From contig JBHLKY010000033.1 of assembly GCA_048886185.1 (NCBI GenBank), positions 1,621 to 33,620 on the forward strand: DNA of 32,000 nt. Reading direction: 5' to 3'. Source of the stretch: Candidatus Hermodarchaeota archaeon. Its GTDB lineage: Archaea > Asgardarchaeota > Heimdallarchaeia > Hodarchaeales > Hodarchaeaceae. Position numbers and translations under genes: made by a program. Every line of letters starts with the position of its first letter. Position 1 is the first letter of the stretch. This document shows, in pieces, positions 1 through 32,000 of this stretch. The notes under the pieces are model-generated. The model ran no database searches and was not told the origin of the DNA. It saw only the letters and a list, made by a program, of their open reading frames with translations.

Positions 1-63
1 ATTGAAGAATAAAGCAGGATTTGTAGCTGCTGACTGACAAAAATGTAATTTCTTTAGAAAAGG

Positions 64-1182
64 TTAAAAAGCTACTCTATATATTGCACTTTCTTTGTAA
101 CTAGTTATTACTTGAATATATCCGCTCAGAAGTTTATCGACCTCTTTATCTCCAGTATCAACTAGTAATGGCCTTCCCTCAAGGGAATTAAGTTTTTCTC
201 TAGTTGCAACAACGATTATATTCTTTTTCCCACCAATTTTGGTAATTATTTCCGAGCTTATTTGTTGGTTACCCCTTCCAAATAAATATCCTTGCCCTCC
301 AATTGGAGTAACAATTATTTTTGCCTTTTTCCCGACAATCAACCCAAGTAATTCTTTTTCATTAAGGTCTTTCCCCACAAGTTTCTTGTTATATATTAGA
401 TCGACTCCTAAAAGACTGTTGTCTAGATTTAATTTTTCCATAATTGCCCGAGTAGTTGTACCAGGACCAATGATGTAAAACGAATCCTCAGTCATATTTT
501 CAATGATCTCTTCAGCAATAGCTTCTTGCGAATATTTTTCACTGGGAGGTGTCCCAAATTTCATCCCTTGAATATATCTCTTCTCAAATGGGATCTTTAG
601 GTAACCATATAGTTTGGCGGATAAGATACCTTTTCTAAAGCTCTCTTCATCAATATCCATAACTTCAGCTTCTCTCACGTTTTGGATCCTTTGTTGAAGG
701 TATAACAAAGCTAAATCACCAGCTCTCATTGGATTTCGTGCATACACAGCTGAATGCATTTTCACTCCAGTTGGAATACCAAGAACGACCAAGTTTCCTT
801 TAACAGCTTCATATATGTCCCTAGCGGTTCCATCTCCTCCTGCAAACAGTAAAAGATCAGCTCTCATATTAAGAATAGCCACTGAAGCTCTTTGTGTATC
901 TTGACCTGTGGTTTTACCTTTGTGTATTGATCCTATAACTTGTGGTTCAAATCCACATCGTAGAGTAGCATCTTCTCCCATTTCATAAGGATATGTAATT
1001 ATTTTAAGGTCATCTCTTAGAATAGCAAGTCTTTTTATTGCCTCCATTGCACGCCGTTGTGAATCTGGTTTTGCTCCTAAACTCCTTGCTTTCTCTAAAA
1101 TATTGACTCCATCTGTTCCTTTTAATCCTACTTTTCCCCCCATTCCAGCTATGGGGTTGATGATAAGGCCTAATTTTTTCAA
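64..1182 (-). CDS. ATP-NAD kinase / AcoX-like family protein
   Basis: 372-aa ORF with TTG start. N-terminal NPIAGMGG, GGDGTARD and GIPTGVKMHS motifs plus C-terminal GPGTT and GGQGYLFGRGNQQ motifs match the ATP-NAD/AcoX kinase family. Lies 6 nt downstream of gcvPB. Confidence 0.85.
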   Translation of the reverse strand: MKKLGLIINPIAGMGGKVGLKGTDGVNILEKARSLGAKPDSQRRAMEAIKRLAILRDDLKIITYPYEMGEDATLRCGFEPQVIGSIHKGKTTGQDTQRASVAILNMRADLLLFAGGDGTARDIYEAVKGNLVVLGIPTGVKMHSAVYARNPMRAGDLALLYLQQRIQNVREAEVMDIDEESFRKGILSAKLYGYLKIPFEKRYIQGMKFGTPPSEKYSQEAIAEEIIENMTEDSFYIIGPGTTTRAIMEKLNLDNSLLGVDLIYNKKLVGKDLNEKELLGLIVGKKAKIIVTPIGGQGYLFGRGNQQISSEIITKIGGKKNIIVVATREKLNSLEGRPLLVDTGDKEVDKLLSGYIQVITSYKESAIYRVAF

Positions 1183-1188
1183 TTTAGA

Positions 1189-2733
1189 TCAGTGTTTTTT
1201 TGACTTTTTTAAGTACGCTCTCCAAGTGATTGCCCATTTTGAAGGATCATCTAGTGTCTCCGATTTGATTTTGTGAATAACACTATTATGAGGTGCACTC
1301 TTTACTTTATCAGGATCTTCATAAGCTTCTTTAACAACCTTTCGTAACCCTGCAATATACTCATCAATTTCAGCCTTTGAATAGGATTCAGTAGGTTCAA
1401 GTGTCATTGGTTGTGGTACAATGAATGGGTGATGTGATGACCACATGTGAAACCCAAAATCAATCATTCGATTAGTAATATCTTCCGTTGTGATTCCTGT
1501 TTCTTCCGTCAAATCATTCCAGCTGTACCGAACCTGTTCAATACGATGTCGGCCTTTAGCGTATGGTGCACTAGCACCACGAATTTGCAACACCTTTTTT
1601 AATAAATAGTTATTATTTAAGACTGCGATATGGGAAGCCTCTCTTAATCCCTCACTCCCTAAGCTCATGATCCACGAATAAGCCCTTAAAATAACTGGTA
1701 TTACACCATAATAACCTCTAATTTTCCCTATACTTTTGGGTAAGTTGTAATTCAAATAGTAGTTCTTCCCATTAAAATCAACTAATGGAACTGGAACATA
1801 ATCAATGAGTTTTTTTGTCACCCCAAGAGCTCCTGTGGCGGGTCCACCACATCCGTGAGGAGACGAAAATGTTTTATGGAGATTAAAGAAACACATATCG
1901 AATCCTGCTTCTTTTGCTCTTGCAACTCCTAATAATCCATTTGCATTCGCCTGATCATAGCCACAAATCCCCCCAACATCATGAATAATTTTAGTAAATT
2001 CTATGATTTCCGAATTAAAGATTCCTGTATCCTCAGGATTAGTTATCAACAACCCAGCAGTACGTTCTGATGCTGCTATTTTCAGAGCGTCTAAATCAGG
2101 TAATCCTTCCTCATTCGGATAGATAGTGATGATTTTATATCCCTTTACTGCTGCAGCAGCAGCATCTGAGGGGTGAGAAAATATTGTTGTAATTATTTCA
2201 TCTCTCTTTTCAGAGTCTCCATTGTAATCATGATACGCGTGAATTATTGAAGCCATAGCTAGGATCGCTTGGCTTCCTCCACCAGGTTGGAAGGTAAATT
2301 TATCCAAACCTGAAATTTCTCTCAGAAATACATCTGTTTTGTAAATTATTTCTAAAATACCTTGAACTGTGCTTTCATCTTGATTTGGATGAAGTTCTGT
2401 TAATTTGGGAGACGTTGCAAATTGCTCATTAATCTTTGGACTATATTTCATCGTACATGTACCCTGTCCGATGTCAATGTTCAAATCTGCTCCCAGATTT
2501 TCTTGCGACAATCTTAAAAAGTGTTTTAAAACACGCATTTGAGAGAGTTCAGGAAGTTGAGGAGGATCTTTACGAATGATTTCTTTAGGTAAGGATGATA
2601 ATCCATCACCAACTAATTCAATGATTTCTTTTTCAATTTCTGGAAGCAGTATTCCCCGTTCTCCTTTAGTGCTTAACTCAAATATAATAGGTTCATCCCA
2701 CTTAGCTTGGTGAAATTTGGTTCTTAGTTTCAT
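1189..2733 (-). CDS. gcvPB: Glycine dehydrogenase (decarboxylating) P-protein subunit 2 (beta), divergent subfamily
   Basis: LPELSQ..VLKHF..LSQ, GTCTMKYSPKIN, and PLP-lysine motif FNLHKTFSSPHG.GGP; C-terminal MTLEPTES and SAPHN. Confidence 0.9.
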   Translation of the reverse strand: MKLRTKFHQAKWDEPIIFELSTKGERGILLPEIEKEIIELVGDGLSSLPKEIIRKDPPQLPELSQMRVLKHFLRLSQENLGADLNIDIGQGTCTMKYSPKINEQFATSPKLTELHPNQDESTVQGILEIIYKTDVFLREISGLDKFTFQPGGGSQAILAMASIIHAYHDYNGDSEKRDEIITTIFSHPSDAAAAAVKGYKIITIYPNEEGLPDLDALKIAASERTAGLLITNPEDTGIFNSEIIEFTKIIHDVGGICGYDQANANGLLGVARAKEAGFDMCFFNLHKTFSSPHGCGGPATGALGVTKKLIDYVPVPLVDFNGKNYYLNYNLPKSIGKIRGYYGVIPVILRAYSWIMSLGSEGLREASHIAVLNNNYLLKKVLQIRGASAPYAKGRHRIEQVRYSWNDLTEETGITTEDITNRMIDFGFHMWSSHHPFIVPQPMTLEPTESYSKAEIDEYIAGLRKVVKEAYEDPDKVKSAPHNSVIHKIKSETLDDPSKWAITWRAYLKKSKKH

Positions 2734-2745
2734 AATTATGCACCC

Positions 2746-4146
2746 TTAAGTATTTAAACATTCATCCAACACTTTAACCAGCCGATCAATATCCTCTTTC
2801 GTATGAATCTCCGTAACGCAATATAGAGCGCTTTCTCCGAATTCACCGAATTCACTAGCAAGATCTTTACCTCCAAATATTCCCCTTTCAAGTAGATACT
2901 TATTAACTTCTTCTATTGTTTTTCCAGTATTATTAAAATCAACCATAAATTCCTTAAAATGCGATGAATGAAATAATGGGGCAGCCAATCCATCAATCTC
3001 AGAAAGCTTTTTCATTGCATATTGTGATTTCTGCAAAATAACTTTTCCAAGCTCTTGCATACCTTGCGGCCCCATTAAGGCTAAAAACACTCCTGCTGTT
3101 ATCCCCCACAATGCAGCCATAGTTCCAACGAATTCTTTACCTTGTTCTCGCTTATCAAATGATGTTCTTTCATATACTACATCACCAAATCCCCATTCAC
3201 CTTCTACTTCAGTAAGTGTTATACCAAAAAGACGTGATGGATATTCCATAACAAATCTTTCAATATCATGAGTGGCGATAAAGCCAGCTAAACCTCCTCC
3301 ATATTGCATATGAATTCCTAATCCTTGTATATCACCACATACGATATCAGCTCCATAATTGTTTGGAGGAACTAATATACCTAAGGAAACGGGATCAACT
3401 CCCACTATACTCAAAGCTCCAGCTTCATGCACTATAGCTGATATTTCCTTGCCTTGATCTTCTATGTTACCAAGATAAGATGGATTTTCGTAATACATTC
3501 CTGCAGTATTTTCAGAAATTTTCTTTTTTAAATCCTCAAGGTTAATTTTTCCAGTTGTTAGGTCACATTCAACTAATTTAATCTTCATTAGAGGTTGACA
3601 ATAATTTTGGATAATTGCTAATCTGTCTGGAGAAATGAATCTTGAAATTAACACTTCAGAGCGATTTGTAATCCTTTCAACCATTCGTATAGAAGTGCTT
3701 GCAGCTTGCCCCCAGTCGTATGTCGGAACATTAACAACATCCATGTCAAGGAGTTCTCCCATCATGCTTTCATACTCAAAAAGAGCATGAAATCTTCCAT
3801 GATCTTCATATGGTTCTCCTGCGTATGCAGTTAAAAATTCTGAACGCTGATTAATTTCATCACAAATCGCAGGAACATAGTGCTGCCAACAACCACCACC
3901 TAAGAAACTGATATTTTCTTCACACGTTTGATTTTTTGATAATATACGATTTACGTGTCTTTTTAATGCATATTCCGAGTGTAAAGGGTCAGGTAGATTT
4001 AATTTCCCTTTTAATTTCAGTTTTTCAGGAATATCTGCATATAAAGTTGTTATATCATTAACACCTATTTCTTCAAGCATTTTCGCCTTTATTTCTAATA
4101 CTGAATTAGGGATGTATGGATGAATTAATCCGCTTTTCTTACTCAT
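2746..4146 (-). CDS. gcvPA: Glycine dehydrogenase (decarboxylating) P-protein subunit 1 (alpha)
   Basis: HPYIP, FLGGGCWQHYVP, EFLTAY, F.YESM..EL..MDVVN...YDW, GDIQGLG...YGG; ends LYCVTEIHTKEDID. Lies 12 nt upstream of gcvPB. Confidence 0.92.
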   Translation of the reverse strand: MSKKSGLIHPYIPNSVLEIKAKMLEEIGVNDITTLYADIPEKLKLKGKLNLPDPLHSEYALKRHVNRILSKNQTCEENISFLGGGCWQHYVPAICDEINQRSEFLTAYAGEPYEDHGRFHALFEYESMMGELLDMDVVNVPTYDWGQAASTSIRMVERITNRSEVLISRFISPDRLAIIQNYCQPLMKIKLVECDLTTGKINLEDLKKKISENTAGMYYENPSYLGNIEDQGKEISAIVHEAGALSIVGVDPVSLGILVPPNNYGADIVCGDIQGLGIHMQYGGGLAGFIATHDIERFVMEYPSRLFGITLTEVEGEWGFGDVVYERTSFDKREQGKEFVGTMAALWGITAGVFLALMGPQGMQELGKVILQKSQYAMKKLSEIDGLAAPLFHSSHFKEFMVDFNNTGKTIEEVNKYLLERGIFGGKDLASEFGEFGESALYCVTEIHTKEDIDRLVKVLDECLNT

Positions 4147-4195
4147 AACTATCTTCTCCAGATAAAATTAGGAGATTTATTTAAAGAAACCAAAA

Positions 4196-4975
4196 TTAAG
4201 CCATACCTCCACCATCTACAACTAGAACAGATCCAGTTACCCAGCTAGAAATATCACTTGCAAAAAATAATACTGCATAAGCGACATCTTGAGGTGCCCC
4301 AACACGATTGAGGGGTCTATTTGCAGCTTCTTTCATAAAATCCTCCTCATCGATTCCTAGTTGATGAGCTTCTCTTCGGAGCATTGGAGTGTCAATATCA
4401 CCAGGACAAACACAGTTAACACGAATTCCATTTTTTCCGTGATCAATTGCCATTGCTCTTGTCATATTTACAACTCCTCCCTTTGAAGCGCAATAAGCTA
4501 AAGCATTAGATCCCCCTTTTAGACCCCAACCTGATCCAGTATTAATTATACTTCCTCCATTTCCTTTAATCATAATAGGGATGACACAGCGAGATAATAG
4601 ATAAATCCCTTTTAAATTTACATCTAAAACTTCATTCCAGTCCTTTTCCTCTAGATCAATAATATTTTTACGTTTTATGATCCCTGCATTATTGAATAAG
4701 ATATCCATTCTCCCAAATTCCTTGTGAATGGCATCAACTGTCTTTCTGCATTCATTAGCAGATGTTACATCACAATAGAAGAATTTTCCATTTCCTCCTT
4801 TTTTCCTAATCTCCGATGCAGCCCTTTTCCCCAACAGTTCATTAATATCTATTAGAGCTACTCTTGCTCCCATTTCTGCAAAGATTGAAGATGTTGCTAG
4901 TCCAATACCAGAGGCAGCGCCTGTGATTATTGCGACTTTGCCCTCTAATGAGATAAGATCTAGAAATTTTTTCAT
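4196..4975 (-). CDS. Short-chain dehydrogenase/reductase (classical SDR)
   Basis: TGAASGIG Rossmann motif, NNAG, catalytic YCASK, VNCVCPG, DGG at the C-terminus. Confidence 0.95.
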   Translation of the reverse strand: MKKFLDLISLEGKVAIITGAASGIGLATSSIFAEMGARVALIDINELLGKRAASEIRKKGGNGKFFYCDVTSANECRKTVDAIHKEFGRMDILFNNAGIIKRKNIIDLEEKDWNEVLDVNLKGIYLLSRCVIPIMIKGNGGSIINTGSGWGLKGGSNALAYCASKGGVVNMTRAMAIDHGKNGIRVNCVCPGDIDTPMLRREAHQLGIDEEDFMKEAANRPLNRVGAPQDVAYAVLFFASDISSWVTGSVLVVDGGGMA

Positions 4976-5117
4976 TTTCTCTTCCTTCTAAAATCAAAAA
5001 GACACAATGATCGTAATTCGATGAATTTTCCTATTAAAGTAGATCAGTTTCCCATAATTTTTATTATTAATCACATATCGTATATTTATAAATTTAGAAT
5101 TATGCTAGTAGTTTACG

Positions 5118-6473
5118 GTGTGTAATGTGGAATTCCCAAGAAACAATCTTGAAAGAATTGATTGGGATTTTCCTGATAGTAAGACACAATTTTTGACTCA
5201 TAAATTTCACTCTTATCCTGCGCGATTCATCCCACAAATACCACGCACAATATACGAGATATGTCTCAAATCAAATGGAGCTAGAATATTTGATCCTTTC
5301 GTTGGATGTGGTACATCATTAGTTGAAGGAGTTCTATCTCAAAATCACTCGGGGGGAGTAGATCAGAACCCTCTAGCTATTTTAATATCCCGTGTTAAAA
5401 CAAGTCCCTTGGAAATCGAGCCATTAAAACAATATTGGACGAATTTTAAATCTCAAATTCGATCTGAGGCTGATCAAAAGTCATTAAATCAGAATGAAAA
5501 GGAGCATATTCCAAAAAAGTTCATTTTTCCTAAGAGAAGCTTATCAAAACGTTTCACTGAAGAAAATACACGAATTATCTCATTAATTCTTGATTACATC
5601 GAAAATGAGATCACAAATAGTAAATTTCAAGACTTTTTTAAGGTGGGTTTCTCATCTTCGATTACCACTTTGACTGAATCTAGAAATTGGAGAAAAATAA
5701 GCATTTGGAACACCTTTCAAACAAAAATTAATTCAATGTTAAAAAGCATGACAAAATTCAACCATCGAATGAAGGATTTCAACAATTGCATGTATGAAGA
5801 TATTAGATTAGGAGATTCAAGGAATTTCTCATTTATTCCTAATGAAACAATTGATTGTATTGTTACATCCCCTCCTTATGTTAATGCACTAGATTATAAT
5901 CGAATTCATCAATTTAATATGAGTATACTTGGATATGATTATCGTAAATTTGCTAAGGTGGAGATAGGAGCTCATGGTCATTATATTAGCAATAGGTGGA
6001 GGTTATTAACAGAGTATTTAGCAGATATGTTCTGGTCAATTTCAGAAATGAGAAGAGTAACAAAAAAAAGTGGTGTCATCTGTATTGTGATTGGTAATAG
6101 TTGCCTAGAATATGAACAAATAAAATCTCATGACCATTTCAAGGAGCTTGGAGAGCTCCTTGGACTAACTCATCAATTATCTCTTTCACGAAATATTGAT
6201 TCTGGAAGTAAATCAACAAGTAAAGACATAGGAAACATCTTCTCTGAGTATTTGGTATTTTTCACAAAAGAGAAAGAATTCGAAAGGGAATCAAAGACAT
6301 TATTGTATGAATATGTTGAAATAACAATGTTGACTTATTTAGATCATGTGAAAAAAAGTCAAGGGACCTGTTTAAGAAATAAACCAAAATTATCAAAAGA
6401 AAGAAGAGAAATAGCGGTTCAGAGGGTTGAAGAAGCATTATCAAGGATCAAGGAAGATTGTCGTTCTATTTAA
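5118..6473 (+). CDS. Site-specific DNA methyltransferase, alpha-class, probably N4-cytosine
   Basis: GTG start. HSYPARF (motif X) and DPFVGCGT (SAM-binding motif I) precede catalytic TSPPY (motif IV); this order and SPPY are typical of m4C alpha MTases such as M.MvaI. Confidence 0.85.
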   Translation: MCNVEFPRNNLERIDWDFPDSKTQFLTHKFHSYPARFIPQIPRTIYEICLKSNGARIFDPFVGCGTSLVEGVLSQNHSGGVDQNPLAILISRVKTSPLEIEPLKQYWTNFKSQIRSEADQKSLNQNEKEHIPKKFIFPKRSLSKRFTEENTRIISLILDYIENEITNSKFQDFFKVGFSSSITTLTESRNWRKISIWNTFQTKINSMLKSMTKFNHRMKDFNNCMYEDIRLGDSRNFSFIPNETIDCIVTSPPYVNALDYNRIHQFNMSILGYDYRKFAKVEIGAHGHYISNRWRLLTEYLADMFWSISEMRRVTKKSGVICIVIGNSCLEYEQIKSHDHFKELGELLGLTHQLSLSRNIDSGSKSTSKDIGNIFSEYLVFFTKEKEFERESKTLLYEYVEITMLTYLDHVKKSQGTCLRNKPKLSKERREIAVQRVEEALSRIKEDCRSI

Positions 6474-6695
6474 TACAAAGATCATCTCAGATCAGCTCTT
6501 ATTGTCGAGGATGATTAGATTCCTTATGGTACCATTGTATAGATTACTAACAAAACGAATCATCTTGATAAAAATAATGTAATTGACTTAATCTTAATAA
6601 TAGAATTGCCTAGTTCTATTGATTTTTATAGTCAAGTACACCAAAAAAATATTGTGTGAAAAGAATGTATAACTAGAAAAAAGGATAGTAAAAGG

Positions 6696-7733
6696 ATGGT
6701 TCATGTATTATCGAGGGATTTCATCGGAAAAAGAGTAAGTCAGATACCAAAGTTTGGTCAAGCATTAGGAGTATATGTGTTATGTGCTTCGATTTGTTAT
6801 ATAATTCTCATAATTTTGTTAGATAGCTTCATTGTTCCAGTATTCATTGATGATTTTAATCGCTCAATTATGTTCCTAACAGCAATTATAGCAGTTATTT
6901 ATTACAAGGAAGATCTCAAAGAGATCCTTTTAATCTGTTTTGGAGGACCTCTTATAGTAAATATATTAGCTATTATCCCTGCTATTTATATTTGGTCAGG
7001 AAGTCCCTCTGATCAAGTATGGACTGATTTAATGAGGTTATTCACCTTTTCTAGTCTCTATATTGTATATGCGGGGTTTGCTGGGATTTTAATTTATTCT
7101 CTAGCTGTATGGATTTCAGGATTTTTATCATCTCGTTCCCCAGTTCATTCTTCAGCATTTAAGAAGAATGTATTCACGTTTATTGACAAAAAAGATCAGA
7201 ATGATTATACAATCAGTGTAAAAGAATATTCTAACAATAAAGCCCATACAACTTATCAATTGATTGGATTTCTGCTTTATCTATCTGTCCTTTTTTGTTT
7301 AACCATATTATTATTTTTGGTTCCTATCTATAACTATTCATTTGACCTTCATCTGTCAATCTGGGATCTTGGTTTAATTCCTGTACTCCTTGTGGGTTTG
7401 GCAGCTATTAATCTTTTATCTATTGTAATTTTTAGTCCTTTCTGGCATTATTATCCTTCCTTAACCGAGAGATATCCTAATTTAATTCTTAATATTCAAT
7501 CAAATCTTTCTGTAATATGTATCTTTTTTGCATCAATATTTTTCCCTAATCCCTCAAACATCCGGGTAGGAACATTTGTTGTTGAAAATGGCATTGGAAT
7601 AGAAATCTTATTTTATCTAATTATCTTAATAATAATATTTACACCTGCTATCTATGAATATGTTCAACCATTAAGAAATTTAAAGTATCATACAAAACAA
7701 CATGAACCAGCAACTCCTTCGGAATCACAATAG
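6696..7733 (+). CDS. Polytopic membrane protein of unknown function
   Basis: 345-aa ORF with many hydrophobic segments in two blocks separated by a polar loop (SSRSPVHSS...NNKAHTTY). No family motif recognised. Its stop overlaps the convergent gene at 7725-7733. Confidence 0.7.
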   Translation: MVHVLSRDFIGKRVSQIPKFGQALGVYVLCASICYIILIILLDSFIVPVFIDDFNRSIMFLTAIIAVIYYKEDLKEILLICFGGPLIVNILAIIPAIYIWSGSPSDQVWTDLMRLFTFSSLYIVYAGFAGILIYSLAVWISGFLSSRSPVHSSAFKKNVFTFIDKKDQNDYTISVKEYSNNKAHTTYQLIGFLLYLSVLFCLTILLFLVPIYNYSFDLHLSIWDLGLIPVLLVGLAAINLLSIVIFSPFWHYYPSLTERYPNLILNIQSNLSVICIFFASIFFPNPSNIRVGTFVVENGIGIEILFYLIILIIIFTPAIYEYVQPLRNLKYHTKQHEPATPSESQ

Positions 7734-8705
7734 ATTTTTATTCTTTTTATCATCGTCTTGAAGGAATTTAGTAAGTTTATTAGTTCTAAGCTCAAATCGT
7801 ATTTGTTTAATTTTCTTCCTTAAAGAACGAACATAATTAGAGTTTTCAATTTGGTTTTCATAATCGTTAGCTACTAAAAACCACCATACATTCCATAACG
7901 TCCGCCATATCCATCCCTCAGATCCAGGTTTATGTAAAATTTCATAGGATTCGATAAACGGGGGAGAATAAAGCTCAAATAATTCTGAATTCAAACCTTT
8001 AGCTCTCTTTTTCTTTCTACGTGCTTCATGAATGTAAACTGATCCTTCAGGAGTGTAACATGAACAAAAAGCAGCATTTCTTCTCCAACCGATCCAATCT
8101 AAAGAATGAAGAAAGTCTTGAAAGATAATTTGATGATAAGGGCTTCCAATCCCAAATCCATGGTACCTTTTTTCAGGAAAACGCGACATTAAATACATTA
8201 ACCAAGAAATGACATCCATAACGCTCCCCTTTTGATTAATCTTGAATGCTGGAACCATTCCTCCCAATCCTATATAATCTACAGAGGGGTATAGATTTCT
8301 TTTTTCAGGAAGATGTATAACTGGTAAAATATTAATATTAAATTTATTAATCAATTGAAGCCAATTCTGACTTGATTTTGTTGGATTCCCAATTACATCT
8401 AAGTTCACAATGATATCATCATCCTGAACACCAAGGTTCGAGAGAAATGATGAATATTCTTGAAGTTGGATTTTTATACCAGAGTTAAAAGCGCTGTAAG
8501 CTCCAGAATCTACTATTATTGAACCTTCAAAAGAGAAATAATCATGAAGGCCTTTAGAGATAATTTCCTTTTCTTTTTTACGAAAAGACCAATAAGAAAA
8601 AATAATACCTACCTGTTTCTCTTTCATTTTTTTGGAAATACTATATTCTTTTAACCATGGAAAAATACCAGGAACTACTCCTAAATATAGTTGCAAAAGA
8701 TTCAT
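7725..8705 (-). CDS. TGT/DpdA-like (queuine tRNA-ribosyltransferase-like) TIM-barrel protein, paralogue A
   Basis: Ordered motifs VDSGAYSAF, NLDVIGN, LPVIH, IGLGGMVP, YHGFGIG, SLDW correspond to the TGT barrel motifs DSGG(F/Y)Q through D(C/S). No PUA domain and no complete CxCx2C zinc site. Confidence 0.7.
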   Translation of the reverse strand: MNLLQLYLGVVPGIFPWLKEYSISKKMKEKQVGIIFSYWSFRKKEKEIISKGLHDYFSFEGSIIVDSGAYSAFNSGIKIQLQEYSSFLSNLGVQDDDIIVNLDVIGNPTKSSQNWLQLINKFNINILPVIHLPEKRNLYPSVDYIGLGGMVPAFKINQKGSVMDVISWLMYLMSRFPEKRYHGFGIGSPYHQIIFQDFLHSLDWIGWRRNAAFCSCYTPEGSVYIHEARRKKKRAKGLNSELFELYSPPFIESYEILHKPGSEGWIWRTLWNVWWFLVANDYENQIENSNYVRSLRKKIKQIRFELRTNKLTKFLQDDDKKNKNLL

Positions 8706-8857
8706 CCTTTGTTACATTCGAGAAATTATTAGAATTCTCAAGATGGAGAAGGGATTTCTAAATCAGTATAAAATTGTGTTAGGAATTAATTTTAATATTA
8801 ATCTAATTGATAAAAATAACGATTTAATCCAAGTTTCTTTAATAAGGTGGTTTTTAC

Positions 8858-9751
8858 ATGGTTGAGGTCTTTTTAATCAAAACTGATGATCGTATTAAAG
8901 GGCTGCAAGCTATTTTCACTCATTTTAAATCAGTTTTCGATGATTTAAAGGAAAAAACAGTAGTCATTAAGCCCAATTTTAATACAGCAGACCCTCCTCC
9001 TGCTTCAACCGATATTGGGATTATCAGGGAATTAATCAAACATCTTAAGATTTGTGGATCGAAGAAAATAACTGTGGCAGAACGAGCAGGACCTGCAGAT
9101 ACACATGAAACAATGATAACAAAGGGTCTTTATAACCTACAGGAAGAAATAGGAGGTTTTGATATAGTTGATTTATCTTCCCTTCCACAATCAGAATGGG
9201 TTCATTTTCTGCCTAGTAATTCTCATTGGAAGGATGGCTTTTTATTTCCCAAACTACTTCAAGAAGTAGATGCAATAATTGCATTACCATGTCTTAAAAC
9301 ACATCAATTTGGTGGCCATTTTACTTTCTCTCTTAAGCTAGCAGTTGGATTAGTTCCCCGCCAAGGATACGAATACATGCGAGAGCTTCATTCTTCTCCT
9401 TCCCAGCGAAAACTGATTGCTGAAATTAATCAAGCTTATTCGCCTACATTAATAGTTTTAGACGGTGTTGATGCATTTGTTGAAGGGGGGCCTGCAAGTG
9501 GAAAACTTGAACATCCTCAAGTAATGTTAGCAAGTACAGATCGAATTGCTATTGATGCTGTGGGAGTAGCAATCCTTCGAGATCTTGGCACAACACCTGA
9601 GGTTTCAAATGGGGATATTTTTGATCAAGAACAGATAGCCCGAGCAGTTGAGCTTAAACTTGGAATTCAAAAACCTTCTGAGATTATATTAATAGGTGCT
9701 GATGAAAGGAGTAATCAATACGCCAAGAACCTTCAAAAGATGCTAAAATAG
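8858..9751 (+). CDS. DUF362-family protein (putative Fe-S oxidoreductase)
   Basis: VVIKPNF, PCLKTH..GG.FTFSLKL.VG, LIVLDG, G......P..MLASTDRIAIDAV match DUF362. AGGTGG RBS lies upstream. Confidence 0.85.
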   Translation: MVEVFLIKTDDRIKGLQAIFTHFKSVFDDLKEKTVVIKPNFNTADPPPASTDIGIIRELIKHLKICGSKKITVAERAGPADTHETMITKGLYNLQEEIGGFDIVDLSSLPQSEWVHFLPSNSHWKDGFLFPKLLQEVDAIIALPCLKTHQFGGHFTFSLKLAVGLVPRQGYEYMRELHSSPSQRKLIAEINQAYSPTLIVLDGVDAFVEGGPASGKLEHPQVMLASTDRIAIDAVGVAILRDLGTTPEVSNGDIFDQEQIARAVELKLGIQKPSEIILIGADERSNQYAKNLQKMLK

Positions 9752-9777
9752 TCTTTAGTGGTCATAATTGGAAGAAC

Positions 9778-10272
9778 TTGATATTGAAAACCCCGAAAAT
9801 CCTGCTAATTATATCATGTGGAAAGAAGAAGGCCCAAAAGCTACATAATCATAAAATGCGGGCTTCTTATGCATATACTGGTCCTATGTATCAGATTATC
9901 AATAAGGCGAAACGAGAAGGTAGATGGGGATCTAATCTCTTCTTGGGAATTGTTTCAGCTAAATACGGTTTTCTTCGCGGTGATGATCTTATAGAATATT
10001 ACGATTTAAAAATGACTGCAAAAATAGCTGAAAAACACAATACTCAAGTAATCTCTGAGATAATCAAATGGAATAATGAGGAAAAATTTGATTATATTCA
10101 TGTTTTAATGGGAAAACTATACTTAAAAGCAATTGAAGACTTAGAAACTCATTTAGAAACTACTCTTGTGGTTGAAAATATGGGAGGTTTAGGTTTTGGG
10201 CAACAAAAATTGATTAAATTTTTAAACAAGTTCTCAGAAAAGCCTCATTTTCATATCAATTTCAAAAAGTGA
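9778..10272 (+). CDS. DUF6884-like small alpha/beta protein
   Basis: TTG start. LLIISCGKKK, A..AYTGPMY, IVSAKYGFL, IEYYDLKM match the C-x3-K / A..lY.G / SAkyG / YD pattern of DUF6884 (YaaA-like fold) as recalled. Confidence 0.7.
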   Translation: MILKTPKILLIISCGKKKAQKLHNHKMRASYAYTGPMYQIINKAKREGRWGSNLFLGIVSAKYGFLRGDDLIEYYDLKMTAKIAEKHNTQVISEIIKWNNEEKFDYIHVLMGKLYLKAIEDLETHLETTLVVENMGGLGFGQQKLIKFLNKFSEKPHFHINFKK

Positions 10273-10281
10273 TGATTAACG

Positions 10282-11358
10282 ATGATTTTCGCCCTTGGTA
10301 CTCCAGTTAACTCAAGATGTCGTCCTTGGACTTACAATTGGGCGTTAGAACCAGATGCACTTATGATCTCTGCTATAGACTTCCTTAACAGTCCAAAACT
10401 ATTTCAAAAAATTAAGAAAAATGGGATTCATGAATTTCTCGGTTGGGATGGCCAAATCATCTGTGATTCAGGAGCTTTCTCTGCACTCAATCGAAAGAAA
10501 AAGACCAATCTTGATATAGAAAAATTGAAGAGAATATACAGAGAATTAACAAACCAGGATCCAGCCATTTTAAAAATAACATTAGATTTTCCTGATGAAA
10601 AGATTTTAGCTAATTACAGGGAACTATACCCATTGGAAGTACAGCCTGTTGTTCCTTATGATAGACTCGAAATTATGGATAATATTCTCCAGAATGAGGG
10701 GATCCCTCAGTGGTTTTTTATCGGACGTCTAGTTCCATTAATGAGAAGAGGGGGTGGACATGCAAGGCGATTATTTTTCGTGCTCAATAAAGTAAAAAAA
10801 CATCTTACTAACTTTGAAAGTGGACTGAAAGTAAATTTATGGGCATTAGGAGTGGGTGCACCAAGTATTATTAATCAAATTGCGAAATTGGTTGATGGAT
10901 GTGATTCTACTAGGTGGCGTGTTACAGGTTCTAATATGATATTGTTACCTAAAGGAGGTGAACGTGGGGTCGGAAATTTAACAAAATGGCGTGGGACTCA
11001 CCATAGAATTAATCAAAATATTGAAAAAGAAATCGTTATACAAGTCCTTCAAGAAATTGATGAGAAATCTGGAGGATTGGAATACCTAGATGTCTTACTC
11101 CTACCAGAAAAGAAACCAAAACAGTTGAAAAATAAAGTAGAGAAAGGATTACCTACAATAGGAAATCTTCTTAATAAATTACGAGAAAAAAAGGAAGAAA
11201 TATCAGTTTATGACTTAGAGCTCCTTTTACGAACATCTGGAAATTTGAGATTGATCTTTAATTATTGGGCAGCTTTATCTTTTAAAACAAAGCTGTACCA
11301 TTTTACAAGGATCAAAGAATCCAAACATTCATGGATGAACTCAGTTCTAACTGAATGA
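10282..11358 (+). CDS. TGT/DpdA-like TIM-barrel protein, paralogue B
   Basis: Motifs ICDSGAFSAL, TLDFPD, QPVVP, FIGRLVP, WALGVG, DGCDSTRWR in TGT order; collinear with paralogue A. Confidence 0.7.
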   Translation: MIFALGTPVNSRCRPWTYNWALEPDALMISAIDFLNSPKLFQKIKKNGIHEFLGWDGQIICDSGAFSALNRKKKTNLDIEKLKRIYRELTNQDPAILKITLDFPDEKILANYRELYPLEVQPVVPYDRLEIMDNILQNEGIPQWFFIGRLVPLMRRGGGHARRLFFVLNKVKKHLTNFESGLKVNLWALGVGAPSIINQIAKLVDGCDSTRWRVTGSNMILLPKGGERGVGNLTKWRGTHHRINQNIEKEIVIQVLQEIDEKSGGLEYLDVLLLPEKKPKQLKNKVEKGLPTIGNLLNKLREKKEEISVYDLELLLRTSGNLRLIFNYWAALSFKTKLYHFTRIKESKHSWMNSVLTE

Positions 11359-11370
11359 TTTTAATTTAAT

Positions 11371-12684
11371 ATGTTTGGGAAGACCATGAGGATTAAAATA
11401 ATATTCCCAATTGGATTATTTCAATTCATTTCATTATTGCGACGAGCAATATTCTATGCTTTTTTCTATATTTATCTTCGAGATTTCTTAGGATTACCAA
11501 ACACACTAGCTGCCTCATTAGGAACCGCAAACCTTCTTGGATCAACATTTGGCCAATTAAAAATCTGGGGGCCTAAACTTGACAGACAGCCAGAATTAGC
11601 AAAGAAGTATGTTGTACGGGGGGAATTAATAGCTGCTTTTACGTACTTTATTACCTTTATAGGTCATTATGGGTTTTTAGAACTAGGATCTGGGATAAGT
11701 GCTGCATTCTTCATGATTATTATTTTATCTATACTTGAGATTTTTTGGAGCATGAGCGATTTAGGAGTAAGATTTCTTGTAGCACAAGCTACCCAAGGAC
11801 GAAATCGTGGACAGCTAATAGGGCTTATTGATGGATTTGGATTGATAGGCCAAATTATAGGCTTTCTGTTGGGTGGTCTTCTTTATCAAGATGGTTTAGG
11901 ATTTAGAGAGGGAACAATTTTTTATATGGTCGTAGTTTTAATTTTTCTCTGCGCGATGGTTATTCAATTTTCTCCTCAAACGAAAAGAATTTCCATTGAA
12001 GATACTTCAATAGTTTACACTAGTCCAAAGAAATTACGAGAACTATTCCAAGTTCCTACTTACTCATTTTTCATATTCTGCATTATGGTTTTAGTTATTG
12101 GTGTTTCATCAAGTACCCAGATATTTCTCTATTACTCCAATGACCCATATGGACTAAACTTTAATGACCAATTACTTAGCTATTTATTAATCTTATTTTC
12201 TTTATCAGGTGGATTAATAACTCCTATTGGTGGAAGAGCTTCAGATAAAGTCGGAAGAATTCCTGTTGTAATTTTAGCTGGATTTGGTGCCTCAGTTAGC
12301 TATTTTTTACTGTTTTTCTTAGGAAAACAATCTTTCTTTATGGTAGCAATTCTTTACTCTTTATTGGGTGCATCTTTTGCACTTCTCCAGAGTGTTCCTT
12401 TCGCTTATACAGCAGACTTACTACCCGAAGATTTGAGAGGCACAGGATTTGCTATTTTTAATATAACATTAGCCACAGGTTGGGGTTTGGCTGGATTTGT
12501 TGTGGGAGGTCCTGTAGCTGATTTATTAATCTTCATGGGACAAACAACGGTAACGGCATATCGTATTGCCTTTCTAGTATCTAGTATACTAATAGTATTT
12601 GGGACTTTAGCGTTATCCATATATTCAAAGAATTTAAAAAGGAACTCTTCCCTAATGAGTACTACTACGAATCATTTTTCTTGA
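11371..12684 (+). CDS. Major facilitator superfamily transporter
   Basis: Two hydrophobic bundles; MFS motif A in the second half (GGRASDKVGRIP); ADLLPEDLRGTGFAIFN. Confidence 0.9.
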   Translation: MFGKTMRIKIIFPIGLFQFISLLRRAIFYAFFYIYLRDFLGLPNTLAASLGTANLLGSTFGQLKIWGPKLDRQPELAKKYVVRGELIAAFTYFITFIGHYGFLELGSGISAAFFMIIILSILEIFWSMSDLGVRFLVAQATQGRNRGQLIGLIDGFGLIGQIIGFLLGGLLYQDGLGFREGTIFYMVVVLIFLCAMVIQFSPQTKRISIEDTSIVYTSPKKLRELFQVPTYSFFIFCIMVLVIGVSSSTQIFLYYSNDPYGLNFNDQLLSYLLILFSLSGGLITPIGGRASDKVGRIPVVILAGFGASVSYFLLFFLGKQSFFMVAILYSLLGASFALLQSVPFAYTADLLPEDLRGTGFAIFNITLATGWGLAGFVVGGPVADLLIFMGQTTVTAYRIAFLVSSILIVFGTLALSIYSKNLKRNSSLMSTTTNHFS

Positions 12685-12707
12685 TATTTACCCCGAGATG
12701 ACTCATA

Positions 12708-15158
12708 GTGATCCACGATCCCGTTATATATGAGATCAACAATATAAAGGAGTTATCTTTTGAGAAGACATCTAGAATTCTTCTCCTAGGTTCAAAACTT
12801 AAAATAATGCAATATTTCAGATCAAAATTTAAGAATCTTCGTCCACGTTTGATTTTCTTAGATTTATCATTGTATTATCAGGATTTCAAGAGGATAGAGA
12901 GAATTTTTAAAACCTTACAAGATACAGAGTGTCCTCAGATCAGCGAAATAAATGGGAATTTTTGGAAAAAAGTAGAAAGAATATTTGAAGACTGCAAATT
13001 AACCTTATGTGATGATGGATATATCGCTGTTAAAGTGAATGGAACAATCAAATCAGATGTAAAATCTAAATTAGATATCATTTTTGGTCATGACCAATTT
13101 GTTAATGAAATCATCATCGATTCTCCTTTTAAGCTCTGGTATGCTCCCAACTCTACAGTGTTTGAGAGAACCAATTACATTATGCTTTATTCACAAAATC
13201 TTAACCAACGAATTAAACCTGTGTTAAATGAAAAAGTGAGTGGAGGATATTGGCACTCTTTCGTCTCTAAAGGACAGGGTAAGGCCAAAAGGTTTAAATT
13301 TCGGGATGGTAAAGAAATTATCTTGACTCCTCCCCTTGGGACTCATTGGAAATTAAAACAAAAAACAATCCTAGAGCTATGTGAAAAAGGGGAAATTCGT
13401 TTAAATAAGAAGGGGAATCCAGAATATTGGGTTCCTTTAAAAAAGGGACAAATTATTGACTCCAATTGGTTAGATATACAAAGCTATGAATGGAATCATG
13501 ACCAAAACGTTATCAATTCTTCGGATCTATATAATCGTTTATTTAGTATGTGTTTAGATGGGGGGGATCTCTATCTTGATTTATCTACGAATTTTGGAAC
13601 CTCTTTGGTTGTTGCAAGTCGATTACAGTTAAAATGGATTGGATTAGAAGAAAATAAGTATAAATTTAAATTAATAATGAAAAACTTAATAGAAAAAGGG
13701 ATCCATTTTTGTGTATATGACTGTGAATCTCTTCCTGATTCTCTGAATAATATAAAATACTCTTATCATGAAAAGGACTTAAGTACTTCTGTTGATGACT
13801 CACATAGTCTTGAAAAACTATCGCTACAGCTGATTGAGAGGTATAATATTCAAAATTTGAATTTCAATTTGGAATTAATAGGTAATTGGTCAAATAAACT
13901 GATTTTAGGCGATAGTTATGATGTTTTACGACTTCTAAAACCTAATTTTCAGAAGAAGGTTAAAGTTATTTACATTGATCCTCCATTTTTCACGGGAACT
14001 AATGAAAATATAGTAATTCCAATAGGTCTATCACAACCACTTGGGGTTAACAAATCAGATATACATCTTTCAGTTGAGGATTTAGCATATAACAATGTCC
14101 TAGATGTTTCAAATCCTATCAAATTCTTTATGCAATGGTTCAAGAAACGAATTGAATTGATGAAATCCCTTTTATGTGATGATGGCTTTATTTTTGTTCG
14201 TTTTGATTATCATTTTGGTCATTATGCAAGAATGATCTTAGATGAAGTATTTGGTCGCCAAAATTTTATCATTGAATTTTTAGTTCGAAGAATGAAAAAA
14301 AATCTATCAGAAAGACAAGCTTTTAAACAAACACATCTAATCGTCCATTCAGACTCGTTATTAGTATATCAAAATAGCGAAGAAGCAGATTTAAATCCTT
14401 CAATCGTCAAAAAAATAAGGCGTAAGAACCAAGACTTTGCTGAGAGTCAATATTCTAATGATAATATTTGGTTAGATATTGCTGGTTATGAAAAGCATAA
14501 AAAAACTCTTTACCCAACGGAGAATTCAGAAATTCTTCTTTCCCGAATAATACAGATCTCCTCAAAAAAAGGGGATCTAATTGCTGATTTTTTCTGTGGT
14601 TCTGGAACTACCGCTGCAGTAGCAGAGAAATTAGGACGAAAATGGATTGCTGGTGACATTAGCCGTTATTCTATTCATGAAACAAAAAAAAGAATTTTGA
14701 AAATGCCTAAAAGTGCTTCTTTTGATCATTTTGAATTATCTGGATCTCAAACCTCTACATCTGTTAATCAAGGACTCCAATCGGAATTTAGTATTGATGA
14801 TGAATCATTACCAACTGATGTACCTGTTCCAAAAGTAGAATTGAAAATAAACATTAACAGAAATCAAATAACAATTAATATCGTCCAATTTATCCCCAGT
14901 AATTCATTAAATAGTTCCATAAGACATAACTACATTGATTTTATCGATTTCTGGGCTGTAGATTGGGATTGTCAAGACAAAATATTTATGCCACAATGGT
15001 ATTCATATCGGGAAATGAGAGGAAAAAAGGTGGTTAAGAATATTCAAGCATCAGCAACTCATGAGTACTCCAATCCTGGAAAGTATTTACTAGGTATTTC
15101 GCTTGTTGACGTTTTTGGGAATAGAACTAAACAATCCATGACCATTGACATACAGTGA
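12708..15158 (+). CDS. Beta-class (Type III Mod-like) adenine DNA methyltransferase with two tandem MTase domains, the N-terminal one degenerate
   Basis: C-terminal half has LILGDS, YIDPPF (D at 13977), DFFCGSGTT and the Mod-type tail FIDFWAVDW. N-terminal half has FLDLSLYY (D at 12861) and LDLSTNFGTS at the equivalent positions. Confidence 0.85.
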   Translation: MIHDPVIYEINNIKELSFEKTSRILLLGSKLKIMQYFRSKFKNLRPRLIFLDLSLYYQDFKRIERIFKTLQDTECPQISEINGNFWKKVERIFEDCKLTLCDDGYIAVKVNGTIKSDVKSKLDIIFGHDQFVNEIIIDSPFKLWYAPNSTVFERTNYIMLYSQNLNQRIKPVLNEKVSGGYWHSFVSKGQGKAKRFKFRDGKEIILTPPLGTHWKLKQKTILELCEKGEIRLNKKGNPEYWVPLKKGQIIDSNWLDIQSYEWNHDQNVINSSDLYNRLFSMCLDGGDLYLDLSTNFGTSLVVASRLQLKWIGLEENKYKFKLIMKNLIEKGIHFCVYDCESLPDSLNNIKYSYHEKDLSTSVDDSHSLEKLSLQLIERYNIQNLNFNLELIGNWSNKLILGDSYDVLRLLKPNFQKKVKVIYIDPPFFTGTNENIVIPIGLSQPLGVNKSDIHLSVEDLAYNNVLDVSNPIKFFMQWFKKRIELMKSLLCDDGFIFVRFDYHFGHYARMILDEVFGRQNFIIEFLVRRMKKNLSERQAFKQTHLIVHSDSLLVYQNSEEADLNPSIVKKIRRKNQDFAESQYSNDNIWLDIAGYEKHKKTLYPTENSEILLSRIIQISSKKGDLIADFFCGSGTTAAVAEKLGRKWIAGDISRYSIHETKKRILKMPKSASFDHFELSGSQTSTSVNQGLQSEFSIDDESLPTDVPVPKVELKININRNQITINIVQFIPSNSLNSSIRHNYIDFIDFWAVDWDCQDKIFMPQWYSYREMRGKKVVKNIQASATHEYSNPGKYLLGISLVDVFGNRTKQSMTIDIQ

Positions 15159-15256
15159 GGATATCTAACTATTGTCTCCTCGTTTGAAAAGGCATACAAT
15201 TGGATACCTTTTTGTAAAGTAGGAGATATCTATAATAGAACCTTAATTCCCTTCTT

Positions 15257-15274
15257 TTACAGTATCTACTGTAA
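15257..15274. promoter_or_regulatory. Perfect 8-2-8 inverted repeat, possible operator
   Basis: TTACAGTA-TC-TACTGTAA in the intergenic region, about 77 nt upstream of yjbQ. Confidence 0.3.
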
Positions 15275-15350
15275 TAATTAGTTCTCTTTCTGGATATAGA
15301 CATGCCAAATATCTTATAAGATTATTTTCTTAATCACATGAATTAGAGAT

Positions 15351-15779
15351 GTGAAAAATATGACAGTCTATCAATCTGAAATATCATTGAAAAAAACCCA
15401 TGAAACCGACATTGTCGACATTACCTCTGAACTGGGACGTATTATAGATCATTCTAGAGTAAAAAATGGCATTGTGACTGTTTTTGTACCAGGTTCTACT
15501 GGAGCTATAATTACTCTCGAGTATGAGCCAGGACTTTTACGAGATATTCCAGAATTCTTAGAACGACTTGCCCCTAAATCGCTTGATTATTTCCATGAAC
15601 AAACTTGGCATGATGGTAATGGTCATTCCCATGTAAGAGCATCTTTATTAGGCCCTTCCTTGATGATACCAATTAGTCAAGGGAAGATGATTCATGGTAC
15701 TTGGCAACAGGTTGCTTTCATAGAATTAGATGTTAAACCACGAAACAGACGATTATATGTTACTATCATTGGAGAATAA
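15351..15779 (+). CDS. yjbQ: YjbQ/UPF0047 family protein (secondary thiamine-phosphate synthase)
   Basis: DIVDIT, VFVPGSTGAI, HEQTWHDGNGHSHVRASLLGPS, GTWQQVAFIELD...R.R. A TATA-like ATCTTATAAGAT lies at 15311-15322. Confidence 0.95.
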   Translation: MKNMTVYQSEISLKKTHETDIVDITSELGRIIDHSRVKNGIVTVFVPGSTGAIITLEYEPGLLRDIPEFLERLAPKSLDYFHEQTWHDGNGHSHVRASLLGPSLMIPISQGKMIHGTWQQVAFIELDVKPRNRRLYVTIIGE

Positions 15780-15790
15780 AAGAAAAATCA

Positions 15791-15798
15791 TTTTTTTT
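15791..15798 (+). terminator. Oligo-T tract, possible archaeal intrinsic terminator
   Basis: T8 run starting 12 nt after the yjbQ stop codon. Confidence 0.3.
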
Positions 15799-15916
15799 AT
15801 TTACTTTTGAACAGCCTTAAAAGAAAATTAGTTGATTCATTAGACTCGAATAAAAAAGTTTTCTTCAACTTCAAAAGGTAATAAATCAAGTTTATTTAAC
15901 TACCTAGAAAAAATAA

Positions 15917-16372
15917 ATGATAAAGGCTTGGATTTTTCTCGTGGTATCGGTGTTTGATGATTCACATCTATATTTAAATAGTTCTATCAGGACATATGTC
16001 AATGCTAAATCGACATTAGATAAACTTTTTGCATTAAAGCTGATTGTTCTGAGTATGATTGTAGCAACAGACAAATTGATTGAAAAGCTTGGAAAAGTAA
16101 ATGATACACCATTTTATAGTCATCTTGAGGAATCTAGCCTTTTTCTCCCTATGGCAGCTTACGAACAACGAGTGATTGAATTAAGTTTGTTGGAAGAAAA
16201 TAATTTGATCCCTTCTCAATATGAGTTTTCTCGTAGACTAAGAAGAGCTTTAGATACTCTAAAGGTAATTCACGGTCAATATAGCTTACGAACTTTATTA
16301 GCAACCAATGTCAAAGAATTCATAAATGAAACTCAATTTTTCATTTTAGACGTTCAATCAGTAATAGAATAA
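15917..16372 (+). CDS. Hypothetical protein, possible longin/roadblock-like fold
   Basis: 151-aa standalone ORF. The hydrophobicity pattern reads beta-beta-alpha-beta-beta-beta-alpha-alpha, starting with MIKAWIFLVV. The fold call is by eye only. Confidence 0.55.
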   Translation: MIKAWIFLVVSVFDDSHLYLNSSIRTYVNAKSTLDKLFALKLIVLSMIVATDKLIEKLGKVNDTPFYSHLEESSLFLPMAAYEQRVIELSLLEENNLIPSQYEFSRRLRRALDTLKVIHGQYSLRTLLATNVKEFINETQFFILDVQSVIE

Positions 16373-16668
16373 TGATGAAAGAGATCTACAAACGAAAGAG
16401 AGCCTAATGAAATGGGGTCATTTTACTCCAGAAGAAGATAATTGGTAATCTGTTAACCCCTAGAATCTTATAATTATTCACATTTTTCAAAAAAAGGAAA
16501 TTTACTCTACTTTTATGCTTTTCCTCGCTCTGATGACGATTCATTCCAAATTGGAGGAAGAGTCATAGAAAAAAAAATTGATTAATATCTCTAATCAAAA
16601 TAGCAAAATCAGTGACGAAAAACACTTAATCGAATTTTTTGGAAGCGTGTATTCAACCAAATTTGCTG

Positions 16669-17064
16669 TTATTTCACCTTGCAGATGTCACAATCTTCGT
16701 GAACCAGACCATATTTTCTATGAAATTCACAAAGAAATCCCCCTTCATGAATATATTTTAATATGCGTTGGACTTCACGTGGAGCAGTACTTCTTTCCTC
16801 TGCTATGTTTCGGGCAGCTTTTTGAATTTTTTTTATAATATCGTCACTTAATTCAATATCTCCACGTGCCCCTTTCTTGTACTGACTGATAGCTGGTTCT
16901 GTGAGTCCGAATTTCTTCGCAATCTCCTTTTGTGGAAGGTTATGTTCTTCAATAAGAGATTTAGTTATTTCACGACGAATAGCGGGAAGTATATACCAAA
17001 CCATGACTTCTTGAGGTTGAACAAGTTTTTTAAACCGCTTCTTTTTCTGAGTACTCATGTTCAT
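16669..17064 (-). CDS. Archaeal HTH transcriptional regulator (COG2522-like)
   Basis: PQE..VWYILPAIRREI.K.L, then HTH LPQKEIAKKFGLTEPAISQYKKGARG, and C-terminal C..H......C..C metal ligands. Confidence 0.88.
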   Translation of the reverse strand: MNMSTQKKKRFKKLVQPQEVMVWYILPAIRREITKSLIEEHNLPQKEIAKKFGLTEPAISQYKKGARGDIELSDDIIKKIQKAARNIAEERSTAPREVQRILKYIHEGGFLCEFHRKYGLVHEDCDICKVK

Positions 17065-17238
17065 CAGGTTTTTTCAAGAGATATACTCTTTACCTTTCTC
17101 CTGTTTTCTTGTCTTAACAATAGTATAGGGATTTAAAAACATAGTTCCTCGAGAAAATAAATACTACTGTTAAGCTAACCGATATTTTCTAAAAGTAAAA
17201 TTAATTTAGATGGTTCATGCTGTTCTTGAGGTGTAGAA

Positions 17239-18567
17239 GTGCTGGAGTCTGATATAACAAGTTCAATGCAACGCTTTCACAAGTGTGTATTGTTACTCCC
17301 ACTTCCTTTAAATGAACGTCAAAATTTCTTAAACGAGGAGATGAGGCATTTATTAGCGTCCGCTCGTTATCATGTCATTAGAGAATACGAGATAATTTCA
17401 AATAACCCCAAATACCTATTTTCTCTTCATCATCTGTATGAAATTAAAACAAAAATTAGAAATGAGCTTAATTCAGATCTAATTGTTGCTGGTTCCCATT
17501 TATCACCAAAGACTCATATCAACTTGGAAAAACTCTTTGAATGCCAGGTTACTGATAAATTTGAGCTTGTTTTAGAGATATTTGCGGAGAGGGCTATGAC
17601 TGAGGAATCAAAACTCCAGATTGAGCTCGCACGATTGAAATATGAGCACCCACGAGAACGGTTACGTTTAATGCATAGCTTAGGGATTGAGGGTGCATGG
17701 CATTCGTGGCGACGTGGATTTGGGGGGACTGGTGAGAACCCTCTGAATGAATTTGAAGCAAGAATGACCAAGATTGAGTCCCGGATTAAGGAAAGACTCT
17801 CTACATTGAGTAAACAGCGTGAAAAGCGACGTTGGTCTCGTAAAAGATATCATCATGACAGCCTGTATGTAAGTATTGTTGGGTACACTTCTGCTGGTAA
17901 ATCTACAATTCTAAATGCCATAACTCAAACTTTTTCTTCCCCAGAAAGTTCACGTTTATTCGAGACATTAGATACTCGAATCCGTAGTTTCAAACTTGAG
18001 GATCTAAAGGTCTTTATTACCGATACTGTAGGATTCATTGAAGATCTCCCCACATTCTTAATTGACTCATTTAAATCAACTTTAGAGGAGAGTTTGGCTG
18101 CCGACATTCTGTTAATTGTTGTTGATGGGAGTGAATCAACTAGGCAAATGCTTCGAAAAACTCAGGTTTCGATCCAGACAGTTAATGAGATCAATCCCCA
18201 GAATTATCGTATTCTTACACTTAATAAAATTGATCTCGTAGATGATAAGATGCATGAGAAGCGGCTTAAACTTTTAAAAAGCCATTTTCCTGAATTGCCA
18301 ATAGTTTCTATTTCTGCTATTCAGAACATAGATCCTTTAATCGCAGAGATTGACAAATTTCAACCTAAAAAACGATATCGGTGTTCTTATTCACCTAATC
18401 ATCAATTTCGCTCTTTCTGTCATGATTTTACCTTTGTTGAGCATGAAACTTTTAAAAACAATGATTGGGAAATGGTTATTAGCCTACGGAAACCAAAATA
18501 TGGACTGGAAGTTCTCAAACATAGGGCGGCTGCCCTAGGTGTCAAAATCGAAATGGAGTCAATTTAA
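17239..18567 (+). CDS. hflX: Ribosome-associated GTPase HflX
   Basis: GTG start with GAGGTG RBS. LVLEIFAERA.TEESKLQIELARLKY; G1 GYTSAGKST, G2 FETLDT, G3 DTVGFI, G4 NKID. Confidence 0.93.
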   Translation: MLESDITSSMQRFHKCVLLLPLPLNERQNFLNEEMRHLLASARYHVIREYEIISNNPKYLFSLHHLYEIKTKIRNELNSDLIVAGSHLSPKTHINLEKLFECQVTDKFELVLEIFAERAMTEESKLQIELARLKYEHPRERLRLMHSLGIEGAWHSWRRGFGGTGENPLNEFEARMTKIESRIKERLSTLSKQREKRRWSRKRYHHDSLYVSIVGYTSAGKSTILNAITQTFSSPESSRLFETLDTRIRSFKLEDLKVFITDTVGFIEDLPTFLIDSFKSTLEESLAADILLIVVDGSESTRQMLRKTQVSIQTVNEINPQNYRILTLNKIDLVDDKMHEKRLKLLKSHFPELPIVSISAIQNIDPLIAEIDKFQPKKRYRCSYSPNHQFRSFCHDFTFVEHETFKNNDWEMVISLRKPKYGLEVLKHRAAALGVKIEMESI

Positions 18568-19732
18568 ACTGAAATATCACTCAAAGAGAGTCACTTGGAG
18601 TATTGTGATGTCTCTCTTGATATTTGGATTCTTAGCACCTGTTAAGTCTTTATCAGTTCTTGATCCAGATATTCAATGGAATCTCATTGATGTAGGAGTC
18701 GAAGAGGCTTGGAGTTATACACAAGGGAATCCCAATATTGTTGTAGCGGTGATTGATAGTGGGATTGATAATTCTCACCCAGACTTGGTAAATCAAACGT
18801 GGAAAAATCAAGGCGAAATACCTGATAATGGATTAGATGATGACGGGAATGGCTATATTGATGACATTATCGGTTGGGATTTTCGTGATAATGATAATGA
18901 TCCATCCCCTGGGCATTCTCATGGAACTTTTGTTGCTGGTTTAATTGCTGCAGATGATGATAATGATATAATTGTTGGAATCGCTCCAAATATTCGATTG
19001 ATGGCTTTAAGATTTCTTGATGATCAAAATCAATTCGGAGGAAACGATTGGGATATGTTTATAGAAGCCATAGAGTATGCAGTAAATAATGGGGCGAATA
19101 TAATTCACTTATCTATATCTGCGTATGAAATTCCTCCAAAATCATTTCATACGGCCATAAAAAGTGCTTATAATAGTGGAGTGATAGTTGTTAGTGTCAC
19201 TGGAAATAATCAAGATGAAGTTACATACCCTGGTAAGTATCCAGAAGTTATCGCTGTCTCTGCTACCACTAAAGATCGTAACATCGCTTTCTTTTCGTCT
19301 GCTGGAGATCAAAATGAAATTTGTGCTCCAGGAGAGAATATTTCCTCCATTTTCCCTGGTATTTCAACCACTCGAATTGGATCAGGAACATCTTTTGCTG
19401 CCCCCTTAGTCTCTGGAGCAATTTCATTAATATTATCTCTAAATAAAAGCTTATCAATTGAGATGGTTCGATCTATACTTCATGAGACAAGTACTGATCT
19501 TGGAGATCAAGGAAAAGACCCAATATTTGGATATGGATTGCTTAACGTCTCTGCAGCACTTGAAAAAGTTGTAAATGAACATAATAATGGATCAATACCT
19601 TGTATTTCTAGTGAAACAGATATTCTTTCATCCATGACATCGACATCTTCAGTAAATAAAGCTGGTTTATCATTTATTAGCTCTTTTGGGATTCTTACTC
19701 TCATATTTCTTTTTGGTAAGAAAAAACGGTAA
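18539..19732 (+). CDS. Secreted subtilisin-like serine protease (S8) with C-terminal membrane anchor
   Basis: Catalytic triad motifs VAVIDSG, HGTFVAG, GTSFAAP; Ca-binding insert DDDGNGYIDDIIGWDF; N-terminal signal/TM segment; C-terminal S/T linker, TM segment and KKKR. GTG start overlaps hflX by 29 nt. Confidence 0.93.
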   Translation: MSKSKWSQFKLKYHSKRVTWSIVMSLLIFGFLAPVKSLSVLDPDIQWNLIDVGVEEAWSYTQGNPNIVVAVIDSGIDNSHPDLVNQTWKNQGEIPDNGLDDDGNGYIDDIIGWDFRDNDNDPSPGHSHGTFVAGLIAADDDNDIIVGIAPNIRLMALRFLDDQNQFGGNDWDMFIEAIEYAVNNGANIIHLSISAYEIPPKSFHTAIKSAYNSGVIVVSVTGNNQDEVTYPGKYPEVIAVSATTKDRNIAFFSSAGDQNEICAPGENISSIFPGISTTRIGSGTSFAAPLVSGAISLILSLNKSLSIEMVRSILHETSTDLGDQGKDPIFGYGLLNVSAALEKVVNEHNNGSIPCISSETDILSSMTSTSSVNKAGLSFISSFGILTLIFLFGKKKR

Positions 19733-19755
19733 TATTCAATAATACTCTCAAAATC

Positions 19756-21915
19756 CTATTTTAACGGATTCTGTGCTCGATCTCTCCTTTGAAGAATTTT
19801 AAAAGTTTTTCCAAGAAGCACATAGATATTGCTAAGGATTTTTTTCTCAACTTTTTTTGAAAAATGAAATCCTTGAAGAATTGCTAGGTCAAGTGCTTTT
19901 CTTTGAGGTAATTTTAATTGTTCAGGAATCATGGGAAGTTGTATCCTTCGTAGGATGTCAAATTCTCTTATTATCTGATTTTTCTGTGAAGAAAGAATTT
20001 TTGAAACATCTAAGAATAATGGTTCCTTTAAGTAATCAATAATTTGAAGTCTTCCAAAAGATCCTCCAATTTCACGGCGACTTAACAAAAAGAGAACGAT
20101 AAAGAATGAGGAATTAAGCCATGCAGCAAGTAATTTAGCATACTCTACATCATCACTTCGAAGTACATAAAAATTCTTTGAACAAATATGTTTTGTTTCA
20201 AGAAAGTGTCCCATAACACCTGTTGAAGAGATACTGAATTTATCAATGAAGAAAAGATGGCCCCAGGGTTTTTTAATTTTGATTTGCTTGTGTATATGAG
20301 AGATCCATTCAGAACCAAATTTACTTTTTGCTGGGGAAGCATAATGTTCTGTAAGTGCTGTATAGTCTTCTATCCATTTTTGAAATTTTAACTCTGAATT
20401 GGGGATTGATAGTGCAAAATCTTCTACTTGTGGCGATATAAATTGGGTATATTTACCTGGTTTTCTTAAAGATCGGATTATGTATCTTTTTGGAATTTTG
20501 AGGGTGTTTTCCTCACATTTAATTATCACTTCTTCTTCAGTTTCCGAAATACTTGCCCATTTTCGATTGGGAACGAAAAAAAAGTTTGGACCATACATTT
20601 CAATCCCTCGCACAATATCCAAATGCAATTTCTTCCCACTTTTAATGAGGCCTGATCGGAGGAGTGTTTTGCGGAAATTTAAAAGTTCTGGATCCTTTAA
20701 AAAAATTGTCCAATTCCATTCTTTTGCCAATTCTTCTCGTGGAACCAAATGGGTTGAGAAAGGTTGCTCCAATGATCTCTTCGTGTCTAAAAAGCGGATA
20801 AATTGAATTTCAGTATTTTTTTCTGGCGTTTTATTTTTAGCTATAAGCATAATCTCACGGAAACTACTATCTTCGGAATAAGCTTTTTTATCCTCAGGTG
20901 ATGTTATGGCTTTTAATTGGTAATTTTTTAAAAGTAGTTCCTGTACACCACTAGAATACTGAGAAAGGATAGTTGCAGCTGGTAGTATTGCTCCCACTAC
21001 CCCATCCTCCTTAACCAACATATCCGCTAGCAGGAACGCATAAATATGAAGGCCTACTTGGCCCCTTAAATATTGTTTATAGTATTGTTCTATTTTGGAT
21101 AGATTTTTCCTTTGATTATTGTCTATACGGTGTATACGTGTGAAAGGAGGATTCATTAACACCAAATCATATTTATTTATGACATTTTGCTCTGTTTCAA
21201 GACTAGAAGAAAATGTCGCAAAAGCATCCCCGATTGATGCTTGAACTAACCGAAAATCTTGCTTGCATTCTGACAATTTCAGAATGATTCGACAATAAGC
21301 AATGAGAACTGCCGAAGGCATTAGATCATGAATTCTGATCGATGGAAATTGGTCTTTTGAACTCAAATTCTCCAAATAAGCTGAAATAAGCCTTCCTGAA
21401 CCACAAAATGGATCAATTATCGTTTTGAAAGAGCCAGTATTGATCAATTCTATAAGGAGTTGTGCTGAATTGAAGGTTGTATAGTTCGCAGCTAATGTTT
21501 TTCGATCCTCAAAGTCTAAGGACTGTTGTAGTAATGTTCCCAATGTATCATTGTCTAATAAATCCTGTATATCTGGGATTTCTATTGATAAAAGTGAATT
21601 AAGGCAATCTTTCTCATTAATAGCAGTAAAAATCTTATGGATGAATTCCCAGAGACAATTTGATTTAGGAATATCCTTTTTTAATTTTTCTATGATTTCA
21701 AAAGCCGTATTAGCCGATTTAATTATCAACTTATTGTTAAAAAAATGGAGTAACCAATATCCAGCTAAATAAGAGAGTATAAATTCATCTTCACTATGGA
21801 TGAAAGCGGGTAGTTTGGCAAAATTAAAATTAGCTTTACATTCTTCTATCCACTTGTTAATTTCAATAATATTAATATCTCTTGGGTTGAATTCTCTTTT
21901 AGTAACAGGGGGCAT
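19756..21915 (-). CDS. Gamma-class N6-adenine DNA methyltransferase (Eco57I/N-6 methylase-like) with C-terminal target-recognition region
   Basis: IIDPFCGSG precedes LMNPPF; GAILP; C-terminal WLNSS motif. No nuclease motif recognised. Confidence 0.87.
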   Translation of the reverse strand: MPPVTKREFNPRDINIIEINKWIEECKANFNFAKLPAFIHSEDEFILSYLAGYWLLHFFNNKLIIKSANTAFEIIEKLKKDIPKSNCLWEFIHKIFTAINEKDCLNSLLSIEIPDIQDLLDNDTLGTLLQQSLDFEDRKTLAANYTTFNSAQLLIELINTGSFKTIIDPFCGSGRLISAYLENLSSKDQFPSIRIHDLMPSAVLIAYCRIILKLSECKQDFRLVQASIGDAFATFSSSLETEQNVINKYDLVLMNPPFTRIHRIDNNQRKNLSKIEQYYKQYLRGQVGLHIYAFLLADMLVKEDGVVGAILPAATILSQYSSGVQELLLKNYQLKAITSPEDKKAYSEDSSFREIMLIAKNKTPEKNTEIQFIRFLDTKRSLEQPFSTHLVPREELAKEWNWTIFLKDPELLNFRKTLLRSGLIKSGKKLHLDIVRGIEMYGPNFFFVPNRKWASISETEEEVIIKCEENTLKIPKRYIIRSLRKPGKYTQFISPQVEDFALSIPNSELKFQKWIEDYTALTEHYASPAKSKFGSEWISHIHKQIKIKKPWGHLFFIDKFSISSTGVMGHFLETKHICSKNFYVLRSDDVEYAKLLAAWLNSSFFIVLFLLSRREIGGSFGRLQIIDYLKEPLFLDVSKILSSQKNQIIREFDILRRIQLPMIPEQLKLPQRKALDLAILQGFHFSKKVEKKILSNIYVLLGKTFKILQRRDRAQNPLK

Positions 21916-21953
21916 CCCAAAATATCCTTTAAATGCTGTTATTCATTTTATAC

Positions 21954-23744
21954 CTAATCTCCACGCTCAAGTAACCTAGATATTAACTCATTAATTTTTG
22001 AAATCTTCGTATTATCCTGGCATTTGTTGATTTGCATATATTTAACTTGTACTTTTATTTCATTGTGAATTTTTCGTTCATTTGATGAATTCCAATTGAT
22101 GAGTCGAAATGGGATGTTCTTTAGTGGTTCCTCAGAAAATTCTGCAACACCACCGCGAACAAGGCCTTTATTTTTGACCCAATCAAAAACTTCTTTACTA
22201 TTTAGGAAGGCTGTGATATATTCAGGTGATTCTTTCACCCAATTTAATCTTACTAAAACAGTCACATCTTGAGTTGTAAAGATTCCTTGTTTACAAAGAG
22301 CAAATCGTAAAAATCCTCTTTTATCAAACCGATCTTTACAGGGAACACAAATGATTGATTTAGCGTCTCGCATAAGATTGTAATTTCTTATAAATACCCA
22401 TTCCCAATATGGAATTTTTCTATTATATTGATAACGTTTTTCTAATGCTTCCTGAAGAGGTTTAATTTGATTATACAAAGTTGGGTAGTCTGATCTAAGT
22501 ATTTCTTCAGAAAGAATGTCTCCAGGTTTGACAAGGAAGTACTCTGTTAAGAACTCAGCATAATATCTTTGTATTGCTTTTGCTTTTACGACTTGAATTA
22601 AAAGCTTTTTTTCTTTCTTTGTTACTGAAGTTTTTAACTTTAGACGAAAGGCTTTATCTAGTCCACTAACCATCCCATTTCCTATCTCTACAATATCACC
22701 AATCCTAACAAAACGTGATGAGGAGTGTGAAGAGGTTTTTGGAGAATTGTACAAGTATTTGGTTAGTTGTGTGATATGAGGGACTTTGAAATATGTTTTA
22801 TTATTCCATTTCACTTTTTGGTAAGATTTTATTGGATATCCCAACGATATGAGATCATCAACAGAATATAAAGAAGATAGTCGAGTTTTATAACCATTTA
22901 TTAAAATATCAGGAGAAAAATGGCAGGCTTGTTCAAAGACTGCAAGCTTCTGTTCGATATCAATAGGAAGAAAATGCCAAGGTAATGAATTCAAAGGCTG
23001 ATGAGTTTCAAAATATTCCAAATTTCCATCTCTTTTAGAATTTGGTTTCCATAATGAAGAATCAAAAAGAAGTCTACGGACACGATCGAGAACCTTCGAC
23101 TGTAGCTTTCCTTTTTGCCAGTAATTAATAACTTTTAATCCATGATCATGATTACCCTTACGATATTTGAAAATAACAAGATTGAGATTGACTTTTGGGA
23201 ATATTCGGGCTTCATGAAAATTGATTACAACTTCTAGTGAACCATTGTCTAATAAAAACCGTCTTAACGGTTCCGCATGAAGTGTTTGCATCCAGAATAG
23301 AGGTGTAATGAATATTAATTCTCCATCAGTTTCAAGGTGGTCAATACTTTTGAAGATAAACGGTTGTAATATATCTGTTAATCCATTCATACGTTTTTGC
23401 CAAAATGAGGTTGAGCTGAAATATTGCCTCTGTTTTAGAGAAAGATTTTTCCATCGAATATATGGTGGATTACCTATTACAACACTGAATTTATTTGAAA
23501 TCGGATAATCAAAAAAATTCCCTACATTTATCCGAAAAGGGGATTGATTTACGAGAGAAGGATCAATTTCTATTCCAGTAAGATTTTGATACCCCATTTG
23601 GGATAAAAGCTTAAGAAATACTCCTTTTCCAGCACTAGGCTCAAGTATTTTTTTCCTCTTCGAATTAATGGAAATTAAATTAATCATTAATTGTGCAATC
23701 TTAATTGGAGTAAAATATTGCCCCATCGATTTCTCTTTTAACAC
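21954..23744 (-). CDS. Gamma-class N6-adenine DNA methyltransferase (TaqI/Eco57I-like) with TaqI_C-like domain
   Basis: GQYFTP, LEPSAGKG, GIEID, IGNPPY, ELIFITP; C-terminal AFLNSK...L..IPF. Start is GTG at 23744 or ATG at 23726. Confidence 0.9.
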   Translation of the reverse strand: MLKEKSMGQYFTPIKIAQLMINLISINSKRKKILEPSAGKGVFLKLLSQMGYQNLTGIEIDPSLVNQSPFRINVGNFFDYPISNKFSVVIGNPPYIRWKNLSLKQRQYFSSTSFWQKRMNGLTDILQPFIFKSIDHLETDGELIFITPLFWMQTLHAEPLRRFLLDNGSLEVVINFHEARIFPKVNLNLVIFKYRKGNHDHGLKVINYWQKGKLQSKVLDRVRRLLFDSSLWKPNSKRDGNLEYFETHQPLNSLPWHFLPIDIEQKLAVFEQACHFSPDILINGYKTRLSSLYSVDDLISLGYPIKSYQKVKWNNKTYFKVPHITQLTKYLYNSPKTSSHSSSRFVRIGDIVEIGNGMVSGLDKAFRLKLKTSVTKKEKKLLIQVVKAKAIQRYYAEFLTEYFLVKPGDILSEEILRSDYPTLYNQIKPLQEALEKRYQYNRKIPYWEWVFIRNYNLMRDAKSIICVPCKDRFDKRGFLRFALCKQGIFTTQDVTVLVRLNWVKESPEYITAFLNSKEVFDWVKNKGLVRGGVAEFSEEPLKNIPFRLINWNSSNERKIHNEIKVQVKYMQINKCQDNTKISKINELISRLLERGD

Positions 23745-23768
23745 TGAATTACCTCAGAGCATTAGCAT

Positions 23769-24941
23769 TTATCTTCTGCCCTTATACTTCACTGTTGTTA
23801 TCAAGTCTCTTAGTTCAAGTAAATCTGAGTTTTCTGGTACAATCTTCTTCTTTGTTCCCTCTGAAAGAGGAACCGTTTCGATATTTTCTCCACGAAGACA
23901 GACCATCAGTCCATAACGATCTTCTTGTACTAGTTTTGTTGCATGGGCGCCTAATCGTAAACCAAGAATTCGATCGAAAGAATTTGGTGTGCCAGCCCTC
24001 ATAGTGTGACCAAGAACAATATCACGAACCTCAAATTCTGCATTTGACTTCTTGAAATATTCTTTTAAATCATTTCTGAGATTTAATTCTTTAACAATTA
24101 TATTAGACATGTTTAATTTTGATAATAATGGATTACCAAAGTCATCTTTAGGGAGTTTATTCAGGGTGTCTTGAGATATTGTTTTGAAGTCTTTTCGTAA
24201 CGATTCTGTTGTAGGCACAGCTCCTTCACTACAAGCAATTATGTGATATTTGCATCCTGCCCTTACCCTTTCACGCAATACCTTTATAACATCTTTCTCC
24301 AGATCAAATGGTTTTTCTGGGATTAAAATGATATCTGCTCCTGTAGAAATCCCACTAACCAGCGTCAACCAACCTGCATCTCGACCCATTACCTCTACTA
24401 CAAAAATTCTCTGATGAGATCGTGCGGTGGTTGTAATATTATCCATAGTGTTTGAGGCTAGCTGTATCGCAGACCAAAATCCAAAAGTATAATCTGTACT
24501 AGAAAGATCGTTATCTATTGTCTTCGGAACACCTATTACGTTTGCTCCCGCATATTGATGCATTGCTGCTGCAACACCAAGCGTATCATCTCCACCAATT
24601 GCTATTAAGGCATCAATTTCTAATGTTTTAAATTGAGCGGCCATCATTTTAGCAATTTCTTCAATCCTCTTCTGCTTTTCAGTGAAATCTTTCAATTTCA
24701 ATGCATCTTTATACGGATTTGTTCGTGATGTATAGAGTATGGTGCCTCCAATAGTATGCAAGTCATCTAATTTCGATATATCTAATCTTCTGGTTATATT
24801 TTCTAGAAATCCCTTCCATCCCTTTTCGATGCCAATTACATCAAATCCAGCATCCATTGCTTTTAGAAGAACCCCGTATAACACACTGTTTAGGCCAGGG
24901 CAATCTCCACCTCCCGTCAATACACCAATGGTTTTTATCAT
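23769..24941 (-). CDS. pfp: PfkA-family 6-phosphofructokinase, pyrophosphate-dependent type
   Basis: TGGGDCPG, GGTILYTSR, GGDDT, PKTIDND, EVMGRDAGW, LGHTMRAG. The D in GGDDT and K in PKTIDND are the PPi-type residues (G/G in ATP-PFK). Confidence 0.9.
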   Translation of the reverse strand: MIKTIGVLTGGGDCPGLNSVLYGVLLKAMDAGFDVIGIEKGWKGFLENITRRLDISKLDDLHTIGGTILYTSRTNPYKDALKLKDFTEKQKRIEEIAKMMAAQFKTLEIDALIAIGGDDTLGVAAAMHQYAGANVIGVPKTIDNDLSSTDYTFGFWSAIQLASNTMDNITTTARSHQRIFVVEVMGRDAGWLTLVSGISTGADIILIPEKPFDLEKDVIKVLRERVRAGCKYHIIACSEGAVPTTESLRKDFKTISQDTLNKLPKDDFGNPLLSKLNMSNIIVKELNLRNDLKEYFKKSNAEFEVRDIVLGHTMRAGTPNSFDRILGLRLGAHATKLVQEDRYGLMVCLRGENIETVPLSEGTKKKIVPENSDLLELRDLITTVKYKGRR

Positions 24942-25097
24942 TTCACTTAGCCACCTTCAATGGTTTTATACTTCAATTTAAAGGAATTCGTGATTTCCTC
25001 CCAGTATAAATATATAAGGGAATTGTTCACCTTTGGTATGAGATATTGGCCTGAGGATGGTCATATTCCCTTCTATACCGAAGAAAATTATGGATAA

Positions 25098-25928
25098 CTA
25101 ACGCAATTTACCATAACAATGGGGACAAAAGTATGCTGAAGCAGGAACTGGTTTTCCACAGAATTTACATGACGCTTGAGCTCCTCCTTCAGGAGCAGTC
25201 GTTTTAACAACTTTCTTGACTGTTTTTGGAGCTTTTGTAGACTTAATTGCCATTTTAGGCTGCTTTTTTGGAGTTGCTGAACCACTACCCCATTGTAATG
25301 TGGGTTCCCATCCTCCAGGGGCACCTCGTACTTTAGGAGCTGATGGTTTTCGTCCCATCACAATACTAACCACAGTTAGAGCTACTCCAACAACAGCGAT
25401 GATTAAAGGGAGAACTTGTGCAAAAAGGGAATAGCTAACATCAACTCGATACGTGAGAAGACGTATTTGACTAATACCAGTATTATCAACATAAAGAAAC
25501 ATGTCAAAAGTCTTCGAAGCATAAGGTCCTGAAATTGATGTGTAAATCGTAGCTAACATTCGTCCTTCTTCCCCTCCTGCATCACCATCTAATGTTTTCT
25601 TCGTCTGCTGCTCCATTCCAATAGTTTCATCCGCCGATCTATAAATAAGCCATACATCACAATCCCAGGCATCTTGTCCTTGAAGATAGAATGATACTTT
25701 TAATTGAACTCCCATGATGGGAAGGGGGGTTCTCGGAATACCTCTAACAAGTTCAAACTGATCTTCGGTATTTTGTGGAAAGGACTCATTTACTGACACA
25801 CTGCCAGTAGTTACGTAAAACGGATAGAGTCCCGTTCCGATTATTGGAAATAATAGTGAAAAAAGCACAAATAAAAAACCACCTAGTATCAGTACTACTA
25901 TTCCTGCTATCATAAGTTTTGATGCCAT
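25098..25928 (-). CDS. Membrane protein with C-terminal zinc ribbon
   Basis: Likely start MASKLM at 25928; the track start at 26006 overlaps the divergent ORF. N-terminal TM, beta-rich middle domain, second TM, Lys/Thr-rich linker, then CKFC...CPHC. Confidence 0.8.
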   Translation of the reverse strand: MASKLMIAGIVVLILGGFLFVLFSLLFPIIGTGLYPFYVTTGSVSVNESFPQNTEDQFELVRGIPRTPLPIMGVQLKVSFYLQGQDAWDCDVWLIYRSADETIGMEQQTKKTLDGDAGGEEGRMLATIYTSISGPYASKTFDMFLYVDNTGISQIRLLTYRVDVSYSLFAQVLPLIIAVVGVALTVVSIVMGRKPSAPKVRGAPGGWEPTLQWGSGSATPKKQPKMAIKSTKAPKTVKKVVKTTAPEGGAQASCKFCGKPVPASAYFCPHCYGKLR

Positions 25929-26096
25929 CTGACTCACTCTTTTCATTCTTTGATGAGATATGCCTATATCATATCCATTATAATGTTTAAAATGGACTCC
26001 GCGCATGTCTTAATAAACTTTCGAATTTTGATTGAATGTAAGAATATCTTGTATTTAGAGGCTTTTGAGAATCTAATTTCATCTTCACTTATCTTG

Positions 26097-26279
26097 GTGA
26101 TCCAAATTATTCAGATTAATGTCAAGAAATGTGTGGGTTGTGCATATTGTTCTCTTGTTTGTCCACTTGCTAGTTTTAAAGTAGAAGGAATTTCTAATTT
26201 TATGCAAAAATGCAATAAATGTCATTTATGTATCAATAGTTGCCCAGTTTCGGCAATAATTCCATGTTGGGAGGAATAA
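26097..26279 (+). CDS. 2x[4Fe-4S] ferredoxin
   Basis: CVGCAYCSLVCP and CNKCHLCINSCP. Start inferred at GTG 26097 (or TTG 26094); the longer track ORF from 25950 adds an implausible leader overlapping the neighbouring gene. Confidence 0.88.
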   Translation: MIQIIQINVKKCVGCAYCSLVCPLASFKVEGISNFMQKCNKCHLCINSCPVSAIIPCWEE

Positions 26280-26282
26280 ACA

Positions 26283-27569
26283 ATTACAAAAAAGGAAGAT
26301 CAGTTTATAGCAGGAGGAGGATTGGGTGGGTTACTCTCCGCAGCATTATTGGCTCAGCAGGGAATAAAAAGTTATTTGGTGGAAAAACTCTCTTTTTTTG
26401 GAGGAAGGTTCACCTCAATCAAACATAATGGTTTTGAAATTCCAACTGGAGCTGTTCATATGATCCCCCATTCTAATAGTGGGCCATTAGGGCAGATACT
26501 TAAGCAGGATTTGAGACTACCACTAGAAATTATTGAAAATAAGGATTTTACTGCTTGGTTTTGGCTAAACCAGCAACCAAGATTACATAGAAATTTCTGG
26601 GGTATTTTAAAGGCATTTCCAAGAATGAATCAGCGCATATTTATTTTGCGGAAGTTACTTCCTACAGTTCGTCATTCTGATCGGCATACTGAGTCGTTTC
26701 AGGAGTTTCTGGAAGTTCATACAGAAGACCCCCAAATTTTTCAGTTTTTTAATGCTCTGACTGGATTTGCTTTGAGTTTAGACATTTCCCAAGTGTCTAC
26801 AGCAGCTATGTTCCGTTTTTTTAGGAGATTACATCAGAATAGTCGTCCAGGGGTGCCCATTGGTGGTTGTAGGTCTGTTGTAGCAGCACTTACAGAGAAA
26901 GCTAGAAGAAATGGCTCAACTCTACAAAAGAACTGTGAGTTAATAAAGTTAGAAATGGATGGATCACTTATTGAATCAGCTGTTTGTGTTGATCGAAAGA
27001 CAAATGAAGAGTTTAGTGTGCAAGCAGATAATTTTATACTTAATCTTGGGTGTTCACAAGTGAATGATGTGTTAATAAACAGTCATTTACCTTTTCGTTT
27101 ACCTATTATTTCAAGTTCGAGAGGTGGAGGCTTTATTTATCGTTCAAAAGAAACTATTCTAAGAACTTCCGTAGTGGCACAGTTTCCTGAAAATGAATAT
27201 GTAAAAGGAGCGGTAGAGCCGACAATATCGTCACCCAATCTTGCACCTAAAGATGAACACTTATTATGTACTCACCAAGTGTTTCATTCATCTAATATAA
27301 TTCGTGATACCCGTTGTGCACGGAACGAGCTACTAGAGACCTTCCCCCAGTTAAAAGAAGAGGATGAACTATGTGTCCATACGTTTCATAAAGATTGGCC
27401 AGTCAATAATGCACAACAGGGAAAAGATTTATCAAATTTTTCATTAATAATTCCTAATCTTTTCTTTGTCGGAGACGGATTCAAGGGTAATAATGGTTGG
27501 ATGATGACTGAAGGTGTTGCTTATGGTGTGAAACAAGTAGTAGAAAAAATTCTCACGAAAAATAAGTAA
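26283..27569 (+). CDS. FAD-dependent oxidoreductase, phytoene desaturase-like (COG1233)
   Basis: The Rossmann motif IAGGGLGGLLSAALLAQQG...VEK...GGR begins upstream of the track start (TTG 26322). The frame is open back to 26280, with a probable ATT start at 26283. C-terminal FFVGDG. Confidence 0.85.
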   Translation: MTKKEDQFIAGGGLGGLLSAALLAQQGIKSYLVEKLSFFGGRFTSIKHNGFEIPTGAVHMIPHSNSGPLGQILKQDLRLPLEIIENKDFTAWFWLNQQPRLHRNFWGILKAFPRMNQRIFILRKLLPTVRHSDRHTESFQEFLEVHTEDPQIFQFFNALTGFALSLDISQVSTAAMFRFFRRLHQNSRPGVPIGGCRSVVAALTEKARRNGSTLQKNCELIKLEMDGSLIESAVCVDRKTNEEFSVQADNFILNLGCSQVNDVLINSHLPFRLPIISSSRGGGFIYRSKETILRTSVVAQFPENEYVKGAVEPTISSPNLAPKDEHLLCTHQVFHSSNIIRDTRCARNELLETFPQLKEEDELCVHTFHKDWPVNNAQQGKDLSNFSLIIPNLFFVGDGFKGNNGWMMTEGVAYGVKQVVEKILTKNK

Positions 27570-27745
27570 ATCCCCTCAGATAGGTTTTTGACTTGCTTTA
27601 AGAATTGCAGTTCTAGGTCAAAACATTTAGAATAGGTAATAGTTAAATAGTAAGACATAAGTTAATATAAAATCAACCAAAATAAATTATTTTTATGCTA
27701 AAAAAAAGATCACTCGTACAATTTAAGTCGTATCGGGGTTTGTAA

Positions 27746-28978
27746 ATGAAATTCAAGCACAAGAAGAAACTGTTAATAATGATAATACTTTTTGCTATCA
27801 TTTCAACTAACTCTTCCATAATTCCTTCGAATCAAGGATCGGCCAGTTCCAACCAGATGATTCAAAATATTGCAATAATCTTAGATTCTTCAGAGTTTTA
27901 TGATTCTGATTTTATTGATGATGTTCTAAATGGGTTTGATCAAGTCAATCAAACCTATAATATTAATTATACAGTATTCAGGCTAGCTAATTACACCTCA
28001 CCCCCAATTCCGTTCGAAAAAACAGTCATAAATCGTTATCCCTATAAAGCATTTTACACTATAGATGGTTACCAAACTAACCATACTCAATTGGCAACTG
28101 AGCTAATTAGTACCGAACAATATGACATGATTGTTTTCATGGGTTATGAGCTACGACGTGAAAAGAAGGAATATTTCCTACCTTCCCAATATAATGACAC
28201 AAAATTCCTTTTTTATGATTTATCTGGTGAAATTCCTTCCCATCCTGGGGCCTCATTGGGAGATAATGTTGCAGTAATCAGTTTTAATGAAACTCAGGCT
28301 GGTTTTATTGCAGGAACCTTGGCAGCTGTAACAATATCTCCACAACCTCAAAAAGTTGCTATGATTGGGACTTATAGAAATAGTAGGGATGTATTTGATC
28401 CCAAACCAGACCCCCGCTCAGGACAACTTATGTTAGGATTTCAAAGTGGTTTTTTACGAAAGAATGCTGATGTGACATTTCTAATATCCTATATAGATTA
28501 TTATTGGGGAAGCTGGACAAGTTACACGAAAGCCAAAGCATTAGCACAGGATTTAGATGACCAGGGTTATGAATTGATATTCTCTGCTTTACAAAATAAC
28601 AATACATTGGGAATCATTGATGGATTTACGAAGTCTGTTGTAGCTGTTGATTCAAATCTCGTGCAAAGAGTTGCTAAAAATAATACTAAGGTCATTATGG
28701 CTATGTTTGAAGCTTTTAATAAAAGTCAGAATGGCTTTCTCCCTGGAGTATTTAGTTTCGATTTAGCAGATAACGTCTTTTATCCTAATGGGTGGGATGA
28801 TAGTGAGTTGGTGAACCAAGCTATGGGGGAAATTTATACCGATGTGGTAATAAATAAAATTCCAATAGGTACTGAAATAAAACACGCTGAGAATACCCCA
28901 GGTTTCAGTATTATAGCTATTTTTGGATTAATATTATCCATACCAATTTCTAGACGACTTATTCGAAATAAAAGCTGA
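27746..28978 (+). CDS. BMP (basic membrane protein)-family substrate-binding protein with PGF-like C-terminal anchor
   Basis: D..F....LNG, FNETQAGFIAGTLAA, F..GF..G, A..L...G..LIF, V.AVDS pattern of the Bmp/PnrA family. Signal peptide has no lipobox Cys; ends TPGFSIIAIFGLILSIPISRRLIRNKS. Confidence 0.8.
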   Translation: MKFKHKKKLLIMIILFAIISTNSSIIPSNQGSASSNQMIQNIAIILDSSEFYDSDFIDDVLNGFDQVNQTYNINYTVFRLANYTSPPIPFEKTVINRYPYKAFYTIDGYQTNHTQLATELISTEQYDMIVFMGYELRREKKEYFLPSQYNDTKFLFYDLSGEIPSHPGASLGDNVAVISFNETQAGFIAGTLAAVTISPQPQKVAMIGTYRNSRDVFDPKPDPRSGQLMLGFQSGFLRKNADVTFLISYIDYYWGSWTSYTKAKALAQDLDDQGYELIFSALQNNNTLGIIDGFTKSVVAVDSNLVQRVAKNNTKVIMAMFEAFNKSQNGFLPGVFSFDLADNVFYPNGWDDSELVNQAMGEIYTDVVINKIPIGTEIKHAENTPGFSIIAIFGLILSIPISRRLIRNKS

Positions 28979-29024
28979 ATATTAGGTTTCAGTAATAACC
29001 CTCTCTCCAAAGCTGTTTGATATT

Positions 29025-29843
29025 ATGAACCTCACTGACGATGCTAAGACCCAAGATAAAATCTGTGTCATTGGGGGGTCAGGTTTCTATGATTTCTTGG
29101 AGGAACCATTAGAAATCTCTGTAATGACTCCTTTCGATTCTAGGGCAATTACAATATATCATCAAGAACGTGATGGGAAAAATCTGTATTTTTTACCACG
29201 TCACGGGGGCAAGCATTCCATTCCACCCCATAAAATCAATTTTAAGGCCAATCTTTTTGCTCTTCATTTGCTATCAATTCCCAGAGTGATCGCGACAAGT
29301 GCTGTTGGGAGTTTAAGAGACTCTATAAACCCAGGAGATTACGTAATACTTGATCAATTCATCGACTTTGTACGTCCATTAACTTTTTTTGATGGAGATT
29401 TCAGTATCGAATTTCCTCAAGGAATCAAAAAATCGGGGGTGGTACATTTAGATATGACAGATCCCTACTGTTTAGAGATGCGCAAGATTCTTTCAAGAAT
29501 TCTAGAAGATGACCCAAAAACCCATTTTCAAGGAACATATGCAACAACAATGGGCCCTCGTTTTGAAACTCCAGCTGAGATCAAAGCTTTACAACAAATG
29601 GGTGCTGATGTTGTTGGTATGACAAATTCTTCAGAAGCGATTCTGTGTCGTGAACTTGGTATATGTTACAGTGTCATTGCAGTAGTAACAAATAAGGCAG
29701 CTGGTCTTCAGAAGCAGCTTAGCCATAATGAGGTTCTAGATATCTTTAATTCTCGTTCTACTCATCTTAAACAAGTTTTCCATGAAGTATTCTCCCAGAT
29801 ACCAAAGCAAAAGAATTGTTCTTGCGCATGGTACAACCAGTAA
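29025..29843 (+). CDS. mtnP: MTAP/PNP-family nucleoside phosphorylase, probably 6-oxopurine (methylthioinosine/inosine) specific
   Basis: IGGSGFY, LPRHG..H..PPH.IN..AN, LDQFID, GPRFETPAE, GADVVGMT, VVTNKAAG. Confidence 0.85.
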   Translation: MNLTDDAKTQDKICVIGGSGFYDFLEEPLEISVMTPFDSRAITIYHQERDGKNLYFLPRHGGKHSIPPHKINFKANLFALHLLSIPRVIATSAVGSLRDSINPGDYVILDQFIDFVRPLTFFDGDFSIEFPQGIKKSGVVHLDMTDPYCLEMRKILSRILEDDPKTHFQGTYATTMGPRFETPAEIKALQQMGADVVGMTNSSEAILCRELGICYSVIAVVTNKAAGLQKQLSHNEVLDIFNSRSTHLKQVFHEVFSQIPKQKNCSCAWYNQ

Positions 29844-29985
29844 TGAAGAGAAGGAATTAATGTCATTTATAAAAATAACAGTAGGAAAAACTTGATTTTA
29901 CGAGAAGAAGCAGAGTTTGGTTCAATATTTTATTGTGACTAACTCCATCTAAGATAAAATGATGGTTGCCATGAGTATGAGAATC

Positions 29986-30597
29986 TTAACTATTTATTTG
30001 AGATTCTCTCCACTTTTTATAATTCCTAAGACAACTTGTACAGCAAAAGTAATGGCGAATATCTTCAATTTTTTCTGTTTCGTAACTATCACTTATTTGT
30101 TTTCCACAATATTCGCAATTGATATTAAGAAGCTGACTTTGTTCAGGAATACGGTGGGGATTGGAGAAAACCTCTTTTAGGAGAATATTTATCTTCGCAC
30201 CTTCAATACAGGAGAAGGATTTGATTTTTTCAAACAGGATTTGATGCATGTTTAGAGGTTGGTTTTGCGTTATAATTAACATATTGAATTCATCTAATAC
30301 TTCAAATACTTCTCTTACTTCGTTAATTGTATTTAGAAAATTGATGAACTCTTTTATCATTTCTTTTTTGACTTTAAGGTGTATTAACGCAGCACTTTCG
30401 TTTGTTAATGAATGAGGGTTCAAATAAATACCAATATGATGAATTACCCCAATTTTCATGAGCTTTTCAATTCGTGATTTCACTGTAGGGACTGTGAGAT
30501 TAAGCTCATCAGCAATTTCTGAATATGTTGATCGGCCATTTTCATTTAAACGATTGAGTATTGTTAAATCGGTATTATCCAACTCAATTTTTTGCAT
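29986..30597 (-). CDS. copR: Lrp/AsnC-family regulator with C-terminal TRASH domain (archaeal copper regulator CopR/CopT-like)
   Basis: N-terminal Lrp HTH (LDNTDLTILNRL..NGRSTYSEIA), AsnC-type middle domain, TRASH CEYCGK...YFCCTSC. Divergent from a copper-ATPase-like gene. Confidence 0.85.
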   Translation of the reverse strand: MQKIELDNTDLTILNRLNENGRSTYSEIADELNLTVPTVKSRIEKLMKIGVIHHIGIYLNPHSLTNESAALIHLKVKKEMIKEFINFLNTINEVREVFEVLDEFNMLIITQNQPLNMHQILFEKIKSFSCIEGAKINILLKEVFSNPHRIPEQSQLLNINCEYCGKQISDSYETEKIEDIRHYFCCTSCLRNYKKWRESQINS

Positions 30598-30962
30598 TAA
30601 ACCACATTCACTATAGCTTTGTAATAATATCTAGATGAAAGATTTTAAAATTTTAAGTTACTTTAAAGTGAACCAGATTCGGCCTCTCTAGCTACAATAG
30701 AGAAGAGTGTTTTCAACACCACTCTACGAATTAATTCACATAATACTTATTATATTGAGTTTTTTATTTTTGTTAACTAATACCTAGCTTGAATGGATAT
30801 CTGTTTTTCTTGTTTCAACTTTTCGATCCTTTAATTTTTAAGTACATAGATCCTTAAGAAAAAGTGAAACATACTTATTCAGAATGAAATGTCTGTTAAA
30901 GCTTAGGATAGTAAAACAACTAGTGTTACTAATTGAACTTTGCGGAAAAATCGAAGTAAAAA

Positions 30963-30983
30963 TGATAAAATGAAGTTTTATCA
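30963..30983. promoter_or_regulatory. 8-5-8 inverted repeat, candidate CopR operator
   Basis: TGATAAAA-TGAAG-TTTTATCA, ending 20 nt upstream of the ATG at 31004 in the divergent copR/cop intergenic region. Confidence 0.5.
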
Positions 30984-31003
30984 ATAATGTGAGGTTAGAG
31001 AAA

Positions 31004-31189
31004 ATGACTGAGAAATTAAAATGTCAAGTCTGCGATTATACTGAACCAATCCCAATGCATTGCAAACAACCAATGCATATTGAGAAGATTGATGGAAAAG
31101 AGACACTTGTGTGTTGGATGGGGACCTCCTGTGGCGTAAAAGATCTTCCTTCGCACCATAACAAACCAATGCAAATAGAAACCATATAG
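31004..31189 (+). CDS. Small Cys/His/Met-rich metal-binding protein, putative copper chaperone
   Basis: 61 aa from ATG 31004: CQVC...PMHCKQPMH...CWMGTSC...PSHHNKPM. Nearly duplicated at the start of the next gene. Confidence 0.85.
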   Translation: MTEKLKCQVCDYTEPIPMHCKQPMHIEKIDGKETLVCWMGTSCGVKDLPSHHNKPMQIETI

Positions 31190-31386
31190 TAATGTATATT
31201 ATAGGTGATCAAATGGCTGAAAAATTTAAATGTCAAATCTGCGATTATACTGAACCAATTCCAATGCATTGTAGACAACCAATGCATGTGGAAACTATTG
31301 AAGGTAAAGAGCAATTAGTATGCTGGATGGGACCGGAATGTGGAGTACAAGATATTCCAACTCACCATAAGAAACCAATGCAAATA
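31004..31386 (+). repeat. Tandem duplication of a ~175-nt coding unit (31004-31177 vs 31213-31386)
   Basis: The first 75 nt of each copy match at 68 positions; the proteins are identical at 44 of the first 58 residues (counted by hand). Confidence 0.95.
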
Positions 31387-32000
31387 ATCGATGATGCAAG
31401 ATTACCTGCCCAGGAGAAAGCTATTCAGGAAACTGACTCTTTTCGTCCTACAACAACACCTAATGGAGAGGGAAAGCTTTTGAAAACTCCAATACCATCC
31501 GTCCAAGAACTTCAATTTGCGAATTTAGGAATCACTGGGATGACATGTGCATCATGCGTCTCTACAGTTGAAAAGGGATTACTAAAAGTAGAGGGTGTTC
31601 ATGATGTTTCACTCAATTTGGTGACCGAAAAAGCCCAGGTTAAATATGATCCTCAAAAAACTGATGTGAATTCATTAATCAAAGCAGTTGAGAATGTGGG
31701 TTATGGTGCAAAGGATATTAGTCCTTCTACCCAAACAGAGCTAAAAACAATTAATCTAGCAATCACTGGTATGACTTGTGCAAGTTGTGTTAATACGATT
31801 GAAACCCAACTAAACAAACAATCTGGAATAGTCGAAACTAGTGTTAATCTAGCTACAGAGAGGGCTCGAATAACCTTCGATCCTAGTTCTATTACAGAAA
31901 GTCAGATAATAAACGCTATTGACAATGTGGGTTATGGTGCAAAGAAAATATCTTCTTATAGAGTAAGTTCTGAAGATAAAGAAAGTCTTGAAAGAGCTAA
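31213..32000 (+). CDS. copA: Probable Cu(I)-translocating P1B-ATPase, N-terminal part (runs off the window; absent from the ORF track)
   Basis: Own translation from ATG 31213 (AGGTGAT RBS) is open to the window end: MAEKFKCQICDY..., then two HMA domains with GMTCASC at 31537 and 31768. The ATPase core lies outside the window, so the copA call is inferred. Confidence 0.78.
   Translation, partial: MAEKFKCQICDYTEPIPMHCRQPMHVETIEGKEQLVCWMGPECGVQDIPTHHKKPMQIIDDARLPAQEKAIQETDSFRPTTTPNGEGKLLKTPIPSVQELQFANLGITGMTCASCVSTVEKGLLKVEGVHDVSLNLVTEKAQVKYDPQKTDVNSLIKAVENVGYGAKDISPSTQTELKTINLAITGMTCASCVNTIETQLNKQSGIVETSVNLATERARITFDPSSITESQIINAIDNVGYGAKKISSYRVSSEDKESLERA

Follow-up and report, generated by a model that had tools for sequence, protein, structure and literature searches.

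Which reaction would two divergent TGT/DpdA-like proteins, encoded beside DNA methyltransferases (MTases) in an archaeon, carry out, and on which nucleic acid? The locus that raises this question lies on contig JBHLKY010000033.1 of a Candidatus Hermodarchaeota genome, of which a stretch of 32,000 nucleotides (the window) was analysed. The original prediction saw in it a new base-exchange system acting on DNA. We lean slightly towards a chromosomal, vertically inherited DNA modification module of the DpdA type, in which the paralogues A and B, a DUF6884 protein and an MTase would work with a salvaged base. The fold, the catalytic residues and DNA as substrate find support, whereas the novelty was overstated, as the locus represents a cellular, archaeal variant of a known DpdA kind.

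Organisation and conservation of the locus

Paralogue A (7725..8705, reverse strand) is a compact protein of 326 aa, predicted from its open reading frame (ORF), fold model and sequence matches to be a viral-type DpdA-like guanine transglycosylase. An AT-rich divergent intergenic region of 152 bp (8706..8857) separates it from a rightward operon on the forward strand, in which genes for a DUF362 protein (8858..9751), a DUF6884 protein of the YaaA/DpdC superfamily (9778..10272), the highly diverged TGT-fold paralogue B (10282..11358; 358 aa, recognised from its fold model), an MFS transporter (11371..12684) and an MTase of 816 aa (12708..15158) follow each other with gaps of 26, 9, 12 and 23 nt, the gap of 9 nt being that between the DUF6884 gene and B. 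All ORFs, gaps and domain assignments predicted earlier, including the divergent region, were reproduced by ORF listing and Pfam and, for the two TGT-like proteins, by structure. The MTase gene in the variable slot left of A (5118..6473, forward strand, 451 aa) indeed ends 1.25 kb from A, and its SPPY motif fits the proposed m4C specificity without proving it. In the genomes G070 and G071 an insertion of ~12 kb occupies the intergenic spot between A and the operon, for which reason we regard the two as separate transcription units.

The supposed Asgard origin agrees with the close homologues, all of which come from Hodarchaeales/Heimdallarchaeia MAGs. The conserved core consists of A and the divergently oriented DUF6884-B-MTase genes. 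About 17 genomes, counted at species level, carry it at the same syntenic position of the chromosome, which has YjbQ and HflX in its vicinity, and the 816 aa MTase follows B in 15 of the 16 assessable genomes. One Hodarchaeales genus thus stably carries both divergent TGT/DpdA-type copies in a chromosomal, vertically inherited module. Linkage in related genomes, as originally expected, holds for these four genes, but not for the other two operon members. The DUF362 protein (PF04015, 129 bits in Pfam), which has a LarA-clan fold and shares its Pfam clan with LarA/DUF2088 (PMC11770544), occurs in 7 of about 17 loci; the MFS transporter (MFS_1, 127.5 bits in Pfam) occurs in 6, each time together with DUF362. 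Both are limited to the subclade nearest this genome, and counting them as parts of the system was therefore mistaken.

Other members of the genus usually carry left of A a type IIG enzyme of ~810-1070 aa (Eco57I/MmeI-like), either adjoining A or one or two ORFs away. More distant TGT-like genes are found in other genomes of the Heimdall class beside N6_N4 MTases, PLD and PD-(D/E)XK nucleases, AIPR and STAND proteins.

Fold and relationships of the two paralogues

Both paralogues model confidently as TGT barrels, in line with the original prediction. The AF2 model of A (pLDDT 93.3) matches ArcTGT (1iq8) with Z 25.2 (rmsd 4.4, 289 residues aligned) and DpdA (7ui4) with Z 21.7 in the VIA structure comparison; for B (pLDDT 86.5) the respective values are Z 19.2 (rmsd 3.2, 263 aligned) and Z 17.1. 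The top Foldseek matches listed for A and B are all TGT/ArcTGT. Three aspartates are invariant in each family (D66, D103 and D203 among 31 homologues of A; D62, D102 and D208 among 30 of B), and the two triads align with each other as well as with the ArcTGT motifs DSG and HxFGxG. They match Asp95/Asp130/Asp256 of DpdA, which are essential or invariant there (PMC10164549), the equivalence of the nucleophile Asp being drawn from motif spacing rather than from a residue-level structural alignment.

Neither protein resembles a complete archaeal tRNA enzyme. The Pfam TGT model (PF01702) gives no match to A and 17.6 bits for B, below its cut-off of 26.3, and the NCBIfam TgtA equivalog model yields 27.9 (A) and 19.1 bits (B) against a cut-off of 350. 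No invariant Cys/His set corresponding to the zinc site (CxCxxC...H) follows the nucleophile Asp in either family: the CSC of A varies among its orthologues, and B has none. A PUA domain is likewise absent from the AF2 models, both of which end after a helical C-terminus.

The sequence relationships of A lie with viruses. By tblastn it matches the DpdA of the phages 9g (E 5e-7), BRET, Vid5 and MMDA13, of STSV1/2 and of 53 mycobacteriophages; matches to Vibrio and Sphingomonas phages reach 1e-10, and DpdA of Acinetobacter phage HD01 shares 29% over 240 aa (E 7e-14). A further matches phrog_887 (E 2e-21) and the prophage/MGE DpdA-like group (hhalign 99.95%, E 1e-38). Phages with known deazaguanine DNA possess a DpdA that resembles A, and short viral DpdA-type proteins are also structurally like it. 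A is therefore related by sequence to experimentally characterised DpdA, which B is not, and is a member of the viral/MGE DpdA clade.

For B, no match was found among phage sequences, nor any detectable similarity to characterised DpdA; what remains is the likeness at the level of the fold and the relation to A, with which its homology is clear (hhalign 98.6%, E 1.3e-15). An exhaustive profile search with B recovered 8 clusters at E<1e-30, from this clade alone. Where A and MGE DpdA have an invariant His (H131 of A), B has an invariant Pro. We interpret B as a fast-diverged relative of A, confined to this Hodarchaeales clade, whose pocket is remodelled while the Asp triad is retained.

Base supply and partner proteins

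No gene for FolE, QueD, QueE or QueC lies within the window. QueC is present in 0 of 22 genomes of the genus compared with 57 of 61 other genomes of the class, and QueE, for which the genus gives generic radical-SAM matches only, has apparently been lost as well. ArcTGT is retained in 21 of the 22 genomes; in this genome a genuine TgtA (505 bits) is encoded elsewhere and ArcS is found. A YhhQ-type (Vut_1) precursor transporter occurs in 20 of the 22 genomes compared with 2 of 61 elsewhere in the class, although the joint pattern of QueC, YhhQ and the cluster represents a single clade-level event and not independent replicates. The absence of QueC, the retention of ArcTGT, the presence of ArcS and the gain of YhhQ together imply that the base is probably salvaged rather than made by the cell. 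Since synthesis was lost and an importer gained, the chromosome may bear an undescribed DNA mark built from a scavenged base.

The MTase at the end of the operon (N6_N4_Mtase, 149.6 bits in Pfam) is type III Mod-like in PADLOC (7e-57). Its C-terminal half carries a DPPF motif IV followed by an FCGSGT motif I, the order of the beta class, and its N-terminal half is a degenerate copy of the C-terminal half (25% identity over 248 aa, E 1e-9). It is hence a pseudo-dimeric single-chain DNA MTase, probably forming m6A. No Res-like ORF for a type III helicase-nuclease lies within the window. Without a nuclease, a self/non-self logic is not obvious, which speaks against the modification module that we favour.

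The original prediction stated that none of the known partners of DpdA was visible. This is wrong, because the DUF6884 protein (PF21818, 48.7 bits; cut-off 30) also passes the cut-off of PF03883 (H2O2_YaaD; 34.8 bits against 29.6, with partial coverage) and gives a weak match to the PADLOC model of DpdC (E 6e-3), besides one to PDC-M57A (2e-10). Its SCGKKK (CxxxK) and SAKYG motifs are invariant among 12 orthologues; CxxxK and LSAxxG are motifs of DUF6884 (PMC11701544). Judged by its sequence, the protein belongs to the DpdC/YaaA superfamily, a relation backed by PMC12839542 and PMC11701544, and is not an orthologue of DpdC. With this assignment, a DpdC-like partner is present.

The genomic context of DUF6884 elsewhere points in two directions. 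In phage HD01, the one case found outside this clade in which DUF6884 adjoins DpdA, the gene lies directly upstream of QueE-QueC-QueD-FolE-DpdA. Otherwise DUF6884 is found without DpdA or coupled to HhH-GPD glycosylases, directly after or overlapping the 3' end of an HhH-GPD/AGOG-like glycosylase gene in three of four metagenomic contigs examined, one of the three being viral. YfjM, a DUF6884 member, has been recovered both on abasic lesions and on ribonucleotide lesions (PMC11701544). The coupling to glycosylases fits a role at AP sites, or as a glycosylase helper, equally well.

The coupling to glycosylases and the recovery of YfjM support base excision, which is an unlikely alternative though the most probable one. 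A and/or B would then hydrolyse the base in a restriction glycosylase or repair system, the Cys/Lys pair of DUF6884 would bind or cleave the abasic site, and the MTase would protect self DNA, as in restriction enzymes of the glycosylase type. The inability of the cell to make preQ0 would agree with this, as would an MTase partner in a cluster that yet has no classical nuclease. However, the characterised TGT-fold enzymes are, to our knowledge, all transglycosylases and none is a hydrolase, and both paralogues retain the Asp that reads guanine as well as the nucleophilic one. 7-deazaguanine should moreover be available, given ArcTGT and YhhQ in the genus and ArcS in this genome; the MFS importer in the operon of one subclade suits a small-molecule substrate, and HD01 places DUF6884 in a cluster for synthesis and insertion.

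Proposed module and comparison with known systems

The original prediction favoured DNA over RNA, and DNA is indeed the better-supported substrate because A is of viral type, DNA MTases are neighbours, PUA and zinc modules are lacking and ArcTGT is encoded separately. It appears improbable that tRNA or rRNA instead receives a salvaged 7-deazaguanine from A and B, which might form a two-subunit enzyme like QTRT1/QTRT2, with the MTases as mere neighbours. Such a reading could draw on the nearest solved structures, which are TGT and ArcTGT, on vertical inheritance at a housekeeping-like locus next to YjbQ and HflX, and on a switch of the lineage to salvage as in eukaryotes for queuine. It conflicts with the grouping of A with viral/MGE DpdA, with the lack of any PUA, C-terminal tRNA-binding or zinc subdomain, with a full ArcTGT and ArcS already serving tRNA, and with an operon that joins a beta-class DNA MTase to a member of the DNA-binding YaaA/DpdC superfamily. 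Least probable is DNA exchange with another scavenged purine analogue, served by the pocket of B, MFS and DUF362: the loss of QueC and QueE, the missing His of B and the joint gain of DUF362 and MFS would suit it, but the guanine-edge-reading Asp residues are retained, YhhQ, ArcTGT and ArcS argue for preQ0 in the cell, and most core-bearing genomes lack DUF362 and MFS.

In the DpdA-type modification module that we favour, A and B would, possibly together, act as guanine transglycosylases by the double-displacement mechanism of TGT, with one Asp serving as acid/base, one reading the Watson-Crick edge and one as the nucleophile that forms the covalent sugar-enzyme intermediate. Guanine at specific DNA sites would be swapped for a 7-deazaguanine, most likely salvaged preQ0. 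The inserted base is a guess, since preQ0 synthesis genes, a DpdB-type ATPase and restriction genes are lacking in or near the cluster. The DUF6884 protein, translationally coupled to B, may, like DpdC, use its invariant Cys and Lys to process the base once it is in DNA, e.g., by converting a nitrile to an amide, and a second mark, m6A, would come from the pseudo-dimeric MTase of this operon. One subclade would have acquired DUF362 and MFS later, perhaps to import or handle a precursor.

More tentatively, a domesticated viral DpdA pair might install a site-specific 7-deazaguanine or derived mark on the chromosome, finished by DUF6884 and using a base scavenged from other microbes. The mark would then be found in one genus of the Hodarchaeales, which rank among the archaea most closely related to eukaryotes, and the dependence on a scavenged base would parallel the need of eukaryotes for scavenged queuine. 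With no linked nuclease, the role of the mark would be in epigenetics, anti-restriction or genome protection and not in classical restriction-modification.

Among known systems, ArcTGT/TgtA is the best structural match of A and B and shares their catalytic motifs, but its C1/C2/PUA domains and its zinc site are missing from both, and their TgtA scores fall far short of the cut-off. Eukaryotic QTRT1/QTRT2 likewise comprise two TGT-fold paralogues in a lineage reliant on scavenged 7-deazaguanine; they have no specific sequence relationship to A and B, whose substrate is probably DNA and not tRNA. The bacterial Dpd restriction-modification system (DpdA/B/C and DpdD-K; Salmonella Montevideo, 7ui4) has the same three aspartates in its TGT-fold insertase and a PF03883-superfamily protein that acts after insertion, DpdC there and, as we propose, DUF6884 here (PMC10164549, PMC12839542). 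DpdC is about twice as large as the Hodarchaeales protein, PADLOC detected no DpdB ParB-like ATPase or DpdD-K among eight proteins (six of the cluster and two encoded to its left), and the bacterial genes lie on a mobile island, unlike the conserved syntenic site described here.

Closest to A are the viral DpdA (phage 9g or DpdA1-2 type, Acinetobacter phage HD01, STSV1/2), which are likewise TGT barrels of ~300 aa without PUA or zinc site, share the motifs DSGA(Y/F)S, NLD, GGMV, HGFG and D-(S/W), and align directly with A at 24-29% identity; HD01 also has a DUF6884 gene in its DpdA cluster. Unlike in these viruses, FolE/QueD/QueE/QueC are absent from cluster and genome, and the Hodarchaeales genes are cellular, chromosomal, vertically inherited and archaeal, combining two very divergent paralogues with an operonic, predicted m6A MTase.

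Conserved core and variable parts of the locus

In the ORF map, paralogue A (7725-8705) lies on the minus strand, and a divergent spacer of 152 bp separates it from a rightward run of DUF362 (8858-9751), a DUF6884-like gene (9778-10272), paralogue B (10282-11358), an MFS gene (11371-12684) and an 816-aa methyltransferase (MTase816, 12708-15158), with gaps of 26, 9, 12 and 23 nt in gene order. Coordinates and gaps are exactly those of the original prediction, and Pfam agrees with its family assignments (DUF362, DUF6884, MFS_1 and N6_N4_Mtase). The proposed Asgard origin is likewise confirmed, as every close homologue resides in Hodarchaeales/Heimdallarchaeia MAGs; the window belongs to contig 33 of a 4.84 Mb genome that is 96% complete. 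For the DUF362 protein, a PDB sequence search returned no match and the ESM Atlas no usable one. A promoter and terminator scan yielded 24 promoter-like sites against 29 expected, using bacterial models unsuited to archaea.

Of the 21 other species-level genomes in the genus, 17 gave a strong A orthologue in a phylum-wide scan; two further genomes gave a weak B-type match alone, and a sister genus contributed one more A orthologue. Nineteen loci were fetched and their ORFs labelled by BLAST against the window proteins. They have a core in which A diverges from DUF6884, B and MTase816, followed by YjbQ and a 150-aa ORF, and this core occupies one syntenic site with HTH, HflX, S8 protease and PFK genes on its right side. 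Of the 16 genomes in which this could be assessed, 15 have MTase816 downstream of B, the exception being CP070760. DUF362 (seven genomes) and MFS (six) are restricted to the subclade closest to the window, where they are inserted within the operon. The linkage proposed for the whole gene set therefore stands for A, DUF6884, B and the MTase, but not for DUF362 and MFS.

The slot at or near the left of A is variable. It holds either a 451-aa MTase, as in the window (5118-6473, with an SPPY motif), or a type IIG enzyme of ~810-1070 aa, and one or two unrelated ORFs intervene in a few genomes. In two genomes (G070 and G071, loci L027 and L024), A is separated from the DUF6884-B operon by an insert of ~12 kb that includes a 2,980-aa ORF along with several more. 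CP070695 (loci L013/L002) has one additional ORF between B and MFS, of 533 aa and with no Pfam family. CP070760 (L020) lacks MFS and MTase816, its B frame extends to 574 aa, and its left MTase is broken into two parts.

Several further genes were seen in the window. A 345-aa ORF (6696-7733), on the strand opposite to A and overlapping its 3' end by 9 nt, has no family match, no counterpart in any of 19 related loci and a poor ESM Atlas model with weak membrane-protein look-alikes alone; it may be confined to the strain or may be spurious. Two adjoining Eco57I/N6_Mtase-type ORFs of 719 and 596 aa lie on the minus strand at 19756-23744; relatives have instead the single type IIG enzymes near A, which are weakly similar to the 596-aa ORF. 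The genes left of the cluster (64-4975) encode GcvP subunits, an SDR and a 372-aa protein with an NAD-kinase-like counterpart in the related genome CP070695. Genes for glycine-cleavage T or H proteins are absent from the window, and a GcvH-like gene is present elsewhere in a relative (L035).

Fold, active site and relatives of A and B

AlphaFold2 models, run with family alignments, reached pLDDT values of 93.3 for A (326 aa) and 86.5 for B (358 aa), and the top Foldseek matches of both in the PDB are TGT/ArcTGT throughout. By VIA-align, A matches ArcTGT (1iq8) with Z 25.2 and the DNA preQ0 insertase DpdA (7ui4) with Z 21.7; the corresponding values for B are 19.2 and 17.1. Both proteins are thus TGT barrels, as predicted from the sequence, and both lack a PUA domain and the conserved zinc site, again as predicted. 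Both score below the TGT cut-offs of Pfam and NCBIfam, and neither has a Pfam match to DpdA4/DUF6610. The two families are mutually homologous (hhalign 98.6%, E 1.3e-15).

The invariant aspartates D66, D103 and D203 of A and D62, D102 and D208 of B lie in the motifs DSGA(Y/F)S, LD and D-(W/S); their equivalents in DpdA are Asp95, Asp130 and Asp256. These are invariant in TGT and DpdA, and mutation of the two catalytic ones abolishes exchange (PMC10164549). The pocket of B differs from that of A; for instance, H131, an invariant histidine of A and of DpdA-like proteins from mobile genetic elements (MGEs), is an invariant proline in B. A complex prediction for A and B, run without controls, scored 0.00 and bears neither way on their pairing.

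Judged by its sequence relatives, A is a viral/MGE-type DpdA. It matches phrog_887 (2e-21), and tblastn gives direct matches to the DpdA of phages 9g, BRET, JenP2, Vid5 and MMDA13 and of Vibrio phages, with further DpdA matches in 53 mycobacteriophages and the Sulfolobus viruses STSV1/2. Identity to the DpdA of Acinetobacter phage HD01 is 29% over 240 aa. The BFVD matches of A are short viral "queuine tRNA-ribosyltransferases", phiST DpdA3 among them. A group of bacterial relatives (hhalign 99.95%, E 1e-38) resides in prophages or adjoins an EcoRI-type MTase and GmrSD.

B had no match in the phage search and is closer to A (E 1e-15) than to the MGE group (E 6e-9). An exhaustive profile search with B gave only eight cluster representatives below 1e-30, all of the window's clade; the nearest proteins beyond these are short and of the ordinary arcTGT type. 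Two distant relatives (P0315, P0316) were ruled out as module members, being short arcTGT-type proteins that adjoin DUF5591, QueC or Vut_1. These relations are most simply explained by duplication of a domesticated viral DpdA and fast divergence of one copy.

DUF6884, MTase816 and their genomic associations

The original prediction held that no Dpd partner was visible. This is incorrect, since the DUF6884 protein exceeds the cut-offs of both PF21818 and PF03883 (YaaA/DUF328), the latter being the family of DpdC, which converts dPreQ0 to dADG in DNA (PMC12839542; PMC10164549). In PADLOC it matches PDC-M57A (2e-10) and, weakly, DpdC (6e-3). Pfam curators describe DUF6884 as a YaaA-like fold, probably DNA-binding, with CxxxK and LSAxxG motifs (PMC11701544); here these read SCGKKK and SAKYG, both invariant.

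The only match of this protein in the phage collection is gp30 of Acinetobacter phage HD01 (PQ437329, locus L061, 6986-11014), a bona fide DUF6884 (51 bits; hhalign 98%) in the order DUF6884 - QueE - QueC - QueD - FolE - DpdA. This cluster is an independent link between DUF6884 and DpdA. The phage gene, whose annotation says only hypothetical protein, may encode an overlooked part of the machinery for 7-deazaguanine DNA modification in phages.

This link does not hold everywhere. In Mycobacteriophage Angel, DUF6884 forms the C-terminal part of gp56 with no DpdA within about 4 kb, one IMG/VR viral contig with DUF6884 has no TGT-like gene within 9.6 kb, and DUF6884 was not found at three prophage/MGE loci with A-like DpdA. 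A scan of genome contigs for a general TGT-DUF6884 linkage returned the same clade and nothing else. On three of four metagenomic contigs (L063 5091-6444; L064 5073-6462; L065 5246-6456) DUF6884 forms a recurrent two-gene pair with a gene for an HhH-GPD/AGOG-like DNA glycosylase, coming directly after that gene or overlapping its 3' end; L064 is viral, with genes for capsid and portal. The common denominator of the DUF6884 partners is that they open the N-glycosidic bond in DNA. This sharing, and the glycosylase pairs in particular, keep alive the reading of the locus as a hydrolytic glycosylase/AP-site module, which we consider unlikely beside base exchange.

MTase816 is a tandem internal duplication of a beta-class MTase domain, its halves being 25% identical over 248 aa (E 1e-9), with a C-terminal extension of ~140 aa. 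The N-terminal copy is degenerate (DLSL and STNFGTS replace DPPY and FxGxG), and the C-terminal copy, with DPPF and FCGSGT, appears active. Other genomes of the class have Pfam-positive TGT-like genes (about 390 aa) beside N6_N4 MTases, PLD and PD-(D/E)XK nucleases, UvrD, AIPR and STAND proteins, so that Asgard TGT-like genes recur in DNA-modification or defence contexts. An RNA substrate for A and B, on the model of the ArcTGT that both resemble in fold, is in our estimate improbable. In another Heimdallarchaeia genome (G014, L008 9690-12104), two Pfam-positive TGT-like genes (392 and 389 aa) stand in tandem inside a defence-like island that also encodes an N6_N4 MTase, AIPR, a STAND NTPase and a PLD/NgoFVII-type nuclease. 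Where TGT-like genes in other Asgard families adjoin DUF5591 (L010, L012), we read them as split arcTGT/ArcS-type genes and set them aside.

Precursor supply, proposed pathway and known systems

The QueC equivalog model has no match in the window genome, in any of the 22 genus genomes or in the A-bearing sister genus, and is present in 57 of the 61 remaining class genomes. Weak Pfam "QueC" matches in the genus were rejected, as NCBIfam shows them to be ThiI-like proteins and NAD synthase (NadE). QueE-like matches adjoin QueC in relatives, and in the genus only generic radical-SAM matches occur. The TgtA equivalog is retained in 21 of 22 genus genomes (about 505 bits), and the window genome has an ArcS-type DUF5591 protein. 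The Vut_1/YhhQ queuosine-precursor transporter occurs in 20 of 22 genus genomes against 2 of 61 elsewhere in the class, one of these two being itself QueC-negative; the window-genome loci for this salvage pattern are G000:C1:168909-169448, G000:C6:132587-133051 and G000:C6:153478-154788. On one contig from an unrelated archaeon, the gene immediately upstream of a TGT gene is Vut_1, and DUF5591 adjoins the same TGT gene. A search for Q_salvage (PF10343) gave zero matches, as did its controls.

The genus apparently switched from making preQ0 to importing it, a single clade-level event rather than a set of independent replicates, and a 7-deazaguanine is therefore plausibly available to A and B. 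Exchange of a base other than a deazaguanine is, with such a supply, slightly less probable still than an RNA substrate.

The analysis established fold, residues, clade membership, linkage and precursor logistics; substrate, base, DUF6884 chemistry and the cooperation of A and B are inferred in the pathway proposed here. A and/or B would use the TGT double-displacement route to place preQ0 or a related base, obtained by salvage, into DNA, DUF6884 would act on the inserted product in a DpdC-like manner, and the pseudo-dimeric MTase816 would add m6A.

If real, a stably inherited Asgard DpdA module with two paralogues would bring 7-deazaguanine DNA chemistry to archaeal chromosomes. A and B would offer a DpdB-independent insertase pair to study, and a testable role would be gained for DUF6884, a family of unknown function that is widespread in phages and prokaryotes. 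The genus-wide replacement of QueC/QueE by a YhhQ-type importer, with ArcTGT kept, is a clean case of archaeal dependence on scavenged 7-deazaguanine, parallel to the dependence of eukaryotes on scavenged queuine.

DNA 7-deazaguanines are described from phages, a few archaeal viruses and bacterial Dpd islands, and our literature search found no description of a cellular archaeal system or of this module. The nearest known systems are viral DpdA clusters and the modification arm of bacterial DpdABC. In contrast to these, the Hodarchaeales module is cellular, archaeal and vertically inherited, has two divergent paralogues, and lacks DpdB, Que genes and restriction genes. A half-size DUF6884 replaces DpdC, the operon is shared with a pseudo-dimeric MTase, and the host lineage must scavenge the base.

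Follow-up and report, generated by a model that had tools for sequence, protein, structure and literature searches.

The replacement of guanine in DNA by enzymes of the DpdA type is known from phages and from the Dpd defence islands of bacteria, in which DpdA requires the ATPase DpdB. Among the related TGT enzymes, eukaryotic QTRT1/QTRT2 uses salvaged queuine, and its QTRT2 subunit has lost catalytic residues. In phage 9g the DpdA gene lies beside those of FolE, QueD, QueC, and QueE. For the bacterial DpdA of Salmonella Montevideo (7ui4), with H181 and G206-G207 as the reference residues of the pocket, D95 and D256 were reported to be essential, while D130 and H181 were modelled as base-reading (PMC10164549). 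In the bacterial system DpdC reportedly contains DUF6884/PF03883; for DUF6884 the CxxxK and LSAxxG motifs have been defined, and its members are predicted to be DNA-binding and base-flipping proteins (PMC11701544).

The window analysed here, the whole 32,000-nucleotide stretch of DNA from Candidatus Hermodarchaeota archaeon, encodes two TGT-like proteins, A and B, and both open reading frames are present where the initial annotation had placed them (Table 1). The organism belongs to the Hodarchaeales, which among known archaea are the nearest relatives of eukaryotes. In this order the conserved core consists of A, divergent from a DUF6884 gene, B, and a DNA methyltransferase of about 800 aa, which is the conserved final gene. 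B, the methyltransferase, and the DUF6884 gene, the last ending 9 nt ahead of B, lie in one predicted operon across four related loci, L001–L004. In L002–L004 a methyltransferase of about 790–816 aa directly follows B, and the DUF362 and MFS genes are absent; both are lineage-specific additions shared with the close relative L001. In the window and in L001 the MFS gene separates the methyltransferase from B, and L001 has an extra 533-aa open reading frame of no known family. In another genome, G102, an EamA transporter lies upstream of the DUF6884 gene in place of the MFS gene; two kinds of transporter are found beside the operon. No nuclease belongs to the conserved core, and neither the window's open reading frames nor L001–L004 gave Pfam or PADLOC matches to DpdB (a ParB-like ATPase) or to the DpdD-K restriction genes. 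No published description of this Hodarchaeales module was found in the literature.

Table 1. Features of the A/B locus, with positions numbered within the window
Feature	Position	Strand	Basis
TGT-like A, 326 aa, phage-type DpdA-like transglycosylase (predicted)	7725..8705	-	PHROG, tblastn, AF2, VIA-align
Intergenic region separating A from the divergent plus-strand operon, AT-rich, 152 bp	8706..8857	.	ORF coordinates and sequence
DUF362 protein, 297 aa	8858..9751	+	Pfam PF04015, 2.5e-37
DUF6884/YaaA-like protein, 164 aa	9778..10272	+	Pfam PF21818, PF03883
TGT-like B, 358 aa, divergent TGT-fold protein (predicted enzyme)	10282..11358	+	Profiles and predicted fold
MFS transporter, 437 aa	11371..12684	+	Pfam MFS_1, 7.6e-37
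Large N6/N4 DNA methyltransferase, 816 aa	12708..15158	+	Pfam N6_N4_Mtase, 1.6e-43; PADLOC MTase_III, 6.9e-57

A, B, the DUF6884 protein, and the methyltransferase form a vertically inherited Hodarchaeales module, near-universal in the order and syntenic with the housekeeping genes yjbQ, TFIIB, and hflX. True orthologues of B are present in 19 of 20 genomes of the organism's own family and in both genomes of the sister family, and those of A in 18/21 and 1/2, respectively; in two genomes without A the contig stops where the gene would lie. In 16 genomes less than 3 kb lies between A and B; in two others the distance is about 12 kb. Of the two proteins B is the more conserved, with a mean column identity among orthologues of 64% vs. 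50% for A; in relatives having both, identity to the window's proteins is 73% for B vs. 66% for A, or 62% vs. 54%. Judged by this pattern of conservation, B is under selection.

The AF2 models of A and B are confident (pLDDT 93.7 and 88.5, respectively), and from them both proteins are predicted to form a TGT-type (beta/alpha)8 barrel. In VIA-align the best match of each is ArcTGT (1iq8), with Z 25.1, rmsd 4.5, and 289 residues aligned for A, and Z 19.9, rmsd 3.0, and 260 residues aligned for B; the match to the DNA preQ0 insertase DpdA (7ui4) gives Z 21.4 and Z 17.7. The curated TGT sequence models are reached by neither protein: A and B score 12.3 and 17.6 bits with Pfam TGT (PF01702; cut-off 26.3), 23.7 and 18 bits with TIGR00449 (tgt_general; threshold 47.6), and 27.9 and 19.1 bits with TIGR00432, far under the curated 350. 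The assignment of B to the TGT fold, below every curated TGT sequence threshold, is a prediction from profiles and the modelled structure. The genome also encodes a separate, bona fide ArcTGT of 653 aa with C-terminal tRNA-binding domains and the CxCxxC...H zinc site, the latter as C-S-C-E-V-C and an H-N motif. In contrast, A and B have no Pfam matches to the PUA and TGT_C2 tRNA-binding domains; A shows only a variable C-x-C (28/36 and 26/36) with W-N in place of H-N, and B has no Cys cluster.

By sequence A belongs with DpdA. It matches PHROG phrog_887 (2.2e-21 over residues 26-315) and, in tblastn, 137 phage records, including DpdA of phage 9g (5e-7) and of STSV1/2. Identity with the viral proteins is about 25%, and A shares with them the family profile, the short barrel-only architecture, and the motifs DSG, LD, PV-H, GG, HGFG, D, and R-x3-N-x-W. 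Unlike them, it is a non-viral protein whose chromosomal gene passes vertically within an archaeal order, lacks the linkage to FolE, QueD, QueC, and QueE seen in phage 9g, and is accompanied by the gene of another, strongly divergent TGT-fold protein. Remote bacterial relatives of A occur in prophage-like or restriction contexts. B matched no PHROG and no phage record and by sequence does not join DpdA; B-type proteins are rare, with eight at E<=1e-30 among 1.84 billion representatives.

That A and B are collinear, highly diverged members of one superfamily, as had been proposed from alignment by eye, was borne out by comparison of profiles built from 36 orthologues each: residues 12-224 of A align with 11-229 of B with a probability of 98.5% (E 1.5e-15, 200 columns, 21% identity), so that the two are homologous and not of unrelated families. 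BLASTP of A with B finds similarity in the DSG region alone (61 aa, 34% identity, E 5e-7). Seven of the eight motif pairs of the initial annotation recur with identical pairing in the profile alignment, namely IIVDSGAYSAFN/IICDSGAFSALN, NLDVIGN/TLDFPDE, LPVIH/QPVVP, GLGGMVP/FIGRLVP, YHGFGIGSP/LWALGVGAP, SLDWIGWR/GCDSTRWR, and TPEG/LPKG. The eighth, WRTLWNVW/LRLIFNYW, lies outside its significant region; a local hhalign of the C-termini picks the same pair with E 0.1, not significant alone. This pair is backed by a 20-sequence multi-family alignment, in which N272 of A and N327 of B are invariant and R268/R323 are at least 90% conserved. The R-x3-N-x-W motif occurs also in DpdA of phage 9g and STSV2, and ahead of this helix B carries a C-terminal insertion of roughly 55 extra residues. 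The description of A and B as paralogues holds at the level of the superfamily and fails for a local duplication: in the tree they are separated by a split with 100/99 support, A grouping with phage 9g-type DpdA (clade support 100/99) and B with the rare B-like protein P0189, near the archaeal DpdA-like and ArcTGT lineages. As they fall in different major clades, their sequences indicate that A and B are ancient paralogues with no recent or local duplication.

The three aspartates D66/D103/D203 of A and D62/D102/D208 of B are invariant in all 36 members of each family, and their columns are those of the DSG, LD, and MFD (nucleophile) aspartates of the genome's own ArcTGT, being invariant across the A and B families, 9g DpdA, STSV2 DpdA, and this ArcTGT. 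The proposal that both proteins keep the catalytic pair is upheld by this alignment, which puts the aspartates at the TGT active-site columns; the catalytic residues correspond to D95 and D256 of the bacterial enzyme. The stacking aromatic four residues past the DSG aspartate is also kept (Y70 in A, F66 in B); in B the aspartates and this aromatic are found in 35-36 of the 36 orthologues. The H/P, G/R, and H/W differences pointed out earlier are real, since H131/P125, G149/R149, and H182/W187 (A/B) are each fixed in 36/36 sequences within their family. A has a canonical pocket (D66-S-G, Y70, D103, H131, G148-G149, H182-G-F184, D203), in which the invariant H131 and G148-G149 match H181 and G206-G207 of the S. 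Montevideo DpdA. B carries invariant P125 and G148-R149 at these positions, a Trp (W187) where all other compared members have His, and the motifs R211-W-R213 and G225-G-E-R-G229. Alignment to TGT/DpdA proteins and the whole-fold matches would place these residues of A and B at the barrel mouth.

The DUF6884 protein, encoded by a single-copy gene in this genome, scores 48.7 bits with Pfam PF21818 (cut-off 30) and 1.7e-8 with PF03883, and carries both a CxxxK motif (C14..K18) and, at 59-64, VSAKYG, of the LSAxxG type. In PADLOC it matches PDC-M57A (2.4e-10) and, weakly, the 312-position model of DpdC (0.006). The locus shares with the bacterial Dpd system the combination of a TGT-fold protein with a DUF6884/YaaA-type partner, and the three aspartates are common to DpdA, A, and B, the base-reading His to DpdA and A only. 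It differs in having two predicted transglycosylases instead of one, a domain-only DUF6884 protein as against the longer DpdC model, and a DNA methyltransferase in its core, and in lacking DpdB and DpdD-K.

The supply of the base would differ as well. In this 96% complete genome QueC gave 23 bits (cut-off 150), and it had no real match in any of the 22 family genomes searched, three of them single-contig. The QueE models give 24 bits or nothing in this genome, none convincing, and two PTPS/QueD-like genes are present; access to preQ0 through FolE, QueD, QueE, and QueC in the same genome or element, as associated with DpdA, was not found. Since QueC and QueE were not found, either 7-deazaguanine must be salvaged or the inserted base differs. 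The genome's own ArcTGT needs 7-deazaguanine, so that salvage, which would take place in this organism, must exist anyway if that enzyme is active; the adjacent MFS or EamA transporters are candidate base importers.

Taken as a whole, the locus gives about an even chance to the reading that A and B, both of the TGT/DpdA superfamily, exchange bases independently of each other and act on the cell's own DNA as part of a vertically inherited modification module. For both, the chemistry would be the double displacement of TGT/DpdA, in which the late aspartate (D203 in A, D208 in B) would attack C1' to give a covalent enzyme-DNA intermediate, the DSG aspartate (D66, D62) would act as general acid/base, and the third (D103, D102) would read the base edge. 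The pocket of A would correspond to the guanine/7-deazaguanine pocket seen in viral DpdA, in its canonical form. In B the pocket His and second Gly are missing and a Trp stands in place of His, so most likely, as its sequence suggests, this protein differs in the incoming base that it accepts, or else in its target base or sequence context. Nearly contiguous with the gene for the DpdC-like DUF6884 protein, B would be co-transcribed with it; this partner would flip out and probably finish the inserted base, and the methyltransferase would add a further mark. With QueC and apparently QueE absent, the base would be salvaged, with the MFS/EamA transporters as importers. DNA is favoured over RNA as the substrate because of the phrog_887 and 137 phage matches of A and, for B, its place in an operon beside the genes for a DUF6884 protein and a DNA methyltransferase. 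Counted against this reading are the lack of a nuclease in the core, the absence of a ParB-like DpdB among the window's open reading frames, a near-universal, housekeeping-syntenic distribution that also fits an RNA function, and the fact that classical preQ0 would not be made by a cell without QueC and QueE. A narrower version is offered tentatively, as possible though doubtful: the rebuilt pocket of B, with Pro, Arg, and Trp for His, Gly, and His, would insert a base other than preQ0/ADG, perhaps no 7-deazaguanine at all, obtained by salvage and completed by the DUF6884 protein.

TGT enzymes are dimeric and the eukaryotic TGT is a heterodimer of paralogues, which counts for an A-B heterodimer in which either one subunit is catalytic and the altered-pocket one positions the nucleic acid, or both act, on opposite strands of a single site. 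A and B do co-occur wherever contigs allow, mostly at short distance, and P0189, a B-type protein from outside the order with G-R and W-A-L-G, has a canonical Zn-motif TGT two genes away (L027). By analogy, QTRT1/QTRT2 would likewise be a pair of diverged TGT-fold paralogues in a host unable to make 7-deazaguanine. Yet B, unlike a non-catalytic partner such as QTRT2, keeps its three aspartates and the stacking aromatic, A is transcribed divergently with up to 12.3 kb of unrelated genes between the two, and A and B are not sister lineages, both lying in DpdA-like lineages and not in the bacterial/eukaryotic TGT lineage; a heterodimer seems rather unlikely. The invariance of the catalytic residues of B and its higher conservation than A argue against a dead accessory subunit, and would be compatible with a heterodimer of two active subunits.

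A lineage-specific housekeeping modification of RNA (tRNA or rRNA) by one or both enzymes would suit a near-universal, vertically inherited module among housekeeping genes, the tRNA enzyme ArcTGT as the best fold match of both, and the position of B on the ArcTGT-containing side of the tree. It is nevertheless improbable, given that A and B lack the PUA/TGT_C2 domains and zinc motif of the genome's own ArcTGT, that A clusters with phage DpdA experimentally linked to DNA, and that the operon also encodes a DNA methyltransferase and a predicted DNA-binding protein. A device for DNA repair or base excision, that is, a TGT-fold glycosylase or guanine re-insertion at a damaged or foreign guanine derivative recognised by the DUF6884 protein, is similarly improbable: repair is not a known role of any TGT-family member, and the tight link to a DNA methyltransferase suits a marking system better. 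The failure to find preQ0 synthesis in these genomes would agree with repair, but salvage exists anyway if the ArcTGT is active. Also in its favour, YfjM, a DUF6884 member, has been reported among proteins that bind to abasic and to RNA-base lesions, with a link of YaaA to oxidative stress (PMC11701544), and DpdA performs guanine-for-guanine exchange in vitro (PMC10164549).

In the modification module favoured here, guanine replacement of the DpdA type would be part of the chromosome throughout an Asgard order and passed on vertically. The module is distinguished by two anciently diverged, predicted transglycosylases, a DpdC-like helper, and a methyltransferase, with no restriction nuclease in the core and the pathway to the usual base not found. 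As B-type proteins are very rare, the pocket change is a clean target for specificity studies, and active enzymes would provide a TGT-fold pocket with a new specificity. Because B keeps its catalytic residues within a rebuilt base pocket, a chemical mark not yet described may be present in the DNA of these Hodarchaeales. Given active enzymes, this mark, which could be epigenetic or protective, would belong to the archaeal lineage nearest eukaryotes, and if B inserts a novel base, Hodarchaeales chromosomes would carry an undescribed base together with a classical DpdA-type mark.

The five plus-strand genes of the locus are separated by gaps of 9-26 nt (ORF coordinates), and A reads out divergently from them across a 152-bp AT-rich spacer. 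The window is archaeal, and the orthologues of A and B carry Hodarchaeales or Heimdallarchaeota annotation. Diverged Heimdall/Hodarchaeales assemblies have a conserved core in common, made up of the divergent A, the DUF6884 gene, B, a methyltransferase of ~790-816 aa, and yjbQ (UPF0047), the last located 3' of the methyltransferase in all related loci examined (L001-L004). Among these four loci, DUF362 and MFS genes accompany the core only in L001, the close relative. Where the DUF6884, B, and methyltransferase genes are adjacent they are spaced by ~9-56 nt, and in L004 the first two share 4 nt. The first ~390 residues of the methyltransferase precede its best-scoring Pfam methyltransferase stretch; PADLOC MTase_III matches extend into this N-terminal part (residues 96-324). 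Of the surrounding genes, the one for a membrane protein shares 9 nt with the 3' end of A in convergent orientation and is missing among the called genes of L001, and MmeI/Eco57I-type enzymes (~930-950 aa) and a SIR2 gene lie close to the module in L002-L004.

Features of the window and of the loci compared with it
Feature	Sequence	Coordinates	Strand	Product	Remarks
A, weak TGT similarity	window	7725-8705	minus	ORF, 326 aa	
DUF362 gene	window	8858-9751	plus		between A and DUF6884 gene
DUF6884/YaaA-like gene	window	9778-10272	plus	164 aa	between DUF362 and B
B, weak TGT similarity	window	10282-11358	plus	ORF, 358 aa	
MFS transporter	window	11371-12684	plus		directly 3' of B
N6/N4 DNA methyltransferase	window	12708-15158	plus	816 aa	3' of MFS
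Methyltransferase and yjbQ	window	12708-15779			
Multi-pass membrane protein	window	6696-7733	plus	345 aa	no family match
Eco57I/N6_Mtase-type ORFs	window	19756-23744	minus	719 + 596 aa	two neighbouring ORFs
Canonical ArcTGT of the window's genome	C6	153787-154767		653 aa	
Insertion between A and DUF6884 in G102	L026	1911-13370			2979-aa Laminin_G_3/DUF2341 surface protein, glyoxalase, HTH_10 regulator, EamA transporter
TGT and N6_N4 methyltransferase	L017	4660-10103			other Heimdallarchaeia family
TGT and N6_N4 methyltransferase	L018	4478-10537			other Heimdallarchaeia family
P0189 and Zn-motif TGT	L027, metagenomic contig	883-7640		281 aa; 357 aa	P0189 two genes after the TGT
P0192 and neighbours	L029	3817-16957			

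True orthologues of B (E<1e-120) were found in 19 of 20 genomes of the window's own family and in both genomes of the sister family, and in none elsewhere among the 301 Asgard genomes sampled. Those of A are present in 18 of 21 genomes of its own family and one of the two of the sister family, and none was found in the 60 remaining genomes of the class; in two genomes without A the contig stops at its expected place. The distance between A and B is below 3 kb in 16 genomes. In two others, G102 and G280, which have the same layout, 12.3 kb of unrelated genes separate A from the DUF6884-B operon, placing the EamA transporter directly upstream of DUF6884. In other Heimdallarchaeia families a different TGT of ~390 aa, which matches Pfam TGT over the full length (E 1e-19 to 1e-23), adjoins an N6_N4 methyltransferase. 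Its further neighbours in L017 are UvrD and a PD-(D/E)xK nuclease; in L018, where the TGT gene occurs as two tandem copies, the neighbour is a PLD/NgoFVII-like nuclease.

The initial annotation described A and B as collinear, diverged paralogues on the basis of eight motif pairs. By BLASTP the two proteins match in the DSG region only (61 aa, 34% identity, E 5e-7). When profiles built from 36 orthologues each were compared, residues 12-224 of A aligned with 11-229 of B (probability 98.5%, E 1.5e-15, 21% identity), a resemblance far above chance, and seven of the eight motif pairs were reproduced; A and B are therefore collinear and homologous. Taken alone, the eighth, C-terminal pair falls short of significance (E 0.1), but it was recovered in a 20-sequence multi-family alignment in which its Asn is invariant and its Arg at least 90% conserved. 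The R-x3-N-x-W motif is also present in the DpdA proteins of phage 9g and STSV2, and B carries ~55 additional residues ahead of the C-terminal motif helix. As the B profile gave no TGT match among PDB sequences at E<=1, the link of B to TGT is visible only by profile-profile and fold comparison.

The AlphaFold2 models of both proteins are confident (pLDDT 93.7 for A and 88.5 for B). The best fold match of each is archaeosine TGT 1iq8 (Z 25.1 over 289 residues for A, Z 19.9 over 260 for B), and the DNA preQ0 insertase DpdA, 7ui4, was also matched (Z 21.4 and 17.7, respectively). When the families of A and B were aligned with the DpdA proteins of phage 9g and STSV2, a prophage homologue, and the ArcTGT of this genome, the columns without variation were D-S-G, L-D, one Pro, Gly-x-x-Val, one Gly, and a late Asp (D203 in A, D208 in B), which aligns with the Asp in the M-F-D-S motif of ArcTGT. 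In DpdA the equivalents D95 and D256 are essential, and D130 together with H181 have been modelled as base readers (PMC10164549). The retention of the catalytic aspartates, proposed earlier, holds for both families, all three being present in 36/36 members of each, and so do the proposed pocket differences: H131, G149, and H182 of A, versus P125, R149, and W187 of B, each occur in 36/36 sequences of their own family. Both proteins have a stacking aromatic four residues past the DSG Asp (Y70 in A, F66 in B). The CxCxxC..H zinc motif and the C-terminal tRNA-binding domains, both carried by the genome's own ArcTGT, are absent from A and B.

A adds a new, cellular member to the viral DpdA kind. 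It matches the phage DpdA family phrog_887 (2.2e-21, residues 26-315) and 137 phage genomes at ~25% identity, including the Sulfolobus viruses STSV1/2 and phage 9g, whose DpdA gene adjoins FolE, QueD, QueC, and QueE. Its distant bacterial relatives lie in prophage-like regions, or beside a methylase and a GmrSD-type enzyme. In the maximum-likelihood tree A, the 9g-type DpdA proteins, and the prophage homologues are split from all others (branch 100/99).

B represents a branch of the TGT/DpdA superfamily that is new, rare, and marked by a rebuilt pocket. It has no match in PHROG, phage records, PDB sequences, or PADLOC, the last of which did not match A either. An exhaustive search of 1.84 billion representatives with the B profile yielded 114 proteins at E<=1e-3, eight of them at E<=1e-30. 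Next in similarity come archaeal proteins of ~320-370 aa, a family whose pocket is canonical (DSGG, PV-H, GG, HV-G-G-P) and which has the LP-GGER-V motif in common with B; its members are neighboured by QueC, HD proteins, and HerA/NurA, or by an integrase. The neighbourhood of P0192, an archaeal DpdA-like protein with this canonical pocket, contains a stand-alone QueC, two HD/HD_assoc_2 proteins, a 1426-aa protein, and HerA (DUF87)/NurA, surroundings that look like a defence-island context. In the tree, B and the rare B-like protein P0189 form their own clade (100/98), one of a trio of unresolved branching order whose other two members are the ArcTGT clade and an archaeal/STSV2 clade. Given the split between A and B, the postulated paralogy stands as an ancient one, the two genes having been recruited to one locus; they are not a local duplication, and a recent tandem duplication is ruled out by the tree. 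Identity with DpdA4 was rejected for both proteins (no Pfam DUF6610 match at E<=0.1), and assignment to DpdA3 is unsupported, the Cellulophaga phiST protein coming no higher than rank 37 when viral folds were searched with B.

Of the possible functions, two active enzymes of different specificity are ranked first, with about an even chance of being correct. A partnership of the two proteins is favoured by their strict co-occurrence wherever contigs allow, and by P0189, a B-type protein (G-R, W-A-L-G) from an unrelated metagenomic archaeal contig, which is likewise found two genes away from a canonical TGT bearing the Zn motif. In this second and unrelated case of a B-type protein paired with a canonical TGT, the flanks are occupied by two BrxC/D-like ORC/Cdc6 ATPases and a PLD-domain protein (PLD nuclease). 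The A-B heterodimer, ranked second, is considered unlikely. Prediction of the A+B complex, with both proteins given as alignments and without controls, gave an ipSAE of 0.00, below the mark, a value that speaks neither for binding nor against it. That one of the proteins is a dead accessory subunit is opposed by the invariance of the catalytic residues of B, which is also the better conserved of the two among orthologues. An RNA target, ranked third, is improbable, and a repair-type function, ranked fourth, slightly more so.

The module is similar to the DpdA/DpdC portion of the bacterial Dpd system, from which it differs in having neither DpdB nor DpdD-K, with QueC not found, in possessing two transglycosylases plus a methyltransferase within its core, and in its vertical inheritance within one Asgard order. 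Among papers that link Asgard or Hodarchaeales to DpdA or a transglycosylase, a full-text literature search found none describing it. With 48.7 bits against a cut-off of 30, the 164-aa protein is a genuine member of DUF6884, and it bears the CxxxK and LSAxxG-type motifs described by Pfam's curators. The family is YaaA-like, with predicted DNA binding and base flipping (PMC11701544), and DUF6884 has been reported as the domain of DpdC, which turns dPreQ0 into dADG. A search from this protein revealed no longer, fused forms at E<=1e-5, which is weak evidence.

The window's own genome (96% complete) encodes one canonical ArcTGT. QueC was not found in it (23 bits against a cut-off of 150), and family HMMs gave nothing convincing for QueE; they were used because tblastn with the phage 9g FolE, QueD, Gat-QueC, and partial QueE, which produced no match, is uninformative for divergent archaeal versions. 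In none of the 22 genomes of the family, three single-contig assemblies included, was a real QueC found; one sister-family genome has it. The usual preQ0 route is thus missing, which leaves salvage of 7-deazapurines or insertion of a different base; the MFS and EamA transporters adjoining the operon are candidate importers of salvaged 7-deazapurines. With QueC not found in the 22 genomes, nor QueE in the window's own, archaeosine-type tRNA modification would likewise depend on salvaged 7-deazaguanine.

Follow-up and report, generated by a model that had tools for sequence, protein, structure and literature searches.

A putative metal-binding domain made of two desulforedoxin-like modules, common to a free 61-residue protein and the N-terminus of a predicted Cu+-type P1B ATPase in an Asgard archaeon

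The partnership of P1B pumps and their chaperones is textbook biology, yet nearly all that is understood of its mechanism comes from HMA-type domains. HMA domains and CopZ adopt a ferredoxin-like fold with a GMxCxxC motif, and CopZ passes Cu(I) on to the HMA domains of the pump; CupA likewise delivers Cu(I) to the cupredoxin-like domain of S. pneumoniae CopA. In the Sulfolobales, the cop genes are arranged as a TRASH-bearing CopR or CopT regulator, a small metal-binding protein and copA, the TRASH and YHS domains being marked by the motif C-x2-C-x19-22-C-x3-C. Desulforedoxin (Dx), by comparison, holds one metal with the four cysteines of one module, and two such modules dimerise. The cupredoxin-like fold is given as an alternative fold for metal-binding domains (MBDs) of P1B pumps, and trigonal sulfur coordination of Cu or Ag is described for the HMBD module (PMC11970713).

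The locus described here lies at the 3' end of a 32,000-nucleotide stretch of archaeal DNA (the window, meaning the whole stretch analysed), where a gene for a 61-residue protein precedes a copA gene whose N-terminal 58 residues repeat it. Its features are as follows.

29986..30597, minus strand: divergent CopR-like regulator gene (P0002, 203 aa), with an Lrp/AsnC-type winged HTH and a C-terminal TRASH domain
30598..31003, no strand: intergenic region of 406 bp, presumed divergent promoter/operator, read directly
31004..31189, plus strand: gene (ORF) for the free 61-aa twin Dx-like domain (P0001), a candidate metallochaperone
31010..31090, plus strand: half 1 of the free protein, residues 3-29, with the C7-x2-C10 knuckle, P17-x-H19-C20 and P23-M24
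31100..31186, plus strand: half 2 of the free protein, residues 33-61, with C37-W-M-G-x2-C43-G, P49-x-H51-H52 and P55-M56
31213..31386, plus strand: residues 1-58 of CopA, forming its N-terminal twin Dx-like domain and sharing 76% identity with the free protein
31531..31704, plus strand: HMA domain 1 of CopA (GMTCASC), Pfam HMA, E 6.9e-19 in the genome search at C33:33151-33324
31759..31935, plus strand: HMA domain 2 of CopA (GMTCASC), E 4.1e-16 in the genome search at C33:33379-33555
31213..32000, plus strand: 5' part of copA (translated frame), the gene continuing beyond the end of the window

This layout resembles the Sulfolobales cop cluster (CopR/CopT-CopA) in its divergent Lrp/AsnC-TRASH regulator, its gene for a small metal-binding protein and its copA, but the small protein here is a twin Dx-like domain rather than a TRASH protein, and the pump carries the same domain. 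The regulator P0002 is matched in Pfam by HTH_24 (1e-14) and HTH_AsnC (1.6e-12), and its C-terminus by TRASH_HVO_1752_C (9.1e-8) and Arc_trans_TRASH (1.2e-6). A scan of the intergenic region 30598..31003 revealed no intrinsic terminator. An SD-like GAGGT at 30991-30995 stands 8 nt 5' of the ATG of the free gene, and an SD-like AGGTGAT at 31203-31209 precedes the copA ATG at 31213, which comes 23 bases past the stop of the free gene. An alternative copA ATG exists at 31192; since the N-termini of homologues read M-x-x-x-L-K-C, the start at 31213 is favoured.

On the whole contig the full copA frame (L005:1834-4860) comprises 1009 codons, including the N-gap, and its translation contains CPCALGLATP, DKTGT, GDGINDAP, FFYNVIGIP and MALSSVSVV in addition to two HMA domains (Pfam E 1.9e-36). 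The protein thus has CPC in TM4, YN in TM5, MxxSS in TM6, the DKTGT motif and an N-terminal HMA domain, and the CPC/YN/MxxSS set corresponds to the Cu+/Ag+ P1B-1 signatures of the established Arguello motif classification. The initial annotation had called this gene a probable CopA; judged by its domains and motifs, it is a Cu+-type P1B-1 ATPase (CopA) and a putative Cu+/Ag+ exporter.

The free protein and CopA residues 1-58 align without gaps at 44 of 58 identical and 51 of 58 similar positions (BLASTP E 6e-37), which reproduces the identity first reported for this pair, and the coordinates, counts and motifs given with it are likewise correct. Every Cys, His and motif Met had been said to be conserved between the copies, and the alignment bears this out: cysteines 7, 10, 20, 37 and 43, histidines 19, 25, 51 and 52 and the Met residues of the P-M motifs are common to both. 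A profile built from the family alignment A1 matches the CopA N-domain at E 1.4e-29. At the DNA level the copies are identical at 141 of 174 bases (81%); the 33 differences include 19 at third codon positions, with 11 codons changed only synonymously and 14 non-synonymously, and this excess at third positions argues that both copies have been kept as coding sequence. Complex prediction for the free protein with the CopA N-domain gave a score of 0.01 against a mark of 0.32, a result with which the predictor gave no answer either way.

A maximum-likelihood tree of 98 domain copies, which is drawn from just 61 columns and leaves many forks unresolved, places the free copies that adjoin copA in one group (SH-aLRT 94, one long-branch intruder included) apart from the N-domains of the same loci, and at L012, L014 and L015 the free and the N-terminal copies fall into two separate starred clades. 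The separate lineages indicate that the duplication predates the split of these genomes and that both copies have been maintained since. At L009 the free and fused copies are nearly identical, which suggests occasional conversion.

The presence of two half-repeats in each unit had also been proposed, and an alignment of 70 diverse family members shows that the repeat is real: half 1 and half 2 are homologous at an hhalign probability of 97.5% (E 5.6e-12). Each half reads L-x-C-(x2 or x5)-C-G followed by P-x-H-[C/H]-x2-P-M and then a strand. Among these 70 members C7, C10, H19, C20, M24, C37, G40 and C43 are invariant, P17, M39 and P49 are kept in at least 90% (M39 in 96%), and W38 and M56 in 87%. 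Position 51 is His in 87% and Cys in 10%, and at position 52 Cys (59%) is commoner than His (40%), so that the common changes at these candidate ligand sites are swaps of one ligand for another. The AF2 model computed from the same alignment is all-beta and confident (mean pLDDT 93.9, pTM 0.72), with the same succession of elements in both halves. From these comparisons the unit is a 58-residue, hitherto unnamed family of putative metal-binding domains consisting of two tandem, shortened Dx-like modules.

That the family might be undescribed had been suggested from the motifs, and our searches are in agreement. Against Pfam and NCBIfam, P0001 returned nothing but chance-level rows at E<=10 and no confident described domain, and the 70 members, scanned singly against Pfam, produced just sub-threshold zinc-ribbon noise. 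PDB chain sequences gave no meaningful match to phmmer or to the 70-sequence profile, and the ESM Atlas clusters of the family are all labelled 'hypothetical protein' and share no Pfam family. In a shape search of the same atlas, unnamed clusters of this very family reached TM 0.81-0.85, and generic zinc ribbons at most 0.5. Foldseek of the AF2 model against the PDB yielded nothing at E<=0.001, and the structural matches obtained otherwise are all weak: the best VIA match in the PDB is the Rpb9 zinc ribbon at Z 3.6, the PriA CRR and MCM zinc ribbons lie at Z 2-2.8, and the best of the wide VIA-align search has Z 2.8. Full-text literature searches (motif strings; desulforedoxin with P-type ATPase and copper; Asgard with CopA) did not find the domain, and a paper on the metal-binding domains at the ends of P1B pumps covers the ferredoxin-like and cupredoxin-like folds as well as the rubredoxin-knuckle MBD of LpCopA, the twin Dx-like domain being absent from it (PMC11970713). 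On these grounds the family is new to the resources searched, within the known kind of a metal-binding domain paired with a cognate chaperone of P1B ATPases.

The initial annotation had described the domain as unfamiliar and only loosely like desulforedoxin. The family is indeed new and the likeness exists, but the relationship is closer than loose, and each half appears as a detectable remote relative of a known module. Against 24 true Desulfoferrod_N domains from Asgard genomes, half 1 aligns over 24 columns with an hhalign probability of 94.4% (E 9.4e-8, score 29.3), compared with scores of at most 12.1 for 40 column-shuffled controls and 11.4 for the reversed alignment. The consensus of the Asgard Dx domains is Y-K-C-x-x-C-G-N-I-V-E-V-L-H-x-G-x-G-x-L-V-C-C-G-Q-P-M; half 1 lines up with it at both knuckle cysteines, at the latter Cys of CC and at P-M, with a 7-residue gap, and H19 takes the position of the former Cys of CC. 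Half 2 taken alone matches only in the HC-x2-PM stretch (probability 36%), and it is tied to desulforedoxin because it is homologous to half 1. In structure the resemblance is weak: desulforedoxin (1dxg/1cfw) is matched at a VIA Z of 2.7 with an rmsd of 2.7 over 33 of 36 residues, and Foldseek places 1dfx at E 4.

The likeness to desulforedoxin and the desulfoferrodoxin (Dfx) N-domain (PF06397; 1DXG, 1CFW, 1DFX) thus extends over a strand, the K-C-x-x-C-G knuckle, an adjacent ligand pair and G-x-P-M, and the presence of two modules per unit recalls the desulforedoxin homodimer. Several features set the twin domain apart: both modules are joined in a single chain, the loop between knuckle and ligand pair is 7 residues shorter, the CC pair has become HC or, in half 2 of this clade, HH, half 2 has a C-x5-C knuckle containing a conserved W-M-G, and the genomic context is that of copper pumps rather than of oxygen-radical defence. 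True PF06397 members score 40-78 bits and exceed the cut-off in 60 of 121 Asgard genomes. P0001, in contrast, has no PF06397 row in Pfam at E<=10 (the gathering score is 23 bits), Desulfoferrod_N appears below threshold in 3 of 70 members with a best E of 0.011, and a PF06397 search of the organism's own genome recovers, among the domain copies, the C11 paralogue only, at 14.7 bits and under the cut-off. Neither half contains a Cys4 site, the adjacent pair being the invariant H19-C20 in one and H51-H52 (H/C across the family) in the other. Since the PF06397 threshold is not reached and the Cys4 site is lacking, the profile comparisons argue that each half is a remote relative of the Dx module and that together they form a new family, descended from a known module but separate from PF06397.

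The domain had further been held to be unlike HMA, TRASH and YHS, and the corresponding Pfam models never match it. On CopA, the HMA model (PF00403) finds residues 107-164 and the second HMA domain only, and it misses both residues 1-61 and P0001; the TRASH and YHS models (PF08394, PF24273, PF04945) match P0002 and separate regions of fusion proteins, never the domain itself. In organisation the locus nonetheless recalls CopZ/Atx1 and the HMA domains of P1B pumps, with a small free protein and a homologous pump domain encoded side by side under a copper regulator and with cysteine ligands, here candidate ones; the twin domain differs in lacking GMxCxxC, in its all-beta model and in preceding two ordinary HMAs in the same pump. 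CupA and the N-domain of S. pneumoniae CopA offer another parallel, that of a non-HMA fold common to a free chaperone and a pump N-terminus, but their fold is cupredoxin-like, CupA is anchored in the membrane, and their sequences are unrelated to the twin domain. The HMBD (PF19335; Legionella CopA 8OVL, SilB/CusB N-termini) is similarly a short Cys/Met/His module of a Cu+ pump with a C-x2-C-G knuckle and a P-M-H-like motif, but it is a single module of about 30 residues with the elements in reverse order, C-P-M-H first and the knuckle second. PF19335 gives no row for P0001 and is absent from the 25 most-matched of 66 families for the 70 members, and the structural match to 8ovl is weak (VIA Z 2.0, 30 residues, rmsd 1.6). 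An HMBD-like unit in the middle of the domain (PMHC ... C-x5-C-G) was considered but found no support, although the test is a weak one: hhalign against 2 HMBD sequences aligned the 5-column knuckle only, at 30%.

The organism's own genome (96% complete) contains HMA domains only inside two P-type ATPases, and no free CopZ-type HMA protein was detected in it; small HMA ORFs occur in 3-4 of 21 genomes of the genus. In an Asgard family that lacks the twin domain (0 of 19 genomes) HMA domains are likewise almost confined to pumps. The lack of a free HMA chaperone therefore lends no specific support to the idea that the free protein substitutes for a missing CopZ, free HMA ORFs being rare in Asgard archaea with or without the domain.

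An exhaustive search of 1.84 billion representatives, clustered at 50% identity, returned 85 clusters at E<=1e-3 and 31 at E<=1e-10, one of the clusters, P0092 (2166 aa, 9 stretches), being a compositional false positive that consists of a eukaryote-type C2H2 zinc-finger array. A word-index search added free homologues of 56-67 aa and 31 longer proteins, the named ones all from Asgard MAGs (Hod-, Heimdall-, Thor- and Loki/Promethearchaeota); free orthologues of 59-67 aa in other Asgard MAGs are 69-77% identical. When one genome per species was scanned with a 14-sequence alignment and the pattern LVCWMGxxCG, which under-counts members without the motif, 259 loci were confirmed, all in MAGs. They span Asgard lineages, Bathyarchaeota and Binatota/Binataceae (many labelled 'delta proteobacterium'), with further bacterial hosts in Acidiferrales, Deferrimicrobium and Zhuqueibacter. 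A match at E<=1e-5 is present in 180 of 301 genomes sampled from the organism's phylum and, among those of high quality, in 67 of 90; the domain occurs in 20 of 20 genomes of its own family and in 72 of 76 and 63 of 68 genomes of two other large families, and in several further families of the phylum it was found in none of the genomes searched. The organism itself has three members: besides the free and fused copies at this locus, a different contig encodes a distant 62-aa paralogue with CC at positions 51-52.

Proximity to cop loci had been put forward as a check of the copper connection, and the architectures bear on it. Among the best 80 of the 259 loci, the domain lies within the ORF of a P-type ATPase in 67 (N-terminal in 18, C-terminal in 49); another 5 encode it as a free protein no more than 4 kb from a pump, and 7 as a free protein without a visible pump. 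The CPC, YN and MxxSS set is complete in 61 of the 65 full-length pumps. The association of the twin Dx-like domain with Cu+-type P1B ATPases is thus overwhelming and near-exclusive. N-terminal copies are single or tandem, the second copies of tandems having HC for HH. C-terminal copies follow YHS/TRASH-like regions in Asgard pumps, and in Binatota they end an otherwise ordinary CopA. Six clusters combine a roadblock/longin-like region, TRASH and the twin domain, and other fusions join it to TRASH (P0075) or to an HTH of the sigma-70 region-4 type (P0025). The free gene stands directly upstream of a copA with a fused copy in 7 loci (L006-L009, L012, L014 and L015), and an orthologue of the CopR-like regulator is found divergently upstream of the domain and copA genes in 11 related loci (tblastn, 55-82% identity).

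We infer from this context that the twin Dx-like domain is probably a new kind of copper chaperone or sensor. In the reading we favour, to which we assign a probability of roughly 0.6, it is a putative Cu(I) domain resembling a desulforedoxin dimer, the fused copy acting as acceptor or sensor and the free copy as its soluble partner. By analogy with desulforedoxin, the single chain would mimic the dimer and carry two surface metal sites: a Cys3His site (C7, C10, H19 and C20) in half 1 and a site in half 2 (C37, C43, H51 and H52) that would be Cys2His2 in this clade and Cys3His in the majority of members. Alternatively, each knuckle may be paired with the H-[C/H] residues of the other half. The physiological metal would be Cu(I) rather than Zn or Fe; the conserved Met four residues past the second member of the H-[C/H] pair is also found in iron-binding desulforedoxin and so need not be a copper ligand. 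Placed ahead of two HMAs, the fused copy could serve as a cytosolic metal acceptor or as a regulatory sensor of CopA, and the free 61-aa paralogue, under the divergent CopR-like TRASH regulator, as a soluble chaperone or buffer that may pass Cu(I) on to the fused copy of the domain or to the pump, much as CopZ is paired with HMA domains and CupA with CopA.

The ligand sets just named could also be read as those of a structural module with two inert Zn(II) sites, which would be a docking or autoinhibitory piece of the pump, the free protein being a regulator or competitor. Cys3His and Cys2His2 are classical tetrahedral Zn(II) sites and are less typical of Cu(I); moreover, the sub-threshold Pfam rows are all zinc ribbons, the nearest folds (Rpb9, PriA CRR and MCM) are as well, and the domain is found at the pump termini, as are regulatory tails. 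For MBDs in this position, a role as sensors for autoinhibitory tails has indeed been argued (PMC11970713). A purely structural ribbon, however, should show no such exclusive tie to copper systems, and this domain co-occurs with Cu+-type pumps and copper-associated TRASH/YHS domains rather than with varied proteins; with the free copy long maintained at the position of copZ and Met residues 24, 39 and 56 strictly or nearly conserved, we regard the zinc reading as less likely. An iron centre of the desulforedoxin type, whose task would be the reduction of Cu(II) to Cu(I) or redox sensing on behalf of the pump, would be in keeping with the remote homology of half 1 to the Fe(Cys)4 module and with the precedent of a redox metal domain on an archaeal copper chaperone, the [2Fe-2S]/Zn domain at the N-terminus of Archaeoglobus fulgidus CopZ having been proposed to play such a role. 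It is nevertheless quite improbable here, given that His replaces the first Cys of the pair in all members in half 1 and in 87% of them in half 2, and that position 52 is often His, so that the twin domain has no Cys4 site; the loop is also shorter than that of Dx by 7 residues, and true Dx/Dfx proteins coexist in Asgard genomes as a separate family whose model never exceeds its cut-off on the twin domain.

The free gene itself might be dismissed as an unexpressed, decaying partial duplicate of the 5' end of copA, in which case the fused copy alone would matter. The ORF is short, the same TAATGT context precedes both copies, and the sequencing runs listed for this DNA are of sediment-metagenome DNA, with none of RNA; yet its frame is intact and follows an SD-like motif, its differences from the fused copy fall mostly on third codon positions, every candidate ligand residue is kept, and free orthologues are intact in many genomes and make up a lineage of their own, which makes decay hardly credible.

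Building on the favoured reading of a Cu(I) domain that resembles a desulforedoxin dimer, a broader proposal can be made, which we put forward tentatively and hold to be possible: the twin domain may be the main cytosolic copper module of Asgard archaea and Binatota, a Cu(I)-binding, perhaps multinuclear or redox-tuned mimic of the desulforedoxin dimer that would replace CopZ, gate P1B pumps from either terminus and feed TRASH and HTH regulators. If so, it would represent a third independent pair of chaperone and pump-domain folds, recruited from an iron redox protein. With 58 residues and a confident predicted structure, the domain should be easy to express, and its metal specificity and transfer to the HMA domains are open to test.

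As a predicted module of copper systems derived from iron desulforedoxin, the twin domain would clearly illustrate how duplication and Cys-to-His exchange can turn a metal site to a new use. For annotation, it accounts for the stretches of 60-100 residues left unassigned at the ends of many CopA genes in archaea and bacteria, and for many of the 'hypothetical' 60-aa ORFs beside them. Found in 180 of the 301 genomes of the phylum sample and common in Binatota, it is a widespread candidate metal-binding domain outside the HMA family, and it would add to the P1B pumps a widespread non-HMA pair of metal-binding domain and chaperone.

The leaders of the free 61-residue gene (window 30985-31003) and of copA, the adjacent Cu+-type P1B ATPase gene whose product begins with the same twin desulforedoxin-like (Dx-like) domain (window 31187-31212), share a TAATGT hexamer that precedes their SD-like motifs, and the original duplication may therefore have taken in part of the 5' leader. 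Genes surrounding this pair, with L005 denoting the locus that holds the full copA frame, include the following:

window 27746-28978, + strand: upstream gene for a secreted or anchored protein of 410 aa, with a signal-like segment at its N-terminus and a hydrophobic one at its C-terminus
window 29025-29843, + strand: gene upstream of the cop genes for a 272-aa protein resembling, by eye, the purine/methylthioadenosine phosphorylase family
L005:5081-5998, + strand: ORF of 306+ aa downstream of copA, beginning 218 bp past its stop and running off the contig end

The phosphorylase-like and the secreted or anchored neighbours have no evident link to the cop genes. Just past the window end, the copA frame is interrupted by an N run (about 33621-33800 of contig C33, or L005:2620-2800; 34 X when translated), bordered on either side by an identical 25-residue stretch (NVGYGAKKISSYRVSSEDKESLERA), and the run with its flanking duplicate appears to reflect either masking or a scaffold join left unmerged, rather than a biological repeat.

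The same genome encodes a third, distant family member of 62 aa on another contig (C11:53811-53999, + strand, equivalent to L003:1492-1680; profile E 9.1e-14), in which positions 51-52 are CC rather than HH, Ala replaces the conserved Trp and the second knuckle is followed by a C-H-H stretch. Unlike the free gene beside copA, it adjoins no pump; the genes on either side of it encode a multi-pass membrane protein of 448 aa and a geranylgeranyl-reductase-like, FAD-dependent protein of 409 aa. Sequence searches returned further members of this 'CC' subfamily (P0104, P0109, P0110, P0115, P0119 and P0124), as well as three small proteins (P0108, P0111 and P0113) made up of two half-1 type modules and no other type (C-x2-C ... 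P-x-H-[CH]-x2-P-M twice), which suggests that the half-module can shuffle independently.

The intact domain also occurs in fusions. P0025 (134 aa, from a 725-bp ENA contig) combines it with a sigma-70 region-4 type HTH (PF08281, 4.3e-10) and is a possible one-component metal-responsive transcription factor. Six proteins of 190-260 aa from other metagenomes (P0052, P0054, P0065, P0073, P0077 and P0082), and one of the same type at locus L123 (L123:5001-5762), carry from N to C terminus a roadblock/longin-like region with a GFLSA motif, a TRASH domain and the twin Dx-like domain; one has a Longin match of 2e-4, and one such gene lies near genes for a small YHS protein, cytochrome b and cytochrome c assembly. 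These roadblock/longin-TRASH-twin Dx-like proteins may represent metal-sensing adaptors.
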